Translations under genes and position numbers: made by a program
Part shown: positions 1 to 64,000 of the stretch, one piece after another
Numbering within the stretch: the first letter of the stretch is position 1
How the letters are laid out: every line of letters starts with the position of its first letter
The notes under the pieces: generated by a model
The model's database searches: none
What the model was told of the DNA's origin: nothing
What the model saw: only the letters and a program-made list of their open reading frames with translations
From: Bacillota bacterium
GTDB lineage: Bacteria > Bacillota > Clostridia > Lachnospirales > Anaerotignaceae
Assembly: GCA_017534115.1 (NCBI GenBank)
Contig: JAFWDD010000065.1
Location: 2,142 to 66,141, forward strand
DNA: 64,000 bases
Reading direction: 5' to 3'

Positions 1-2
1 CT

Positions 3-896
3 TCAGCATCGTTTTCGCAAATGACCGGACTGTGACATTTCACTGACAATTGCCGCACCGAGAATCAAAATCGTTCCAATCAGGCTGTTGAGTGAAAAGC
101 CTTCCCGCAGAATCAGCACAGAGCACAAGACTGCGACAATAGGATCGATATATCCAAGCATTGAAACAGTTTGTCCGCTCAAATGGTCCATAGCGCCAAA
201 ATACAAAAGATAAATCACGCCCGTATGTACAATACCCACTATAAGCAGCAGAATAAGGCTCTGACCCTGAAATCCTGCCGGAGTCACCGATGCCGTCAGC
301 AGAGAATACGGAATCATGACAACTCCTGCCGCAAATAACTGGACGGCTGTTCGTTCGTAGGATGAAACCTCATGGATACGTTTGTTCAGAATCATCAGTG
401 CCGCATAGAAAACTGCCGCCGCCAGCGCATATAAAACGCCCTTCATCTCCGAAAGCTGAGGCAGACCGTTTCCGGCCACACCGGACACAAAAATCATTCC
501 TATAAAAGCTATCACAACGCATACGATCTTTACGGGTGTCAGTCTTTCCTTCAAAAACAAAGGAGACGTCAGAATAACTATAACGGGCGCCAGATAATAA
601 CAAAGCGTTGCGGTTGCTACTGTGGTATAGCGGTAAGCCTCAAAAAGAAACATCCAGTTTATGCCCAGAACGGCGCCGGATATGAACAGTATGGCCAGCT
701 TCTTTCCGGATGCGCCAATATGGATCCGCTGACCGCGAAGACAGGTGAACGCAAGAAGAAAGGCCACCCCGAGAAAGCCTCTCGCCATGGCAATTATACC
801 GCTCGGCAGAGCTATCCCGCGGACAAAAACTCCAATCGTTCCGGAAAGAGCAATTGCTATGATGAAGTTGATTCGGGCTTGGTTATTCTTTTCCAT
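3..896 (-). CDS. EamA/DMT-family permease
   Basis: The ~297-aa product is very hydrophobic and shows the duplicated multi-TM EamA pattern. I moved the start to ATG 896 (MEKNNQ...) because AAAGGAG lies 7 nt upstream. Stop TGA is at 3-5. Confidence 0.8.
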   Translation of the reverse strand: MEKNNQARINFIIAIALSGTIGVFVRGIALPSGIIAMARGFLGVAFLLAFTCLRGQRIHIGASGKKLAILFISGAVLGINWMFLFEAYRYTTVATATLCYYLAPVIVILTSPLFLKERLTPVKIVCVVIAFIGMIFVSGVAGNGLPQLSEMKGVLYALAAAVFYAALMILNKRIHEVSSYERTAVQLFAAGVVMIPYSLLTASVTPAGFQGQSLILLLIVGIVHTGVIYLLYFGAMDHLSGQTVSMLGYIDPIVAVLCSVLILREGFSLNSLIGTILILGAAIVSEMSQSGHLRKRC

Positions 897-1024
897 AAAA
901 AACTCCTTTTTAAAACTCATTTTCCTTTCAAGAACTATTATACCTGTGTTTGGCGCATTACACAATGTATCGGGAATCAGGGATAACATTTTCCCCTGTT
1001 CCGTTCAGGAACTACAAAAACATT

Positions 1025-2431
1025 TCAGGCTTTATGCCCACCGATCTGCTGATTTCGCTCCAATGCCGTTGCGCCTTCCAGAAGATTCATGCCCTTGAAA
1101 ACCGCGTTCGGCCCGAATCTTCTGCGGGCTTTGAGCATGGCGCCCTGCAGTCTTCTGTCACGCTCCAAAGCCTCGTAATCAGTAAACATATTCAGCTGAA
1201 ACACGCCCATATCCGTTTGAACATCATTGGCGCAAACTCCCAGTCTGCGGTAAAGAAGGCGACGGTCAGTTTTATCGTCAAACTGCTTCAGAAGCGGCTT
1301 TGTTATGACATGAAGATTGTTGGTCAGATTGGCAAATCTTGCCGTTCCTTTGCTGTGTTTCGGATGAACTCTGCCGTAGAAATCCAGAGCCAGCGGCCCG
1401 TCATACTGCGGGCAGGCATCCAGACTTTTGCTGTCATAAATCACCCACCACGAACAGCAGGACGAAACAAGATTTTTCGAAAACATGTCCATGCACAGAG
1501 CTTCTATCATTTCCTGGAACACAAGTCTCGCTTCCTCATATTTATAGGGTCTTGGAAGGACCTGTCCGTTGCTGAGACTGTGGTTTTTGCTTCGGTAGGA
1601 CTTGATATCCTTCATGGTGACAGGCTCGATTCCCCATGCGTGGTCAATGAGAATCTCTCCGTCGATGCCAAAATTTCTGTAAAAAAACTCCTCGTCCCAC
1701 TGGGTCCGCGCCGCAACATCACCCATGGTGAACATGTAAGCGTTTTGAAGACGTCTCGCCTTTCCACGGCCTATCTGCCAGAAATCCGTCAGCGGCTTGT
1801 GATCCCAAAGCAAAAACTTGTAGGAATCCTCATTAAGCTCCGCAATACGGACGCCATCCTTGTCCGCAGGCGATTTTTTTGCCACAATATCCATGGCCAC
1901 CTTAGCAAGATACAGATTTGTGCCGATTCCCACAGTCGCCGTAATACCAGTAGTTTTCAGCACATCCCGAATCATAGTCATGGCCATGACATGAGCCGGA
2001 TTTTCGCCCGTCAGCTCAGCTTCCTTTTGGTACGCGTGAAGATATCCCGTACAGTCGATGAAACACTCGTCAATTGAGTACACATGCACATCCTCAGGCG
2101 CAACATAACGCAGATAAATCCCGTAGATCTGAGCGGAGATCTTTTCGTACTCAAGCATCCGCGGAACAGCAATAATATAGTCGATCTTCATATGATGATG
2201 CTGTTCATATTCCCGAATTTTCTGCTTCGCCTCAAAAAGCCTCGGTCTTGCCGGAACGCCTTTTTCCTTCAGCGCAGGCGATACCGCCAGACATATAGTT
2301 TTGTCCGAGCGTGAAGGGTCTGCCACAAGGAGATTTGCCTTCAGCGGATCCAGTCCCCGATGGACACATTCCACTGAAGCGTAATATGATTTCAAATCTA
2401 TACAAATGTAAGTTCTTTCGTTTTTTTCCAA
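1025..2431 (-). CDS. Y-family translesion DNA polymerase (UmuC/DinB-like)
   Basis: The N-terminus reads YICIDLKSYYASVEC...SIDECFIDCTGY, typical of the Y-family palm domain. TTG start with GGGGAGGG 6 nt upstream. It lies directly downstream of the LexA-like gene. Confidence 0.85.
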   Translation of the reverse strand: MEKNERTYICIDLKSYYASVECVHRGLDPLKANLLVADPSRSDKTICLAVSPALKEKGVPARPRLFEAKQKIREYEQHHHMKIDYIIAVPRMLEYEKISAQIYGIYLRYVAPEDVHVYSIDECFIDCTGYLHAYQKEAELTGENPAHVMAMTMIRDVLKTTGITATVGIGTNLYLAKVAMDIVAKKSPADKDGVRIAELNEDSYKFLLWDHKPLTDFWQIGRGKARRLQNAYMFTMGDVAARTQWDEEFFYRNFGIDGEILIDHAWGIEPVTMKDIKSYRSKNHSLSNGQVLPRPYKYEEARLVFQEMIEALCMDMFSKNLVSSCCSWWVIYDSKSLDACPQYDGPLALDFYGRVHPKHSKGTARFANLTNNLHVITKPLLKQFDDKTDRRLLYRRLGVCANDVQTDMGVFQLNMFTDYEALERDRRLQGAMLKARRRFGPNAVFKGMNLLEGATALERNQQIGGHKA

Positions 2432-2461
2432 CTTAAACCCTCCCCTCGGTTCAGCTGATTT

Positions 2462-3076
2462 TTAAAGATTTTTAATTACTCTGCGGGCAACGCCCTGAAC
2501 CTGAAAGCTTTTCACCTTTATGACCTCCCCCGGATACTTGGCTTCATTGGCATACGCTAAAATATAGCATTTTTCCTTTCTGTTATAGCCGTCATAGCGT
2601 TTCAGAGTATTCTCGTTGTCAGCTCCAAGAGCAACAACTATATCGCCTTTGGACGCGGGACAGTTGCGCTCTATAACAAGCAGGTCGCCCTCATCTATGC
2701 CGGCGTCTGTCATGGAATCGCCTTTAGCACGAAGGATGTAAATGTCGCCCTTGCCGAATACGGAAACAGGCAGACTGACGTACTCCTCAACATACTCCTG
2801 CTCCTCTTCCAGAGAGCCGCATCGGATGGAGCCCACAAGGGGTACAGATATATAGGAAGACTTCATTTTCGCACTTTTAGGCGCCGAAAGAATTCCTCTG
2901 CCGTAATCAAGAAGTCCCCGCTCGCTCAGCTCCTGCAGATACCGGTGCGTAGTAGACCTTGCAACGTTTACGCCCTCCGATACCTCGGATATGGTGGGAG
3001 CCGTGCGGTTGGTCTGGTAGTATTTATTCACAAATTTCAATATTTCATCCATGGTTTTCTGGTTCATGGTCCTCAT
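2462..3076 (-). CDS. LexA-like repressor with S24 autopeptidase domain
   Basis: N-terminal winged-HTH (ISEVSEGVNVARSTTHRYLQELSERGLL). The C-terminal S24 domain carries the GDSM serine and the LKRY lysine. Start placed at ATG 3076 (MRTMNQ), with GGAGG 8 nt upstream. Confidence 0.8.
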   Translation of the reverse strand: MRTMNQKTMDEILKFVNKYYQTNRTAPTISEVSEGVNVARSTTHRYLQELSERGLLDYGRGILSAPKSAKMKSSYISVPLVGSIRCGSLEEEQEYVEEYVSLPVSVFGKGDIYILRAKGDSMTDAGIDEGDLLVIERNCPASKGDIVVALGADNENTLKRYDGYNRKEKCYILAYANEAKYPGEVIKVKSFQVQGVARRVIKNL

Positions 3077-3099
3077 AGAGGTCACCTCCGTTTCTTAAT

Positions 3100-3151
3100 G
3101 GGATTTAAAATCCCGTTATGATTATTATACTCGGTTTTGGGAAAATTGCAA
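3100..3151 (-). promoter_or_regulatory. Sigma-A-type promoter with palindromic operator for the LexA-like/polymerase operon
   Basis: On the minus strand the promoter reads TTGCAA (3146-3151), 16 nt spacer, TATAAT (3124-3129). Just downstream, at 3100-3114, is an inverted repeat GGGATTT-N1-AAATCCC in the position expected for a repressor operator. Confidence 0.55.
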
Positions 3152-3382
3152 GGAGAAATAAAAATCGGAGCTCCAATATTGCTCAGAACCCCGGTTTTGT
3201 TACACTTCAGCTTATCTTTTAAAACCCAAAGCATATTTCTCTTTTGTCAAAAATTTGTTTACTATTACTATGTACTCTCCTAATAACTCCTGTTCTTTTT
3301 GAAATTCAGTTATTTATGAAGCTATAAAGATTTTTATATATTTAATATATAGCCCCATTGAACTGATCCCCAAAAGTTAGAT

Positions 3383-3474
3383 AAAATATGTAATCACTAA
3401 ATGCATCTTTCCCCGAAACTCAACACAGCAAAACAGAACTTTTCCGACTGTGTCAACGTTTTATGTGACATGTC
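3383..3474 (+). repeat. 92-bp dispersed repeat 'T', copy A
   Basis: It differs from 28308-28399 at about 5 of 92 positions in my hand alignment, in the same orientation. It abuts a truncated recombinase ORF. Confidence 0.85.
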
Positions 3475-3632
3475 CGGTCTCTGTACTCATAGTAATCCAC
3501 CTTGCAATCCGGAAATTTGTGCGCAAGATAACTCTTTATGATTTTTCTCTGATTCTCTATGGACGTATTGTCCCTGTCCTTTTCTGTATCAATGGAAATA
3601 CGCATATATACCGCAATTCTTTTTCTACTCAA
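3475..3632 (-). pseudogene. N-terminal fragment of a serine recombinase
   Basis: The minus-strand translation SRKRIAVYMRISIDTEKDRDNTSIENQRKIIKSYLAHKFPDCKVDYYEYRD matches the resolvase/large-serine-recombinase N-terminus (YxRxS catalytic-serine context). Homology stops where repeat T begins, and a stop codon follows a few codons later. Confidence 0.5.
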
Positions 3633-4157
3633 AATTCATTACGCCAATGTTGATTTATTCTTGGTTTTTATGCTTCTTTTATTTTGTAACATACTTTCCC
3701 TTTAAATTTAATTTTGTAAAACTGTTTGATTCTGGAAGTCTATGTATGACGGAAAATTATCTTTCTGCCTGATAATACGCTTATATGTGCTCCTTTTCAC
3801 TGACCTCCAGAATCAAATATACTCACCTCCCTCTTCCATATTTTTCCTGATTTTCTCCTTGAATATTCACTAATTTCAAACAAAACAATTATCTTTTTAT
3901 TTCTGCCTTTTTTTTCAATCTAAAGCACAAAATCTGCATTACGGTTCCCGTTAACCAGTTTACTGAGGCTATACTCTCCCATACCGAAATACTCATTTTT
4001 TATTTTTTCTACAAATCACCGTTTTTCTGCTGTTTGTTTATAATTAATAATATACGCTTGTTTTCTCATTCATATAGCCATGCCTATAATAAATCTTATT
4101 ATTATCTGCATCTCTGTAAAAACCAATAAAAACTTAGATGACTATAGCTTAACCCAA

Positions 4158-4490
4158 TAAAAGCCTCGCCATCATCTTGTAAAACACATAACAATAACGG
4201 AACTTCTATGTATTATTCCGTTATACGCCGCGTCCGCCTTCCAAAGTTCGCGGCTGCAGCCTAACCGCTGTCATAAAGTTTCATTTTATGTTTTCACAGT
4301 TGGACAAAATCTGTAAAATACCTGTATTTTAGAGTTTCCCGTTCTTATCTCTTTTCACAAACGTCCGTCTCACTTAATATTTCCTGTAATTTCATTTATT
4401 TATGCTTCTTTAGTTTTTGTATGCTACTATGTCTTATAATAAAACTAAGTTATTCGTTTTCATGAATATTATTTAATATAATAAATGTAA
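4158..4490 (-). repeat. Composite 'R-S' repeat, diverged copy A
   Basis: It aligns along its length with 47947-48273. Shared strings include GATTTTGTCCAACTG, CTTTATGACAGCGGT.AGGCTGCAGCCGCGAAC and ATTCGTTTTC. Identity is clearly lower than between copies D and E. Confidence 0.6.
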
Positions 4491-4714
4491 TATAGTTAAA
4501 AAATCACAAGCCTCCAGAATTAATAATGTTGTTCTTTATGAACATAATTTATATAAATAACTGTATTCAAAATCTTTTATAAATCAGATTTCCTTTATTA
4601 AGTTTTGTCAACTTGAAAAATTTTAAATTTTTAAGTATAATAATAAACGAGTTTTAATATTTTGAAAAATAAATTTATATGTGTTTTTATATAAATAGTT
4701 TATAAAAAAAGGAG

Positions 4715-6031
4715 ATGTGTTTTGTGGAGACTTTCTCGCTCACTCCAAGAAATACTTATATCAGAAAAATATTTTCTTTATTAAATAACGAAAATCTCCT
4801 GTTTATTTTAGGAGTCAGACGTTCAGGAAAAAGCTGTATCGCAAAGCAATTAGAAAAAGAATTGCGAAAAAAATTTGTCAGCGATGAATTTATATTCAGA
4901 TTTAACTTTGAAACAGTTAACTCCGTTAGAATAACAGCTGAAAAGCTTATCGCTTTGTTCGATGAAAATTATAAACCAGAACGGCAGCATTTTATTATTC
5001 TTGATGAAATCACACATGTTGTCGATTGGGAAAACGCCATAAACTACTTCAGCAAACACAAAAATTGCAAACTGATTCTGTTTTCATCTCACAAAAGAAT
5101 CATTTCAAAAAAACTTAATGCTGTCATCAATAATCAGTATGATATTATACACGCGTTGCCTCTTTCCCTTCCTGAATTTATTGAATTTCAAGAGTGTCAT
5201 GAAATAACAGATAAAGATACCCCGCTAAAAGACAAGCTATACTGTAGATTTAAACAAAGAACATATAACATAGATGAGATTTATAAGTATTATATTACTT
5301 ACGGAGGCCTTCCCGTCATGAAACCTGAATATATGGATCTTGAAAGAGCCCATGTGGTCACAGACGGTTCCTATTCTGCAGTTGTGACCCATGATATTTT
5401 GGAAATAGGCAGCTGCAACGGGATAAGCGCTATTACCGATCCGGTTCTGCTCAGATGTGTCATTACAATAATGGCTAAAAGCATAGGCGACAATATATCA
5501 GCAAATGGAATCGCTAAACAGACTGAAGAATATCTAAAACGCTCCTCATCTACAAAAACAATCGAAAGTTATATTCGAGCTCTTATGAACGCACATCTGT
5601 TCTATATAGCAGAACGTTTTGATATCCGCACCGGACAAAAACTGAAAACTCTCGCCAAATACTATATCGTTGACGTAGGCTTTCACAATTACATCACCGG
5701 CATACTTGTTGAAGATGAAAATAGAATACTGGAAAACAAAGTATTTTTCGAATTGATGCGAAGGGGCTATACCGTATATAATGGAAAGCTTGGAAGAGAT
5801 GAAATAAACTTAATCGCCATAGACGGAAATTACAGAGTATACGTACAAGTTACCAACGATTTAAATGAACAGAATATGGATACCATTCTCGGTCCGCTTC
5901 GAAAAATCCGGGATAATCACCCCAAATTGGTAATTGCTTTTGATCAGGAAACAGTTACAACAGATGACGGTATTATTATAATGAATGCTTTAGAATTTCT
6001 CATGGGTCGCTCAAGAGATCGTCAACAATGA
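4715..6031 (+). CDS. AAA+ ATPase (AAA_14/DUF4143-like)
   Basis: Walker A GVRRSGKS and Walker B FIILDEI are present. The length and the C-terminal region resemble the DUF4143 ATPase family. GTG 4724 is an alternative start with better spacing from the AAGGAG. Confidence 0.7.
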   Translation: MCFVETFSLTPRNTYIRKIFSLLNNENLLFILGVRRSGKSCIAKQLEKELRKKFVSDEFIFRFNFETVNSVRITAEKLIALFDENYKPERQHFIILDEITHVVDWENAINYFSKHKNCKLILFSSHKRIISKKLNAVINNQYDIIHALPLSLPEFIEFQECHEITDKDTPLKDKLYCRFKQRTYNIDEIYKYYITYGGLPVMKPEYMDLERAHVVTDGSYSAVVTHDILEIGSCNGISAITDPVLLRCVITIMAKSIGDNISANGIAKQTEEYLKRSSSTKTIESYIRALMNAHLFYIAERFDIRTGQKLKTLAKYYIVDVGFHNYITGILVEDENRILENKVFFELMRRGYTVYNGKLGRDEINLIAIDGNYRVYVQVTNDLNEQNMDTILGPLRKIRDNHPKLVIAFDQETVTTDDGIIIMNALEFLMGRSRDRQQ

Positions 6032-6093
6032 CCCCCCAAAAAATCCAGTTTAGCACTGAATTTTAAAAACCGAATTATATAATAAAATCATTA

Positions 6094-6126
6094 ATGCTGA
6101 GAAACCCCTTTCTCGGCATTTTTTAT
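6094..6126 (+). terminator. Rho-independent terminator
   Basis: An 11-bp stem ATGCTGAGAAA/TTTCTCGGCAT (one G-U pair) with a CCCC loop is followed by TTTTTT. Confidence 0.8.
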
Positions 6127-6535
6127 TGCCCCTTCACCACATACATTTTTTGCTTTCACAACATATCTTTTCTAATTTTTACATATTTTTTTCTTATATT
6201 ACAAATTTTTGCACTTTTATCCACAAAATATCTTGAAAACCATTTTAATGTATGATATACTATGATAAATTTGTTTCCTGAATAACAAATATATCTAATA
6301 TAATATATATATTTAACATTTAAAACAAATATGTGACCATTTTATCTATCATTTTCTTTTGATATATCAAATGCATCTATATTTAGTTCTAAACGCGTGA
6401 TAAATAGAAAACACAATATTATTTGTACATTATATGAACTACGAACAGGCCAATCACCTATATTAGTCTGTTTTTTATTATATAATACAAAAATGATATT
6501 TTATTAACCAACTTATTAGATTAACGAGGTAAAAA

Positions 6536-6940
6536 ATGTTTGATAAAAACCATATAAAACTAAGCCGCGGCGAGCTTTTAGAGCTGCTTATATCCGAAAG
6601 GGAAAAAAACGAAGAGTTGGAAAGACAGCTTCAGGACGCTCGAAAAGAACTCGCATCTAAGGAAATAAAAATTAATAATGCAGGCTCTATAGCTGAAGCC
6701 GCTTTAGCTCTAAACGGATTATTTGAAGCCGCTGATAAAGCATGCGCTCAATATAAGGAAAACCTTGAGCGACTTTACAAGGAAGAGAAAAAGGCCAAGT
6801 CTTGTCAAAAACTGGAAAAAAATATTCAAATTGTCAAAATTCAGAAAGTTAAAGATACCCCTCAAACAATCGAAAAAAAGAAAATTGGTAAGAAAACTCA
6901 CAAATCAATAATGGATAAATTCAAAGATCTCAGCAAATAA
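6536..6940 (+). CDS. Coiled-coil hypothetical protein with Lys-rich tail
   Basis: ACGAGG lies upstream of the ATG. The sequence is heptad-like and charged (ELLISEREKNEELERQLQDARKELASKE). I recognise no catalytic motif. Confidence 0.55.
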   Translation: MFDKNHIKLSRGELLELLISEREKNEELERQLQDARKELASKEIKINNAGSIAEAALALNGLFEAADKACAQYKENLERLYKEEKKAKSCQKLEKNIQIVKIQKVKDTPQTIEKKKIGKKTHKSIMDKFKDLSK

Positions 6941-7079
6941 ATTCATAGTACTAATTACCGAATTAAAACAAATTCCGGTAATCATGCTGAGTCAAAACGG
7001 TGGAGTACAACAATAATCCCATTACCAGCAGAGTTTGAAAAACCTATTTATACATATTAAAACAGAGAGGATGTGCGTC

Positions 7080-7664
7080 ATGCCTAAAACGCGTTCTTTG
7101 AAGCGCCCATCTGTTGCAGATCTAAAAGAAGAATTAAAGCGCGAAAATTATAAAATTAAATACAATTATCTGCTTCGTGGTACAATTTCTGCTCTTGTCG
7201 TAATTGCTGCCGCTGCTGTTTTGGCTGCCACATTGTTCTTCCCTGTTATGAGAATTTTCGGGAATTCAATGACTCCGACCCTTCATGAAGGAGAAATTGT
7301 TATTGCCGTAAAAAGAAATAATTTTCAGTCAGGTGACATTATTGGATTTTACTATGGTAATAAGCTTTTAGTTAAAAGATATATTGCCGGACCAGGAGAC
7401 TGGGTAAACATTTCTGAAGACGGCACAGTTTTTGTAAATGAAAAGAAGCTTGAAGAACCTTACGTAGATGAAAAATCCTTCGGAGACTGCAACATCAAAT
7501 TGCCATATCAGATTCCTGACGGCAGATACTTTGTGCTGGGCGACCATCGTTCTACTTCAATAGATTCAAGGAATACAACCGTTGGATGTATTGCTGAAGA
7601 ACAAATAGTAGGCACAATCGTTTTTTGCGTATGGCCTTTGTCTGATATAAGGAACATCAATTAA
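7080..7664 (+). CDS. Signal peptidase I (S26), first gene of the pilus operon
   Basis: N-terminal TM segment. Catalytic-Ser box GNSMTPTL, Lys box LVKRYIAGPGD and box E GDHRSTSIDSR are all present. Start moved to ATG 7080, with GAGAGG 9 nt upstream. Confidence 0.85.
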   Translation: MPKTRSLKRPSVADLKEELKRENYKIKYNYLLRGTISALVVIAAAAVLAATLFFPVMRIFGNSMTPTLHEGEIVIAVKRNNFQSGDIIGFYYGNKLLVKRYIAGPGDWVNISEDGTVFVNEKKLEEPYVDEKSFGDCNIKLPYQIPDGRYFVLGDHRSTSIDSRNTTVGCIAEEQIVGTIVFCVWPLSDIRNIN

Positions 7665-7678
7665 GGAGTTATTTTTAT

Positions 7679-10600
7679 ATGAGTAATAAGTTTCATAATA
7701 ATCAGTTTAAATATCGACAACTAAAAACTCGGAAGAAGCACAGGCTATGGACCTTTATGGTTCTCTCCATGGCAGTTATACTCCTAACAGCACACGGCTT
7801 GACCCTTACGGCCATTACCATGCAGACAGTCTGCGGGCAGGAAGCTCATATCCATACAGAGGAATGCTATTCTTCAGAAAGCTCATTTTCTCGCAAACTT
7901 ATCTGCGGAGTTGATAACAGCTCATCATTAGTTGCCCATTACCATGATGATTACTGCTATGACATAGACGGCAGCTTAATGTGCTCTCTCGAGGAAACAG
8001 ATGGACATTTCCATTCAGATGAATGTTACGCATATGATGAAATACTCATATGTGAACTGGACGAATCCGAAGAACACATTCATGATGAATCCTGCTCCGA
8101 GGTAGTACCTCAACTTACCTGCGGATTAGATGAATGCACCGAGACACATCAGCATAGTGCCGACTGCATCTTCGAATCGGAGGATCTTTCCGAACCAGTG
8201 CTCATATGTACCATACCTGAGCATGAACACATACCTGATTGTTATCATGAAAGCACCTCTTCCTGCGGCATAGAAGAACATACGCACAATGATTCATGCT
8301 ATGACGAGGAAGGAAATCTCATATGCGGATTATCGGAACATGTTCACACAGATCTGTGTACGGAACCATACGAAATTCAGAATGAACCTAAGGACGAAAT
8401 AAAAGAAGATCCGGAAAAAACAGAAGAAGAAATACAAGAAATAGAAATCATCCCTAATGAAAATGAAAACTATATTCCTGACCCATATTCAAGATCGGAA
8501 TCTCATACATATGTCGAAAACGCCATTGACAATATTATTTTGACAGGCGTTTACGCCGATGATGTACTTGCAGTGGCTAAAAGCCAGCTTGGGTACAGAG
8601 AAAGCACCACCGATTATATAACAAATGAAAACGGTTATAAGAAAGGGTATACATACTATGGCGAGTGTTATGGATATCCTTACGGCGACTGGTGTGCAAT
8701 GTTCGTATCTTTCTGTCTGGACACTGCGGGAGTACCAAACTATCCGTCCAGTCCAAGCTGTCAGCAATGGATCGAAAAACTGCGTTCCGAAGATGTTTCA
8801 TTGTGGCATCCCGCTTCAGATCCTGACACAAGGGAAAAATACGAGCCTAAGCCCGGTGATTTGATTTTCTATGATTTTGATCTGGACGAACGGTCCGATC
8901 ATGTTGGTATCGTTTCAGAACTGATCGAAGCAGCAGATAATTCCCCTGCTCTTATAAAAACAATTGAGGGAAATTACAGTGATCAAGTTTGTATAGTGAC
9001 TCACGCTCGGTCATATGAAGGGATTATCGGATATGGAGAATTACCCGAAAATCCAGAATTCCTTGAACAATTGGAAAAATCTCCGCTTGACTTGAGAAAA
9101 GCCCTGACACGTTCTGAGTCCGAATTGTTATATGTCATGATTAGCGTGCGAGAGTTGGGAGATGCTACCATAAATATTGAGGGCGCAACATTCATATTGT
9201 ACTACGAAGACGAAGTGCCTTATTTTGTGAATCTTATCTCCGATGAGAATGGGGTTCTTCATGTTTTGAACGGTGACGGGACAGTTGAAGAGGATATCAC
9301 AATGCTGCCTATGGGAAATTACCGTTTAGTGCAGCTCACATCCGATGCTACGCATAAGCCTATACCGACCCCCATCCGCTTTAACATCAGACGAATAGAA
9401 GATATTGCAGTGGAAAACGAATTGATAGATCCGTCTGTTCCAAAAGTCAGCGTTCAGGTCAAAAAAACTTGGGTCGATCAGCCTGATACAAATGTAAATG
9501 CAACAATCCGTTTATATGCAAACGGCGAAGATACCGGTGAAACATATAGTGTCTCTTCCTCCAACCCTGTAACGGAATTCAGTTTTGAAAATCTTCCTAA
9601 GTATGATGAAAACCATGGAAGAATTTCCTACTCCGTAGTCGAAGATGAACTCGATGGATACTATGGCGTAGTTAGAAATCCTTCACAAGGCTATTTTGAA
9701 ATTGATAACTATGAGGGCTTCCAGGTTGGTACCGCCCAAAGCGGGTCTTTATGGGTTGCAACAAGCTCCTATGCCTACCTGGTACAGGTCGATGAAAACA
9801 GCTCTGTCAGCTGCGGCAATCAACTGACGCTAATGTCCGATGCATATGCACCAAGCGGATTTGCAAACAGTTATTATGGCCACGGAATAGCCTATTGGAC
9901 AGACGGTACGGATGAGTATCTTTTTGCCATAAACAATTATAAGCAGATGGTCGTAGTAACCGACCCGTCAACGACAACGACGATTGCCGGCCGGAACAAC
10001 ACTAATCGTTCATTCTTAAGCATAACCGGAGTTAACGGCGATCTTACCCACACCTTAGAATGCTCGTCTGACGGTCAATATCTCATGCTGAAAGCCGGCA
10101 GCGGATCAACTATCTATATGATCCCGATCACCAAGGCGCTTTCCATTCCCAATGGCAGCTCATTAAATGTCAATGATCCCGACGTTATTAAAATCAACGC
10201 CACCTATACGGAAGGAAACAGACGAGTTTTTTGCGATGGCGATATTGTTCAGCTGCCAAGCGGTGACCTGCTGTTTACGGGGTATATGAGCAATTCTCTT
10301 TATACCGGCTCTCGCTCTCAGCTATTCCTGATTCCCAAGACAGGAAACGGATGGGGACCTTGTCAGTGTGTCGGCGAGATTGAAAATATTGCCACACTGA
10401 ATACAGGCAGTATGCTGTACAGAGGCGAGACGGATGGTTTGGCAATGTACGGAGGAAAGCTGTATTTTACCTCTTCATATACAACTGCACAGGGTCCGTT
10501 TTATGTCTATCCTCTGTCCCAACTGCCACAGGCGGGGAATCCAAGCAACACAGTTTATACAGTGGATACTGCAGGGGGTATCTCTTTGCCGTCATCAGTA

Positions 10601-11788
10601 TTTAATCGGATCAATTCTTTGACCGACGCTTCGGCCAGTCCACCTTCAGTCAGTTCCGCATATGTCAGCAGCGTCGTATCCAAGGTTTGGCTTAATGATA
10701 CGGAAGAAACCAGGCCGGAATCTATTACGGTACAGGTATACGTAAGAAATCAGGCGGGAGACACTCCATATTTGGACAGCAACGGAAATCTAATCACACG
10801 TGAATTATCAGCAGAGAACGGTTGGTCAACCTCTATCAGTGCATCTGATGCTCTTCTGCCAAAATATGATGGTAGCGGGAACACTGTACAGTATGTTTGG
10901 AAAGAGGTCAGCGTACCGACGGGTTACATTTCTTCCATTGACAGCACCGGTCACACTATAACCAACCGGTTGTTGACCAAATCTTTGAAAATACGCAAGG
11001 TAGATGAGGATAACCACTCTATTATCTTACCGGATGCTTCATTTACGCTCTTTGCGGAAGACCAACTGACTGTGGTTGGTAGAGCAACTACAGATGTAAA
11101 CGGAGAAATAATCTTTAACAACTTACAGGAAGGGACTTGGTATTTAAGGGAAACAGCCGCTCCGGAAGGCTATGATCAGATCACAGACGAGATGAAAATA
11201 GTGGTTTCAAAGGCAGAAAACGGTCAAACATACATAACCTTCTATTACAATAACGTACCTATTGAAATAGAGCCCGACGATGACGCTTATATCATAGAAA
11301 ATAAGAAGACGTCATTAACCAATCTTACCATACAAAAAATGGTTGTAGGCGGTAATCAATCCGAAAGCTTCCCGTTTGAGATTATCTTTTATAACAGCGG
11401 TGGGGATATCATCACAAATATACCTGAAGGCGAAGGGTATTCTGTAGACGAAACAACGGGGCTTGTCGAGTTCTCTCTGTCAAATGAGCAGTCAGTTACG
11501 ATCCTCAATATCCCTCTAGATGCAACTGCAACTATTCGGGAAACCAATCATAACGGCTATACGGTTCTCATAAAGGACGGAAGCCAAACGCTTTTCATCG
11601 GAGACAACGGCAGTATAACGGTAAATGAACATCAAAATATTACCATTATCAACAACGCCGGCACCACTTTGCCAGAAACAGGCGGCATTGGCACTTTTAT
11701 CTACACATACTGCGGTGCAGCAATTATACTCTCCGTTTTTATATACGGTTATATACGGCACACAAGAGAAAGGAGGTCTATAAAATAG
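7679..11788 (+). CDS. LPETG-anchored multidomain surface protein, candidate pilus tip (Cys/His repeat array, CHAP amidase/peptidase domain, CnaB/SpaA-type domains)
   Basis: N-terminal TM/signal segment. Eight C..HxH..C mini-repeats at aa 52-227. CHAP motifs DWCAMFVSF, DHVGIV and IEGN. CnaB-like segments (VQVKKTWVDQ..., VSKVWLNDTEETRPESITVQVY...). An E-box-like WYLRETAAPEGY. C-terminal LPETGG, hydrophobic stretch and RHTRERRSIK. Confidence 0.85.
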   Translation: MSNKFHNNQFKYRQLKTRKKHRLWTFMVLSMAVILLTAHGLTLTAITMQTVCGQEAHIHTEECYSSESSFSRKLICGVDNSSSLVAHYHDDYCYDIDGSLMCSLEETDGHFHSDECYAYDEILICELDESEEHIHDESCSEVVPQLTCGLDECTETHQHSADCIFESEDLSEPVLICTIPEHEHIPDCYHESTSSCGIEEHTHNDSCYDEEGNLICGLSEHVHTDLCTEPYEIQNEPKDEIKEDPEKTEEEIQEIEIIPNENENYIPDPYSRSESHTYVENAIDNIILTGVYADDVLAVAKSQLGYRESTTDYITNENGYKKGYTYYGECYGYPYGDWCAMFVSFCLDTAGVPNYPSSPSCQQWIEKLRSEDVSLWHPASDPDTREKYEPKPGDLIFYDFDLDERSDHVGIVSELIEAADNSPALIKTIEGNYSDQVCIVTHARSYEGIIGYGELPENPEFLEQLEKSPLDLRKALTRSESELLYVMISVRELGDATINIEGATFILYYEDEVPYFVNLISDENGVLHVLNGDGTVEEDITMLPMGNYRLVQLTSDATHKPIPTPIRFNIRRIEDIAVENELIDPSVPKVSVQVKKTWVDQPDTNVNATIRLYANGEDTGETYSVSSSNPVTEFSFENLPKYDENHGRISYSVVEDELDGYYGVVRNPSQGYFEIDNYEGFQVGTAQSGSLWVATSSYAYLVQVDENSSVSCGNQLTLMSDAYAPSGFANSYYGHGIAYWTDGTDEYLFAINNYKQMVVVTDPSTTTTIAGRNNTNRSFLSITGVNGDLTHTLECSSDGQYLMLKAGSGSTIYMIPITKALSIPNGSSLNVNDPDVIKINATYTEGNRRVFCDGDIVQLPSGDLLFTGYMSNSLYTGSRSQLFLIPKTGNGWGPCQCVGEIENIATLNTGSMLYRGETDGLAMYGGKLYFTSSYTTAQGPFYVYPLSQLPQAGNPSNTVYTVDTAGGISLPSSVFNRINSLTDASASPPSVSSAYVSSVVSKVWLNDTEETRPESITVQVYVRNQAGDTPYLDSNGNLITRELSAENGWSTSISASDALLPKYDGSGNTVQYVWKEVSVPTGYISSIDSTGHTITNRLLTKSLKIRKVDEDNHSIILPDASFTLFAEDQLTVVGRATTDVNGEIIFNNLQEGTWYLRETAAPEGYDQITDEMKIVVSKAENGQTYITFYYNNVPIEIEPDDDAYIIENKKTSLTNLTIQKMVVGGNQSESFPFEIIFYNSGGDIITNIPEGEGYSVDETTGLVEFSLSNEQSVTILNIPLDATATIRETNHNGYTVLIKDGSQTLFIGDNGSITVNEHQNITIINNAGTTLPETGGIGTFIYTYCGAAIILSVFIYGYIRHTRERRSIK

Positions 11789-11873
11789 CACCTTAGGGGC
11801 AAAAACACATTAATTATTCTGATATAACCAAATAAAAAAAAACTACAATACTAAAAAGAAAGGAAAATGTAAA

Positions 11874-13388
11874 ATGAAAAAAATCAAAAACCTGCTTCCT
11901 ATCCTAATAGCAGGCATTATGGTCATGGCATTATCTGCCACCGCTTTTGCGGCCGGCGATGGAAGCATTACAGTAAACGGCACAACATCAGGAAAATCTT
12001 ATGAGATCTACAAAATTTTCGATTTGACAAAATCCAGCGGAGACAGTGTCTCCTACACTATCGATGACGACTGGACAGACTTTTTCTTTGATGGTTCAGG
12101 AGACTTAACAACCAATGGTACTAAATATCTTCTTACATCTCAACCCGCAGGCGAAAGCTACACTCAGATAGTATATGCCGGCACAGTATATTATGTAAAA
12201 ATTACAGACAGCAATGTTGCAAACTTTGCAAACGACGCACAGGAATATGCAGGAAGCAAGGCGCCTGACGATTCCAAAACTGCAACAGGCGATTCCGTTG
12301 TTTTTGATGATATTCCTCTTGGATACTACCTTGTTCTTCCCGTTGACGCTACGGAAATCAAAGAAGGAAACAGCTCAATCTGTTCAATCACAAACGCTGC
12401 TCCCGACGGTGAAGTAAATATTAAAGGAGAATACCCTGATATTGATAAAACTGTTGATGATGACGACGTTGAAGTCGGACAGGAAGTTACATACACAATC
12501 ACTGGAGAAGTTCCCGATACAACAGGATATGATACTTTTACCTACAAGGTCCATGATACCATGGATTCTGGCCTGACCTTCGGCACGACCGCTGCCACCA
12601 CCAACTTTACCGTAGAGTTTGGTGAAGCCACGATCTACGACAGCAGCACTTCGCTTCCCGACGGTATGACTTTGAATTTCGATAACAATGGCTTTGTGTT
12701 AAATTTCGATATGGTAAAATTCCAGAATTATAAAGGTCAACCTATCACCATAAGTTACAATGCTGTTGTCAACGACGAAGCCGTATGCCAGTTGACCGAG
12801 AACGATGCTTATCTTGAATATGGTCATGATCCCGATGAACTTGAAGAAACCACACATAAGGAAATTCCTGTTTACTCTTCAAAAATTGTAATCAACAAAT
12901 ATGACGGAAACAACACTGAAAACAAGCTTGCAGAAGCTAAATTCGTTCTTTACAAAGTCGTAGACGGCGCAAAGCATTACTACAAATACACAGCAGCATC
13001 CGGAACAACTCCCGCTAAAGTAGAATGGGTAGAAGAAGTAACTGCAGGCGTTATTCCTACTGGCGCAACGGAAGTTGAAACAAACACTGACGGCGAAGCA
13101 ACATTTTCAGGTCTTGAAGGCGGAGAATACTGGCTCCACGAAACAGAATCACCTGACGGATACAATCTGCTTACAGCTGATACAAAAGTAACTGTAACCG
13201 CACCTACATATGTAGATGAAAAACCCATCGGCGTTTCCGTAACAGCCGACGTACCTAATAACAGCGGTTCAACCTTACCAGAGACCGGAGGTATGGGTAC
13301 AAGAATCTTTTACATCATAGGAGCCGCCCTTATAGCAGGCGCAGGAATAACTCTTTTTGTTCGCAAACGCATTTCTGACGAAAAATAA
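11874..13388 (+). CDS. Major (backbone) pilin, LPETG sortase substrate
   Basis: Signal peptide (AFA/AG), a YPDIDK pilin-motif-like lysine context, an E-box YWLHETESPDGY, and C-terminal LPETGG followed by a TM segment and KRISDEK. It sits next to a class C sortase gene. Confidence 0.85.
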   Translation: MKKIKNLLPILIAGIMVMALSATAFAAGDGSITVNGTTSGKSYEIYKIFDLTKSSGDSVSYTIDDDWTDFFFDGSGDLTTNGTKYLLTSQPAGESYTQIVYAGTVYYVKITDSNVANFANDAQEYAGSKAPDDSKTATGDSVVFDDIPLGYYLVLPVDATEIKEGNSSICSITNAAPDGEVNIKGEYPDIDKTVDDDDVEVGQEVTYTITGEVPDTTGYDTFTYKVHDTMDSGLTFGTTAATTNFTVEFGEATIYDSSTSLPDGMTLNFDNNGFVLNFDMVKFQNYKGQPITISYNAVVNDEAVCQLTENDAYLEYGHDPDELEETTHKEIPVYSSKIVINKYDGNNTENKLAEAKFVLYKVVDGAKHYYKYTAASGTTPAKVEWVEEVTAGVIPTGATEVETNTDGEATFSGLEGGEYWLHETESPDGYNLLTADTKVTVTAPTYVDEKPIGVSVTADVPNNSGSTLPETGGMGTRIFYIIGAALIAGAGITLFVRKRISDEK

Positions 13389-13461
13389 TTCCTGAAACTG
13401 TATATAAGTTAGCAGGCTTTACCAATATCTATATTTTCAACTTATATAATTAATTCTCAGT

Positions 13462-13497
13462 CCGTACCCTCTGCGATTGCTCCGCAGAGGGATACGG
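13462..13497 (+). other. Strong intercistronic stem-loop between the pilin and sortase genes
   Basis: CCGTACCCTCTGCG / CGCAGAGGGATACGG forms a ~14-bp stem with one bulge and a 7-nt loop. No U-tract follows. Confidence 0.6.
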
Positions 13498-13516
13498 TAA
13501 TAAGGAGTGTCCTGTA

Positions 13517-14362
13517 TTGAAGAAGGGTAAAACCACAACCATTATATTGATTATTTTTTTTCTAATTGGGCTTTGCTTATTGCTGTATCCAAAGGTAAGC
13601 AATTACTGGAATTCATTTCATCAGACAAAAGTAGTAAATCAATATATCGAAGAAGTAACGGGCATAGATGACTCAGTATATGAAGCAATGATGAAAGAGG
13701 CTGAACAATACAATCTTTCTCTTCTTGACCGTGAAAACAAGTTTGCCTTAACAAAAGAACAAGAAGTACTCTACCCGAATATCCTTAATGTTGCAGGCAA
13801 CAGCATTATGGGATATATTGAGATACCTGTCATAGGAGTAACTCTTCCAATTTATCACGGTACATCTAATTCCGTACTTCAAACCGCAATCGGCCATATA
13901 GAATGGACAAGTCTGCCAATAGGCGGCAGGAGCACCCACTGTGCTCTTTCCGGACATAGAGGCCTTCCTTCAAGCAAGCTTTTTACAGACCTGGACAAAT
14001 TAGTTGTAGGTGATACATTTTACCTCCGAGTTTTAAATGAAACCCTCACATATGAGGTAGACCAGATATTGATTGTCGAACCTGAGGATACAGTTCCTTT
14101 GGAAATTACTCCCAATTGCGACTATTGCACTCTTGTGACCTGCACTCCCTATGGTATCAACACGCATCGTTTGCTTGTACGCGGGCATCGAACAGAGAAC
14201 GACACATCAATCTCTAATGTACATATTACAGCTGATGCTATTCAAATCGAGCCTTTACTTGCCGCACCGGCATTCTTTGCTGTGATTTTAATTATTGCTC
14301 TGATTGTATATGCGATTACCCAAAAGGTCAGAAGACTTAATAAGGAGAATAACCATGATTAA
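13517..14362 (+). CDS. srtC: Class C (pilin-polymerising) sortase
   Basis: N-terminal and C-terminal TM anchors, an active-site His context (ALSGHRG), TLVTCTPYGINTHRLLVRG with the Cys and Arg. TTG start with AAGGAG 9 nt upstream. Confidence 0.85.
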   Translation: MKKGKTTTIILIIFFLIGLCLLLYPKVSNYWNSFHQTKVVNQYIEEVTGIDDSVYEAMMKEAEQYNLSLLDRENKFALTKEQEVLYPNILNVAGNSIMGYIEIPVIGVTLPIYHGTSNSVLQTAIGHIEWTSLPIGGRSTHCALSGHRGLPSSKLFTDLDKLVVGDTFYLRVLNETLTYEVDQILIVEPEDTVPLEITPNCDYCTLVTCTPYGINTHRLLVRGHRTENDTSISNVHITADAIQIEPLLAAPAFFAVILIIALIVYAITQKVRRLNKENNHD

Positions 14363-15626
14363 CTTAAATATAAAATCAAAAAAATGGTTTATGTTTATCA
14401 TATGTACCATATTGTCCGTGGCACTTCTGCCGGTATGCGCCTTCGCAAAAATACCGGTGACTTCAAGCGGTTCCTCCTCCCTGACAATCGTTTGCAAAGA
14501 TAAGGGAACTCCTCTTGAAGGAATCACTTATGATTTATACAAAATTGCCGACACAGATGATAAAGGAGGTTTCTCATTAACGAAAGAATTTGAGAACTAT
14601 TCCATTTCCTTTGAACAGGATTCCGCGGAAGATATACGTGCCCTTGCCAAGACCTTGTCTCTGTATGCAATCAGGGACGAAATACCCTTTGTTTCGCAGG
14701 CAAAGACTGGAAAAAACGGAAAAGCTCTGCTCCGGAACCTTTCTGCCGGCTTATACCTGGCATATGGTCACAAATACACGGATAAAGAGAAGGATTTTAC
14801 TTATACTCCTGAGCCGATCCTGGTCAATCTCAAAAAAGCTGGCTCACCTGACAGTCCATTTTACAATATTACTGTAAATAGCAAAGGCGGTATAGGAGGC
14901 GGAGATACTCCGGAAACAACCGTTGTCAAGGTGCTGAAGGTATGGGATGACAAAGGTAACGAAGAAAACCGTCCTTCCGAAATCGAAGCAGAGCTTTTGA
15001 GAAACGGAAAAGTATACGATACCGTTATATTAAACGCAAAAAACAACTGGAAATACACATGGAAAAATCTCAGCCCAGATTACGAATGGAGTGTCGTTGA
15101 AAAATCGGTCCCCAGGGATTATTCCATGATCATTTCCAAAGAAGGCATCACTTATGTACTGACAAATAAATACCATCCGGAATTAACAACAGTTGAAGCC
15201 GAAAAAGTATGGAATGACAAAGGACATGAAAAAGAACGCCCTAAAAGCATTGAGGTAACCCTTTTTCGCAGCGGTGAAGAATATGAAACTGTAATATTAA
15301 GCGACACCAATGGATGGAAATACACATGGACAGATTTGGATCCCAAATACACATGGACTGTGAAAGAGGCCTCATATTTCAGCGAATATACCCAAAGTGT
15401 AGAACAAAAAGGCGGTAAATTCACAATTACCAATACATACATTCCTCTCGAGCCTCCGGCCGAGTCTGAGAATAATCCTCCGCCGGTCAATACTCCTCCG
15501 ACCGATTATCCTGACCTGCCGCAGACAGGACAGCTTTGGTGGCCTATTCCTATTCTCATATTGTCAGGGCTCTTATTCTATGCGGCAGGTTTTGTTTTAA
15601 ATAACAAAACAAAAAATGATGATTAA
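14355..15626 (+). CDS. CnaB-repeat minor/basal pilin, LPQTG sortase substrate
   Basis: Start moved to ATG 14355 (MINLNIKSKKW...) with AAGGAG upstream; it overlaps the srtC stop. Signal peptide, two CnaB repeats (KVWDDKGNEENRPSEIEAELLRNG..., KVWNDKGHEKERPKSIEVTLFRSG...), then LPQTG, a TM segment and a basic tail. Confidence 0.85.
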   Translation: MINLNIKSKKWFMFIICTILSVALLPVCAFAKIPVTSSGSSSLTIVCKDKGTPLEGITYDLYKIADTDDKGGFSLTKEFENYSISFEQDSAEDIRALAKTLSLYAIRDEIPFVSQAKTGKNGKALLRNLSAGLYLAYGHKYTDKEKDFTYTPEPILVNLKKAGSPDSPFYNITVNSKGGIGGGDTPETTVVKVLKVWDDKGNEENRPSEIEAELLRNGKVYDTVILNAKNNWKYTWKNLSPDYEWSVVEKSVPRDYSMIISKEGITYVLTNKYHPELTTVEAEKVWNDKGHEKERPKSIEVTLFRSGEEYETVILSDTNGWKYTWTDLDPKYTWTVKEASYFSEYTQSVEQKGGKFTITNTYIPLEPPAESENNPPPVNTPPTDYPDLPQTGQLWWPIPILILSGLLFYAAGFVLNNKTKNDD

Positions 15627-16272
15627 AAATAATAAAAATATAAATCAATATCTTCTTTTCATAATTGGAACCATACTTATTGTTTCTGCCGCATTATTAT
15701 ATTTATATAACACAAAGACCAATTTTAATGCACATATTCAGTCTGAAGCCATTGTGGAACAGATACACGAAACATCCGAAGAGTATGGGGAACTTTTTTA
15801 CTCCGGGCAATTAATACCTGATTATATACTTGTTCCCGGCATAGAAATGCCTTCCACCGATATAGACGGTAACCTTTATATAGGCACCCTCACCTTTCCC
15901 GATTTGAATCTGGAACTGCCCGTTATGGGAGATTGGAGCTATCCGAAGCTGAAGATCTCACCATGCCTTTATTCAGGGTCAATATATGAACACAATGCCG
16001 TTATTGCTGCCCATAATTATAACAGTCATTTCGGTAGACTGTCCGAGCTTGATTATGACAGTAGCGTCATATTCACAGATATAGAAGGAAACAGATTTCT
16101 TTTTGTAGTTGCTGCTAAAGAGATTTTAGAGCCAAAATCGACAGAAGACATGGTAAACAGCGGTTTCGAGCTGAGCTTATATACATGCACGTTAAGCGGA
16201 ACATCAAGATATACCGTAAGGTGCAAGCTCATTCAATCACCTGATGGTTCAACCTCCGGTGTAATGTATTAA
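15616..16272 (+). CDS. Second sortase (non-class-C, housekeeping-type)
   Basis: N-terminal TM anchor, a His context (VIAAHNYNSHFG), an LYTCT Cys motif and the RYTVRC Arg. The start overlaps the upstream stop. Confidence 0.75.
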   Translation: MMIKNNKNINQYLLFIIGTILIVSAALLYLYNTKTNFNAHIQSEAIVEQIHETSEEYGELFYSGQLIPDYILVPGIEMPSTDIDGNLYIGTLTFPDLNLELPVMGDWSYPKLKISPCLYSGSIYEHNAVIAAHNYNSHFGRLSELDYDSSVIFTDIEGNRFLFVVAAKEILEPKSTEDMVNSGFELSLYTCTLSGTSRYTVRCKLIQSPDGSTSGVMY

Positions 16273-16345
16273 ATCCTCGTCCGGTATTACAACTTCTGAA
16301 AATAGTTACAATAATACTCATGATAGCATTCTGGGAGAGATAAAT

Positions 16346-17104
16346 ATGGCACATAACGCATTGGACCTCAGAGGGCAAAAGTTCGGATTTCTTACCGCTC
16401 TTTTCAGACTGCCCGAAACAGAAAACCGATATTTTTTATGGGAATGCAGATGTGACTGCGGAAAACATGTCCAGGTATCCACCAAAAACCTAACAAAAGG
16501 TATAGTTAAAAGCTGCGGATGCCAAAGATCCCATCAAAAACAATCCACAAACAGAATAAAAGGCAAACGTTTCGGCAGACTCATAGCTCTTACCGCCACA
16601 AAAAAACGAAGTTATAAAGGGTCCATAATTTGGCAGTGCAAATGCGACTGCGGCAATATAACCGAAGCATCCGCGGACGCACTTCTTCATGGCAATAAAA
16701 CCAGCTGCGGATGCAGAAAAAATGAACTTAAAAATTCGATTCATGACCAACTGACTTTTGTAGACAGCACTTGCATAGAATGGCTGCGTTCAAGGAAAAA
16801 CCGCAAGGATAATACAAGCGGCTTCAGAGGAGTATATGAATCACATGGAAAATGGCGCGTATCCATCGGATTTAAAAAAAGGAGATATTACTACGGTACA
16901 TATGACACTTTCGAACAGGCCAAAGCTGCCAGGCTTGAAATCGAAAAGATTCTTCATGATGATTTTATCGCGGCATGGGAAAAGTGGCTGGAAGCCTCAA
17001 AAGATGACCCAGAATGGGCCGAAACACATCCGTTTGAATTCAATGTTCAAAAGGTTAACGGAAAAATCACCATACAATCAAATATTCTTGACAGTACCCT
17101 TTAA
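16346..17104 (+). CDS. AP2-like DNA-binding protein with two Cys4 zinc-ribbon repeats
   Basis: Two repeats of G.(K/R)FG.L..L....W.C.CDCG.....L..G...(S)CGC. The C-terminal SGFRGVYESHGKWRVSIGFKKRRYYYGTYDTFEQAKAARLE matches the AP2/integrase-type DNA-binding fold. Confidence 0.65.
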   Translation: MAHNALDLRGQKFGFLTALFRLPETENRYFLWECRCDCGKHVQVSTKNLTKGIVKSCGCQRSHQKQSTNRIKGKRFGRLIALTATKKRSYKGSIIWQCKCDCGNITEASADALLHGNKTSCGCRKNELKNSIHDQLTFVDSTCIEWLRSRKNRKDNTSGFRGVYESHGKWRVSIGFKKRRYYYGTYDTFEQAKAARLEIEKILHDDFIAAWEKWLEASKDDPEWAETHPFEFNVQKVNGKITIQSNILDSTL

Positions 17105-17151
17105 AGAATTCAAATAACTTTAATAATTTAAAAAGAAAGGACGTATATCAG

Positions 17152-17442
17152 ATGAACAAAACAGATTTAGCAAGAGAATTATCCCAAACAGTCGGTATAT
17201 CCCAAAAGGCGGCTCTTGATTATACAAATGCTATGCTGGATATACTAGTAAGAAGCTTAAACAAAAAAGAACCCATAAAATTCATTGGATTCGGCTCGTT
17301 CAGAGTAAAACTCGTCTCCAAGCGGATAGCAAGAAATCCTCACACAAATGAGATAATTGAAATCCCCGAACACTACAGAACAGTTTTCAAGGCAAGCACC
17401 AAGCTGCTTGAGCATTTAAATGCGGCAGCCTTGAAATCATAA
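17152..17442 (+). CDS. HU/IHF-family nucleoid protein
   Basis: 96 aa with MNKTDLA...FGSFRVK...RIARNPHTNEIIEIP, the canonical HU arm. Confidence 0.85.
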   Translation: MNKTDLARELSQTVGISQKAALDYTNAMLDILVRSLNKKEPIKFIGFGSFRVKLVSKRIARNPHTNEIIEIPEHYRTVFKASTKLLEHLNAAALKS

Positions 17443-17453
17443 TTGATACACAT

Positions 17454-17483
17454 AGGGGATTAGCGCATATCAGCTTATCCCCT
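17454..17483 (+). terminator. Possible terminator after the HU gene
   Basis: AGGGGAT / ATCCCCT stem with a 16-nt loop. The U-tract is weak (TTG). Confidence 0.35.
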
Positions 17484-17892
17484 TTGCCTCCACTTAATTT
17501 ATCTAGCACAGATATACCTAAATCTAAATTTAAAATTATGTAACATATTTTAAAGATAAAACAGCCCTGTTGTTAATTGAAAAAACTACATGTTAGTTTC
17601 ATAATGACATATTAGAAATGGAACAACGTTGCAAATAATGACCCTAATTGTTTCTTCGCTGTTCCCTTTATATTTGAAGTTTTTTATTCAGATGGCGAAA
17701 TAGTTATGCATACTCTAGTTTTGAGTGTGTCAAAGCAAGATGATAATGGAATATAAGATATTTTGATAAATCAGAAAAACCAAGCGTATTTTTCCCAAAA
17801 AACCAACTTAAAAAACTATAGGCAGAGCTGTTAGTCCAGTTATGACCTGTTTATTACATATAAAACCATATAATTAAAAGGAGAAAAACTAT

Positions 17893-20037
17893 ATGAAGAA
17901 AAAAAATTTTCTTGTTGCAGTAATGTTAGTGATGCTGATTCTGCTTAGCACTATAGGAACAGCGTTTGCAACGGAGTACTCGCCCATCGATCCTGATGAT
18001 CAGGGAAAAAGCAGCCTTATTGGCGGAGACACATTAGCCTTTACTGATGATACGGTATGGGCAAACCTGACTGCACGCTGGGGCGTGCGCGTCATCTTTC
18101 AGGATGGTGATGAATGGAGCAACGCAGAACTGAAGAGCGAGCTGATCCCGGTGACGGACAGCGCAGCCGGCAGCACAACTACACCAGACGATCCGATCCA
18201 TGAGGGCTGGACGTTTAACGGCTGGGAAAGGGTCGATACCAACAACGGCTCATCAACCCTGAATGACGACGGAACGGTGACCGGCATAAACGGCCCGGGA
18301 CCTATCATCTATCAGGCAGTGTATGAGCCGATCCCGCCCAAGACCGGCGGCCTGACTGTGAGTAAGACAATCAGTGGCGACGCAGCTGACGCTACACATG
18401 CGTTCACCTTCACCGTGACCCTTTCCGATACAACGGTCAGCGGCGAGTTTGGCGATATGGCCTTTGAAGAAGGTATTGCTACCTTCAAGCTGAAGGGTGG
18501 AGAGCGTATAACAGCGGAGGGACTGCCTGCTGGAGCAAGCTACGTCGTTGTTGAAAGCGATAACCGTGGCTATAGAATTACAAAGACCGGCGATACTGGT
18601 GAAATCGTAGACGGCAAAACTGTAGTTGCGGCTTTTACCAACATAAGGAACAGCTCTTCTCCATCTGACTCGGACGATCCCCCCGTGGCGCCCAAAATCG
18701 GCAGTTTGACTATTAGCAAGACGGTTTTAGGAACAGCCAGTGATATGGATAAAGCATTTACTTTCACGGTAACTTTCAGTTCCAGCGGAACATACAGTTA
18801 TACAGGCAGCAAGAGCGGAACAATTCACAGCGGCGGCACGGTGCAACTGAAGGATGGTGAATCCATAACAATCAGCGGCATTCCTGCTGATACAAGCTAT
18901 ATGGTTGCGGAAAGCGACAACGAAGGATACGAAGTTTACAAGAGCGGAGATACGGGAACGATTGCCGCTAATAGCACATCAACGGCATCATTCAGGAACA
19001 GACATGAAGCAGCTCCGCCTCCAATCGATGATCCAAATAAATCGGATGCGCCAGACGAGCGTCCGACTGACCCTTTCAAGCCTGACAATCCGGATAAGCC
19101 GAATAAACCGGTTACACCGCCTACAACATCCAATCCGCCGAACGATCCAGGCACTCCCAATCAGCCAAATGAACCCTGCACACCTGACACTCCGAGCGAG
19201 TCTGTGACGCCGCAGACCGGAGATAACAGCAACATGACGCTGTGGCTCGGCATTCTTCTGACTTCCTTCGGCGGGATGATCGTCTGCCTCGTGCTGTTCA
19301 GAAAGAAGAAGCATGTGGGCAATCATACAAACATGCTTCTGATTCTAATGCTTGTAGGCATAATTGCCTTCTCCGGCTTTAGCGCAACCAATGCCTTTGC
19401 TGCAGAAGATAGCACCACCGGTTATACATACGGTCAGTATGACATGACCTACCTGCCTGGCACCACGGATACCGTGACCAATATGCCCGAAAACGAGACG
19501 AGCCTTACTCCTGGCGCTAACAACCCTTATACCATCTCTTCCACTGTTCCTATGCGCGAAGGCTTTGAGTTCATAGACTGGACGCTCACTTGGGGAACCA
19601 TGGAAAAGCCTATCCCTCTGACGGACTATGTAGTGAAGTATCTGGATATTGACACGCTAGAACCTGTAACAGAAGATAAGACCGTAACTGGCCTTGAGGT
19701 CGGAACGTCTGTAAACGAGAACGCTGTTGGAGTGGATGGTTATACAGCTCTTGATCCGACAGAAGCTACTCTAGTGCTGGCTGAAAACGGCAACGAGATC
19801 ATATTCTATTATAAGAAGCAACCAGTTCTGACATCATACACAATATACTACCTTGACGCAAATACTGAAGAAATGATTTCACCTCCTAAAATCAAAACGA
19901 ATGTCCCAATAGGTGATTCTATTACAGAATATGCAGTCGAAGTCTCCGATTATTATCCTATAGGTACAAGTATTAACTTTACAACAAAAGAAAGTGGGAA
20001 CGAGTATAAGTTTTACTATCTTTTTAAAGAAGATTAA
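17893..20037 (+). CDS. Surface protein with an internal PQTG sorting signal followed by a second signal-like segment and MucBP-like repeats
   Basis: Signal peptide, GWTFNGW Listeria-Bacteroides-type repeat, two pilin-isopeptide-type domains (TVSKTISGDAADATHAFTFTVTLSD..., TISKTVLGTASDMDKAFTFTVTFSS...) and a Pro-rich stalk. Then VTPQTG (19204-19221), a TM segment and RKKKH. The same frame continues into MLLILMLVGIIAFSGFSATNAFAAE and 230 more aa. Confidence 0.8.
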   Translation: MKKKNFLVAVMLVMLILLSTIGTAFATEYSPIDPDDQGKSSLIGGDTLAFTDDTVWANLTARWGVRVIFQDGDEWSNAELKSELIPVTDSAAGSTTTPDDPIHEGWTFNGWERVDTNNGSSTLNDDGTVTGINGPGPIIYQAVYEPIPPKTGGLTVSKTISGDAADATHAFTFTVTLSDTTVSGEFGDMAFEEGIATFKLKGGERITAEGLPAGASYVVVESDNRGYRITKTGDTGEIVDGKTVVAAFTNIRNSSSPSDSDDPPVAPKIGSLTISKTVLGTASDMDKAFTFTVTFSSSGTYSYTGSKSGTIHSGGTVQLKDGESITISGIPADTSYMVAESDNEGYEVYKSGDTGTIAANSTSTASFRNRHEAAPPPIDDPNKSDAPDERPTDPFKPDNPDKPNKPVTPPTTSNPPNDPGTPNQPNEPCTPDTPSESVTPQTGDNSNMTLWLGILLTSFGGMIVCLVLFRKKKHVGNHTNMLLILMLVGIIAFSGFSATNAFAAEDSTTGYTYGQYDMTYLPGTTDTVTNMPENETSLTPGANNPYTISSTVPMREGFEFIDWTLTWGTMEKPIPLTDYVVKYLDIDTLEPVTEDKTVTGLEVGTSVNENAVGVDGYTALDPTEATLVLAENGNEIIFYYKKQPVLTSYTIYYLDANTEEMISPPKIKTNVPIGDSITEYAVEVSDYYPIGTSINFTTKESGNEYKFYYLFKED

Positions 20038-20157
20038 AACAGATTATTATTAATATAGAATAATTCTTAACCACATTGAGCAGTAAATCAGCACTTAAAT
20101 GAGCGGATCAGCTTTGTCACAGAAAGGCATAGGCTTTAAAACATGGAGGAAGAATGA

Positions 20158-20952
20158 ATGAACAAAAGGAAAAAGATTGGTATACGGACACTTTTCTTTC
20201 TGTCTTGTATCGTCTTCCTTTTCAGCGGATATATGCTGCTCCGCAATGCAGTAAAGTACATGGCGGCGACAGACACCTATCAGGCACTACGAACAGAAGT
20301 TCAAAGTAGCACTCTCACTGTCACATGGAAAGGATCGGCAAAGAATGGAGAAATAAACGAAGTAAAAACTGTACTGGAGCCACTTGTATCTATGGACTTT
20401 TCCTCTTTGCTGGAAATCAATCCGGAGATCGTCGCTTGGATCAGAATCGAAGGAACCAATATTGACTACCCCGTTATGCAAACAGTTAACAACATCTATT
20501 ATCTAACACACATGTATAACGGGGAATATAACAACAGCGGCTCCATCTTTATGGATTACCGCTGCAATGCAGATTTTTCAGACAAAAACACTGTTTTCTA
20601 TGGTCACCACATGAGAAACTCAACCATGTTCGGTGATCTGGAGAAATACAAAAGCCAGGAGTTCTATGATTATAACCCCAACATAACAATATTCACACCA
20701 GAAGGAGACTTTGTCATCGAACTTATTTCTGGAACTGTCGAGAACGGCAACTACGAATTTGTTCGGTTTGATTTAGAAAACGACGATGATTTTCTAAGCT
20801 ACATAGACGAACTGAGACGCCGATCCACCTTTACAAGCGACGTGGAAGTGCGGGCAGACGATCAAATCATATGCCTCTGCACATGTTCCTACGAATGGAA
20901 CAATGCAAGGTATATGGTGGTTGGGCGTCTGGTACGGTTATATCAGCAGTAA
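20158..20952 (+). CDS. srtB: Class B sortase
   Basis: N-terminal TM segment, NTVFYGHHMRNSTMFGDL, and LCTCSYEWNNARYMVVGRL with the Cys and Arg. GGAGGA lies 7 nt upstream. Confidence 0.8.
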   Translation: MNKRKKIGIRTLFFLSCIVFLFSGYMLLRNAVKYMAATDTYQALRTEVQSSTLTVTWKGSAKNGEINEVKTVLEPLVSMDFSSLLEINPEIVAWIRIEGTNIDYPVMQTVNNIYYLTHMYNGEYNNSGSIFMDYRCNADFSDKNTVFYGHHMRNSTMFGDLEKYKSQEFYDYNPNITIFTPEGDFVIELISGTVENGNYEFVRFDLENDDDFLSYIDELRRRSTFTSDVEVRADDQIICLCTCSYEWNNARYMVVGRLVRLYQQ

Positions 20953-21005
20953 AAACGCAGAAATTATCAGATAAAAATTAATAGCCTTCTATTGTAGTAG
21001 GAGTA

Positions 21006-21335
21006 TTGTATATCCAAATCCCTTTTTATACGGATGGCTTCCGCATTCTGTTGAAAGAGCACAATCTAACATGCGCAGAAACACTATTACGCCTAAAAAT
21101 GGATAATTACATGTGTATCTATGCCGTTTTCATTGCTAAAGATATATGTAAAGTCATCGATTGCATTATAGAAGGCAAATCCATTAACAAGCAAAGGTAT
21201 AATTTGGAGAATCGAATGACGGACGGATACCCGAAAAAACTATTACTCAATACTATAGCAGATTTGAGTATGTTTATACCTAAACCAGCGGATTTGTTAA
21301 TTTGTCGGAAAAAGCATTTTATCAAGCAGTTATAA
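21006..21335 (+). CDS. Hypothetical ORF, possibly a decayed gene fragment
   Basis: Only the ORF itself supports this call. The TTG start has poor SD spacing and I recognise no motif. It may be one gene with 21302-21520, split by a frameshift near the A-run at about 21310. Confidence 0.25.
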   Translation: MYIQIPFYTDGFRILLKEHNLTCAETLLRLKMDNYMCIYAVFIAKDICKVIDCIIEGKSINKQRYNLENRMTDGYPKKLLLNTIADLSMFIPKPADLLICRKKHFIKQL

Positions 21336-21520
21336 ATGATGATAAGGGCTTTGCCATACAGAACGGACATAAATTGCCAGAAATGCGATATGAACCTTTG
21401 ACAGAATTCGCAAAGACATTAAAGGCATTCTGCCATTTTGTAAAACTACACTGCAATATACTTTATGATGTTGTTGAGAGCAAGGCTAGGTTTGAGCAAG
21501 AACATCAAGTTAATGAATAG
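21302..21520 (+). CDS. Hypothetical small ORF immediately upstream of the TIR gene
   Basis: The ORF ends 11 nt before the TIR start codon. I recognise no motif. Confidence 0.3.
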   Translation: MSEKAFYQAVINDDKGFAIQNGHKLPEMRYEPLTEFAKTLKAFCHFVKLHCNILYDVVESKARFEQEHQVNE

Positions 21521-21531
21521 GAGTGAAGTTA

Positions 21532-22302
21532 ATGAGTAATACTAATAACTTTATAGCGCAAGTTAATGATTTTATATCTCAAGGTGAAAAAATTATGAAA
21601 GAGGAATATCACGTAACCACTCCCGGACTGATAATGCCAGATTCTATCGGTGGTCCAAAATCAGATCAATGGTTTAATGAGATAAACATATTTAACAGCA
21701 GAACTTTAATTAATCATCCACTACATAATCAGATTGATGAAGTGTGTAAAAATCATAAGTATTCATGGACTACTGCTCACGAAGATATGATGGGATACTT
21801 GAAAGCACTCGCCTCGGATGATGTATTTTGGAGAGAAATTGAAGCAGAAGCAAGTGCAGAAGGAAGGAAATCAGTAATGTCATATGATGTTTTTATTTCA
21901 CATGCAAACGCAGACAAAATAGAATATGTGGATCAGTTGAAACAGTCACTTGATAGACTCAGCATTAGCATTTTCTATGATAAAGACACTTTGAAATGGG
22001 GCGACAATTGGAAGGAAATGATTTTAAAAGGCATTAAACAAGCAGAATTTGCGATAATCGTTATCTCAGAGAATTTCTTTGGCCGTGAATGGACTGAGAA
22101 AGAATTAAATGAATTATTGAATCGGCAAAATTCAAACGGGCAGAAGATAATACTGCCAATTCTTCATAAAATTACCCTCTCCCAGCTAACGGAGAAATAT
22201 CCTGCTGTAGCAGATATTCAAGCTCTCGACTCAGCAAAGTATACTTGTGACGAAATCGCGGTTAAGTTTGCCGGTGAACTCATTAAGCGTTTGAAAACAT
22301 GA
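21532..22302 (+). CDS. TIR-domain protein with an unassigned ~120-aa N-terminal region
   Basis: The C-terminal half reads YDVFISHANADKIEYV...FYDKDTLKWGDNW...AEFAIIVISENFFGREWTEKELNELL...ILPILH, the bacterial TIR pattern. Start placed at ATG 21532, with AGGAG 8 nt upstream. Confidence 0.8.
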   Translation: MSNTNNFIAQVNDFISQGEKIMKEEYHVTTPGLIMPDSIGGPKSDQWFNEINIFNSRTLINHPLHNQIDEVCKNHKYSWTTAHEDMMGYLKALASDDVFWREIEAEASAEGRKSVMSYDVFISHANADKIEYVDQLKQSLDRLSISIFYDKDTLKWGDNWKEMILKGIKQAEFAIIVISENFFGREWTEKELNELLNRQNSNGQKIILPILHKITLSQLTEKYPAVADIQALDSAKYTCDEIAVKFAGELIKRLKT

Positions 22303-22989
22303 ACTATTTTGTATTTACAGATGAAGCGAGTACATACAAGCGCCGCCCCAGTGATGCGCATATCCTATGCCATCCGTTTTACATACACTCAAATGCCCTA
22401 ATGGATATTGACGATTACCGGCAATATCAGATCGAGGTGCAGCACATTGGTTGCAAGTACGAACCCCCTTTCGATGATTAACTTAAGTGGTCGGATTTGT
22501 GAAGAAAAAGAAAAAATCCTCGTAATTATTTGATTGCACAGATGCCGGAGAATCGCTTAAAATGATACTATCGAAATATTTTTGAAACGGCAGTCGGAAA
22601 AGAATCCACGCGGTTCATGTTTACTGTAACAGATATCGCAGGTCGGACATTTGACCTGAACAATGATACTGTGTATCGGTTCCATATGCAAGATGCTTTT
22701 CAGCTAATACAGATGGATATGGGTACAGACGATTTTGCAACCTTCGAGATTGATGAACTGAATGAAGGTACAATCAAATAACTAAAAGCAGTTTGTCACG
22801 AGTTTACTGTCAACGGTGATTTCGTAAAATATAAGAACATATATCATGAGGTTCTGGCTGAAAACAGCTCAATAGCCCAGGCATACAGCTTGCCGACTAT
22901 TCAGCTGGTGTAATGAACGGATATATACGCGGAATGATCGTCTCCCGGGAAATTATCAGTTTACTACGGATTTATATAATGAATTTATA
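22299..22989 (+). pseudogene. Decayed DUF3800-like gene
   Basis: It starts MNYFVFTDEAS (DUF3800-like N-terminus) but stops after 60 codons. The family's PGIQLADYSAG motif appears at 22876-22908 in a different frame. Several frame changes and stops lie in between. Confidence 0.55.
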
Positions 22990-23122
22990 AAACCGCGTAT
23001 TCGTTGTTATAATAACAAAAAATCGTTGGATACGGTGTGGTGGGTATCCCGAAAAATACACCTTTTAGAAAACAACTGGATTCAATTTTAATGTGTAAAT
23101 AATACATGAAAATAATAAAAAG

Positions 23123-23161
23123 AAATGGCTATATAAAGCATAAAGCTCAATATAGCCATTT
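23123..23161. terminator. Bidirectional terminator between convergent transcription units
   Basis: AAATGGCTATAT / ATATAGCCATTT forms a 12-bp stem. It is flanked by an A-run upstream and TTTTC downstream. Confidence 0.6.
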
Positions 23162-23418
23162 TTCTATGTTCATTCCTCTTGAAGACATCGCTAATTACAG
23201 TTAAAGGAGTTTTGCATAATGACAACAAATAAATACCGCCATCTGTACGCCATACTCATGTATAAGATTCAAACGATTATAATCTATTTGCCCAGAATTG
23301 TCAAATTCTATTCTACTTCATTTTACATTTCAGGAATTGACCCGTAACATATGTTATTTGATATAATTCGAACGCTTTTTATGTACATAATGAATCTCCA
23401 TAGCTTCAAGTAAATAAT

Positions 23419-26229
23419 TTAAGACTTCATATACTTTGCCAATTCCTTAAAGGCTTTCGGGAATTTTTTCTTTCTGTCTTCAAAATTATAAGGAATCCAA
23501 ATGTCATCACCCAAATATTCTTTTATCACATTAAGCATGACGTTGTTTTCGCCAAGGCGCTCAATAACATTTAGCTTAATTTCTTCAATCATAAAAATAT
23601 TGTTAGAATCTAATTTACATTCATCAAAAGGAATTGTTGTATTACATCCATCAAACTCAAATCCATAAAAAAGTGCACTTGCATCATATTTTTTACTATA
23701 TTTTAAATTGTCGTCAATAACAGTATGACGATTTCTTTTATTGAATTCTTCTTTAATTTCCCACCTTTGCAAAAGTTTTTTATGAGTAATATAAGCGGAT
23801 GTATCATACAGCCCTAATTCAACTGCTCTGCTTCTATTCAAAACAAAAGGTGCTTTAATATTTAATTCAGCAATATTTTCGTTATAATCAATTCTAAGTT
23901 GTGGGTCAGTATCAATAAATACAATATGCTCTGTATTTGCAGCCACCACAAAAGCCGGACAAAACAAGGTGAATCCATCTTTAGTTAGGAGATAATTTAT
24001 ATCATGTAACAGAAGTTTTCCTAAGTTATTGTCGCTACCTTTTGTATTGAATCTATAATAAGTATAATCTTCTGCTTCTGAATTACATATTAATAATCTC
24101 GCTAATATATACTTATATAATTCTTTTATGACACCTTTTTCATCGGGAAATTCAAGAATTTTTTTCCGAGATAAATCTAATTTAAGCCTGCATTTTTTAT
24201 CGACAACCGAAACGCTTGGTACCCATACTAAAAGGCCAAGTCCTTCACCCATTGAATATGGTTCTATTTCCGGAACGACAATTCCGTTGCAATAGTATTT
24301 TTCTAAATCATTGCTATTAACATAATTAACGTATCCGTGATTTCCTGTATATCTCCATCTAAGACTTTCATATTCTGAACTTTCAAAAATAAACCAATCT
24401 TCATTTGCCACATCATTATTTTGTGGAACGAATATTCTTTTCGCATAAGGATTCATTTCGTTTCCATCAAAATAATATCGAACATCAGGATCTTTAAAAA
24501 CATACCACTCATACCACTTTATGTCAGACGGTTTTTCTTCACCCTTAAGGTGTTTTATGGCTTTATCACTAAGCTTAATGACAATTCTTGTTCCAATATG
24601 ATCAAACTTCTTGCGTTCAATATTTATGACGTTGTTATCCATACCAAAATCAAAGGAATATCCCAAATTCTCGTCAATATGTTTTGTCTCCACATGAATG
24701 GAGATTCCCAGCAAAAACCCGGCCAAAACGCCAATTCCGAATTTGCCTGTCCGTACAACGTTGGCGGTCTTTCCATCCTCGGGCGCAAAATTCTTTTTCC
24801 ACGAATCGCTGTTGCGGAAGGAAGCGCCTATCGTAAGGAAATAATTCAGCAGGATGTCCTCGTTCATGCCTGTTCCATTGTCGGTTATTGTAAAAATTTT
24901 CTTTTTTGTATCAATATTTATAACCACTTTGGGGATATATTCAGTATTCCCTTTACCTTCCTCAAGCTTTTTTCTTTCTCGACAAGCATCTACCGCATTT
25001 TGGAGAAGCTCGCGAACACCATAACTGGGGTCATCTCCGTAAAGAGGGGCTATGAGAAGCTTTACTATGTCATGGTTTACTTTGATTTTGGATTCTTTAA
25101 TAACAAATTTTTTATTAAAATCATCTCTTGAGAACTTATCCAAAATATTGCTGGTAATCCTGTGAATTGACAATTTATATACGTCAGCTGTATATTTTTC
25201 TGCCAACAAAGCCCAAGAAAGGTCAATTTCTCGCTGTACGGCCTTTAACCATTGCTCTATTTTATTGAATTTCTGCGAGTTATCAGGATCAGCGTGAATA
25301 TTAAGCCCTTGTGATAAATCATCCCAACAATTATCATCAAAATTAATGCATTGGTTCCATTTCCACTCGTCTTTCGAAAGGGGAACCTCAATCTCCTGCC
25401 TATGCTCGAGCACAATGGGTGCGCGATGTTCGCCTGCATCAAGGTAATCTGCCAGTCTAAGCACCGACATTAAATAGAAAACAGGAATATCTTTTATTTT
25501 GCCAAAGAAAATAGCATTTCTCCCGTAGTTCTCCTTTATGTAATCTTCAGTCTCCAACATATTCATACCATGGCTTCTTGCAATAAGGCCTATAATATCT
25601 TTGTAATCATCAAGCTCTCCTGTATTTATAAATATATCCTCCGTTTTACTTCCGGGGAATCCTTCCAAAGCAATATGATGTGACAAGCGAGGATGATACC
25701 GGCGGAAAAATTCGCCATACACCCTAATATCCTCTTTATTTATAGCAGATATATCCATTTTATCAAAATCAACAGGATGGCTTTGATTAAACATATTTAT
25801 AAGCTGACGGTCATTAAACCTCTTTACCTCTTTTTTATACTCTTCCCATGCCTCTTCCCATGTGAGCTTATCGAGAGGCTCAATTTTACATCCGGAAAAC
25901 TCTCCTGCAAGAAGCTTTTCAACTCCGGCGTCAGTAATAAACATGCCCAAATCATGTGCAGCGATTGACCCGATAAGCACAGCTATATCGCGAGGCTTCA
26001 GCTTCTTCATAGTTTCATCGGGTATGAGCTTGTCCGCCAATTCAAGAGTTTTCTCTATGTGGATTGTTCCATGTGAGGTATAATCAGGGAAAAACTCAGG
26101 CGAACCAGCATAATAGTTTTCTACATTTTCCAGTATCTTAACTGCATCCCCATGCCAAGTTCCGTTTTTACTCGAACTTGATTCTTCAAGCAGCTTGTCT
26201 TTTAATCGGTTAGGTATAGCTATCGTCAT
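23419..26229 (-). CDS. HD-domain + GHKL (Hsp90/MORC-type) ATPase fusion protein, 936 aa
   Basis: HD signature SHGTIHIEKT...AAHDLGM...RRYHPRLSH...LRLADYLD in aa ~50-270. GHKL motifs VRELLQNAVDA, ITDNGTGM and TGKFGIGV in aa ~405-510. The last ~400 aa are unassigned. Confidence 0.8.
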   Translation of the reverse strand: MTIAIPNRLKDKLLEESSSSKNGTWHGDAVKILENVENYYAGSPEFFPDYTSHGTIHIEKTLELADKLIPDETMKKLKPRDIAVLIGSIAAHDLGMFITDAGVEKLLAGEFSGCKIEPLDKLTWEEAWEEYKKEVKRFNDRQLINMFNQSHPVDFDKMDISAINKEDIRVYGEFFRRYHPRLSHHIALEGFPGSKTEDIFINTGELDDYKDIIGLIARSHGMNMLETEDYIKENYGRNAIFFGKIKDIPVFYLMSVLRLADYLDAGEHRAPIVLEHRQEIEVPLSKDEWKWNQCINFDDNCWDDLSQGLNIHADPDNSQKFNKIEQWLKAVQREIDLSWALLAEKYTADVYKLSIHRITSNILDKFSRDDFNKKFVIKESKIKVNHDIVKLLIAPLYGDDPSYGVRELLQNAVDACRERKKLEEGKGNTEYIPKVVINIDTKKKIFTITDNGTGMNEDILLNYFLTIGASFRNSDSWKKNFAPEDGKTANVVRTGKFGIGVLAGFLLGISIHVETKHIDENLGYSFDFGMDNNVINIERKKFDHIGTRIVIKLSDKAIKHLKGEEKPSDIKWYEWYVFKDPDVRYYFDGNEMNPYAKRIFVPQNNDVANEDWFIFESSEYESLRWRYTGNHGYVNYVNSNDLEKYYCNGIVVPEIEPYSMGEGLGLLVWVPSVSVVDKKCRLKLDLSRKKILEFPDEKGVIKELYKYILARLLICNSEAEDYTYYRFNTKGSDNNLGKLLLHDINYLLTKDGFTLFCPAFVVAANTEHIVFIDTDPQLRIDYNENIAELNIKAPFVLNRSRAVELGLYDTSAYITHKKLLQRWEIKEEFNKRNRHTVIDDNLKYSKKYDASALFYGFEFDGCNTTIPFDECKLDSNNIFMIEEIKLNVIERLGENNVMLNVIKEYLGDDIWIPYNFEDRKKKFPKAFKELAKYMKS

Positions 26230-26393
26230 AAAACCCCGCCTTTATGCAAAAAAATCACCAATTTATCTTTTGTATAAATATACCATATTTTTCCGATTTT
26301 TTCAACATTTCCCCCGTAAATTCGACACAAATTGACAATAAATGGCAAGATAGGTATAATTGAAATATATTGCCTGCAAAGGAGGGGATCCCT

Positions 26394-27998
26394 GTGGCAA
26401 ATCCAGACGTACTGTCTGTTAATCTCTTTATAAATACAATTAATGAATCCAATAAAAACAACAAAAGATTTTGCTTCATTTTAGGCTCCGGTGCTTCTGT
26501 CGAATCCGGTATTCCCACCGGAAACAAATTGGAAATGGATTGGATGGATTGGATTATGGATCCGAAAATCAATAATGTGGATGATTTTCGTGATTTGGCA
26601 AAAGAATTGCATGAAAAAAAGCTTATACGCTCTACATTTGATGAACTTCAAAACGAATGGAATACTGCAAAAAAGGGCTCCAAATCTATTGACAGTAAAT
26701 ATTATTCTGACATATATACCCTTCGTTTTTATCCTGATATAAGCAATGGTTACGGATATTTGGAAAAGCTTATGGAGCGCAGTAAGCCGAGCATAGGCTA
26801 TCATACCCTTTCTCATCTGCTTACGCATAAAAATCTTAATAATTTTGTGATTACAACTAACTTTGACAGTCTTGTGGAAGATTCCTTATTTATATACACA
26901 GATAAAAAGCCTTTGGTCATAAGCCATGAATCACTTGCAAAATACATTGATCCCTCTGTGCGGCGTCCAATAATCGCAAAAGTACATCGGGGAATAATGT
27001 TTGAACCGTTTAATGATCCCCAGAAAACCAGCAAGCTTGAAGAAGAATGGAAAAAACCTTTAAACGATGCTTTAAAGACATATATACCCATTGTAATAGG
27101 CTATGCCGGCGGAGATAAAAGTCTCATGTCTTTTCTGGAATCTGAGTCCGAAATAAAAAAAGGGCTTTATTGGTGCTACAGAGAGGACGATGGTTTGCCT
27201 CCCGATAATATTCTGGAATTTGTTGAAAATAATAAAGGTCACCTCGTTCCCATTGAAGGATTCGATTCTTTAATGGTAAAAATAGGAGCAAAGCTATATC
27301 CAGAAAATGTAGGTACGGGAAAAATAGAAGAATTTCTGGGGAAACAACTCAGAGATCGTGTAACCGCTTATAACGACCAATACACCAGAGTTAAGGATAA
27401 AGAAGAATCTCTCGCATCCATTAATGAGCGCGAGGCGCAGGACGAAGAAAAGCGGGAAGGAAAAGAGAACTTAACATATTGGGATTTCTTTAACCGCGGA
27501 TATAAGTATGGAGAAGAAGGAGACTATGATAAAGCAATTGCAAACTACACTGAGGCTATTAAGCGTAATCCTGATTATGCCGCCGCTTACAACAACCGCG
27601 GATTTGCTTACAATAATTCGAAAGAATCCCAAAAAGACATTGCGGTCTACAACAAAGCCATTGCGGATTTCAACAAAGCCATTGAGCTTAATCCCGATTT
27701 TGCCGAAGCTTACAACAACCGTGGGATTTCTTACAATAATTTGGAAGAATACCAAAAAGACATTGCGGATTTCAACAAAGCCATTGAACTTAATCCCGAT
27801 TTTGCTGAAGCTTACAACAACCGCGGCGTTGCTTACCACAAATCAGGCAAGCACGACAAAGCCATTGCGGACTACAACAAAGCCATTGAGCTTAATCCCG
27901 ATTATACCACAGCTTACGAAAACCGCGCCCTCGCCTACCGCGCCCTTGGCAAGGAAGACCTTGCCAAGGCGGATGAGGAAAGGGCTTCCAAGCTATAA
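26394..27998 (+). CDS. SIR2-like domain protein with C-terminal TPR repeats
   Basis: Start at GTG 26394, with AAAGGAGG 8 nt upstream. SIR2-type motifs FILGSGASVESGIPTG, ITTNFDSLVED and IAKVHRG. At least four 34-aa TPR units (AIADFNKAIELNPDFAEAYNNRG...). Confidence 0.8.
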   Translation: MANPDVLSVNLFINTINESNKNNKRFCFILGSGASVESGIPTGNKLEMDWMDWIMDPKINNVDDFRDLAKELHEKKLIRSTFDELQNEWNTAKKGSKSIDSKYYSDIYTLRFYPDISNGYGYLEKLMERSKPSIGYHTLSHLLTHKNLNNFVITTNFDSLVEDSLFIYTDKKPLVISHESLAKYIDPSVRRPIIAKVHRGIMFEPFNDPQKTSKLEEEWKKPLNDALKTYIPIVIGYAGGDKSLMSFLESESEIKKGLYWCYREDDGLPPDNILEFVENNKGHLVPIEGFDSLMVKIGAKLYPENVGTGKIEEFLGKQLRDRVTAYNDQYTRVKDKEESLASINEREAQDEEKREGKENLTYWDFFNRGYKYGEEGDYDKAIANYTEAIKRNPDYAAAYNNRGFAYNNSKESQKDIAVYNKAIADFNKAIELNPDFAEAYNNRGISYNNLEEYQKDIADFNKAIELNPDFAEAYNNRGVAYHKSGKHDKAIADYNKAIELNPDYTTAYENRALAYRALGKEDLAKADEERASKL

Positions 27999-28046
27999 TT
28001 CAAACCATGTCATAGGGCATACTTGTTTTGTATAAAAAGCGGCACA

Positions 28047-28307
28047 ATGCGATTTATGATAAACGAAGAAAAAAATCCGGGGAATACATACTCAGGATGA
28101 CAATCTTTTCCTAAAAAATAATGTAATTGCAATCTGTTGGAAGGACATGGGCGACCTTGGCCTGATAGAGAAAAACAGAGATGCCTTTAAAGAAAAGTAC
28201 TCTCAAACATATCCAGGGGCGAAAAAGGTAATATAACCATCGTCGCCGGCATGCTCTATCGATTTTGCTATGAGTCGCAAATCGGAAATTACGTTGTTCT
28301 TCCTTCC
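28047..28307 (+). pseudogene. Frameshifted N-terminal fragment resembling Mrr_N-type domains of restriction/defence proteins
   Basis: Three frames have to be joined: MRFMINEEKNPGNTY / QDDNLFLKNNVIAICWKDMGDLGLIEKNRDAFKEKYSQTYPGAKK / GNITIVAGMLYRFCYESQIGNYVVLPSK. The fragment is then cut off by repeat T. The family assignment is from memory of the N(V/I)IAIGW...DL pattern only. Confidence 0.35.
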
Positions 28308-28399
28308 AAAATATGTAATCACTAAATGCATCTTTCCCCGAAGCTCAACACAGCGAAACAGAACTTCTCTGACTGTGTCAACGTTTTATGTGACGTGTC
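28308..28399 (+). repeat. 92-bp dispersed repeat 'T', copy B
   Basis: See 3383-3474. Same orientation, about 5 mismatches. Confidence 0.85.
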
Positions 28400-28492
28400 T
28401 CCTTCTCTGATTCGGAGTGTTCTTCTGATTTCCTTTGGGATGACAACCCTGCCCAGGTCGTCTATCCTGCGTACTATTCCCGTTGCTTTCAT
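28397..28492 (-). pseudogene. AbrB/SpoVT-family N-terminal fragment (32 codons)
   Basis: AAAGGAGG, then ATG 28492, then MKATGIVRRIDDLGRVVIPKEIRRTLRIREGD, the swapped-hairpin AbrB/SpoVT DNA-binding N-terminus. After D32 the frame runs into repeat T and ends at 28322. Confidence 0.7.
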
Positions 28493-28585
28493 TAAAAATA
28501 TCCTCCTTTATTTTTTTGTGTGCTGTTATTGTCTGCAAATAAAGTCAGATTATTCGTTTTCGGGGAATTTATTGAATGGAAGAAA
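28462..28585 (-). repeat. 'R' module (AbrB-like promoter, RBS and first codons), copy B
   Basis: It shares TGTCTGCAAATAAAGTCAGATTATTCGTTTTCGGGGAATTTATTGAATGGAAGAA and the RBS/ATG region with 48148-48273 and 59808-59930. Confidence 0.8.
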
Positions 28586-29064
28586 TTAAAAAAACTGAAA
28601 AAAATACCGGAGCTCTGATAGTGAACTCCGATATATACTATCATTACCAGAATATCCGAATCAGGCATGATATTGATGAAAAGCTGTCGGTATTTGATGA
28701 TTTAGGCATTTCGAATAATGAACTGGCATGGCCTGCAATATATCGGCAGCTGGAACGCACGGAATATTATCCAGATCATCCGGAAATCGATCCTTTTGAA
28801 TGGGCAGAAAACCCTTGGTTTTATGAAGAAGTGGGAGATACCGCGATTAACACCTTTGATACCTTCGCGATGAACCGGAATGAATATTATACGGAAGCAA
28901 ATCTTGAAAATCCTAATGATACGATCGAACTGATCTCTTACGCACATTCCCAGATCACACGTGAAAACAGTCCGATCAACACCACCCGTCAAACGGGTGG
29001 TGTTTGTACGCCCCTAATGGGCTGTTACCGACCGGCGTCTCAAGGCGCCGGCTTTTACTTTTAG
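28576..29064 (+). CDS. Hypothetical ORF between repeat modules
   Basis: Support is the ORF alone. Its start lies in the R repeat and its last ~25 codons lie in the IS200-end repeat, so it may be a truncated or chimeric gene. Confidence 0.3.
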   Translation: MEEIKKTEKNTGALIVNSDIYYHYQNIRIRHDIDEKLSVFDDLGISNNELAWPAIYRQLERTEYYPDHPEIDPFEWAENPWFYEEVGDTAINTFDTFAMNRNEYYTEANLENPNDTIELISYAHSQITRENSPINTTRQTGGVCTPLMGCYRPASQGAGFYF

Positions 29065-29283
29065 TCCATGCTTTATTGCATTTTTTCTGTTCAAGCCTTA
29101 TTGTATTTGACTACTTGCTGCCCTTGAAAGGGTCTTCGTATTCTTTAACACTTAATAATCCATTGCAATATCATGACGCTCTTGCTCTTTTATACCGGCT
29201 CCATATTGGCCATATATAATTGTTCGCCTATATTTAGGAATAAATACTATATGATACTTGCACAACCATTGGGCACGTCCCAT
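28981..29283 (-). mobile_element. IS200/IS605-family remnant with an internally deleted tnpA
   Basis: A 43-codon minus-strand ORF (29152-29283) reads MGRAQWLCKYHIVFIPKYRRTIIYGQYGAG|IKEQERHDIAMDY. This joins the TnpA N-terminus directly to its C-terminus. Downstream is the conserved end region with the hairpin CCACCCG-TCAAA-CGGGTGG (28982-29000). That end region is shared with 59100-59263. Confidence 0.75.
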
Positions 29284-29290
29284 AAATCAG

Positions 29291-29323
29291 AAAAACCCGG
29301 AAACCTTTGTTCAGAATTCCGAG
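29291..29323 (-). terminator. Possible terminator of the trp operon
   Basis: Minus strand: CUCGGAA, a 14-nt loop, UUCCGGG (one G-U pair), then UUUUU. Confidence 0.4.
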
Positions 29324-29400
29324 TTCTTTGTATCTTTAAATGAATTTATGTATCGAAATATATTTCCGTCAAATCTATAAAAACAAAAATACATTGTTGT

Positions 29401-30174
29401 TTACTGCATCAACGCAGCTTTCATGGACTTTACATACTCTCCCACATATTCGGGAGCGTCCTTCCCATGCTCTTCAATAATCTTCATTATAGCGGAGCCT
29501 ACAATAGCGCCGTCGGAAATATCCGCCATCTTTCTCGCCTGTTCGGGAGTAGAAATTCCGAAACCCACGGCACAGGGAATATCCGTGTTCCGCCTTACCA
29601 CTTCCACAATGGAGCGAAGATCAGTCTTTATTTCGCTTCTCGCGCCAGTAACACCAAGGCTGGATACAATGTAAAGAAATCCTTCCGCTTCCTTCGCTAT
29701 CATGGCTATTCGGTTTTCGGATGTGGGCGCAACAAGAGAAATCAGATCCACACCGAATTCACGGCATACGGGCAGAAATTCGTCCTTTTCCTCAAAAGGC
29801 AGGTCAGGAAGTATGAGCCCGTCAATACCGATATCTGAGCAGGTCGATATAAACTTTACCGCACCGTAAGAAAATATCACATTGGCATAGGTCATGAACA
29901 CTAAGGGAATGGAGACATCCTTCCGGAGCTCTTTAACAAACTCAAATATTTTTCCGGTTGTAACACCGCCTTTAAGAGCTCTCAGATTTGCGCCCTGAAT
30001 TACAGGACCTTCGGCAGTAGGATCTGAAAAGGGAATTCCCAGCTCTATAAGGTCCGCTCCGTTTTTTACAGCGGCACGCACAACTTTTGCCGTAGTTTCC
30101 AGGTCAGGGTCTCCGCAGGTAATAAATGCAATAAACGCCTTCCCGTTTTCAAATGCTTTTCTTATATTACTCAT
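29401..30174 (-). CDS. trpA: Tryptophan synthase alpha chain
   Basis: [24 protein letters not shown]...[17 protein letters not shown]. Start at ATG 30174 with GGGGAGGA upstream. It overlaps the trpB stop by 8 nt. Confidence 0.95.
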
Positions 30175-31357
30175 GGATATCCTCCCCTCTGTACCGTGCG
30201 ATTGCCGCACAGTCCTTGTCGCCTCGTCCTGATATAGTAATAACTATGATCTTGTCTTTATCCATTTCCGGCGCGATTTTCATTGCGTGGGCAACTGCGT
30301 GAGCCGATTCTATTGCCGGTATAATACCTTCTGTTCTTGAAAGATATTCGAAAGCATTTACCGCTTCGTCGTCAGTAACGGCAACATATTCCGCTCTCCC
30401 GATGTCATGAAGATATGCATGCTCAGGACCCACACCGGGATAGTCCAGTCCTGCGGAAATGGAGTACACGGGAGCGATCTGGCCGTTTTCATCCTGGCAG
30501 AAATAGGATTTCATTCCGTGGAATATGCCAAGACTTCCAGTACAGATAGTCGCTGCCGTCTCAAATGTATCAATGCCTCTGCCTGCCGCTTCACAGCCTA
30601 TGAGGCGCACATTTTTATCCTCTATAAAATGGTAGAAGCTTCCGATTGCGTTGGAGCCTCCTCCTACGCACGCTATTACCGCGTCAGGCAGTCTTCCTTC
30701 CTTCTGAAGAATCTGCTCTCTTGTTTCTTTGGATATAACAGACTGAAAGTCCCGTACAATAGTTGGAAACGGATGAGGTCCCATAACTGAGCCGAGGCAG
30801 TAGTGAGTATCGCTTATGCGCGAGCTCCATTCTCTCATGGTTTCGGAAACCGCGTCTTTAAGAGTGGCTGTGCCGGATTTTACAGGAATGACCTCCGCTC
30901 CCAAAAGCCTCATTCGGTACACATTGAGAGCCTGCCTTACAGTATCCTCTTCGCCCATGAATACAACACACTCCATGCCCATAAGCGCGGCAGCCGTAGC
31001 GGTCGCAACACCGTGCTGGCCTGCTCCTGTTTCCGCTATGAGCCGGGTCTTGCCCATTTTCCTGGCAAGGAGCGCCTGTCCAAGCACATTGTTGATTTTA
31101 TGCGCTCCTGTGTGGTTAAGATCCTCTCTCTTGAGGTAAATCTTAGCTCCGCCCAGGTCTTTTGTCATTTTTTCCGCATAATAAAGCCTTGATGGCCTGC
31201 CTGCGTATTCATTGAAAAGACGGGCAAGCTCACTTTTGAATTCAGGATCATTTTTATAGTAGTTATACGCTTCTTCAAGTTCAATTATGGCATTCATCAA
31301 TGTTTCGGGGATATACTGTCCGCCGTGAATACCGAAGCGTCCGTCAGGATTCGTCAT
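30167..31357 (-). CDS. trpB: Tryptophan synthase beta chain
   Basis: [16 protein letters not shown]...HTGAHKINN...GGGSNAIG, the canonical PLP-enzyme motifs. Confidence 0.95.
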
Positions 31358-31962
31358 AGTTGTTGTTCCTTTCTGACAGCCATAATAAATGCCGTCATTT
31401 TTAATTTATCTTTTACTCCGTTGGTTTCGATTCCGGAGCTTACATCCAGCGCGAAAGGGTGCAGAGCTTTAGCCGCATCCTCAGCGTTTTCCGGTGAAAG
31501 TCCTCCGGCGAGAAAATATGGTCTTCCGATATTTTCAATCAGTTTCCAGTCAAATGCCTTTCCCGTGCCCGCGCCGGAATCCAGCAGAACAAAGTCAGCC
31601 GGACAGTTTTCAGCCTTTTTGGCATCCTCATATGTTTCGATTCGAAATGCCTTTATTAAAGGTCTGTCCGTCAGCTTTTTCAGGTATGTAATATAATCTT
31701 CACTTTCATCTCCGTGAAGCTGCGCTATATCAATTATACCCTTAACGAGAAGATTGGCAATAGTTTCCGGCCTTTCGTTTACAAACACGCCAACAGCCTT
31801 AATATCGGGAGAAAGAAGTTTTTTCAGCTCCAAAGCCTTTTCCGGTGAGACAAAGCGTTTGCTTTTTGGCGCGAACACAAATCCGATATATTCGGGCATC
31901 AGTTCATTAGCTGTAATTATATCACAATTTCGGGAAAGACCGCAAAATTTTATTTTTGTCAT
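31354..31962 (-). CDS. trpF: Phosphoribosylanthranilate isomerase
   Basis: [10 protein letters not shown]...[12 protein letters not shown]...LHGDE. ATGA overlaps on both sides. Confidence 0.9.
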
Positions 31963-32741
31963 AAGGCACCCCTCAATTCGGCAAGCTTTGCCTTTTTGTC
32001 ATCAGCCCGCATAAGGGCTTCGCCTATGAGTATTGCGTCTGCGCCTGTTTCACGAAGCTTTGCCACATCTTCCGCGCTGCTGACACCGCTTTCCGAAACG
32101 AACAATACATCTTTCGGAATCAGCTCGCGAAGCTTTCGGCTGTTTTCCGTGTCCACGGAAAAATCCTTCAGATTTCGATTGTTCACGCCTATTATTCCGG
32201 CTCCCGCGCTTAATGCCATTTTTACTTCGTATTCATCATGAGCTTCCACAAGAGCGGAAATTCCCAGTTCATCGCAGATGCCTATATATTTTTTAATGGT
32301 ATCTTCGTCCAGAATAGAGCAAATAAGGAGTACCGCCGCCGCTCCCAGTACCTTTGCTTCATATATCATATATTCGTCGACTGTAAAATCCTTCCTCAGA
32401 CATGGAATTTTAACATTTTCCGCAATTTCCCGAAGGTACTCGTTTTTCCCAAGGAACCATTTTGGCTCCGTAAGTACGGAAATACAGTCTGCTCCGGCAT
32501 TTTCATATTCCTTTGCAATCTGAAGATAAGGAAAATCCGGAGCGATAAGCCCTTTTGATGGAGATGCCTTTTTGCATTCGCATATGAAGGATATACCTTC
32601 TTTTTTCAGCGCCCTTTCAAATGCAAAATCGCCTTTGGGCAGCGCAAGGGCCCGCCTTTTCATTTCTTCCGCGGATATATTCTTTTTTGCCTCTTCCGTA
32701 CGCTCTTTTGCGTATTGGGCAAGCCGGTCAAGTATTGTCAT
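31959..32741 (-). CDS. trpC: Indole-3-glycerol-phosphate synthase
   Basis: [15 protein letters not shown]...CLRKDF...LVEAHD...IGVNNRNL. Confidence 0.9.
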
Positions 32742-33772
32742 ACTGCCACCTCCTCGGGACTGTTGCTGAATTCAATCAGCTTTTCAAGCGTTTCCATTGC
32801 TTTACCTGAATCTATAAGCTTTTCCGCAAGGGAAATGCCCTCTTTCATGCTTTCGGCTTTTCCCGCAATATAAAGTGCGGCGCCTGCGTTCAAAAGAACC
32901 GCATTTCGTTTGTGCCCTTTTTCGCCTTTGAGGATAGAAATGGTTATTTTGGCGTTTTTCTCCGGTGTGCCGCCTGTTAAATCCTCTTTGGCACAGCGTC
33001 CTAATCCAAAATCTTCAGGTTTTATTACATAGGATTTAAACCATCCGTCCCGAATTTCACAGATTTTTGTAGGCGCGCTCAGGGAAATCTCGTCCAGCTT
33101 GTCCTGACCGTAAACCACCATTCCCCGTTTTACTCCCAGATTTATTAAAACCTGCGCCAGAGGTTCTACGAGATATTCATCGTATACACCCAGAAGCTGC
33201 ATGGACGGCGTTCCGGGATTTGTAAGAGGTCCAAGAATATTGAAAACCGTTCTGAATCCCAGTTCCCTTCGTATGGGTCCCACATATTTCATGGAAGAAT
33301 GGTATTCCTGCGCGAAAAAGAAGCACATTCCCGCTTTGTTCAGAAGTTCAATGCATTTCGCGGGACTTTGGCTTATGTTCACTCCCAGAGCTTCCAGACA
33401 GTCTGCCGTCCCGCAAAGAGATGATGCCGCGCGGTTGCCGTGTTTTGCCACCTTCACGCCGCCGGCTGCCGCAACAATGGCTGATGTAGTGGAAATATTG
33501 AAGCTGTTGGAATTGTCTCCGCCTGTGCCTACGATCTCAAAAACCTCCATACCCGTTTCCACCTTCGTGGCATGGGCTCTCATAGCGGCCGCGCATCCCG
33601 ATATCTCATCCGTTGTTTCCGCTCTTGCGCTTTTTGTGGACAGCGCGGCAAGAAAAGCGGCATTCTGAGTAGGAGATGTTTCTCCGCTCATAATTTCGTT
33701 CATTACTGTATATGCTTCATCATAAGTGAGATCTTCTTTATTTACGATTTTTACGATTGCTTCCTTTATCAT
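32738..33772 (-). CDS. trpD: Anthranilate phosphoribosyltransferase
   Basis: [18 protein letters not shown]...KHGNRAASS...NILGPLTNP. Confidence 0.95.
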
Positions 33773-33775
33773 GTC

Positions 33776-34345
33776 TCACATCTCCTTTATGAAATTCCTA
33801 AGAATTCGCTTTCCAGCGGGCGTCATAATCGATTCGGGATGGAACTGTACCCCGTAAACAGGATAATCCCTGTGCTGTACCGCCATAATTTCGCCGTCGG
33901 TTGTAACAGCCGTTATTTTGAGATTTTCAGGCATTGTCGCTGGATCTGCCGCAAGAGAATGGTATCTTGCGACGGGAGCCTTGTCAGGGCATCCTCTGAA
34001 AAGAGGACAGCTCATATCAAATTTTACAATAGACTGCTTCCCGTGCATCAGTTTTTTCGCATATGTAATTTCCGCACCGAACGCCGAGCATATTGCCTGA
34101 TGCCCGAGACAGACTCCGAGAATGGGAATATCCTTTCCCAGTTCCTTTACTATACCTATTATAATGCCCGCATTTTCAGGTCTTCCCGGACCGGGAGAAA
34201 TTATTATCCGCTCAGGGCTGAGGGCTCGGATTTCCTCTATGGTCATCTCATCATTTCTGATGACCTTAATGTCCGGATTTATTTCACCTATGAACTGATA
34301 GAGATTATATGAAAAACTGTCGTAATTATCTATAAGCAAAATCAT
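33776..34345 (-). CDS. trpG: Anthranilate synthase component II (glutamine amidotransferase)
   Basis: [15 protein letters not shown]...GVCLGHQ...GVQFHPES. Confidence 0.9.
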   Translation of the reverse strand: MILLIDNYDSFSYNLYQFIGEINPDIKVIRNDEMTIEEIRALSPERIIISPGPGRPENAGIIIGIVKELGKDIPILGVCLGHQAICSAFGAEITYAKKLMHGKQSIVKFDMSCPLFRGCPDKAPVARYHSLAADPATMPENLKITAVTTDGEIMAVQHRDYPVYGVQFHPESIMTPAGKRILRNFIKEM

Positions 34346-35826
34346 AATTCATCCTCCTGTGCAAGATTCAGCGCCGTAAGAGAAGCCTTTGCCTTGTTCA
34401 GACATTCTTCATATTCCTTTTCGGGATCGGAATCTGCCACAATTCCGGCTCCGCTTCTTACAAATACTTTGCCGTTTTTCTTATATACAATACGGATCGC
34501 TATACATGTATCCATATTCCCCGTAAAATCGATGTATCCTATGGCTCCTCCGTATATGCCTCTTTTGTTGTTTTCGAGTTCGGCTATAAGCTGGCAGGCC
34601 CTGATTTTAGGGGCGCCTGAAAGTGTTCCCGCAGGAAGCACGGCTTCAATAGCATTCAGCGCATCCTTTCCGTCGGCTATTTCTCCTCTTACAGTGGAGC
34701 CGATATGCATTACATGGGAAAACCTCTCGATTGAATGGAGTTTTTCGACCTGAACCGTTCCGAATTTGCTGATTTTCCCTAAATCATTTCTTCCCAGATC
34801 CACCAGCATATTGTGTTCCGCAAGCTCTTTTTCATCTGCCAAAAGTTCAGCTTCAAGTTCTTTGTCTTCCTCATCGGTTTTGCCTCTGGGTCTTGTTCCT
34901 GCAAGAGGAAATGTATGAAGGATCCCGTTTTCCAGTTTGACCAGTGTTTCCGGAGAAGCTCCGGCCACTTCCACGTCCGTTCCGGAAAAATAGAACATAT
35001 ATGGAGAAGGGTTGATCGTCCGAAGAACCCTGTATGTATTCAGAAGACTGCCTTCAAACGGTGCGCTCAGCCTGTTTGAAAGTACGATCTGAAAAATATC
35101 TCCTTCCCTGATATAATTTTTTGCCTTTTCAACCATTTCGCAAAAATGTTCCTTATCAAAAAGCGCTGAGACATTCTCCAAAAGTTTTCCTCCGGGTTCA
35201 TTTTTCTTTTCGCCGTGATGAAGCAGATTTATGAGCTGTTTCAGTTCCCATACCGCCTTGTTGTAATTAATTTCAAGGCCGTCCTCGTCTATGTGCATAT
35301 TTACGATTAGTATGATTTTCTGCCGTATATTATCAAACGCGATTACTTTTTCAAAGAGCATGAGGTCCACGTCTCTGAAATTTTCCGTGTCCTCGACCTC
35401 GATTCTTACACTGGGTTCGCTGTATCCGAGATAATCGTAAGAAAAATATCCTACAAGGCCTCCTGTAAAAGGCGGCAGATTTTCAAGGCGCGGACTTCTG
35501 TATTCGGAAAGTACTTTTCGCAGATAATCGGAAGGATTTCCGGTAACATACTTCATTTTTCCGGCATCCAGAACGCCGTTCATTGTTCCGCCTATGCAAG
35601 TAATCTCCATTGTCGGGTCAAATCCGAGGAATGTATACCTGCCCCATGTTTCGTCGGCCTGAGCAGATTCCAGCATATACGCGTGCCTGGATATGTTTTT
35701 CAGGATTTTAATCGTTTCGATAGGTGTGGTAAAGTCTGATAAAATTTCACAGCTGATGGGCACTATGTCATATTTCCCTGTTGCGGCAATTTCTTCGACT
35801 TCTGATAAAACAGGTGAGAATTTCAT
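34342..35826 (-). CDS. trpE: Anthranilate synthase component I
   Basis: LESAQ...SPYMFYF...[19 protein letters not shown]. Start at ATG 35826 (MKFSPV), with GGAGGT 7 nt upstream. Confidence 0.95.
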
Positions 35827-35874
35827 GATTATTACCTCCAAAAAAATAATTCCTCCAACAATCTGTCAGAGGAA

Positions 35875-36175
35875 ATAAAAAAGCCCCTGACAGATACCAT
35901 TGACTGTCAAGGACGAATATTGTACATAATTAAGACACTATCCGCGGTGCCACCTTGAATTCACGGGAAAACCCGTACGCTTAGCAGGATACCAGCATAT
36001 CCCCGGCAACTGACGTATGCCAACACGTTGCAGAATACTCCGGAAAAATCCGTTTGACTGCACCCTCAGCGGTCCATTTGACAACTTGTTTCTCATTCGG
36101 CTCTCAGCATCCCGAACTCTCTGTAAAGGCATCATTGCCGTTATCTCCGCTTCAACGGTTTAAATTATTAATTTG
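35875..36175 (-). promoter_or_regulatory. T-box leader (tRNA-Trp specifier) with intrinsic terminator
   Basis: The minus strand carries the T-box motif AAGGUGGCACCGCGG (35941-35961) and a UGG specifier in an AAAUGGA context (36074-36076). The terminator is CCUUGACAG/CUGUCAGGG followed by UUUUUU (35876-35912). It lies directly upstream of trpE. Confidence 0.85.
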
Positions 36176-36180
36176 GACAA

Positions 36181-36209
36181 AGTATAGCACAGCGGATTGC
36201 TGAAGTCAA
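36181..36209 (-). promoter_or_regulatory. Sigma-A promoter of the trp operon
   Basis: Minus strand: TTGACT (36204-36209), 17 nt spacer, TATACT (36181-36186). Confidence 0.75.
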
Positions 36210-36248
36210 TATTTTTTTCAATAAAATCCACTCAAAAATATTTTCCCG

Positions 36249-36305
36249 AAATATGTAATCGATAATACAGCATTTCCCGAAACTCAGCACTACAAAACGT
36301 TGCTT
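36249..36305 (+). repeat. Degenerate partial copy of repeat 'T'
   Basis: AAATATGTAATCGATAA...GCATTTCCCGAAACTCAGCAC...CAAAACGTTGC aligns with the first two thirds of the 92-mer, with many changes. Confidence 0.4.
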
Positions 36306-36368
36306 TATTAAAGATTATTCTTAATCATAATTATTTCTTACTGCATACTCAACCGAGTTATATCCCAT

Positions 36369-36400
36369 AAAAAGCCAGCCCGGAACAAGTCCGGACCGGC
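36369..36400 (-). terminator. Rho-independent terminator of surface-protein gene 1
   Basis: Minus strand: GCCGGUCCGGA-CUUGU-UCCGGGCUGGC (11 bp including G-U pairs), then UUUUU. Confidence 0.7.
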
Positions 36401-37170
36401 CAAATATAATATGAAAAAATCATTAGCTTTTGTTTTTATTCTTCTGAAGGTGATTCTTCCGCAATAGCTTTTATATCCTCCAGAGCCTTTTTCGTGACGG
36501 TCACTGTCTTATTCACTCCGTCCCAGATGATGTGATCATCGGAAACGTTGAACGCGTTGAACAATGCTCTCATGGGAAGATAAATTCTGTCGTTTCTGAT
36601 TACGGGAGCTGTATCAATTTCGATCTCTTCATCGCCGATTTTGATGATATTCGAGCCGACTGTGCAGGAAACGACCTTTCCGTCAGGTCTTGTGAAGGAC
36701 GCTGTCTTTGTTTCGTTATCCCAAGCGATGTCAGCGTCGGAAATTCCCAGAGCGTTTGCCACTACCCTTACGGGAAGCATTGTTCTGTCGTTCTCATCGA
36801 TGAAAGGCTCCGCATCCATTTCCATATCTGCGCCATTAAGCTGATATTTTGTATCGCCAATAGTAATTAACATCAAAGGCACGTCTTCAGTATTTTCATT
36901 ATTTCCGTTCTGAGGGATTTCTTCCCAGCCTGCGTAAACAGTCATGGAGCTGTTCATCTGAACGCTTGTTACCTTCTTTGTAAGCTCCTTGTCTGAGTAC
37001 CAGCCTGTAAATGTGTACCCTTCACGGGCGGGCGTCTTGTCGAGAGATACTTTCGCGCCTGAGCTGTAGCTTTCAGCCTTTATCTCTGAGCCGCCGTTTG
37101 TCTCGTAGGTAAGAGTGAATTTTGCCGCGGATGAGCTTCCGCCGCCTCCTCCGCCGCCTCCGGACGAGCT
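36369..37170 (-). repeat. Shared ~0.8-kb 3' cassette, copy 1 (poly-Gly through stop and terminator)
   Basis: It aligns with 43102-43895. The encoded tails are roughly 85-90% identical by eye, and similarity continues about 60 bp past the stop codon. Confidence 0.85.
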
Positions 37171-40100
37171 TGTTTTCCTGAACGTTACTGTTACTGTTAC
37201 ATGAGCGTCGGGCATTGTGAAGAACTTATCTTCTGTAATATTTTCTACAACCTCTTCGCCTTCCGCTCCAGCTTCCATACCTTCAAGATGCATTAATCCA
37301 TCGCCGTTCGCTCCGGATTCCGTGCCTTCGGGATTCGTTATTTCATCGCCGTTTGCTCCGTTAACCGTGCCTTCGGGATTTGTTATTTCATCGCCGTTCG
37401 CTCCGGATTCAGTGCCTTCGGGATTTGTTATTTCATCGCCGTTTGTTCCGTTCACAGTGCCTTCGGGATTTTCCTCAGGATTTTCCTCGGGCTTTTCTTC
37501 TTCGGGCTTTTCTTCTTCGGGTTTTTCTTCTTCAGCGGGCGCTTTGTATGAAACCTCAATCTTCGTCAATTCATAACCCTTGTTCGGTGCTACTGTAACT
37601 GTTACCTTATCACCGGCTTTTGCCTTGCCGGAAGGTGATGTTGCCGCTGTTCCGCCTTTGCCCGCTTCAACCGTGATTCTATACTCGTTATCCGCAAGCT
37701 CGAGTTCTACCGTGATTGCTACTTTGCCGTCTTCATCCGGTTTGCCGACATTTGTTACTTTCCATGTGTTTCCGTCCGCGTCTTTGAATTCGGTAATTTC
37801 ACCGCTTGCGATTTTTTCAATGTCTTCTTCGTTGGCAGGTTTTACGGGTGTTCCGTCTTCTGTCGCAATTGTATAAGGAGAATCATCCTCGCCGGCTTCA
37901 TAAACAGCAGTCATTGTTGCCATAACCGCTTCTTCCATATTACCATTCTTTTCTTTGCTCTGGATGATTTCAATTGTGTATGTATCGGATTTAAGTTTTG
38001 TATCGCCAAGTTCGACTATTCCGTCACTTCCGATATCCAGTCCGCTCACGACTGCTTCTCCCTCACTTGATTTGATTGTTGCTGAGAAATAGTTTGTAGG
38101 GCTTTCTTCCGCTGTAACAGACGCTTTGTCTAAATCCTCCTCCGAAAGATTCTTAATCTGAAGCTCCGGCACTTCTGTGAATTCAGCTTCGGGATATTCA
38201 GGAACTTCTATACTTGTTGCAATTGTATAGTTCTTGTAGGCGCCCTCAGCGTCCTTTGTGAAGTACTTAATCTGAGTAATTGTCTGACCTTCAAGGTCTT
38301 CGTACATATCATTATTTGGAGTGAGAGCTCCCTCTTTGATAGTTTCCGTATGTCCTGTGCAGAACGCGAGCTCTTTGCCCTTCCAGATGTTTTCAAGATG
38401 ACGCATTGCGTATGTTCCGGATTCTGTTGTGAGGATTACTCCGTAAACAGTTCCGCCTGAAATCGCGGATACATTGTCTCCGCTTAATTTGATTTCATAA
38501 TCGCCTCTCTTTGTAAGAGCCGAAATGGATGCCTCTAATTCCAAAGCCGACGCTCTTCCGCTTGCCGCGCCGTATTCACCATTGGAAAGCTTCTTATAGG
38601 AAGCGGGTTTTTCAGCAAGCTCAACATAAGCTCCGTCTCCTGCCGCGAATAATGCCTCTTCAGGTGTCTGTCCCTCTGCGGGAGTAATTATCTTGTCTGC
38701 GTCAAGGGCTGCCGCGTCCTCGGCGAGAACAGGGTACATAACGCCGAGAATGTCTGTACTTTCGTAGGTTTCATCCTCTGCGGCGTGGTATGATCCTCCC
38801 ACAAGGTTTGCCTTATAAGCTTTCTGCGTTGCGCTGGTTACCGCGTCTACTCCTTCAACTTCTTCGCCTTTATAGAAGTCAGCGTAAGGAATGTTCATAA
38901 GGACATAACCCTGCTGTTCAACCGGCGCTCCTTCCATGCTGATAGCGCCAATTACACTGCTTTCATTACCGTACATATCCGGTACTGCTGTATCAAGTGT
39001 AATAATAGGACTATTAACCGCATCCTGTACGGGAACGCCCTGATCAGTAATCCATGAAGAATATGAATTGAATTTGTCATCAATTTTATCAGTATCTGCC
39101 GTTGTAAGTCCGGACTGTACGCCAATAAGGTTGTTTCCGCCGCTTGGCTGTTCTTTTTCAAGCTTCAAATCGAATGCTGTATCGTAGTTGCGCATGCCAT
39201 TTCCAACAATAATACTGTTGGAAATCTGCGCATTCACATTTTTGCCTGTGTTCACGCCTCCGGCAATTCCGGTGGGCGCGGCAGATTTCGCTCCGCGGGT
39301 AATTGCGGATTGTCCGGAAAGATTATGCAGAATTGTAACATGATCCATCGTCAATATGCCTTTGGAAGGCGCAAAACGTATTGCTCCTGCCGCTCCGGCA
39401 TTGCCGGTGATTACGCAATTACTCAGGAACAGGTCAGCCGCCATACCGCTGCATTCCACAACAGCTCCGCCGTTAGCGTTTACCATTCCGGAAACACGCA
39501 AATTCTTCAATGTCAGAGACCCTCCGGCCAGCTGGATAAACGCGCTTTGTCCGTTTCCGTCAATATCCTTGCCCTGTCCGTCAATTGTCAGGTTTTTGTT
39601 TATAGTAACCGGTCCCTGATCATCCATTTCGATATTGTCTGTCAGCTTCAATGTGTCTCCGGCAGAAGCCGCACTTACCGCGTCACGAAGCTGGTCAATG
39701 TTGTTGATTCCCACCTGAATGGGCACCTCAGCTGTTAATCCTGAATAGGATATCGTCACGGAAGTATCCGTCTTTTTCAAGCCTTCCGCGGGCTCTACGG
39801 TATAATCTGTTACTGCCACAGTGGTACCATCGTTGTTAGTCGCTGTAACTACCATACCTGTTGAGTCAAATAACTCGCCCTCATTGTATTTCGTTTTTGT
39901 GGGAGGTTTAGTCACAACAATGCTGACAGGAGTCAGAGGCTCAACCGTAATTGCCTGTGCTGCCGTCTTATCTTCAAATGTAACTGTTACTTCCGTATCT
40001 TCCGCTGTAAGAGTAGTCTTATCAACGGAATAACTCGTTACAGGATAACTAACGACCTCTTCTCCATTCTGATAAACCGCCTCTACAATCATTCCTGTGC

Positions 40101-42468
40101 GGTCAAATTTCTGTCCTGCGATGTAATCCGTTTTGTCAGGAGGATTTGTAATCTTTATTTCCTTTAATACCAGTTCGCCTACACTGACATTAATCGGATG
40201 GTGCTCTGAAATGGCGTAAATCGAAAGAGTACGCTTTTCGTCATCATTTGCAGCGGAGGACATATCTCCGTTTTTTCCATTAATATATGTATCTGTCAGG
40301 TTAGTATTATACGCCACAACAAAGTATACACGTTTTCCGACTGCGGATGTGGACGGAGTATAGCTGTTCTCATTTGCTCCGTCTATTTTTACAGTAGCAG
40401 AAGATACCGTGTCAACCAAATCGATATAATACCATTCATAGCTCAGCTCTCCATTATCGCTGACAGAAGCGTTAATCGAAAGCTCCTTTGCTGTATCTCC
40501 TATAATGTATTCCTCTGTATCCGGGGAAAGATTCTGTCTGAGAACAGGTGTGGCTGCGTCTGCCGCCGCGGTTTCCACAGCGCCAGCGTCAGAGGCCTTT
40601 CCCTGAGGTCTGTCGTTTCCGTAAATATCGGTTGTCAATGTACCGGAGCTTTTTTCGTCCTCGCACAAATCTACTGCGGGATTCTCCGCTCCGAAAGGAG
40701 GATAATACAGATTGCCCGTACTTTCCATCCAAAGGCTGTAATCGCTGTACTGTTCTCCTGTTTTGCTGTTGGAAACAGGCAGATTGGTATCTCCGATAAC
40801 ATCATAGGAACATGTAAATGATGACGTGCTACTGGAATATCTTAAATCTCTCGCAGCTTCGTTATATCCGGTATTTCCCACGATTATACTGTGCTTAATT
40901 CCGCCTTTATTGCTTTTATTCAAATATATTGCACTGTAGTTGGAACTGCTGTATGGCGCTTTATTATCGATTACAGTACAATGATCCATATTCAGAGTAC
41001 AGCCTTCATACATATAAACTGTCCCATGATATCCGGAATTATTGCGCAAAATGCAGTTATTCATATTTATCGTTACATAATTTTTACCGGAAGTTTCAAC
41101 AACGGAAGCGCTGCTGTCAGATTTAACCATGCCGGCAACAATAAGATTCTTCATGGTAAGAGTAACCGTACTGGACGATGAACCTGTAATCTTCAAAAAG
41201 GCATATTTGCCAGCTCCGTCAATTGTATGTCCTTTACCATCTATAGTCAGAGATTTTCCACTGATTCCAAACAGTGTGTTTTCATTTCCCCAGCCGCTGT
41301 CCAACGTGATATCATCATCAAGAATGAGTATATCTCCTGTCTTTGCGCCGTTAATGGCAGCCTTGAGCGATGCAGCGGAATCAATAGCCGTCTTATCACC
41401 GACCGTAATAGGCTGTTCGGCAGTCTGTCCGCCATAAGATACTGTAATAGCTGTATCGGTCTTTGACAGCTCTCCGGCAGGTTCGTATGTATAAGTCCTG
41501 ATCACTCGTGAACTGCTATCCTCATAATTTGCAGTAACTACCATACCGGATTTGTCAAAAGTCTGACCCTCTACGTAACTGGTAGTAGAAGGCGGCGTTG
41601 TAATAGCGATTGATGCTACATTGCCCTCTTCGAAGTATTCCACAGCTCCGATATCAGACGCATTTCCCACAGGACGGTTTGTTCCATATATATCTGTCAC
41701 AGGAACACTGAAACCGGAAGGAATCTTATCAATGGCAGGATTGCTGTCCGTTTTTATAAGATCTCCTTCTCCGGTCAACCACGCGGAATAACTGCTGAGT
41801 CCGGAATCAATTACAGTGGTCTCCGCGGAAAAAGCCGAAGGCTTGCTGCTGGCTGTACCAATAAGGTTATAACCACCGTCTGTCACAGAAGATGAGCTGC
41901 TCTTGAATTTCACATCCGTACCCTCATTACCTGCAATAATACTGCCTGTAATGGAGCCGCTGCCAACCTCGATTCCGTTCTTGTTGTCAATTACCGTGCA
42001 GTTTGTCATGTTCAAAGGATAACTGCTGCAATAGATTACCCCGCTGGAAGAGCTGTAACTGTCTTTACAGTTATAAATGATACAGTTTTCCAGATTGGCG
42101 CCTCCGCCACTGTATGCGTAAACTACACAGCCCTTCTTCTTGTCTGTACGGGTCGCGTTGGTGATAATCGTATTTTTAAGGGTCAGCGTTCCGCCCTTGG
42201 TAACAAAAAGGCCTCGACCGTTACCATTGATAGTATGGCCCGCGCCATCCACTGTTACTTTGTGGTTGACCTGAAGGGACGCGCTGGATGTGGCGTCAAT
42301 ATCTCCGCCGAGAGTAATCTCGCTGTAGCTGCTGTTTTTCACAGCGCTGACAAGTTCACTCCAATTGCTGACCGTTACGCTTTCCGCCGCGAAAGCGGGA
42401 AATGCCATGGCGGGAACAAGGCCGATTATCATAACCGCCGCCACTAAAAATGCCGCAATTTTTTTCAT
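36436..42468 (-). CDS. Giant secreted surface protein (2010 aa): three beta-helix modules, Ig-like repeats, acidic tandem repeats, Listeria-Bacteroides repeat, copper-amine-oxidase-N 'stalk' domain
   Basis: Signal peptide MKKIAAFLVAAVMIIGLVPAMAFPAFA. Repeated beta-helix modules (TLKNTIITN..., NCIIYN..., TVIDN...). Ig-like units (TTPPSTTSYVEGQTFDKSGMVV...). A poly-Gly run. FTLTYETNGGS...GYTFTGWY. The C-terminal GDTKYQLNGADMEMDAEPFIDENDRTMLPVRVVANALG... is CuAO_N-like. Confidence 0.85.
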   Translation of the reverse strand: MKKIAAFLVAAVMIIGLVPAMAFPAFAAESVTVSNWSELVSAVKNSSYSEITLGGDIDATSSASLQVNHKVTVDGAGHTINGNGRGLFVTKGGTLTLKNTIITNATRTDKKKGCVVYAYSGGGANLENCIIYNCKDSYSSSSGVIYCSSYPLNMTNCTVIDNKNGIEVGSGSITGSIIAGNEGTDVKFKSSSSSVTDGGYNLIGTASSKPSAFSAETTVIDSGLSSYSAWLTGEGDLIKTDSNPAIDKIPSGFSVPVTDIYGTNRPVGNASDIGAVEYFEEGNVASIAITTPPSTTSYVEGQTFDKSGMVVTANYEDSSSRVIRTYTYEPAGELSKTDTAITVSYGGQTAEQPITVGDKTAIDSAASLKAAINGAKTGDILILDDDITLDSGWGNENTLFGISGKSLTIDGKGHTIDGAGKYAFLKITGSSSSTVTLTMKNLIVAGMVKSDSSASVVETSGKNYVTINMNNCILRNNSGYHGTVYMYEGCTLNMDHCTVIDNKAPYSSSNYSAIYLNKSNKGGIKHSIIVGNTGYNEAARDLRYSSSTSSFTCSYDVIGDTNLPVSNSKTGEQYSDYSLWMESTGNLYYPPFGAENPAVDLCEDEKSSGTLTTDIYGNDRPQGKASDAGAVETAAADAATPVLRQNLSPDTEEYIIGDTAKELSINASVSDNGELSYEWYYIDLVDTVSSATVKIDGANENSYTPSTSAVGKRVYFVVAYNTNLTDTYINGKNGDMSSAANDDEKRTLSIYAISEHHPINVSVGELVLKEIKITNPPDKTDYIAGQKFDRTGMIVEAVYQNGEEVVSYPVTSYSVDKTTLTAEDTEVTVTFEDKTAAQAITVEPLTPVSIVVTKPPTKTKYNEGELFDSTGMVVTATNNDGTTVAVTDYTVEPAEGLKKTDTSVTISYSGLTAEVPIQVGINNIDQLRDAVSAASAGDTLKLTDNIEMDDQGPVTINKNLTIDGQGKDIDGNGQSAFIQLAGGSLTLKNLRVSGMVNANGGAVVECSGMAADLFLSNCVITGNAGAAGAIRFAPSKGILTMDHVTILHNLSGQSAITRGAKSAAPTGIAGGVNTGKNVNAQISNSIIVGNGMRNYDTAFDLKLEKEQPSGGNNLIGVQSGLTTADTDKIDDKFNSYSSWITDQGVPVQDAVNSPIITLDTAVPDMYGNESSVIGAISMEGAPVEQQGYVLMNIPYADFYKGEEVEGVDAVTSATQKAYKANLVGGSYHAAEDETYESTDILGVMYPVLAEDAAALDADKIITPAEGQTPEEALFAAGDGAYVELAEKPASYKKLSNGEYGAASGRASALELEASISALTKRGDYEIKLSGDNVSAISGGTVYGVILTTESGTYAMRHLENIWKGKELAFCTGHTETIKEGALTPNNDMYEDLEGQTITQIKYFTKDAEGAYKNYTIATSIEVPEYPEAEFTEVPELQIKNLSEEDLDKASVTAEESPTNYFSATIKSSEGEAVVSGLDIGSDGIVELGDTKLKSDTYTIEIIQSKEKNGNMEEAVMATMTAVYEAGEDDSPYTIATEDGTPVKPANEEDIEKIASGEITEFKDADGNTWKVTNVGKPDEDGKVAITVELELADNEYRITVEAGKGGTAATSPSGKAKAGDKVTVTVAPNKGYELTKIEVSYKAPAEEEKPEEEKPEEEKPEENPEENPEGTVNGTNGDEITNPEGTESGANGDEITNPEGTVNGANGDEITNPEGTESGANGDGLMHLEGMEAGAEGEEVVENITEDKFFTMPDAHVTVTVTFRKTSSSGGGGGGGGSSSAAKFTLTYETNGGSEIKAESYSSGAKVSLDKTPAREGYTFTGWYSDKELTKKVTSVQMNSSMTVYAGWEEIPQNGNNENTEDVPLMLITIGDTKYQLNGADMEMDAEPFIDENDRTMLPVRVVANALGISDADIAWDNETKTASFTRPDGKVVSCTVGSNIIKIGDEEIEIDTAPVIRNDRIYLPMRALFNAFNVSDDHIIWDGVNKTVTVTKKALEDIKAIAEESPSEE
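37299..37535 (-). repeat. In-frame tandem repeats: 3.8 copies of a 45-bp unit, then short 15-bp-type units
   Basis: Units at 37299-37343, 37344-37388, 37389-37433 and a partial unit at 37434-37470 encode NGDEITNPEGT(E/V)(S/N)GA. The region 37471-37535 encodes PEEN/EEKPE repeats. Confidence 0.9.
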
Positions 42469-42616
42469 AGATTATCATATCCTTTCTGTAGTTTATTTGT
42501 AAAAGTTATAAATCGGTTCAGACAATATGAAAACTAATTAAAAACTTGCGCTTTTCATTCTCCGTTAAAATCTGTGTACCTCCCGCGTTGGGGAATCGGA
42601 CTATTTGTCCGGCACT

Positions 42617-42632
42617 GTTAGACAAAACTAAC
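42617..42632. promoter_or_regulatory. Palindrome GTTAG-N6-CTAAC (candidate operator), gene 1 proximal
   Basis: GTTAGACAAAACTAAC lies about 150 bp upstream of start codon 42468. Confidence 0.5.
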
Positions 42633-42713
42633 CCCAGAGCGCTTTTTACCGCTAACTCCGGTTTTTGTGCTGTATTTTCTTTCCCATCTCCTCTCGCTCA
42701 AACGAAACTATAT

Positions 42714-42729
42714 GTTAGGTACAGCTAAC
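42714..42729. promoter_or_regulatory. Palindrome GTTAG-N6-CTAAC (candidate operator), gene 1 distal
   Basis: GTTAGGTACAGCTAAC lies about 246 bp upstream of the start codon. Confidence 0.5.
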
Positions 42730-43101
42730 TGAAGCCCTTCAAAAAAGCTGTTTGCCAGTCCACCGTAAATTTCGTTCAAAATTGGTTTATATATTTTTTG
42801 TTTTTAATATGAGAACAAAACAATTATATCACAAAACGCACTGAATATCAATGTTAATCAGTAAAAACAAATATCCCGAAAGGGCAAAGGTTTCGTCTTT
42901 TCAGAACATTTTAAAAACAAACCGATTGCCGGATTTTTATCCTATACTTATATTGTTTTGATTCCCAAATGTCTTTTTATTCCCGTATGTTTTCAGGATT
43001 TAATATCCGAATAGATATTTCTTCAAAAAACGCTTCAAAAAGCCGGCGTTATAATTTCATTTCACCAAAAGGACAGAGGAATGCCATCTAAATTTGACCA
43101 C

Positions 43102-43135
43102 AAAAAAAGCCGGCCCGGAATATATCCGAACCGAC
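43102..43135 (-). terminator. Rho-independent terminator of surface-protein gene 2
   Basis: Minus strand: GUCGGUUCGGA-loop-UUCCGGGCCGGC, then UUUUUUU. Confidence 0.7.
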
Positions 43136-43895
43136 TAAATATAATATGAAAAAATTATTAGCTTTTGTTTTTTAAGCCTCCAAAGAAGATTCTTCAGCAA
43201 GAGCTTTAATATCCTCCAAAGCTTCTTTTGTCACGGTTACCGTCTTTGTCTCGCCGTCCCAGAGAATATGCTCATCAGAAACATTGAATGCGTTGAACAG
43301 CGCTCTCATGGGCAGGAAAATTCTGTCGTTTACGATTACGGGAGCTGTGTCGATTTCGATCTCCTCATCGCCGATTCTGATGATATTCGAGCCGACTGTG
43401 CAGGAAACGACTTTCCCGTCAGGTCTTGTGAAGGACGCTGTCTTTGTTTCGTTATCCCAAGCGATGTCATCGTCGGAAATTCCCAAAGCATTTGCAACGA
43501 CTCTTACGGGAAGCATGGTTCTGTCATTATCATCGATGAAAGGAGCGGAATCCATTTCCATATCTGCGCCGTTAAGCTGATATTTTGTATCGCCAATTCT
43601 AATTACCATTAAAGGCGTGTTTTCATCGGATTTTACGGGCTGTTCGCCGTCGGACCAACCTGCGTAGACTGTCTTGGAGCTGTTCATCTGAACGCTTGTT
43701 ATCTTGTTTGTAAGTTCTTTATCCAAATACCAGCCTGTAAAGGTATAGCCTTCGCGGACAGGAGTTTTGTCGAGAGTTACTTGCGTATCTGAGCTGTAGC
43801 TTTCCGCCTTGATTTCGGAACCGCCGTTTGTCTCGTATGTAAGAGTGAATCTGGAAACGGCTGAGCTTCCGCCACCGCCGCCTCCGCCGGAAGGA
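43102..43895 (-). repeat. Shared ~0.8-kb 3' cassette, copy 2
   Basis: See 36369-37170. Confidence 0.85.
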
Positions 43896-46800
43896 GTTTT
43901 TGCTTTCATATATACATCATTATTCTGAAGCGACGCTGTATATCCCAAATCGCTTCCATAGCGGGAAACGTCATCTTTTGTAATTGTATATCCGCCGCCT
44001 TCAACGACCTTTCCGCTGCCGTTTATAAATACTCTGGCATCATCTGTGAATGCTCCCGTTTGAAAAGCAGGCTTCGTTGTATATTCAGATGTGCTTTCAT
44101 CAACGTCCATTACACAGAGGTTGCTTAATCTTCCATTACTGTTTTTATTGTCTGTTATATGAACACTTCCACTTAAATTCACTTTGGAAATAGCATGTAT
44201 TCCCGCATTATCCAAAGCAGTGTTGTCTTTTACTGTTCCTCCGGAAATATCAAGAGAACCTCCCCAGAGGAAAATTCCTCCGCCATAGTACTCGCTGGAT
44301 GTATTCTTTTCAATGGTTCCGCCGCTCATTGTCATTGCCGCGTTTGTGCCTTCTCCGAAAAGATGGACTCCTCCGCCTCCGCCTCTGACTGAGTTTTCGC
44401 TGATGGTTCCTCCTGTAATATTGAGGGTTCCTTCGGTTTCTATTCCGCCGCCGCTGAAAGCTTCGCATTTGGAAATCGTTCCGCCGGATACTGTAAATTC
44501 CGCTCCGGAAGCATTGAATACACCGCCGCCTCCGCTTCTTGAAGTTGTTTTGCAGTTTTCAATAGTTCCGCCGCTCATAACGGCTTTACCGCTGTTGTTT
44601 ACGGCTCCGCCTGCGGCAACCGCTGAGTTGTTCTTAAGAACAGCTCCTTCAGATATGTTTAATGATGCGCCTTTTTCAACTTTAACAATAGAACCGTTGG
44701 CTGTTATTCCTTCTTCGCTTCCTCCGTCGATCGTTATGTTTTTAAGTTCAAGTTCTCCGCCGGATACAGCGAACATATCTCCAAGGAAGCTGAAATATCT
44801 TGCTATGACCGCATTTTCCCCGTCTACTGTTACACTGCTCTCTATCGGGATGCTGTTCACAAGGTATATCTTGCCGCCATCTGATGCGTTTGCCAGATCC
44901 ATCGCTTTATCAAGGGTCTTTACGGCTTTAGCGATCTCACTTCCGTCGTATTCATCATTTCCTGCGGAAGGATCAAGATAAACTGCTCCCGCATCAGCCT
45001 CGGCTGTTAAATTAATATTAATATTGTTATCGGCAAGCTCCAGTTTATACTTTCCGCTTTCGTCGTCAAGATTTAGTTTTGCCATGTCATCTTCTGTAGG
45101 CGCATAGCTTACCATAGGGCCCCAGACAGGATGATTCCATGAATCCGGACGCATAATGTTAGCCGGCTTTACATAGCTGTCGACGCCAATATCAGAGCCA
45201 TCGGAAAATGCGCCTGTAACTGTTGCATATTTGCCTGACGCAAACACCATGTTGCTGGGTGTTTCTTTTCCGCCTGCCTTGACAACATTTCCGTTTACAA
45301 TAATTCTGCCTTTTATATTCATGGTGCCGTTATTGAGAATTCCTCCAGCGTTGTATCCCGCTGTATTGCCGGTTATTTCGGCTCCGTTCAATGTAAGTAT
45401 TACTCCGTTATATATGCCTCCGGCATATCCTACGCTTTCATTATTCTTTATAACCACTCCGTTTACAGCTGCCTGTCCGTCTCCATATATATAAAGGCCG
45501 CCGCCGTTATGATTTGCCGCTATGGCATTCTGAAGCACAACACCTTCATTTATGGTAAGAGAACCTTTCTTGACTGTCACAAGGCCTGTGACCGCCTCTA
45601 TATCAGCTCCGTCTATGGTCATATTGTTTAAAGTAAGATCAGCTGAATCTCCGTTTACCTCAATAAGCGGTCCGTTAATATAATCATGGCCGTGTTCATC
45701 GCCGGGCTCTTCCCCAATATATGAGGAATGTCTTTCTATTCTGGCGTTTCCTCTGTCGGAAAGATTCCAGTTTTCCCTGCTTGTAACAGTGACCATATCC
45801 GTAATGTATATTACGCCGTCATCTGCCAGAAGAGCTTTTGCCTGACCAAATGATTTTACCGCAGTTTCCGCTGTTTTTCCGTCATTTGAATTGCTTCCGT
45901 CTATTCCGTTCATATATACTTCAGCCAGCTGTTCCTCTGCGGTAGCTATTCTTAAAATCACCTGATTTTTTTCGCTATCAAGGTATGTTTCCATCATAGG
46001 ATCGTCTGCAAAGAACGCAGCTGCGTCACTTTCTGTCAGCGTATATGAGCCTGTGCCCAATGCGGCAACTGTTCCGTCTATACCGGTCACTCCTACAGCC
46101 TTTGAGCCGCTGAGAGCAGATACGATCTCAATGTCTCCGTCAAGTTCTATGTTATTATTTTCTCCGGATGTGTTCGTGTTGTCTTTAACCACTGCTCCGT
46201 TTCCAAATTTCAGAGCTGTCATGACCGATCCGCCGATTCCTCCGCCGCTTGAAGCAGAGTTTTCGGTTATTGAACCGCCTGTGAAGCTTCCTGTACCTCC
46301 CCAGCCGGTTCCCCAGAATCCCACTCCTCCGCCGGTCTCAGCAGTGTTTCCTGTTATCTCTCCGCCGGATACATTGATTTCTCCGAACCATGTATATGCT
46401 CCGCCGCCGCTTGATGCCTGATTGTTTCTGATCTCGCCGCCGGAGAAATTCAAACAAGGCGTTGTATTGTCTCTGAAGGTTATTTTTTCAACAGCAATTC
46501 CGCCGCCTTCATTGGCGCTGTTTCCATATATGCTTCCGCCCGTCATATTTACATCGCCTACGGCAAAAACTCCGCCGCCGGTGCCATACTGCGCCATATT
46601 CTTATTGTTTCTGATGACTGTTCCATCACCAATATTAAGAATTCCGCCGTCATTAACCTTAACGGCCGCACTCTGGGCAGATATTTCTCCTCCATCAATT
46701 ATGATATCCGAAAGACTGAGCTCACCGCCGTCTCCTACTTCAACAAGGCTTCCTGTATATGCAGGACCTCTTTCCAGATATACGGCTCCATCAGTATCTA

Positions 46801-47329
46801 AAGACCATTCTTCCTGTGAGTCAACCGAAACCGAACCGATAATATAAATTACACCGGTTTTGTTTCCAATAAGCTCTTTAGCTTTGGAAAAGGTCTTTAC
46901 CGCTGTTTCATCGCTTAAACCGTTATTTTCGTCATCACCGTTTACACCGTCAAGGTAAATACTGCTTCCTGCTTTGGAAAGTGCGTCTGCCACAGCTTCC
47001 TTAAGACCATTGCTGCTTTTTGTCGCGCCTGATACTACATCAACATCAGCAGAATTCGCCTCAATAATTTTTTCAAAAAGAGAGTCTACGTTCTTACTTT
47101 CCCAAAATGTTTCTCCTTCATGAGAAGGACTTGTGACCTCAGTAATTCTTCCATCCGCAATCACAACACGGGCTGTGACTTCTCCGCCGAATCCCGTGCC
47201 GGTACCCTCATAAGTTCCATCCTGATATGATATATCCGCTCCATACACAGCCGCCGGAAGCATTGATACGGCCATCGCCGCCGATATTAGCATGGCGGGA
47301 AACTTTTTTGATTTTTTGATCTTGTTCAT
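43172..47329 (-). CDS. Giant secreted surface protein (1385 aa): N-terminal FMN_bind domain, PMP-like GGG(I/V) beta-helix repeats, Listeria-Bacteroides repeat, CuAO_N stalk domain
   Basis: Start moved to ATG 47329 (MNKIKKSKKFPAMLISAAMAVSMLPAAVYGA), with GGAGGAG upstream. The FMN_bind pattern is DGTYEGTGTGFGGEVTARVVIADGRITEV...ADVDVVSGATKSSNGLKEAVADAL. Many GGG(V/I)-type repeats follow. The tail is shared with gene 1. Confidence 0.85.
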   Translation of the reverse strand: MNKIKKSKKFPAMLISAAMAVSMLPAAVYGADISYQDGTYEGTGTGFGGEVTARVVIADGRITEVTSPSHEGETFWESKNVDSLFEKIIEANSADVDVVSGATKSSNGLKEAVADALSKAGSSIYLDGVNGDDENNGLSDETAVKTFSKAKELIGNKTGVIYIIGSVSVDSQEEWSLDTDGAVYLERGPAYTGSLVEVGDGGELSLSDIIIDGGEISAQSAAVKVNDGGILNIGDGTVIRNNKNMAQYGTGGGVFAVGDVNMTGGSIYGNSANEGGGIAVEKITFRDNTTPCLNFSGGEIRNNQASSGGGAYTWFGEINVSGGEITGNTAETGGGVGFWGTGWGGTGSFTGGSITENSASSGGGIGGSVMTALKFGNGAVVKDNTNTSGENNNIELDGDIEIVSALSGSKAVGVTGIDGTVAALGTGSYTLTESDAAAFFADDPMMETYLDSEKNQVILRIATAEEQLAEVYMNGIDGSNSNDGKTAETAVKSFGQAKALLADDGVIYITDMVTVTSRENWNLSDRGNARIERHSSYIGEEPGDEHGHDYINGPLIEVNGDSADLTLNNMTIDGADIEAVTGLVTVKKGSLTINEGVVLQNAIAANHNGGGLYIYGDGQAAVNGVVIKNNESVGYAGGIYNGVILTLNGAEITGNTAGYNAGGILNNGTMNIKGRIIVNGNVVKAGGKETPSNMVFASGKYATVTGAFSDGSDIGVDSYVKPANIMRPDSWNHPVWGPMVSYAPTEDDMAKLNLDDESGKYKLELADNNININLTAEADAGAVYLDPSAGNDEYDGSEIAKAVKTLDKAMDLANASDGGKIYLVNSIPIESSVTVDGENAVIARYFSFLGDMFAVSGGELELKNITIDGGSEEGITANGSIVKVEKGASLNISEGAVLKNNSAVAAGGAVNNSGKAVMSGGTIENCKTTSRSGGGGVFNASGAEFTVSGGTISKCEAFSGGGIETEGTLNITGGTISENSVRGGGGGVHLFGEGTNAAMTMSGGTIEKNTSSEYYGGGIFLWGGSLDISGGTVKDNTALDNAGIHAISKVNLSGSVHITDNKNSNGRLSNLCVMDVDESTSEYTTKPAFQTGAFTDDARVFINGSGKVVEGGGYTITKDDVSRYGSDLGYTASLQNNDVYMKAKTPSGGGGGGGSSAVSRFTLTYETNGGSEIKAESYSSDTQVTLDKTPVREGYTFTGWYLDKELTNKITSVQMNSSKTVYAGWSDGEQPVKSDENTPLMVIRIGDTKYQLNGADMEMDSAPFIDDNDRTMLPVRVVANALGISDDDIAWDNETKTASFTRPDGKVVSCTVGSNIIRIGDEEIEIDTAPVIVNDRIFLPMRALFNAFNVSDEHILWDGETKTVTVTKEALEDIKALAEESSLEA

Positions 47330-47443
47330 GATACTCCTCCTATATATTTCGGCTTTATAAAACGTCCAGCCCGAAAAAGCCTCTAACTCTAAATAACCGC
47401 TCTTTTTTTGCATATCCCGAAAAGGCAGTAATTGCTCCATTTT

Positions 47444-47459
47444 GTTAGTTAAAGCTAAC
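47444..47459. promoter_or_regulatory. Palindrome GTTAG-N6-CTAAC (candidate operator), gene 2
   Basis: GTTAGTTAAAGCTAAC lies 115 bp upstream of ATG 47329. Additional GTGTTAG half-sites are at about 47526-47532 and 47565-47571. Confidence 0.5.
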
Positions 47460-47946
47460 ATTTGCGCTGATTTTTTGCCGCTTATTTGCGGCATCGTTTA
47501 TAAAGTCATATTTTTCAGCCACAGTCTAACACAGAAAAATATGTTTTGTCAATTGCTAACACGGTGTAAGTACTCCATTTGGAATTTTAAATCGATAAGT
47601 ATCCGCTCTCAGAAAATACCCTGATACACCGAAAAATTTTGGAGGTTTTTTATCGAACATAAAGCCATATGAACACCCCAATTCATATTCTAATCATCCT
47701 CTCTTCTAATAAAACGGTATTTTTATTGTTTTATTCTCGCTGCATCAATCACTCATTTCATCATCCGTCCGCATTTTATTATAAGCATGATATTGTCAAT
47801 TACACCGTAAATATAATAAACCATATTTATCATTCAAGCTCACTTGACACTCTCCGTTCTATTTTGATTCATTTGACAGAACGCACATTTTTTCAACAAA
47901 AGGTTTTTTACCTTTACCCCGCGATTTAGTTATACTAAAAGCCCCG

Positions 47947-48273
47947 TCATTAATCTGCCAAACGCATAACAACAACGGGGCTTTCTATGTATATTATTCA
48001 ATTATCCGCTGCGTCCTCCTTCCTCCGTTCGCGGCTGCAGCCTGACCGCTGTCATAAAGCTTCTTTCACGTTTCGCAGTTGGACAAAATCAGCAAAACAC
48101 CTGTGTTTCAGAGCTTTCTGACCTTGTCTCTATTTTATCACAAACCTCTATCCTGCTGCGTATTATTCCTGTTTCTTTCATCCATTACATCCTCCTTTTT
48201 TGTTTAGTGTGTTGTATTGTCTGCAAACAAAGTCAGATTATACGTTTTCGGGCAATTTATTGAATGGAAGAAA
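47947..48273 (-). repeat. Composite 'R-S' repeat, copy D (full length)
   Basis: Reading the minus strand: an AbrB-like promoter, RBS and about 11 codons (48148-48273), fused to a ~200-nt tail (47947-48147). The tail ends in GCCCCGT...ACGGGGC followed by TTTT. Confidence 0.8.
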
Positions 48274-48401
48274 GTTGAAAAAGCCGGGAGTATCTGGAAT
48301 TAATAATTTGGCCCGATTACAGCTTTTTGGTGTTGAGATCAAGTTTTCAACTGTTTTCGGAATTTATCCGCTCATCCGTTAAATCCACTGTGTATGCCTG
48401 T

Positions 48402-49235
48402 CTATTCTTCAAAAGCCGTTTTGCATGAATCCTCATAATAAGATTCAATCTCCCTCAGAAGATTTTCATAGTGCTTAATTGAAGCGTCACTGCAGTCCTT
48501 CCCGATTGTAATTATCTGAGGCAAAATATCCCTGCCGGCAATTTTATATAAAAACTTGGCGGCTTTGGCCGGATCTCCCGCTTGTTTGTGATTATTCTCC
48601 TTCATCCACTCAATCATTGTGTGAGCTGGAGTAGCATCGTATTCAGGCATAGGGTTCTTTGGAAAATGAACAGAGCTTTCATCACGGAAATCCGTTCGGA
48701 ATGCTCCCGGAGCCACCGCCGCTGTCTGAATTCCGAATTGATTCAGTTCATTGTTCAGACTTTCGGAAAGACCTATAACCGCAAACTTTGCGGCACAGTA
48801 AACAGTACCGCCGTTAAAGCCCATAATACCCGCCTGTGATGAAACGTTAAAAATACGTCCGCTTCTCTGTTTTCTCATAACAGGAATAACCGCGCGGCAT
48901 ACATTTACCACCCCAAAATAATCTGTCTCGAAAAGCATACGAAGCTCCTCGTCCGATATTTCCTCAAACGCGCCATTCATTCCGAATCCCGCATTGTTGA
49001 CAAGATAATCTATCCTGCCGAACTTTTCCGCGCCTTTTTCTACCGATTCCCTTATTTCATCAGGCTTTGTGACATCCATTATAACAGGAAGCACATTCTC
49101 ATCCCGAAATAATTCATCATCATGATTCAGTTTTCTCACTCCGGCAATCACCTTATCTCCGTTCCTTACGGCTTCCTCTGCAAAAGCCCTTCCAAGACCT
49201 CTCGACGCACCTGTAATCATCCAAACCTTATTCAT
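48402..49235 (-). CDS. Short-chain dehydrogenase/reductase (SDR)
   Basis: ITGASRGLGRA (TGxxxGxG), NNAG and YCAAK (YxxxK). Start at ATG 49235, with AAAGGAG 8 nt upstream. Confidence 0.85.
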   Translation of the reverse strand: MNKVWMITGASRGLGRAFAEEAVRNGDKVIAGVRKLNHDDELFRDENVLPVIMDVTKPDEIRESVEKGAEKFGRIDYLVNNAGFGMNGAFEEISDEELRMLFETDYFGVVNVCRAVIPVMRKQRSGRIFNVSSQAGIMGFNGGTVYCAAKFAVIGLSESLNNELNQFGIQTAAVAPGAFRTDFRDESSVHFPKNPMPEYDATPAHTMIEWMKENNHKQAGDPAKAAKFLYKIAGRDILPQIITIGKDCSDASIKHYENLLREIESYYEDSCKTAFEE

Positions 49236-49264
49236 AGCTAAATCTCCTTTTTTTAATCCGCATT

Positions 49265-51088
49265 TTATCTTCCAAAAAACCATCCCATGACATTTTTATC
49301 AAATGCCGCCAGCATACCGGCTCCGTGATAATCCGAAGCATACATACCATGTGGCTTTTCTCCGCTGGATTTCATCTCTGCGTCAAACCAGCTGTCTTCT
49401 CTGATGTCCAGAACAAGCAGGTCATCTATTTCATCGTTTGAAAGCCCCTGTCTGTGGTATGCTTCCCTGATACCTTCATATGCTTTTATAACGGGCTCCG
49501 CTCCATAATAACTGTCATGCTCCGAAGTAAAAAGATATAACGGTATTTTTGCCTCTGCAACAGTTTCATAATCCCCGTCCCATTGCGAGCTTATAAAGAG
49601 AGCTGCCCTATATAATTCCGGATGCATGGAAAGCACTACGGAAAGAGTCTCCCCACCGCCCGAATATCCGCTTATGAAAACATTTGACGGGTCAATGGAA
49701 TAGGTTTCAAGCATATACCGGGTCAGCTCAACTGCCTGTTTTGCACTTTTTTCGCCCCAATCCTCAAACTGAGGAGATACAATTATCAAGTCATCTCTGT
49801 ATTTTACGGCTTCAAATGGAAGAAATTCGCTACGCAAATCCGTCCCGGCTCCCTGAAAATACAGACCTTCCCATCCCGGCATTGCAATATAAAGACTGTA
49901 TGTCTTTTTTTCGCTGTAGTCCAAAGGAACATAAATATTGTAGTGAATCCGTCCTTCCTGCCCGTCAATCACATTGTCCATTGCGAAATCATCAATGCTT
50001 ATGTCACTTTTTTCAGCCGCCGGAGATCTCATATTACTTTCCCAGAAAGCCACTGCATTATCCAGCCAGCCTTCAGCCCCTGTACCTGTTCCGAGACCGA
50101 AACCGTGAGGCAATCCGTAAAACACATCTATTCTCGCATCGGTTCCGTTTGCTTTTATCTGTTCGATACGGCGCTCCATTATCTCGTAATCCGCAATGGA
50201 ATCAAACGTGCCTACGCAATTATAAGTAGGCGGCTCGTTACCATTAACTTCCGAAAGACCTGTATACTGCATTATGACGGCTCCGGGCGCAGGATATTCT
50301 TTTTCTCCGTAAGCGGCTGTTCCGTAGGAACCGAGCCATGCCGCCATTCTCGCGCCAGCGCTTCCGCCCCAAAGGGAATAGTCAGAAGTGTCAATTTCCA
50401 GTTCTTCCGCATTTTCAAATATAAATGAAATTGCCCGAGCCAGATCCTTGCATGCTGTCTGAGTGCCCGGTTTGTAAATCAGCGCAAATGCATTATACCC
50501 CTTTTTTGAAAGCTCCAGGGCCTGAGGAAAACTGTCATGCATTGCTCCCACATATACCATTCCGCCGCCTGCATTGACCACGGCAAATTTAGCTCCCGGA
50601 TTTCCTTTAAAGAAAAACAATCCTGTATCTTTTTTTGCCGGATCTGCCTCTTTTTCCGCATCAGAGTATATGTCATAGAAAACCGTTTCTCCGGCAAGTG
50701 CATGATTCTTCATATAGTTGCAGATTTCCACGGTTTTATCGGGATCTATATAATTATACCATGTGAGATAGAGATCCTCCAATGTGTGCCCCCTGTAATA
50801 TCCCGTATTTACAGGGAAAAGCAGCCTTCCATAATCTCCCAGCGCAGCGTCCTCCATCACTTCAGATATTTTTGTGGTTCTTGTATAATATTGTGTCATT
50901 TCCGATTCTTTTCCCATAGCACCGCCCTTTTTCATATTATCAGCCTGTCCAACGGTATCTTCATCACTTTTTTCGGCTGAAACAGTATTTTTAGTTTCAG
51001 TGCCGTATGTAAACACAGATGGACCGCAGGCACACAAATTAACCGCAAATACAGCAGCAAAAATCACAGCTGTAATCTTCTTTTTCAT
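49265..51088 (-). CDS. Lipoprotein with two alpha/beta-hydrolase (esterase) domains
   Basis: The signal plus lipobox reads AVNLCAC. The first nucleophile elbow is LWGGSAGARM and the second is ISGYSGGGE. Start at ATG 51088, with GGAGGTG upstream. Confidence 0.75.
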   Translation of the reverse strand: MKKKITAVIFAAVFAVNLCACGPSVFTYGTETKNTVSAEKSDEDTVGQADNMKKGGAMGKESEMTQYYTRTTKISEVMEDAALGDYGRLLFPVNTGYYRGHTLEDLYLTWYNYIDPDKTVEICNYMKNHALAGETVFYDIYSDAEKEADPAKKDTGLFFFKGNPGAKFAVVNAGGGMVYVGAMHDSFPQALELSKKGYNAFALIYKPGTQTACKDLARAISFIFENAEELEIDTSDYSLWGGSAGARMAAWLGSYGTAAYGEKEYPAPGAVIMQYTGLSEVNGNEPPTYNCVGTFDSIADYEIMERRIEQIKANGTDARIDVFYGLPHGFGLGTGTGAEGWLDNAVAFWESNMRSPAAEKSDISIDDFAMDNVIDGQEGRIHYNIYVPLDYSEKKTYSLYIAMPGWEGLYFQGAGTDLRSEFLPFEAVKYRDDLIIVSPQFEDWGEKSAKQAVELTRYMLETYSIDPSNVFISGYSGGGETLSVVLSMHPELYRAALFISSQWDGDYETVAEAKIPLYLFTSEHDSYYGAEPVIKAYEGIREAYHRQGLSNDEIDDLLVLDIREDSWFDAEMKSSGEKPHGMYASDYHGAGMLAAFDKNVMGWFFGR

Positions 51089-51139
51089 TTTCTGCACCTC
51101 CAAAATAAATCCTTCAGAAACTGCCAGTCCTTAAATTAT

Positions 51140-52156
51140 TCACTCAGAAAAAAACTCGGGCAGAGCATTATACAGATATTCCTGAACAGCCACAAAATCA
51201 TGGTAACCGCCATCCTTCTGATAAAATACATAATGCTCCGGCGTAAATACATCGTTTCTTTCAAGCATTTCATCTGCCATCATTATACTCTGGCTCTTGA
51301 CCTCATCCAGCGTTCCCACGGCGTGATAAATGAAATATCCTCTTTCATCCAGTTTATTATCCTTCACAAGCTGTTCGATGAAATTCGCATTGTTTTCGAT
51401 CTGAAAATCCCCGTAAGTACCATAATACCAGCAGGAACCGCTCATGGGCAGAAAATAGCGGATATAATCGTAATCATAACAGAATTCCAGCCATGTTGTG
51501 ACACTGCCCAGAGAAAAACCTCCGAAAACACGATGATCCCGCGATGCAGCAAGATCCTCCTTACTTACACTTTCCGCATAAGTATGGAACATTCCTTCCA
51601 CTGCCGGCATCAGGTTTTCTCTGAAATCACGGTGAAACTGTCTTAATTCCTCGATAGAACCATTAAATCCTGTGTCGCTGTTTTTATTGTAAAACGAAGG
51701 AGATACTATAATAACAGGCGAAATATCCCCTTTTTCAATCATGTTGTCAAACAGGTTTTTCATAAATACGTATTCAAAATATTCTCCTGCATGACCGCCC
51801 CATCCATGCATCAGATACACGATGTCATATCTTGTTTCCTCGTCTTCTTCATCATATCCATATGGAAGATAAACATATGCCGTTTTTGTGATTTCAGCTC
51901 CTTCACGGACATAGTCACGGGAAGTATAATCTATTTTGACAACACTTCCCTGACGGGCAGCTGTTTTCAGGTATTCCTCTGGCACAGGAAGTGTGTATCC
52001 CGTCTGCATCATACCCTTGTCAGAAGATGCTCCTTCGTTTTCCGACGTTTTCATTTCTTCCGCAGGTTCGTACGCTTTTGCCGACACGCCATTGGCGCAG
52101 GCAGTAAGGGATACCGCCAGTAATCCTGCAATAAAAATAATAATCAGTCTTTTCAT
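51140..52156 (-). CDS. Lipoprotein esterase (putative-esterase/esterase-D-like alpha/beta-hydrolase)
   Basis: MKRLIIIFIAGLLAVSLTAC lipobox, YVYLPYGYD...YLMHGWGG, and nucleophile elbow GGFSLGS. Start moved to ATG 52156. Confidence 0.75.
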   Translation of the reverse strand: MKRLIIIFIAGLLAVSLTACANGVSAKAYEPAEEMKTSENEGASSDKGMMQTGYTLPVPEEYLKTAARQGSVVKIDYTSRDYVREGAEITKTAYVYLPYGYDEEDEETRYDIVYLMHGWGGHAGEYFEYVFMKNLFDNMIEKGDISPVIIVSPSFYNKNSDTGFNGSIEELRQFHRDFRENLMPAVEGMFHTYAESVSKEDLAASRDHRVFGGFSLGSVTTWLEFCYDYDYIRYFLPMSGSCWYYGTYGDFQIENNANFIEQLVKDNKLDERGYFIYHAVGTLDEVKSQSIMMADEMLERNDVFTPEHYVFYQKDGGYHDFVAVQEYLYNALPEFFSE

Positions 52157-52310
52157 ATTGTCACCCCAATACATGAACCGCCGGAATAACCTAAACAGCC
52201 TCCGGCGGACAAATAAAACATTTATTCTTAAATAACAACACTTTCGAAACCGGTCAAATGCGGTCACTTTGTCAGGATTTATCCTTGCATCTGACGGTTT
52301 TTATTTTTTA

Positions 52311-52973
52311 TTAATAATCCAGACTTCTGACCCATTCTCTTACATCATTTTCCGAAGAATCAACCTTTCCTCCCCGGATAGAAAGGGCATCATCCTTTCT
52401 GAAATCAGCTCCATTCGCAAGGGCCTCAACCGTCGGCAATGCGTTTGCCCCGTTGGAGCTTCCCTCATGAGAGAAAAACGGAATTATAATTTTGCCCGAA
52501 AAATCGTAGCTTTCAAGAAACGTCCACATAGGCATGGGCAGATCGTACCACCATACAGGGAATCCTAAAAAAACTGTATCGTACTTCGCCATCTGCTCCT
52601 GAGTAAGGTCTATGTTTATTTCCGGACGAACACCGTTATCCTGCTCGGATTTTGCCCTGTCGGCAGTCTCATTATAGTCTTCGGGATAATCTTCCTTTGC
52701 CGTAACCCTGAACAAATCACCGTCTGTTTCATCGGCAACCCAATGAGCCATACTGTCCAGATGCCCTGACCATGAAAAATATACTACAATCACATTTTTA
52801 TCTGCATCATCAGCCTTGCCGGCATCATAAGCTCCTTTGCTTTCCGCCGCCTGGACGCTTTCCTTATTCTGCTGAGAGCTGTTTTCGTTATCACTGTTTC
52901 CCGTACTGCCGCACGCCGTAAGCAGAAGCAGCAAAGCCATTGCAATTAATAATCCCGATAATCTTTTTTTCAT
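52311..52973 (-). CDS. Lipoprotein with flavodoxin-like (Flavodoxin_4-type) domain
   Basis: MKKRLSGLLIAMALLLLLTAC lipobox, a low-complexity linker, then VIVVYFSWSGH...FLGFPVWWYDLPMPMWTFLESYDFSGKIIIPFFSHEGS. Start at ATG 52973, with AGGAGG 7 nt upstream. Confidence 0.75.
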   Translation of the reverse strand: MKKRLSGLLIAMALLLLLTACGSTGNSDNENSSQQNKESVQAAESKGAYDAGKADDADKNVIVVYFSWSGHLDSMAHWVADETDGDLFRVTAKEDYPEDYNETADRAKSEQDNGVRPEINIDLTQEQMAKYDTVFLGFPVWWYDLPMPMWTFLESYDFSGKIIIPFFSHEGSSNGANALPTVEALANGADFRKDDALSIRGGKVDSSENDVREWVRSLDY

Positions 52974-52975
52974 GC

Positions 52976-53470
52976 TCAATCCTCCTGTTTTTTAATCTTG
53001 TTCAGCCACCTGCAAACGGCAGGACCCGGTCCGTGTTCCGCATCACGCATCTCCACCGAAAGCCCTTCCAGCACCTCCGCATTTGGCTGAAGCCTGCGGA
53101 TTGTATCATATGTACCGCCGTTTTCGGAACCCATATGAGTGTTAAACGGAATTATGGTTTTTCCGCTGAAATCATATTTTTCAAAAAACGTATAAATTAT
53201 CATGGGGAATGTATACCACCATATGGGATAGCCAACATATATCCTGTCATATGCGCTGATGTTTATTTTATTTTTTATGGCAGGCCTCTGATTGCTGTCG
53301 CATTCTTTCCTCGCCTGCCTCGACAGAGCATCATAATGCTCACGGATGCCGTCATAAGGAATAGCGGGAATGATTTCCTCAATATCAGCGCCTGTATGCT
53401 TCGCTATTTCCTTTGCGAGGATTTTCGCAGTTCCATAGACTGAAAAATATACCACCAGTTCTTTACTCAT
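52976..53470 (-). CDS. Flavodoxin-like protein without a signal peptide
   Basis: MSKELVVYFSVYGTAK...VGYPIWWYTFPMIIYTFFEKYDFSGKTIIPFNTHMGS. GGAGG lies 7 nt upstream. Confidence 0.8.
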   Translation of the reverse strand: MSKELVVYFSVYGTAKILAKEIAKHTGADIEEIIPAIPYDGIREHYDALSRQARKECDSNQRPAIKNKINISAYDRIYVGYPIWWYTFPMIIYTFFEKYDFSGKTIIPFNTHMGSENGGTYDTIRRLQPNAEVLEGLSVEMRDAEHGPGPAVCRWLNKIKKQED

Positions 53471-53491
53471 TTTAATTCCTCCATAAAAGGC

Positions 53492-54616
53492 TTAATCGCA
53501 TAATCCATGCGCATCCAGCCATGCTTCCACATGATCCGCAATCTCCTTATTGTTCATCTCCTGGAAAAGGAAATGGCTGTTTCCCAAAAATCCTTCATCC
53601 GGCAGATTTATTACCTTAGCGTCTCCGCCTCTTTCATTGTACGCATCGGAAAATGTTATACAGGAATTTCTTGACATCTGCCAGAAAGCTGTTGAATCAA
53701 TATCCTCCGGACCATTATCGATATTGTCTCCATAATAGAATATAACAGGAATCTTGTCTTCCAGATTCATAAATTTATCCCACGCTTCCTGCATCATTCC
53801 TTCCATGGGCGCAAATCCGGGTTCAATCGCCACGATTGCGGATACATAATCCAGAGACACATCCCAGCCGACAAGTCCGCCTTGGGAATGTGTTACAAGA
53901 ACGGCCTTGTTCCCGGTCATGTCATAAACCTCTTTAAGGACCTCGTTCATAGCCTGTGCTATTACTTCCTGGTCATACTCTCCTGTATTCGGCGTCATCT
54001 GGCGGAAAAACTGATCCTGGGCTTCTGCTCCTTCTGGAAACTGAGAATTTTCATAACGGTCCGGCGCAATCTTTCCGATTCTGAAATGGGTATACCATGC
54101 CTGATCTCCGGGAAGAGTATCCACCGGTCCTTCCGCAGTCTGTCCGGCCTCTCCTCTGCGGGGCTGATCCACAAGAAAAACGCTGTGCCCGGCTTTAAGG
54201 AAAATATCCGACCAGCCTTCACGTCCGTCCGGAGTTGTCATCCAGCCCATTCTGGACTGCCCTGCTCCATGGAGAAAAACGATAGGATTTCCGTTATCGT
54301 TTTCCGGAATCTGATAGAACACATTGGCATGATCTACATGCATTGTGTTTCCCGAACGCGCTGCATCCTGCCAGTTCTGCGCTGCATTGTATTCTCCCGG
54401 CAAAGGCTCCGTTACCGTGCCTCCCGCAGAAAAATATCCCTGTTTTGAAATACGCAGAACACCTTCGTCCTCGGATACATCTGCGCTTATTTCTGCCGCA
54501 TTTGAAGCCGGGCTGCCAATATCTGACAACTGTTCATTGGAAGCAGTACTTCCGCAAGCCGTCAGCACAGCTGTTATTAATCCGGCTATAATTATGGCCG
54601 AAAATCTTTTCTTCAT
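53492..54616 (-). CDS. Lipoprotein alpha/beta-hydrolase
   Basis: MKKRFSAIIIAGLITAVLTAC lipobox, VFLHGAGQS, and nucleophile elbow VTHSQGG. Confidence 0.75.
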   Translation of the reverse strand: MKKRFSAIIIAGLITAVLTACGSTASNEQLSDIGSPASNAAEISADVSEDEGVLRISKQGYFSAGGTVTEPLPGEYNAAQNWQDAARSGNTMHVDHANVFYQIPENDNGNPIVFLHGAGQSRMGWMTTPDGREGWSDIFLKAGHSVFLVDQPRRGEAGQTAEGPVDTLPGDQAWYTHFRIGKIAPDRYENSQFPEGAEAQDQFFRQMTPNTGEYDQEVIAQAMNEVLKEVYDMTGNKAVLVTHSQGGLVGWDVSLDYVSAIVAIEPGFAPMEGMMQEAWDKFMNLEDKIPVIFYYGDNIDNGPEDIDSTAFWQMSRNSCITFSDAYNERGGDAKVINLPDEGFLGNSHFLFQEMNNKEIADHVEAWLDAHGLCD

Positions 54617-54683
54617 TTTTATTCCTCCTCATATTATTCATCAATAAATCCTATCATTTACAAAAACATCCGGCAGGCTCCCG

Positions 54684-55526
54684 TCAAATATCCTCTTTGA
54701 GCTCCATAGTCCCATAAGACGCTATCATTTCCGGTGTCGCAGTATAGTAGCGAACGCCTTTATTTATACCGGCTATGGCCTCCATATCTTCTTTCGTCAG
54801 TTCAAAATCGAAGATATTGTAATTATCACGGATGTGGTCAGGATTTTTGGAACCTGGTATTACCACATGTCCGCTCTGAATATGCCAGCGGAGTATTATC
54901 TGCGCGTTTGTCTTGCCGTACTTGGCCGCAAGCTCCGTAAACACAAGCTCATTTACAAGGTTCTTATCTCCGTGGCCCAGCGGAAACCATGCCATAAGGC
55001 CCATTCCTGTCTCGGCAAGCATCTTTTTAAGCTCCGTTTGAGGGAAATAAGGGTGAGCCTCTACCTGCACTACCTGAGGCTTTATCTCCATTGTTTCTAT
55101 AGCTTCCTTCAGAAGGCCTTCCGGAAAGTTGGAAAGACCTATCGCTTTTACCTTGCCTTCTTTTACGGCCTTCTCAATATTCCTGTATCCTTCACGCCAG
55201 TTATCTGTAGGCTGATGGAGGAAAAGAAGGTCAATATAATCTGTCCCCAGCCTTGCAAGGGTCTCATCAACGGCCGTCTCTTTTTCATATACAGTAGGCC
55301 AGAGCTTCGTAACAAGAAAAATCTCCTCCCTTGCCACTCCGCTTTTTTTGATACCTCGTCCTGTTGCTGATTCATTCATATATCCGTTTGCCGTATCAAT
55401 CAGCCTGACTCCGCTTCTCAACGCGCTTTCCACTGCTCTTTCCGCTTCCTCCGGAGTAAGCATAAATACGCCAATACCTGCCATAGGCATTTTTATTCCG
55501 TTATTCAGTGTGAAGTATTCCATCAT
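54684..55526 (-). CDS. Aldo/keto reductase
   Basis: LNNGIKMPMAGIGVF...IDTANGYMNE...LWPT...LFLHQP...IPGSKNPDHI, the AKR pattern. Confidence 0.9.
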   Translation of the reverse strand: MMEYFTLNNGIKMPMAGIGVFMLTPEEAERAVESALRSGVRLIDTANGYMNESATGRGIKKSGVAREEIFLVTKLWPTVYEKETAVDETLARLGTDYIDLLFLHQPTDNWREGYRNIEKAVKEGKVKAIGLSNFPEGLLKEAIETMEIKPQVVQVEAHPYFPQTELKKMLAETGMGLMAWFPLGHGDKNLVNELVFTELAAKYGKTNAQIILRWHIQSGHVVIPGSKNPDHIRDNYNIFDFELTKEDMEAIAGINKGVRYYTATPEMIASYGTMELKEDI

Positions 55527-55542
55527 CTTTGTCTCCTTTCAA

Positions 55543-55643
55543 AAATACGTTGCATTTTGTCTATAATAAACTTCTTTACTTAATTACATTATATCTGATT
55601 TTATCTTGATAGTATACTGCTTTTGGTCTATAATAGTATACGT
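55543..55643. repeat. ~100-bp divergent regulatory region, copy 1
   Basis: It aligns with 58886-58985. The core AGTATACTGCTTTTGGTCTATAATAGTATACG differs from its partner at 2 of 32 positions. Confidence 0.8.
55607..55635 (+). promoter_or_regulatory. Sigma-A promoter of the LysR gene, embedded in a GTATAC...GTATAC dyad region
   Basis: TTGATA (55607-55612), 17 nt spacer, TATAAT (55630-55635). GTATAC motifs sit at 55613-55618 and 55637-55642. Confidence 0.6.
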
Positions 55644-55674
55644 ATGATGAATAGTATTTATAGGAGGATCATTT

Positions 55675-56538
55675 ATGATAGAAACATGGCTTCTCGAACA
55701 GTTTACCGCTTTCGCGCGATGCGGCACACTACTTAAAGCATCCGAAAAACTTCACATATCCCAGCCCACTCTTTCAAGATCAATGAAAAAACTGGAAAGC
55801 GAACTAGGAGTCTCCATTTTCCACAGGGAAAACAGCAGGCTTTCCTTAAACGAGGCAGGAAAAGTGGCCGCCGAATACGCCGAAAAAGCTTTGCAGGCCA
55901 ACCAGGATCTTATCGACCATGTAATTTCCTTTGACCGCAGTCTCCGGACAGTAGGCGTCGGCGCCTGCTCTCCCTTTCCCATTAATGAGCTTATGCCCAC
56001 ATTTCAGGAATACCTTCCGGGGAAGACCATCATGACCGAACTTGCTGACGACGAGCACCTTATTACCGGATTGAAAAATCACCAGTATCAGCTTGCTATC
56101 CTTCGCTCTCTCCCCGATGACAGGTCTTTATTCTGCCAGAGGTATATAGATGAACAGCTCTATATTTCCATAACAGAGAATCACCCTCTTGCCGAAAAGG
56201 AGTGTGTCGCATTTGAAGATCTGAAAGATATGCGTATACTGATGTCAGGAAACATCGGCTTTTGGATGTCTGTCTGCAAAAAGCATTTTCCCGAGGAAAG
56301 TCTGCTTATCCAGCGCAACGCGGACGCTCTTTCCGAGCTGATCGAGGCATCGACACTGCCCTTCTTCAACTCCGACAGAATGATAGAATTAGGATACAAA
56401 GTTCCCGGCAGGATATCCATCCCCATCAGCGACGCTGACGCTCACACAACCTACTGGCTGGCATCACTTAAATCCGAACAGAAAAAGTATCGCTCAATTT
56501 TCAATATCGTACGGGGAATAACGCTTAAAAACAGTTAA
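55675..56538 (+). CDS. LysR-family transcriptional regulator
   Basis: The N-terminal HTH reads FTAFARCGTLLKASEKLHISQPTLSRSMKKLESELGVSIFHR. 287 aa. It is divergent from the AKR operon. Confidence 0.9.
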   Translation: MIETWLLEQFTAFARCGTLLKASEKLHISQPTLSRSMKKLESELGVSIFHRENSRLSLNEAGKVAAEYAEKALQANQDLIDHVISFDRSLRTVGVGACSPFPINELMPTFQEYLPGKTIMTELADDEHLITGLKNHQYQLAILRSLPDDRSLFCQRYIDEQLYISITENHPLAEKECVAFEDLKDMRILMSGNIGFWMSVCKKHFPEESLLIQRNADALSELIEASTLPFFNSDRMIELGYKVPGRISIPISDADAHTTYWLASLKSEQKKYRSIFNIVRGITLKNS

Positions 56539-56545
56539 AGAATAT

Positions 56546-56580
56546 AAAAAGGCGTCCGATTTTACTCATAACGCCTTTTA
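56546..56580. terminator. Bidirectional terminator between the LysR gene and the di-flavodoxin gene
   Basis: AAAAAGGCGT-15 nt-ACGCCTTTT, with A/T runs on both sides. Confidence 0.65.
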
Positions 56581-56655
56581 ACTGGTTTTTATTAAAATTT
56601 TTTAAAACTCTCTGCTATTCACACAATTCAAAATACTGCGGTTATATAAATCATA

Positions 56656-58215
56656 TCATTTCAGACCTTTGACCCAGCTCAGAATTTCCCCTTCGGCATT
56701 CTGAATATCGTCCCTCGAAATGCTTAATCCGTCATCGGCAATGTTGGCATTGGGCTGTAATCTTTTTACCGTATTCGGAGTGCCTGCCCAGCCGCTGCCT
56801 CCGTGAGTAGAGAACAGAATCACATTCTTTCCGGACAAATCATTATTTTCAAGGAATGTATACATAATCATAGGCAAATCGCCCCACCATATGGGGTATC
56901 CCAGATAAATTGTGTCATAATCCGAGAGATTGTCTATCCCCTTTAACATCTCCGGTCTCGCGTCATTGTTCTGTTCTTCCTTTGCATAGGCAATCAGCTC
57001 GCTATGGTTGGTTGTATAAGGTGTTTTCGGCTCGATTCTGAAAATATCCGAACCTGTCGCGTCAGCAATAACCTGCGCAAAATACTGCGTGTTGCCAAGA
57101 ACTTTGCCATCTATAACAACAGTACTGTTATCTTCCTCTTCTGTCATATCGTCAGCCTTATCTGTTTCAGGCTGGGAAAAATACACGACCAGAGATTTTG
57201 AAACCGTTTCCCGGTTTTCTTCATTCAGATTCAAACTATCAAGCCAGTTCTTCACAGACTGTCTGGACGCGTCATTTTCAATATCCACGCCTCGAATAGG
57301 CAGACCTTTCAGAACTTTTGCGTTGGGTTCCAGTTCTTTAATCAAATCATAGGTCCCGCCATCGCCACTGCCATGATGCGTGTTAAAGGGAATTATAGTT
57401 ACACCGTCAAAATCATATGTATCAAAGAAAGTACGCATAATCATGGGCAAAGTATACCACCAGATCGGATAACCGATAAATACTGTTTCATACTGAGAAG
57501 GGTCTAAACCCAAATCATTGAATTTCGGTCTTTCGTTGTTGTCCTGCTCGGCCTTTGCATAGTCCGCAAGCTCTTCATACACTTCTGGATATTTCACCGC
57601 CGGCACTATCCTTACCATATCTCCGCCTATTTCATCATGGATATATCCTGCCATTTTTTCAGTATTTCCGCTTTCAGAAAAATAAATTATCAGGGTTTTT
57701 CCGCCGTTTGCCGCATTTTCCGCTGCGGATTCATCTCTATAAACAGTAATGGTTTGTCCGGCGCTGTCCCAATCCACTTTATATCCAAAGGCTTCCATAA
57801 TAAAACGAATGGGAAGCATTGTGCGTTCATTGATAATGGCCGGAGCTGTATCAAGGGTTTGTTCTTCTCCTCCGACAAACGCTTTTTGCGAGCCTATCTC
57901 AAGTGCAACGGGCATATCGTTATAACTTAAAGATACCCTTTGTGTTTCACTTTCCCAATCTACTGTTCCGCCGATTTCTTCCACAATCGCGCGCACCGGA
58001 AGAAGAGTTCTGCTGTTTACTATAACGGGTGTTGTGCCTCTTCCGGGATCTATTTCCTTTTCCGCACCGTTTACCGTCATAACAGGACTGCCGATTGTAA
58101 GAATCAGCGTTTTATCGGATGTCTGTGCTTTTGATTCATTCTCCGCCGCGAATGCGGTTAATGTACCGAATATCATTACAATACACAATACCATTGAAAT
58201 TATTCTTTTTTTCAT
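56656..58215 (-). CDS. Secreted protein: CuAO_N stalk domain plus two flavodoxin-like domains
   Basis: Signal peptide ...GTLTAFA/AE. The CuAO_N pattern is VNGAEKEIDPGRGTTPVIVNSRTLLPVRAIVEEIGG...INERTMLPIRFIMEAFG. Two units carry ...YFSxxGNT / GYPIWW(Y/G)xLPMIM(R/Y)TF...FxTHxGSG. Confidence 0.8.
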   Translation of the reverse strand: MKKRIISMVLCIVMIFGTLTAFAAENESKAQTSDKTLILTIGSPVMTVNGAEKEIDPGRGTTPVIVNSRTLLPVRAIVEEIGGTVDWESETQRVSLSYNDMPVALEIGSQKAFVGGEEQTLDTAPAIINERTMLPIRFIMEAFGYKVDWDSAGQTITVYRDESAAENAANGGKTLIIYFSESGNTEKMAGYIHDEIGGDMVRIVPAVKYPEVYEELADYAKAEQDNNERPKFNDLGLDPSQYETVFIGYPIWWYTLPMIMRTFFDTYDFDGVTIIPFNTHHGSGDGGTYDLIKELEPNAKVLKGLPIRGVDIENDASRQSVKNWLDSLNLNEENRETVSKSLVVYFSQPETDKADDMTEEEDNSTVVIDGKVLGNTQYFAQVIADATGSDIFRIEPKTPYTTNHSELIAYAKEEQNNDARPEMLKGIDNLSDYDTIYLGYPIWWGDLPMIMYTFLENNDLSGKNVILFSTHGGSGWAGTPNTVKRLQPNANIADDGLSISRDDIQNAEGEILSWVKGLK

Positions 58216-58230
58216 GTAAAAACCTCCTTT

Positions 58231-58773
58231 TTACTTTACGGAAAGCCCCATTTCGTACGCCTGACGCATTTCCGGTCTGCCTTTTATTTCACCTGCTTCA
58301 TATACGCCTGTTCCGTATATCACACCCATTTCCTTCGCTCCTTCCACGCAGTCGGCATAACCCCGGAAGCAGGCAAGGGTCGTTTCCTGCGACTCCTTCT
58401 CCTCATCCGCACAAGTAATAATGTAATAAAACTCCTTATCCTTTACCTCCGTCCACCGGGCGACGGTACGGTCTATAAGGGCTTTAAGCTGCGCGTCAAT
58501 GGAATAAAAATACACCGGACTGGAAAGCACGATAATATCCGAATCTATCATCTGCTGAAGAATCTCTGCCATATCATCATTTTTGGCACAGACTCCTCCT
58601 GATTTCACGCAATAGTAACAAGCGCTGCAATAACCGATTTTCTTTTCGGAAACACGTATTTTCGCGACATCATTTCCCGCCTCTTCCGCACCTTTCGCAA
58701 ATTCATCGCACAACAGGTCGGAATTGCCGCCCTTTCGGGGACTTCCGGATAAAACCAAAACTTTTTTGCCCAT
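58231..58773 (-). CDS. Iron-sulfur flavoprotein / NADPH-dependent FMN-reductase-like protein
   Basis: MGKKVLVLSGSPRKGGNS, plus a compact Cys motif CSACYYCVKSGGVC (CX2CX2CX6C). Start at ATG 58773, with AAAGGAG upstream. Confidence 0.75.
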   Translation of the reverse strand: MGKKVLVLSGSPRKGGNSDLLCDEFAKGAEEAGNDVAKIRVSEKKIGYCSACYYCVKSGGVCAKNDDMAEILQQMIDSDIIVLSSPVYFYSIDAQLKALIDRTVARWTEVKDKEFYYIITCADEEKESQETTLACFRGYADCVEGAKEMGVIYGTGVYEAGEIKGRPEMRQAYEMGLSVK

Positions 58774-58885
58774 TTTCACCCACTCCTTTAATAACAATCA
58801 TTTAATACACCTGAAACATCCGCTTTTTTCTCTATCAAACGGATGAAAAACTGCCACTGTACCGGCTGTATAATCTCAACCGCCA

Positions 58886-58985
58886 AAAAATATTGCGTTT
58901 TATCTATAATGATTTTATGTAATTAACTATATTATATTAGATTTTCAACCAGTAGTATACTGCTTTCGGTCTATAATGGTATACG
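58886..58985. repeat. ~100-bp divergent regulatory region, copy 2
   Basis: See 55543-55643. Here no plus-strand gene follows. Confidence 0.8.
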
Positions 58986-59099
58986 CAAAACGAATACTCA
59001 CATAAGATAATTATTAAAAATTTTTGACACAACTATCGCTAAGCACTCATAGCAGGTATTATTTTTGCATGATACTCAACCGGATTATATCCCACAAAT

Positions 59100-59640
59100 C
59101 AACACCACCCGATAAACGGGCGGTTTGCACGCCCCTATAAAGGGCTGTTACTGACCAGCGTCTCAAGGCGCCGGCTTTCACTTTTAGTCCATGCTTTATT
59201 GCATTTTTTCTGTTCAAGCCTTATTGTATTTGACTCGTTGCTGACCTTGAAAGTGCATTTGTACTACTTGCTACCCTTGAAAGGGTCTTCGTATTCTTTA
59301 ACACTTAATTTATCCATTGCAATATCATGGCTCTCTTGTTCTTGTATATATTTTTTGAGCGTTACTTCATTGAGGCCTACCGCACTGACATAGTACCCCT
59401 CTGACCAAAAATGTCTATTGCCAAACTTATATTTCAGATTTGCATGTTTGTAGAATATCATTGACACACTTTTACCTTTGAGATATCTCATGAATTGTGC
59501 TACACTAAGTTTTGGAGGAATACTTACAAGCATATGCACATGATCTATCATCATATGTCCCTCTATTATTTCTACCCCTTTGTATGCACACAATAAAAAA
59601 GCCTCACCATATTCCATTATACCTGGAACAATAGCAAGGC
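59100..59640 (-). mobile_element. IS200/IS605-family remnant (5'-truncated tnpA plus conserved end)
   Basis: The end region 59100-59263 is shared with 28981-29151, including the hairpin CACCCGATAAACGGGCGG. It carries an internal ~30-bp tandem duplication at about 59232-59293. Confidence 0.75.
59264..59617 (-). pseudogene. tnpA: IS200-type Y1 (HUH) transposase TnpA lacking its first ~45 residues
   Basis: KGVEIIEGHMMIDHVHMLVSIPPKLSVAQFMRYLKGKSVSMIFYKHANLKYKFGNRHFWSEGYYVSAVG keeps the HUH motif and the catalytic Tyr region. The conserved N-terminal KYHIVF.PKYRR strand is absent. Confidence 0.75.
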
Positions 59641-59695
59641 TTTAAAATAACTTTATGTAATCATGAACCACTCCCCTACCCTCTGATTTCGGTCA

Positions 59696-59930
59696 GCAGC
59701 CTGACCGCTGTCATAAAGCTTCTTTCACATTTCGCAGTTGGACAAAATCAGCAAAACGCCTGTGTTTCAGAGCTTTCTGACCTTGCTCTTATTTTATCAC
59801 AAACCTCTATCCTGCGTACTATTCCCGTTGCTTTCATCCAATATATCCTCCTTTATTTTTTTGTGTGTTGTTATTGTCTGCAAATAAAGTAAGATTATTC
59901 GTTTTTGGGGAATTTATTGAATGGAAGAAG
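59696..59930 (-). repeat. Composite 'R-S' repeat, copy E (S part truncated)
   Basis: R lies at 59808-59930 and S at 59696-59807. It has the same R/S junction (GGATAG|AGGTTTGTGATAAAAT) as copy D. Confidence 0.8.
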
Positions 59931-60150
59931 ACTGAAGATACTGGAAACAGGCGTTATCTATCCCATGCGCTGCTCCCGCTGCTTTCGGCCGATCATGACT
60001 TAAATATCCACATAATTTATCATATTATGATTTTGGGGCTGATATCCGGTTATTTTAAAGGCAAATAAAATCATACTCAATCATAATGTTGATAAAACAC
60101 AACAGGAATAACGTTCTTGCAGGCAATAATAAATTCGCTTCTTTATTATT

Positions 60151-60183
60151 AAAAGCCCGGAACCCTGTTGCGGATTTCGAGCC
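60151..60183 (-). terminator. Possible terminator of dapL
   Basis: Minus strand: CUCGAAAUCC-GCAACA-GGGUUCCGGG (one mismatch, two G-U pairs), then CUUUU. Confidence 0.35.
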
Positions 60184-60217
60184 TATTTGTAAACAGCATT
60201 TTTCAGTTATAAATACA

Positions 60218-61405
60218 TTACTCCCCCAGCAGTTCCGTAAGTCTCCGCGCCGCTTCCTTTGTGTCTGCAGGGCTTCCGAATGTGGAAAAACGGAAATAGC
60301 CTTTGCCCGCTTCTCCAAAACCTTCTCCTGGTGTGCCAACCACCTGTATCTCATTCAAAAGGTAATCGAAAAAATCCCAGCTGCCCATACCATGGGGACA
60401 TTTAAGCCATATATAGGGAGCGTTTTCTCCGCCCGTGTACCATATTCCCAGCGCATCAAGGGCTTTCATCAGCTCTCTGGCATTGCTTTTGTAAATCTGG
60501 ATATTATCCTTGATCTGCTTCTGTCCTTCGGGAGTGAATACTGCCGCTCCGCCTTTCTGGATTATATAGGATACTCCGTTTGTTTTGGTGGTACGGTTTC
60601 TGACCCACATGGAATTAAAATTCATACCATTTCTTTCCAGCTCTTCAGGGATTATTGTGTATCCCAGTCTTGTTCCCGTAAATCCTGCTGTTTTTGATAA
60701 TGAACATATCTCAATGGCGCAGGTCCTTGCGCCGTCTATCTCAAAAATGCTGTGAGGCAGAGCTTCATCCTCGATAAAAGCCTCATAGGCCGCGTCAAAA
60801 AGTATTATTGAGCCGTTTTTATTTGCGAAATCCACCCATTCCTTAAGCTGAGCTTTATTGAAAACCGCTCCCGTAGGGTTATTGGGAGAACATATATAAA
60901 TAATATCCGCCTCAGTCTCATCATCCGGCAAAGGCAGAAATCCGTTTTCCTCTCCTGATGAAAGATGCACTATTTTCCGTCCTGCTATAACATTGGCATC
61001 TACATAGGCCGGATAAGCCGGCTCAATGACAAGAGCAGAGCTTGATTTATCGAAAAGATCCAGAATATCACCAAGTTCATCACTGGCGCCGCTGGAGATG
61101 AAGACCTCTTCCGTGTCCACATCTATACCCTTGGATTTATAGTAATCCGCAACAGTCTCTTTCAGAAAAGGCGCTCCGCATTCCGGCATATACCCGTGGA
61201 ATGTGTCCTTTTTCGCCTGATCGTCCACAGCATCATGCAGAGATTTTATTACCGCGTCGCAAAGAGGCAGCGACACATCCCCTATTCCCATTCTATATAA
61301 GCGCTTGTCGGGATTCTTTTCGAGATATGCATTTATTTTCTGTGCTATATTATAAAAAAGATATGATTCCTTCAAATCAGCATAATGTAAATTCGGTTTA
61401 ATCAT
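60218..61405 (-). CDS. dapL: LL-diaminopimelate aminotransferase
   Basis: MIKPNLHYADLKESYLFYNIAQKINAY...RMGIGDVSLPL...SPNNPTG...SLSKTAGFTGTRLGY, the class I aminotransferase / DapL pattern. Confidence 0.85.
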   Translation of the reverse strand: MIKPNLHYADLKESYLFYNIAQKINAYLEKNPDKRLYRMGIGDVSLPLCDAVIKSLHDAVDDQAKKDTFHGYMPECGAPFLKETVADYYKSKGIDVDTEEVFISSGASDELGDILDLFDKSSSALVIEPAYPAYVDANVIAGRKIVHLSSGEENGFLPLPDDETEADIIYICSPNNPTGAVFNKAQLKEWVDFANKNGSIILFDAAYEAFIEDEALPHSIFEIDGARTCAIEICSLSKTAGFTGTRLGYTIIPEELERNGMNFNSMWVRNRTTKTNGVSYIIQKGGAAVFTPEGQKQIKDNIQIYKSNARELMKALDALGIWYTGGENAPYIWLKCPHGMGSWDFFDYLLNEIQVVGTPGEGFGEAGKGYFRFSTFGSPADTKEAARRLTELLGE

Positions 61406-62193
61406 TCTATTGTCTCTCCTTCGTAAACAAATTCTGCGGGACCTGTCATTTGAACGCTGTTATCCGGAGAAATCTTTATTTTGAGGATCCCTCCGTCAAG
61501 GATCACGCTGACAAGAGTATTATACAGGCAATAGCTTCCCGCAATGGCCGCCATAACACTGGCGCAGGCTCCTGTACCGCAGGCCATGGTAACGCCGCTT
61601 CCTCTTTCCCAGACCCGCATACGCAGCTTGTCGGGGCTCAGCACCTGAACAAATTCAACGTTCACTCCGCCGGGAAATGCATCGCTGTGTTCGATTTCCG
61701 GACCCATTGTCATTAAAGGCGCTTTTTCTATGTCCTCCACAAAAATGACCGCATGAGGATTTCCGACCGAAACAGGCGTTAATGTTACTTTTTTATCCCC
61801 CACAGATATTTCCGCCGGTTTATCGTATACAGCCTTTCCCATGTCAACTGTTACAGACTTTACCTTTCCTCCCAATATTTCCAAATCGAGAGTTTTGATT
61901 CCGGAAAGGGTCTCCACTGTCAGTCTTTTTTTATCAGTATATCCTTTATCGTAAACATATTTGCCAACACAGCGTATTCCGTTTCCGCACATTTTGGCTT
62001 CGCTTCCGTCCGCGTTGAAGATCCGCATTTTGAAGTCCGCCACATTGGACGGTGATATATAAATCATTCCATCGGAACCGGCTCCGAAATGCCGTTCGGA
62101 AAGCTTTATGGATAAATCGGCGATGTTTTCGGGAACTTCGCCGTACACATACAAATAATCGTTACCGAGACCGTGCATTTTTGTAAATCGCAT
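61402..62193 (-). CDS. dapF: Diaminopimelate epimerase
   Basis: MRFTKMHGLGNDY...MCGNGIRC...ACGTGACA, with both catalytic Cys motifs. Confidence 0.9.
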   Translation of the reverse strand: MRFTKMHGLGNDYLYVYGEVPENIADLSIKLSERHFGAGSDGMIYISPSNVADFKMRIFNADGSEAKMCGNGIRCVGKYVYDKGYTDKKRLTVETLSGIKTLDLEILGGKVKSVTVDMGKAVYDKPAEISVGDKKVTLTPVSVGNPHAVIFVEDIEKAPLMTMGPEIEHSDAFPGGVNVEFVQVLSPDKLRMRVWERGSGVTMACGTGACASVMAAIAGSYCLYNTLVSVILDGGILKIKISPDNSVQMTGPAEFVYEGETIE

Positions 62194-63861
<1,668 letters not shown>

Positions 63862-64000
63862 TTATATATTTTCCAAAAGACGCTTCATGACCTCGCCGTA
63901 AGCCTCTTTAACTCCTCCCAGATCCCGGCGGAACCTGTCCTTATCCAGCTTCATTCCCGTTTCGCTGTCCCACAGCCTGGATGTATCAGGGCTTATTTCA
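63862..64000 (-). CDS. 3' end of an unidentified gene (partial, runs off the window)
   Basis: The frame is open to the window edge and ends ...[24 protein letters not shown]-stop. It is too short to assign. Confidence 0.3.

Follow-up and report, generated by a model that had tools for sequence, protein, structure and literature searches.

A maintained surface-protein reading frame with an internal sortase sorting signal and a second signal peptide in a gut member of the Clostridia

Results

Anatomy of the open reading frame

The window analysed here is a stretch of 64,000 nucleotides, and all positions are those of this full stretch, rather than of any gene within it. On its forward strand, a gene preceded by the Shine-Dalgarno (SD) sequence AAAGGAG extends from 17893 to 20037, encoding 714 residues in a single uninterrupted frame with no internal stops. 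Records of this exact protein exist for two contigs, with NCBI, ENA and Logan as the sources. Its N-terminal part begins with a first signal peptide (residues 1-26, MKKKNFLVAVMLVMLILLSTIGTAFA / TEY; 17893-17970), identified from the sequence and with a predicted helix at residues 2-21, followed by an N-head domain (residues 27-146; 17971-18330), modelled with high confidence over residues ~57-146 and present in all 14 complete fused relatives. Behind this lie two DUF5979/DUF7601 stalk domains (residues ~147-376; 18331-19020; Pfam 2.2e-49 and 3.9e-16), which have the pilin fold of T-antigen, PitA, PitB and Cpa (Foldseek: PitA 3.8e-15, Spy0128 7.5e-12, Cpa 6.5e-10), and a disordered linker rich in Pro, Asp and Asn (residues 377-437; 19021-19203), with pLDDT below 50 at residues 383-447.

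The linker leads into a full sorting signal (residues 438-474), comprising the sortase motif VTPQTG (residues 438-443; 19204-19221), with a predicted cut at T442/G443; a 22-residue hydrophobic part, TM1 (MTLWLGILLTSFGGMIVCLVLF, residues 448-469; 19234-19299), within a model helix at 446-471; and the basic tail RKKKH (residues 470-474). No stop follows. Instead, the frame continues through VGNHTN, M481 (ATG 19333), LLILMLVGIIAFSGFSATNAFA and A504-EDS. The loop RKKKHVGNHTN (residues 470-480; 19300-19332; net charge +4, predicted to be cytoplasmic) has two roles, providing the sorting signal with its charged tail and forming the n-region of a second, internal signal peptide (residues 481-503; 19333-19401), which has the h-region MLLILMLVGIIAFSGF, the c-region SATNAFA, a model helix at 475-496 and a predicted signal peptidase I cut at A503/A504. 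The C module beyond it has 211 residues, and is without a C-terminal anchor of any kind. It consists of a C-head domain (residues 504-577, YTYGQYDMTYLPGTTDTVTNMP...REGFEFIDW; 19402-19623), which is probably a divergent repeat of the Listeria-Bacteroides (Flg_new) type, and two MucBP-fold beta domains (residues ~578-643 and 644-714; 19624-20034).

These C-module assignments, made in the first-pass annotation of this DNA, held through remote evidence from phmmer and AlphaFold/Foldseek, but not as direct Pfam matches: Pfam returned nothing for the window's C module even at E<=10, including no match to MucBP (PF06458) or Flg_new (PF09479). With residues 504-577 as the query, phmmer gave 338 matches, multi-copy in Pfam-called Flg_new proteins: where the Pfam score for Flg_new is 1e-76 to 1e-132, 11-13 stretches match in each protein. 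The C-head itself has low model confidence, and a dN/dS of 0.07-0.25. The AlphaFold model of residues 576-714 (pLDDT 95-97) resembles MucBP-fold structures, with Foldseek matching these C-terminal beta domains to YwfG (3.7e-6), Mub-RV (4.5e-5), an R. gnavus Ig-binding protein (5.6e-5), a MUB type 2 repeat (2.6e-4) and Spr1345 (1.3e-2). The split relative P0266 has a Pfam MucBP match at 2.2e-11, and a Flg_new score of 25.1 bits, which falls short of the cut-off of 27. A paralogous relationship between the N-head and C-head was dropped, as BLASTP between them shows no similarity.

The internal sorting signal and the adjacent sortase

Textbook sorting signals are C-terminal, and the first-pass annotation had drawn attention to a complete one in the middle of this frame with no stop behind it. 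This was borne out, with the coordinates agreeing and the frame continuous from 17893 to 20037. The segment scores 21.1 bits with the NCBI curated model TIGR01167 (LPXTG_anchor), passing its cut-off of 15.9. With TIGR03063 (srtB_target), the window protein reaches 13.2, under the cut-off of 18.15, and the homologue P0007 passes with 22.0. The T-G-D behind the proline is invariant over nine divergent sequences of the family. Scanning 2363 frames of at least 150 residues across the 1.86-Mb genome for a motif, transmembrane segment and basic tail identified four genuine sorting signals, three of which meet a stop 3-6 residues on; the only internal one is that of the window ORF, which lies away from the extreme C-terminus, with 241 residues behind it.

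A class B sortase gene (20158-20952, forward strand; SD GGAGG; TIGR03064 2.6e-63, 213.5 bits, cut-off 153.75) is found 121 nt beyond the end of the ORF. The nearest solved structure to its product is C. difficile SrtB (1.8e-37); the solved class B sortase match 3psq we take to be the S. pyogenes pilus sortase Spy0129, which the title of the entry does not say. Orthologues of this srtB, 61-67% identical, lie directly downstream of the fused gene at L016, L017/L018 and L024, and a class B sortase thereby follows the fused gene in five loci including the window (three other locus families). The genome has three sortases and four sorting signals, every one of them within the same island, and the fused protein is both its sole non-LPxTG substrate and the sole candidate SrtB substrate in the genome. 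C. difficile SrtB cleaves xPxTG-D-type motifs at T/G (PMC4155245), and the match of the fused protein's motif to this target supports the link to the sortase. The island also encodes a signal peptidase I (S26; 7035-7664, forward strand; Pfam 2e-32), one of three such genes in the genome, with the other copies on contigs C22 and C53; it is a possible processor of the internal signal peptide.

It is improbable that no sortase processes the protein, leaving a stable protein that crosses the membrane twice, with both its arms extracellular, in which the apparent sorting signal would be the first transmembrane helix. Such an arrangement would accommodate both the TIGR03063 score being under its cut-off in the window protein, and SrtB not being adjacent in four relatives (L019, L023, L026 and L027). 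However, it would leave unaccounted for the invariant T-G-D, the TIGR01167 score, the co-linearity with SrtB in five loci, the lack of any other candidate SrtB substrate in the genome, and the homologous segment that ends a normal sortase substrate at the split locus L022.

Conservation of the join in relatives

When checked for a stop codon or gap between the two halves, at least 14 divergent homologues were found to carry the same in-frame join, with identity down to ~40% across the junction. Fourteen proteins combine the N-head, internal sorting signal, second signal peptide and C-head. The fused homologues include those of cultured Ruthenibacterium lactatiformans isolates (e.g. WP_192960800.1), copies for which the NCBI name refers to nothing but the internal signal. 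Reading eight loci at the DNA level found the junction to be in frame in all of them, with in-frame indels in the loop, despite dS among these loci being 0.75-1.6 or saturated; dN/dS across the junction was 0.24-0.45. In 400 other genomes of the order, no match to a junction profile spans both the sorting signal and the C-head: these matches are either to the sorting-signal part only, mostly with a stop right behind it, or to the C-head only. Searching 40 relatives with the whole protein yielded domain-level matches and no orthologue, while scanning with the junction alignment found no relatives in genome contigs, and one partial locus, L024, in metagenome contigs. A tblastn search of plasmids gave no match.

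The run of Lys codons at the junction (AGAAAGAAGAAG) is a feature that would suit an error of sequencing or assembly, or a pseudo-fusion that arose very recently and only in this genome. The first-pass annotation had raised the possibility of such an error, which was not borne out: its probability is negligible, given that independent samples and cultured isolates have yielded at least 14 divergent proteins carrying the join, that the join was read at the DNA level in eight loci, and that it occurs in an exact protein recorded from two contigs and three sources. As at least 14 divergent relatives keep the join, the ORF is therefore probably a two-product precursor, rather than the outcome of a sequencing error. 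Programmed frameshifting at the same codon run was also considered and rejected, as its nucleotides are unconserved in relatives (AGAAAGAAAAAG, CGTACGAAATGG, AGAAAAAATAAT), and off-frame stops are no more frequent than expected by chance.

Other relatives are split. At L022, the upstream substrate ends ...VPKTGDNANVALWIGCALAGIVLLGGLAVIIRRKKR-TAA, with a hairpin, GGAGG and the ATG of a C-head protein following; here, the segment homologous to the internal signal is the end of a normal sortase substrate. At L029, the partners are adjacent genes, with the C-head/MucBP protein 48 nt upstream of the N-head protein, which has a normal C-terminal VPKTG signal. Free-standing relatives have a classical MKK...AFA/AYA N-terminal signal peptide in the equivalent place, with 8-15 residues between the AFA/AYA end and the shared head motif, compared with 16 in the window. 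The existence of split relatives therefore means that the fusion did arise from two genes. Hence only part of the alternative initially proposed, that of a recent fusion of two genes, stands: L022 favours the two-gene origin, whereas the number and divergence of the fused relatives oppose its being recent. Judged by these sequence comparisons, the fusion is old and maintained.

Topology of the hairpin and the question of an internal start

The loop between the hydrophobic segments is 8-11 residues long, and carries a net charge of +4 to +7 in 13 of the 14 relatives; that of P0014 is weakly charged, with a net charge of ~0. The protein P0021, from L028, fits poorly with a simple hairpin, having a third hydrophobic segment, as well as an SD-like GGTGG ahead of an internal ATG. 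In all fused relatives, a conserved AXA-type site occupies the place at which the signal peptide of free-standing relatives is cleaved, and across the family the internal signal peptide has an h-region of 16-20 residues and a c-region of 5-7. By the positive-inside rule and homology to cleavable signal peptides, the family as a whole is consistent with a topology that would deliver two extracellular products, in support of the conditional first-pass proposal that one polypeptide would yield both.

Were the second hydrophobic segment left uncleaved, the sortase-cut remainder from G443 onward would instead display the C module on a hairpin anchor, with the N module going to the wall. The model does pair the two helices, of 26 and 22 residues, in a hairpin, and membrane retention would keep on the cell an adhesin that has no other anchor. 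Yet this outcome is unlikely, because the AXA-type site is found in every fused relative approximately as far from the domain as the cleavage sites of free-standing proteins are, and the lengths of the h-region and c-region are typical of cleaved Gram-positive signal peptides.

The C module might also be made mainly from its own start, at GTG 19315 or ATG 19333, with two functional genes lacking an intervening stop and the fusion being a tolerated by-product. A Met or Val is common where the second n/h-region begins, L019 has AAAGGAAG 5 nt before its ATG, and in L028 a GGTGG lies ahead of an internal ATG. However, the initial observation that no SD sequence precedes ATG 19333 was confirmed: the anti-SD duplex energies at this codon (-2.4) and at GTG 19315 (-2.1) are at the background level, the mean over all 28 in-frame internal ATG, GTG and TTG codons of the ORF being -2.4, and those of island starts with an SD being -5.9 to -9.3. 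No promoter-like site was found on the forward strand between 18600 and 20000. Furthermore, in L016 the conserved Met/Val position is encoded by GTA, and the h-region is not preceded by any start codon, while L025 lacks a Met at that position. Without a stop, any ribosome translating the N module makes the fusion too, and the frame has been kept over saturated synonymous divergence. Hence mainly independent initiation of the C module is very improbable.

Discussion

The reading we favour, with some reservation, is that this ORF is a genuine, maintained fusion of a sortase-B substrate and a partner secreted protein, most likely acting as a two-product precursor. The first signal peptide would direct Sec export of the N module (N-head, both pilin-fold stalk domains and the Pro-rich linker) until TM1 (448-469) acted as a stop-transfer sequence. 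The RKKKHVGNHTN loop would be kept in the cytoplasm, with the second hydrophobic segment (481-496) inserting N-in/C-out, and export restarting for the C module. Cutting by signal peptidase I past AFA503 would then release the C module, with its Flg_new-like head and two MucBP-fold domains, and a new N-terminus of AEDSTTGYTYGQYDMTYLPG..., while the adjacent class B sortase would cut between T442 and G443, giving the N module the new C-terminus ...PSESVTPQT and joining it to the wall or a fibre. A hairpin peptide of ~61 residues would be left in the membrane. We infer this topology, and both cleavages of the precursor, from the features described above.

The C module lacks its own anchor, and the C-head is always found beside the N-head, being fused to it in 14 proteins and encoded by a neighbouring gene in L029. 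This co-occurrence therefore suggests that the released C module may dock non-covalently on the wall-anchored N module, forming a stalk and adhesin in a 1:1 ratio at one site. It is distinctly improbable that the two modules are instead re-joined covalently, in what would amount to protein splicing of a polyprotein: the sortase and signal peptidase would together first excise the membrane hairpin, and SrtB would then link the C module to the stalk, through the alpha-amine of A504 or a side-chain amine. On a broader reading of this kind, the combination of an internal sorting signal and a second signal peptide would constitute a general, so far undescribed means of delivering two proteins, in a fixed ratio and at one site, in Gram-positive and related bacteria.

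The nearest known counterpart is the N-terminal LPXTG/two-transmembrane anchor of streptococcal IgA1 protease/Zmp proteins. These M26 proteins of streptococci and Gemella (IgA1 protease ZmpA, ZmpB, ZmpC and ZmpD) have a signal peptide, sortase motif and hydrophobic segment, then a second hydrophobic segment that serves as another signal peptide and carries a putative site for signal peptidase, ahead of a large extracellular domain (PMC3518915, PMC9637739). Hence the order of elements is alike. However, the Zmp motif is in the N-terminal region (PMC3518915), whereas that of the fused ORF is at residue 438, behind three folded domains, and the Zmp LPXTG is attributed to sortase A (PMC9637739), whereas the fused family combines xPxTG-D with a dedicated class B sortase. 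In this family, a complete pilin-fold surface protein of 110-1100 residues precedes the motif. The corresponding part of Zmp proteins is short and is not known to contain a recognised domain. There is no sequence relationship between the two, with Pfam finding no M26 or G5 match in the fused ORF, the C part of which is a MucBP-type adhesin, not a protease. The split two-gene relatives (L022 and L029) are a further difference from Zmp.

Other systems share individual elements. The fold of the stalk is that of the FCT-type and PI-2 pili (S. pyogenes T-antigen Spy0128 and Cpa; S. oralis and S. pneumoniae PitA/PitB; Foldseek 3.8e-15 to 1e-8), and the homologue P0124 has a Pfam FctA domain. However, there are no ancillary pilins beside the fused gene, and the analyses made here do not point to polymerisation; a non-systematic look found no pilin motif or conserved lysine, with the sole conserved-looking Lys of the N-head (DDQGK) being Met in P0003 and P0023. 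One gene also gives rise to two functionally linked extracellular products in the case of C. difficile SlpA (HMW/LMW subunits) and S. aureus Atl, the precursors of which are exported once and then cut by dedicated proteases. The fused ORF would share this one-gene, two-product principle, but the proposed sortase and signal peptidase cuts flank a membrane hairpin. The (S/P)PXTG substrates of C. difficile SrtB share its motif type, with PxTG followed by D/N, a hydrophobic stretch, basic residues and cleavage at T/G (PMC4155245), yet differ in that the signal of the fused ORF is 241 residues from the C-terminus, and the residue before the Pro is T, V, N or A.

A literature search by phrase found no paper on an internal LPXTG or internal sorting signal tied to a sortase. 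Substrate-prediction pipelines demand C-terminal sorting signals, with the C. difficile substrate screen having required the motif to be 17-45 residues from the C-terminus (PMC4155245). The fused family indicates that an internal position need not prevent a complete sorting signal from functioning, or at least from being kept by selection, and surface-protein annotation should therefore allow for internal sorting signals. As R. lactatiformans is cultured, the proposed processing is directly testable, and such an arrangement could potentially be used in the design of two-protein surface display. If both cuts occur, a single gene would yield a wall-anchored stalk and an anchorless adhesin of the mucus-binding type, making it a bacterial surface polyprotein; this would be relevant to adhesion in gut Clostridia.

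Results

The fused gene is a single uninterrupted open reading frame on the forward strand (17893-20037; 714 aa), with a Shine-Dalgarno (SD) sequence, AAAGGAG, upstream of its start (anti-SD duplex energy of -8.9 kcal/mol). A classical signal peptide (residues 1-26) precedes a conserved N-head (27-146), two DUF5979/DUF7601 domains (approximately 147-376; Pfam 3.9e-16 and 2.2e-49) and a proline-rich linker (377-437). There follow the sortase motif VTPQTG (438-443; nt 19204-19221), a hydrophobic helix (448-469) and the basic tail RKKKH (470-474), behind which the frame continues without a stop through VGNHTN (475-480) and a second signal-peptide-like segment, MLLILMLVGIIAFSGF-SATNAFA (481-503), into a C module that begins AEDS (504-714). 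The internal segment scores 21.1 bits with the LPXTG_anchor model curated by NCBI, and so passes its cut-off of 15.9. Across the 1.86-Mb genome, a scan of all 2363 frames that were 150 aa or longer identified four real sorting signals, three of which sit 3-6 residues ahead of a stop, leaving that of the fused protein as the only internal one. Hence the first-pass annotation had correctly placed and described a sorting signal in the middle of this frame.

The full-length AlphaFold model (mean pLDDT 77.6) shows the N-head core and the two stalk domains with good confidence, a disordered linker (383-447), and a hairpin made up of helices 446-471 and 475-496. Confidence is low for the C-head and very high for two beta domains starting at residue 576. 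Foldseek matched the stalk to streptococcal pilins (PitA, 3.8e-15; Spy0128, 7.5e-12; Cpa, 6.5e-10), and the C-terminal domains to MucBP-fold proteins (YwfG, 3.7e-6; Mub-RV, 4.5e-5; the R. gnavus immunoglobulin-binding protein, 5.6e-5; MUB, 2.6e-4). The phmmer matches of the C-head include proteins with 11-13 Flg_new copies, and by its sequence the C-head appears to be a divergent Listeria-Bacteroides repeat. The original calls of such a repeat and of MucBP-like domains were therefore right in kind, although a Pfam search of the window protein's C module returned no matches.

A homologue search covering 5.8 billion proteins, followed by pattern scans and inspection, returned relatives with an identical join. 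Fourteen proteins, of 380-1607 aa, unite the N-head, an internal xPxTG-D signal, a basic loop, a second signal peptide and the C-head, while identity across the junction drops to 39-51%. One cluster is made up of proteins from isolates of Ruthenibacterium lactatiformans grown in culture (WP_192960800.1, WP_192960573.1, MTQ82090.1 and others), which NCBI names "sortase B protein-sorting domain-containing protein" because of the internal signal. At the DNA level, the junction was in frame in all eight loci read (the window, L016, L017, L019, L023, L025, L026 and L027), with in-frame length differences in the loop and many synonymous changes. By Nei-Gojobori counting, dS was 0.75-1.6 or saturated, and dN/dS was 0.24-0.45 across the junction and 0.07-0.25 across the C-head. 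Together, the near-saturated dS, low dN/dS and intact frame show that purifying selection has long maintained the frame. As a control, the junction profile was searched in 400 further genomes from this order: some matches were to the sorting-signal part alone, the majority with a stop immediately after, the remainder were to the C-head alone, and none covered both. The suggestion that this might be a recent fusion or an error can thus be rejected, given 14 fused relatives without an intervening stop, eight in-frame loci and high dS; the probability of an artefact is almost negligible.

The C-head defines a larger family, most members of which are secreted as free-standing proteins and carry a classical MKK...AFA/AYA signal peptide immediately ahead of the domain. 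Two loci carry the halves as separate genes. In L022, which preserves the gene order of the fusion, a sortase substrate terminates ...VPKTGDNANVALWIGCALAGIVLLGGLAVIIRRKKR-TAA, and is followed by a strong hairpin, GGAGG and the ATG of the C-head protein P0058. The 119-nt spacer (L022 666-784) contains a perfect 14-bp inverted repeat (CCGGAACAGGCTAT / ATAGCCTGTTCCGG) 5' of the GGAGG and ATG, possibly a terminator or attenuator that separates the partner genes. In L029, the C-head/MucBP protein P0266 (Pfam MucBP, 2.2e-11) lies 48 nt upstream of the N-head protein P0041, which has a normal C-terminal VPKTG signal; downstream of the latter (L029 9669-12760) are an Rce1-like CPBP protease, a small DUF7601 protein, a lipoprotein signal peptidase (A8) and a C39 peptidase. 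Hence the two halves are partners, encoded side by side where they are separate. In one lineage, loss of the stop, spacer and start joined them, after which the sorting signal's basic tail took on the n-region role for the second signal peptide.

The genome's three sortases and four sorting-signal proteins are all encoded in one island (7035-20952), which has its own signal peptidase I gene (7035-7664) and is flanked by a LexA/ImuB-type pair (1025-3085) on one side, and by defence-type genes and the trp operon (from ~29.4 kb) on the other. A class B sortase gene begins 121 nt 3' of the fused gene (TIGR03064, 2.6e-63), and L016, L017/L018 and L024 each have an SrtB orthologue (61-67% identity) that is co-linear with the fused gene. 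In three divergent loci, the fused adhesin gene and srtB are accompanied by a gene for an AP2-like DNA-binding protein and by one or two copies of HU, which lie upstream of the fused gene in the window (16346-17442) and downstream in L016 (4901-6539) and L017 (10904-12466), in what looks like a conserved mobile module. In L027 (5082-10029), the fused homologue P0124 (1607 aa; FctA and numerous DUF7601 domains) precedes HU, an AAA_25 ATPase, a Mob_Pre relaxase, a primase-type zinc ribbon and a T4SS coupling protein, and is therefore carried on a conjugative or mobilisable element.

Discussion

The fused protein is probably a two-product precursor, cut by both sortase and signal peptidase to leave a hairpin. 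The original proposal of one polypeptide yielding two products is supported by the conserved join, the family-wide junction layout and the co-linear SrtB. Across the family, TM1 (19-25 residues) is followed by a loop of 8-11 residues with a net charge of +4 to +7, excepting the nearly neutral loop of the relative P0014, which fits poorly, and then by a second h-region (16-20 residues) with a small-X-small (AXA-type) site. The positive-inside rule places this loop in the cytoplasm, and both large modules are predicted to be extracellular. With this site recurring throughout the family, it is unlikely that the second segment is left uncleaved, tethering the C module. Failure of the sortase cut is less probable again. 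The xPxTG-D motif is of the type cut between T and G by C. difficile SrtB (PMC4155245). SrtB is not adjacent to the fused gene in L019, L023, L026 and L027, a poor fit with two products. Also not fitting is an in-frame TGA in the N-head of L023 (486-488, within ...DDGTVTGINGPGP...), where relatives have a Gly codon; the rest of that gene is intact, and the TGA could reflect a pseudogene, a phase-off variant or a sequencing error.

The C module might otherwise be made chiefly by internal initiation. The junction candidates GTG 19315 and ATG 19333 have anti-SD duplex energies (-2.1 and -2.4) at the background mean of in-frame internal start-type codons, against -5.9 to -9.3 for SD-bearing island starts, bearing out the initial remark that no SD precedes ATG 19333; a search for a promoter-like site near the junction found none. 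The codon at the conserved Met/Val position is GTA in L016, where no start codon lies ahead of the hydrophobic core, and in L025 the Met is absent. Without a usable start, export of the C module in these loci is possible only within the fusion. P0021 (L028) fits the two-product model poorly, having three hydrophobic segments and an SD-like GGTGG ahead of an internal ATG. Overall, internal initiation as the chief source is very improbable. The order in P0021 (L028 106-1290) is sorting signal, AXA-less second segment, GGTGG, ATG and then a full signal peptide like those of the free-standing proteins, and it looks like a recombinant of the fused and free-standing forms.

Phrase searches of the sortase literature found no description of an internal sorting signal, and the sole described precedent documented comes from the M26 zinc metalloproteases of streptococci (Zmp proteins), in their N-terminal region. 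There, a signal peptide, a sortase motif and two hydrophobic segments, the second serving as another signal peptide with a putative signal peptidase site, come before a large extracellular domain (PMC3518915). These share the same logic, but the fused protein differs in having a full pilin-fold surface protein ahead of the motif, a class B sortase, an adhesin module as its C part, and known split relatives. In the unrelated P0171 (1286 aa), VPETG is followed by a TM segment, a long run of basic residues and a second signal-peptide-like segment that ends VIFA/DS (residues 23-105), the whole beginning just 22 residues from the N-terminus; this is an N-terminal anchor of the Zmp-like kind in a different family.

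In the two-product reading, sortase would bring the N module to the cell wall, signal peptidase would release the C module, and a hairpin of ~61 residues would stay behind in the membrane. Because the C module lacks any anchor, and its head is always found with an N-head, the most economical reading, which we purely infer, is that the freed C module would dock on the wall-anchored N module.

Follow-up and report, generated by a model that had tools for sequence, protein, structure and literature searches.

An HD-CE/Hsp90-like ATPase gene and a SIR2-TPR gene that adjoin in an AT-rich accessory island: probably two independent single-gene modules encoding candidate anti-phage proteins

We wanted to know whether two divergent genes in a 64,000-nucleotide stretch of bacterial DNA (the window, meaning the whole stretch analysed) form one undescribed two-gene defence system, as the first-pass annotation had proposed, or two independent single-gene systems, which it had named as the alternative. 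In the product of one gene an HD-CE domain is joined to an Hsp90-like ATPase; in that of the other, a SIR2 domain is joined to tetratricopeptide repeats (TPR). On balance, we consider it probable that the locus consists of two independent, separately transcribed single-gene modules that adjoin in a small accessory island and encode candidate anti-phage proteins. The independence of the genes, taken alone, is very likely; that both proteins serve in defence we rate at even chances or slightly better.

The first gene (23419..26229, minus strand) is translated into 936 amino acids and is a single-protein module of a family with fixed architecture. The earlier reading of an HD signature joined to a GHKL ATPase was borne out. 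The protein carries HGTIH, AAHDLGM, LADYLDAG, RELLQNAVDAC, DNGTGM and GKFGIG. Pfam detected two domains: HD-CE (PF24391) at aa 47-336, which scored 127.6 bits where the cutoff is 27 (E 9e-37), and HATPase_c_3 at aa 405-529 (E 5.6e-10). The HD-CE phosphohydrolase domain (25222..26091, minus strand) has invariant residues H53, H57, H92-D93, H179, H220, D261 and D264, each an invariant column in both alignments, A1 and A2. Its AF2 model (pLDDT 83.6) had no significant structural neighbour in the PDB; its fold resembled that of class I cyclic-nucleotide phosphodiesterases only weakly (E ~0.2, TM ~0.38).

The GHKL ATP-binding N-domain (24538..25074, minus strand, aa 386-564) contains E407, N411, D450, G452, G454, G495, G498 and G500, all invariant in the family. 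A PDB profile search matched the N-domains of HtpG, Grp94 and TRAP1 (E 6e-21), so that of the proposed "Hsp90-MORC" type only the Hsp90 half was retained. Alignment to HtpG by hhalign gave a probability of 99.7 over 174 columns. By sequence only the N-domain is alignable, and the NCBIfam HtpG model gave 66.9 bits, far under its 371-bit cutoff.

The remaining part (23422..24537, minus strand, aa 565-936) comprises a middle region and a family-specific C-terminal region. About 400 C-terminal residues had previously been left unassigned, and most of them turned out to be Hsp90-like. When the full model was searched with Foldseek, the best 50 matches were all full-length chains of the Hsp90 family (E down to 1.6e-13), and almost every one aligned over 360-560 columns. 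Further, the motif L-x-[LIV]-[DN]-L-[SA]-R was found 170-204 aa downstream of GxFGxG in 20 of 20 members, with L at the [SA] position in one. In the window protein it includes LDLSR (nt 24166-24180, minus strand), with the invariant R688. HtpG has LN[VI]SRE 202-232 aa downstream of GQFGVGF. The C-terminus thus has, by the model, the fold of an Hsp90 middle domain, and the arginine of the catalytic loop is retained. With HtpG/Hsp90 the protein shares all ATP-binding motifs of the GHKL N-domain, the middle-domain fold and the arginine motif (LDLSR versus LNVSRE). It differs by the extra N-terminal HD domain and by its last ~220 residues and tail, conserved as WIPY..E.RKKKFPKAF.EL..YM, which are family-specific.

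Homologs of the 936-aa protein number more than 1090, with conservation running along the whole protein (35-46% identity), the nearest database relative being only 46% identical. A profile of the C-terminus retrieved 891 representatives of clusters at 50% identity among 1.84 billion, nearly all of 890-990 aa and of the same layout. The family is therefore rare, and it is patchy, whereas HtpG/Hsp90 is near-universal. In one variant (P0248) the Hsp90-like module is kept and HD-CE is replaced by a different N-terminus of ~960 aa, which is consistent with swapping of effector or sensor. PADLOC models gave no meaningful match to the 936-aa protein. In Pfam, the letters CE stand for "conflict effector" (PMC12871103), and among the citations of that paper is Nicastro, Burroughs, Iyer and Aravind, Nucleic Acids Res 2023 (doi 10.1093/nar/gkad879). 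In PADLOC, no model of a validated defence system was matched by either protein. The earlier remark that the gene combination could not be mapped to a named system is nevertheless outdated for the HD plus GHKL protein, whose HD-CE domain was already curated. The architecture of HD-CE plus HSP90-like ATPase is reportedly a computational prediction of an immune module, made by Nicastro and co-workers in 2023. That predicted class reportedly consists of solitary genes whose single product joins an N-terminal HD-CE to an Hsp90-type ATPase, the effector being predicted to target nucleotides under the control of an NTPase switch. We detected no architectural difference from it in the window protein.

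The second gene (26394..27998, plus strand) is translated into 534 amino acids. Its mechanical open reading frame opens at TTG 26370, but the likely start is GTG 26394, behind AGGAGG, which public annotations of the same organism also adopt (534 aa). The protein is a single-protein module of a large family centred on Clostridia (801 homologs at E<=1e-5). Among the best 120 of these, almost all are SIR2 plus TPR proteins of 465-611 aa at ~50% identity, a few being without a precomputed SIR2_2 match, and the closest is only 55% identical. The description of a SIR2 domain (GSGAS, TTNFD, KVHRG) fused to TPR repeats was confirmed by Pfam and PADLOC matches. The SIR2_2-type NAD-binding/NADase domain (26451..27287, plus strand) has the invariant motifs G31-x-G33-A-S35, T154-T-N156-F, K196-x-H198-R and G236-Y-x-G-G-D241, and the catalytic N156 and H198 do not vary across the alignment. 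It was matched by PADLOC models of pAgo-associated SIR2 (E 1e-39 over aa 28-306), by Pfam SIR2_2 (E 5.5e-6) and by PDB 8jkz/8in8, titled "Sir2 superfamily protein", at E 1.4e-8; in this last match the motifs TTNFD and K[VI]H line up. By these sequence matches the domain is nearest to the short-pAgo-associated type. Four to five TPR repeats follow (27486..27989, plus strand; Pfam TPR_1, E 1e-37, 4 stretches). Their number differs among homologs, the spread in length falling in this part, and they presumably form a sensor or assembly domain.

Pfam and PADLOC showed no SLOG, STAND or APAZ domain in this protein, in agreement with the earlier statement on SLOG and STAND, and the PADLOC match was confined to the SIR2 domain. 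The SIR2 domain is closest to the clade of SIR2-APAZ proteins that belong to short prokaryotic Argonaute systems (SPARSA) and has their catalytic Asn and His motifs, but there is neither APAZ nor an Argonaute gene, and TPR repeats stand in the place of APAZ. In logic, though not in sequence, the protein resembles the single-gene NADases DSR1 and DSR2, where an N-terminal SIR2 NADase is followed by C-terminal alpha-helical repeats in one protein acting by abortive infection. In DSR2, the C-terminal helical repeat domain binds a phage protein. The SIR2-TPR protein is about half the size and would use canonical TPR as a sensor rather than a HEAT-like domain; PADLOC DSR models gave no sequence match at E<=0.1.

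The two genes lie in an AT-rich accessory island of ~8 kb, flanked by a pilus/sortase cluster and a trp operon. As described before, the neighbourhood is AT-rich: GC content is 0.35-0.39 between 20 and 28 kb, whereas most of the window has 0.43-0.50. Other contents of the island are a TIR gene and what is left of a toxin-antitoxin gene and of a transposase. We propose that two separately transcribed genes came to lie side by side in it. In the first product, the Hsp90-like clamp would be an ATP-dependent sensor or switch that engages a client protein derived from the invader or perturbed by infection; when the clamp closes or dimerises, it could release the HD domain, which may then hydrolyse free nucleotides or nucleotide-derived metabolites, so that phage replication stalls. 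In the second, the TPR array might bind a phage protein or peptide, or mediate oligomerisation, and this event would switch NAD+ hydrolysis on and lead to abortive infection.

These defence roles are plausible, but context argues for them only weakly, because many relatives of both genes lie amid ordinary metabolic or housekeeping genes and not in defence islands. Of the 106 genes directly beside HD-CE/Hsp90 genes, just a few look defence-like. Some relatives are found near resolvases, SLFN-type helicase, TIR, RT, MTase and PDC genes; distant ones occur on plasmids, one of them in a stretch rich in DUF3800 and IS3. No relative was found on viral contigs, and we found no experiments on either family in the searchable literature. 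One or both proteins could thus have a non-immune function, which we consider rather unlikely: a nucleotide phosphodiesterase linked to stress or signalling under a chaperone-like ATPase, and a regulatory NAD-dependent deacylase or ADP-ribosyltransferase with a TPR-bound target. Besides the mostly housekeeping or metabolic neighbours of relatives and the lack of matches to validated defence models or viral contigs, this would suit the phosphodiesterases as sole fold resemblance of the HD domain, and two monocistronic genes with strong sigma-70-like promoters (consensus matches). It fits poorly with a genomic position that differs in every genome, with the low identity to nearest relatives, the mobile-element remnants in AT-rich sequence, the rarity of the HD-Hsp90 family, the membership of the HD domain in a family curated as conflict effector, and with a SIR2 domain of the SIR2_2/pAgo-associated NADase type and not of the canonical sirtuin type.

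The divergent genes share an intergenic region of 164 bp (26230..26393), a value given before that holds with the GTG start, and their arrangement is unchanged in three contigs of the same organism. The region contains two separate promoter-like sites, back to back, both recognised purely by consensus matching. The site ahead of the SIR2-TPR gene (26332-26360, plus strand) matches TTGACA-17-TATAAT at 12 of 12 positions and lies 5' of AGGAGG and GTG 26394; that ahead of the HD-CE/Hsp90 gene (26305-26277, minus strand) matches at 10 of 12, with an extended -10 TG, 5' of ATG 26229. We collected 87 loci of HD-CE/Hsp90 relatives, 73 of them non-redundant; in 39, the sequence reached 2 kb or more on the upstream side, where the SIR2 gene lies here. 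A SIR2 HMM found nothing at E<=1 in 1201 open reading frames within 6 kb of the 87 loci, nor did tblastn at E<=1e-3 in the same range, and the annotated contexts of four relatives (P0003, P0005, P0090, P0025) held no SIR2. Nor was any neighbour family conserved: each Pfam or PADLOC family occurred at most twice among the 106 genes next to these loci, and the sole recurrent cluster was a resolvase (5 loci). Conversely, six independent contexts of SIR2-TPR relatives, all differing, contained neither an HD/GHKL gene nor a TIR gene. Since relatives of the two genes never adjoin in other genomes, the genes are most likely independent, although such adjacency tests leave room for a lineage-specific interaction in this one organism. 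The first-pass annotation had itself named a lack of co-occurrence outside this genome as grounds for rejecting the two-gene reading.

It is therefore very improbable that the Hsp90-like ATPase senses infection and acts with the SIR2-TPR protein as effector, one route being that its C-terminal tail serves as a dock for the TPR. In eukaryotes TPR co-chaperones dock on Hsp90, and TPR domains are its classical partners; together with the shared intergenic region, its stability in one organism and the strong conservation of the tail, this speaks for a pair. However, co-occurrence was zero in the 73 loci and in the six contexts, each family is widespread as solitary genes, the promoter-like sites are separate, and the tail is basic (RKKKFPKAF), unlike the acidic MEEVD-like ligand of TPR.

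Thoeris type I has a SIR2 effector domain (ThsA SIR2-SLOG with ThsB TIR), and a reading in which a signal from the TIR protein activates the SIR2 protein, with the HD gene inserted between them, is hardly credible: the TIR gene (21523-22302), whose presence nearby had been reported correctly, is recognised by ThsB models (E 5e-29) at a distance of 4 kb from the SIR2-TPR gene (under 5 kb, as in Thoeris), but it fits the single-gene candidate PDC-S66 better (E 7e-46), no TIR gene was found in any of the SIR2-TPR contexts, the SIR2 protein has only TPR in place of SLOG or another known nucleotide-signal sensor, and ~1.1 kb of decayed sequence and an opposite-strand gene part the two genes, which do not form one operon. 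The decayed DUF3800 and Mrr_N-like genes mentioned earlier were not recovered, as the small open reading frames 22299-22481 and 22617-22781 had no Pfam match at E<=0.05 and tblastn with a DUF3800 protein gave no match. What could be detected in the flanks was a fragment similar to MazE/AbrB and another from an IS200 transposase.

ORF calling and translation recovered the 936-aa HD-GHKL protein (23419..26229, minus strand; HD-Hsp90 below) with all the motifs quoted in the first-pass annotation. The divergent gene, which encodes a SIR2-TPR protein, ended with the annotated stop at 27998 (plus strand). The mechanical call of this ORF started from TTG 26370. GTG 26394 is preceded by AGGAGG and gives a 534-aa product, the same as in public gene calls from this organism, an uncultured Bacillota bacterium, and with this start the reported gap of 164 bp between the genes was obtained. 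Consensus matches in the intergenic region revealed two promoter-like sites, which did not overlap, one for each gene.

In the main, the first-pass description proved right. The two genes had been proposed to form an undescribed two-gene defence module or, failing that, two independent single-gene systems. We examined their co-occurrence from both sides; its lack outside this genome had been named in the proposal itself as refuting the module. Loci with a true relative of HD-Hsp90 were collected by a metagenome scan seeded with an alignment of the HD domain only and by earlier look-ups. We obtained 87 loci in 73 non-redundant groups, with at least 2 kb of sequence upstream in 39, downstream in 35 and on both sides in 30. 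A scan of genome contigs with the full-length alignment, keyed on the GHKL motifs, returned mostly housekeeping HtpG and few true family members. We did not observe any SIR2 ORF within 6 kb in the 87 loci (73 non-redundant). Of 1201 ORFs located up to 6 kb from HD-Hsp90 homologs, none was matched by the SIR2-domain HMM at E ≤ 1, and tblastn with the SIR2 domain against the HD-Hsp90 loci gave no match. All-against-all clustering of neighbour ORFs yielded no recurrent partner. The only family common to non-identical loci was a resolvase (5 loci), and each Pfam or PADLOC family seen in the 106 immediate neighbours was found there at most twice. In four annotated contexts of relatives (P0003, P0005, P0090 and P0025) the HD-Hsp90 gene was solitary, and its neighbours varied from a resolvase or an SLFN-type helicase to plain metabolic genes. 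The SIR2-TPR gene was likewise solitary in each of six independent contexts, all of them different, with an HD/GHKL gene in 0/6 and a TIR gene in 0/6.

Two independent single-gene modules are therefore the supported reading, given the absence of conserved co-occurrence and the presence of one promoter-like site per gene, and we consider it very probable that the genes are independent of each other. Judged from gene neighbourhoods, the two genes are adjacent by chance or, at most, through a link specific to this lineage. A recent lineage-specific partnership would be compatible with the comparative data, and we give it very little credence. In such a couple, confined to this lineage, the TPRs of the SIR2 protein would bind the Hsp90-like part of its neighbour, much as TPR co-chaperones do with Hsp90 in eukaryotes. 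A single sensor of chaperone origin would then set off two effectors that deplete metabolites, HD acting on nucleotides and SIR2 on NAD+; we regard this scheme as highly improbable. A partnership that is ancestral or general is disfavoured by the comparative data, and the undescribed two-gene module is refuted, because comparative genomics placed homologs of the two genes next to each other in none of the 87 and six contexts. The proposal of a two-gene system is not real and a false lead is thereby removed.

The neighbourhood of the two independent genes is AT-rich, as had been noted, with GC of 0.35-0.39 over 20-28 kb versus 0.43-0.50 across most of the window. On one side of the island lies a sortase-dependent pilus cluster (7-21 kb), on the other the trp operon (29.4-35.8 kb). 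We confirmed the TIR gene (21523-22302, plus strand). Its product has an unassigned N-terminal part of approximately 110 aa besides the TIR domain, and its best PADLOC match was the single-gene defence candidate PDC-S66 (E 7e-46), followed by ThsB (E 5e-29); no ThsA-like SLOG protein was found near this gene. Decayed DUF3800 and Mrr_N genes, also annotated here, were not reproduced by Pfam or tblastn; the approximately 1.1 kb between the TIR and HD-Hsp90 genes (22299-23418) contained short broken ORFs only. Two fragments were detected between the SIR2-TPR gene and trpA, a MazE/AbrB-like antitoxin fragment (56 aa, 28322-28492, minus strand, Pfam E 2e-7) and an N-terminal fragment of an IS200-type Y1 transposase (43 aa, 29152-29283, minus strand, E 2e-5). 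They look like mobile or toxin-antitoxin remnants at the island edge. Further, a 12/12 sigma-70 consensus (TTGACA-17-TATAAT) was located at 23276-23304 (minus strand), just 3' of the HD-Hsp90 stop codon. This promoter-like site faces approximately 1 kb in which the longest ORF is at most 46 aa. It may serve to express a small RNA or a small peptide, or may be the relic of a gene that has decayed.

The ATPase of the 936-aa protein (aa 405-529, Pfam HATPase_c_3) had been described as Hsp90/MORC-type. The family profile matched the N-domains of HtpG, Grp94 and TRAP1 in the PDB at E 6e-21, and hhalign against HtpG gave a probability of 99.7 for the N-domain only. An AlphaFold2 model of the protein (pLDDT 81, pTM 0.72) was compared with the PDB using Foldseek. 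The top 50 matches were all full-length Hsp90-family chains (E down to 1.6e-13), nearly all with 360-560 aligned columns, and no MutL or MORC chain was present among them. As the best sequence and fold matches all belonged to the Hsp90 family and not to MutL or MORC ATPases, in which an S5-fold transducer comes after the GHKL domain, the MORC-type assignment has to be dropped. The protein is not a housekeeping HtpG/Hsp90 either, since the NCBIfam HtpG model NF003555 scored 66.9 bits versus a cutoff of 371 and matched aa 386-564 only. The full-length Foldseek matches also mean that much of the approximately 400 C-terminal residues, previously left without assignment, is an Hsp90-like middle region.

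The motif L-x-[LIV]-[DN]-L-[SA]-R was found in 20/20 aligned family members, 170-204 residues past the GxFGxG lid, with L at the [SA] position in 1/20. The window protein carries LDLSR, and R688 is invariant. The HtpG counterpart is LN[VI]SRE, located 202-232 residues past GQFGVGF, and its Arg is the residue of the Hsp90 middle-domain catalytic loop that contacts the ATP gamma-phosphate. Because the profile-profile alignment with HtpG covered the N-domain only, the middle-domain relationship rests on Foldseek and on this catalytic-loop motif. The last approximately 25 residues of the protein (23422-23500, minus strand; WIPY..E.RKKKFPKAF.EL..YM) come after a poorly conserved region, yet few parts of the family are as strongly conserved. 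This tail may be a dimerisation or partner-docking element.

The N-terminal part (aa 47-336) matched the Pfam HD-CE domain PF24391 with E 9e-37 and 127.6 bits versus a cutoff of 27, over profile positions 1-262 of 263. When the isolated HD-CE model was compared with the PDB by Foldseek, no significant neighbour was found; the closest, though weak, resemblance was to HD-superfamily enzymes, the class I cyclic-nucleotide phosphodiesterases. The HD residues H53, H57, H92-D93, H179, H220, D261 and D264 and the GHKL residues E407, N411, D450, G452, G454, G495, G498 and G500 were invariant in the family alignment, and since the catalytic residues are preserved in both parts, both are likely active.

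We identified more than 1090 homologs of the HD-Hsp90 protein, with conservation along the entire sequence. When the C-terminal 377 residues were used as a profile, 891 cluster representatives were retrieved out of 1.84 billion, and nearly every one was 890-990 aa long and had the same layout. By these searches the family is rare and has a fixed architecture. One protein from the representative library, P0248 (1518 aa), kept the Hsp90-like and C-terminal modules behind a different N-terminus of approximately 960 aa that lacks HD-CE and gave no Pfam match even at E ≤ 1. By eye this N-terminus contains GLSGSPV (trypsin-like?), GSDGIGKKE (Walker A-like?) and helical repeats. Two other candidate HD-less variants, P0252 and P0302, were rejected as N-terminally truncated fragments. 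A scan of viral contigs found no relative. A distant HD + GHKL relative (L185, 27.5% identity) is encoded on Bacillus mycoides plasmid p507 (NZ_CP036079.1, 438400-455710) amid DUF3800, 'beta family' and sce7726 family genes, IS3 fragments, and helicase and HD fragments. Its context resembles a defence island more than do the contexts of most nearer relatives.

In work published in NAR in 2023, Nicastro, Burroughs, Iyer and Aravind reportedly defined immune effectors that target nucleotides, namely Calcineurin-CE, HD-CE and PRTase-CE. The same work is said to describe systems in which modules related to HSP90 and HSP70 take the place of STAND NTPases and are coupled to effectors of this kind. 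If so, the HD-Hsp90 protein is a plain member of this already predicted class, as it has an HD-CE domain together with an Hsp90-type N-domain and a middle domain with the catalytic Arg in the same polypeptide. In PMC12871103, 'CE' stands for 'conflict effector', a term applied there to Calcineurin-CE, and CE effectors are attributed to the same NAR 2023 authors. Our literature searches found no report on the HD-CE and SIR2-TPR families and no experimental work on HD-CE-Hsp90 proteins. HD, Hsp90 and SIR2 are all unmentioned in the eLife 2020 conflict-systems paper, and PADLOC v2 has no model for the HD-CE-Hsp90 protein.

The SIR2-TPR protein matched short-pAgo-associated SIR2 models of PADLOC (E 1e-39) in the SIR2 domain only. 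The only sequence match in the PDB was the 'Sir2 superfamily protein' of 8jkz/8in8 (584-587 aa), with TTNFD and K[VI]H aligned. The motifs GxGAS, TTNF, KxHR and GYxGGD were invariant across 25 family members; they include the Asn and His that carry out catalysis in defence SIR2 NADases. For both proteins of the pair, domain identity, catalytic competence as judged from invariant residues, and solitary inheritance were demonstrated. Using the SIR2 domain alone as a query, we obtained 801 homologs. In the top 120 of these, SIR2 was almost always combined with TPR (465-611 aa, approximately 50% identity), and a few of the 120 lacked a precomputed SIR2_2 hit. The SIR2 domain is followed by a charged linker of approximately 55 residues and 4-5 canonical TPRs, the number of which varies between homologs. 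The reported absence of SLOG and STAND domains was borne out by Pfam and PADLOC, and with NCBIfam included neither these nor APAZ were detected. A 716-aa relative is encoded on a small Photobacterium plasmid. The protein is an unnamed, unsurprising variant of single-gene SIR2 NADase defences.

We compared this protein with named systems. DSR2 is parallel in architecture, with SIR2 joined to a helical-repeat sensor of phage proteins. The likeness is architectural only, as no DSR1/DSR2 model was present among PADLOC matches at E ≤ 0.1. In type I Thoeris, ThsA carries a SLOG or equivalent signal-binding domain and is adjoined by the TIR protein ThsB, whereas the SIR2-TPR protein has no SLOG and a TPR C-terminus, and the TIR gene lies 4 kb off with an opposite-strand gene between; no TIR gene was found near any SIR2-TPR homolog examined. 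SPARSA combines a short pAgo with SIR2-APAZ, whereas here only SIR2 was matched (profile positions 15-290 of 1010), APAZ was absent and no Argonaute-like ORF flanked the gene. Avs5 and SIR2-STAND proteins have a STAND NTPase between effector and repeats, whereas here approximately 55 residues join SIR2 to TPR and no NTPase domain was found by Pfam, NCBIfam or PADLOC. The match to the PADLOC candidate PDC-S65 was partial (E 1.3e-12, aa 159-307 versus profile positions 141-288 of 592).

The triggers, substrates and immune role of both proteins we infer, and we put the chance that both are immune genes slightly above even. Support for a defence role from context is moderate. It is favoured by the AT-rich island with its mobile-element remnants, by genomic positions that vary, by the low identity to the nearest relatives and by neighbours that are now and then defence-like or recombinases, but many relatives of both genes lie amid housekeeping genes. 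The HD-CE-Hsp90 protein is a clean, compact representative of a predicted class in which a chaperone-type ATPase, not a STAND or AAA+ NTPase, would be the immune switch; if this were shown, bacterial immune sensing would extend to Hsp90-type clamps. SIR2-TPR proteins form a large Clostridial family, represented hundreds of times in metagenomes from the gut and elsewhere, and would be minimal DSR-like NADases with a tractable TPR sensor. Neither candidate is conceptually unprecedented.

Elsewhere in the window, an AAA_14 + DUF4143 ATPase (4715-6031, plus strand) matched the PADLOC single-gene candidate PDC-S01 over nearly its whole length (E 8.5e-93). Its gene adjoins the pilus cluster and occupies a stretch with GC of 0.32, the highest AT content in the window. 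This large sortase-dependent pilus/adhesin cluster (7035-20952, plus strand) includes a signal peptidase, three sortases, an LPXTG-bearing backbone pilin and a Cna_B/SpaA adhesin of 1369 aa, within which a CHAP amidase domain is embedded. At 1025-3085 (minus strand), a LexA-like S24 peptidase repressor gene lies beside a Y-family (impB/mucB/samB) polymerase gene, forming an SOS mutagenesis cassette.
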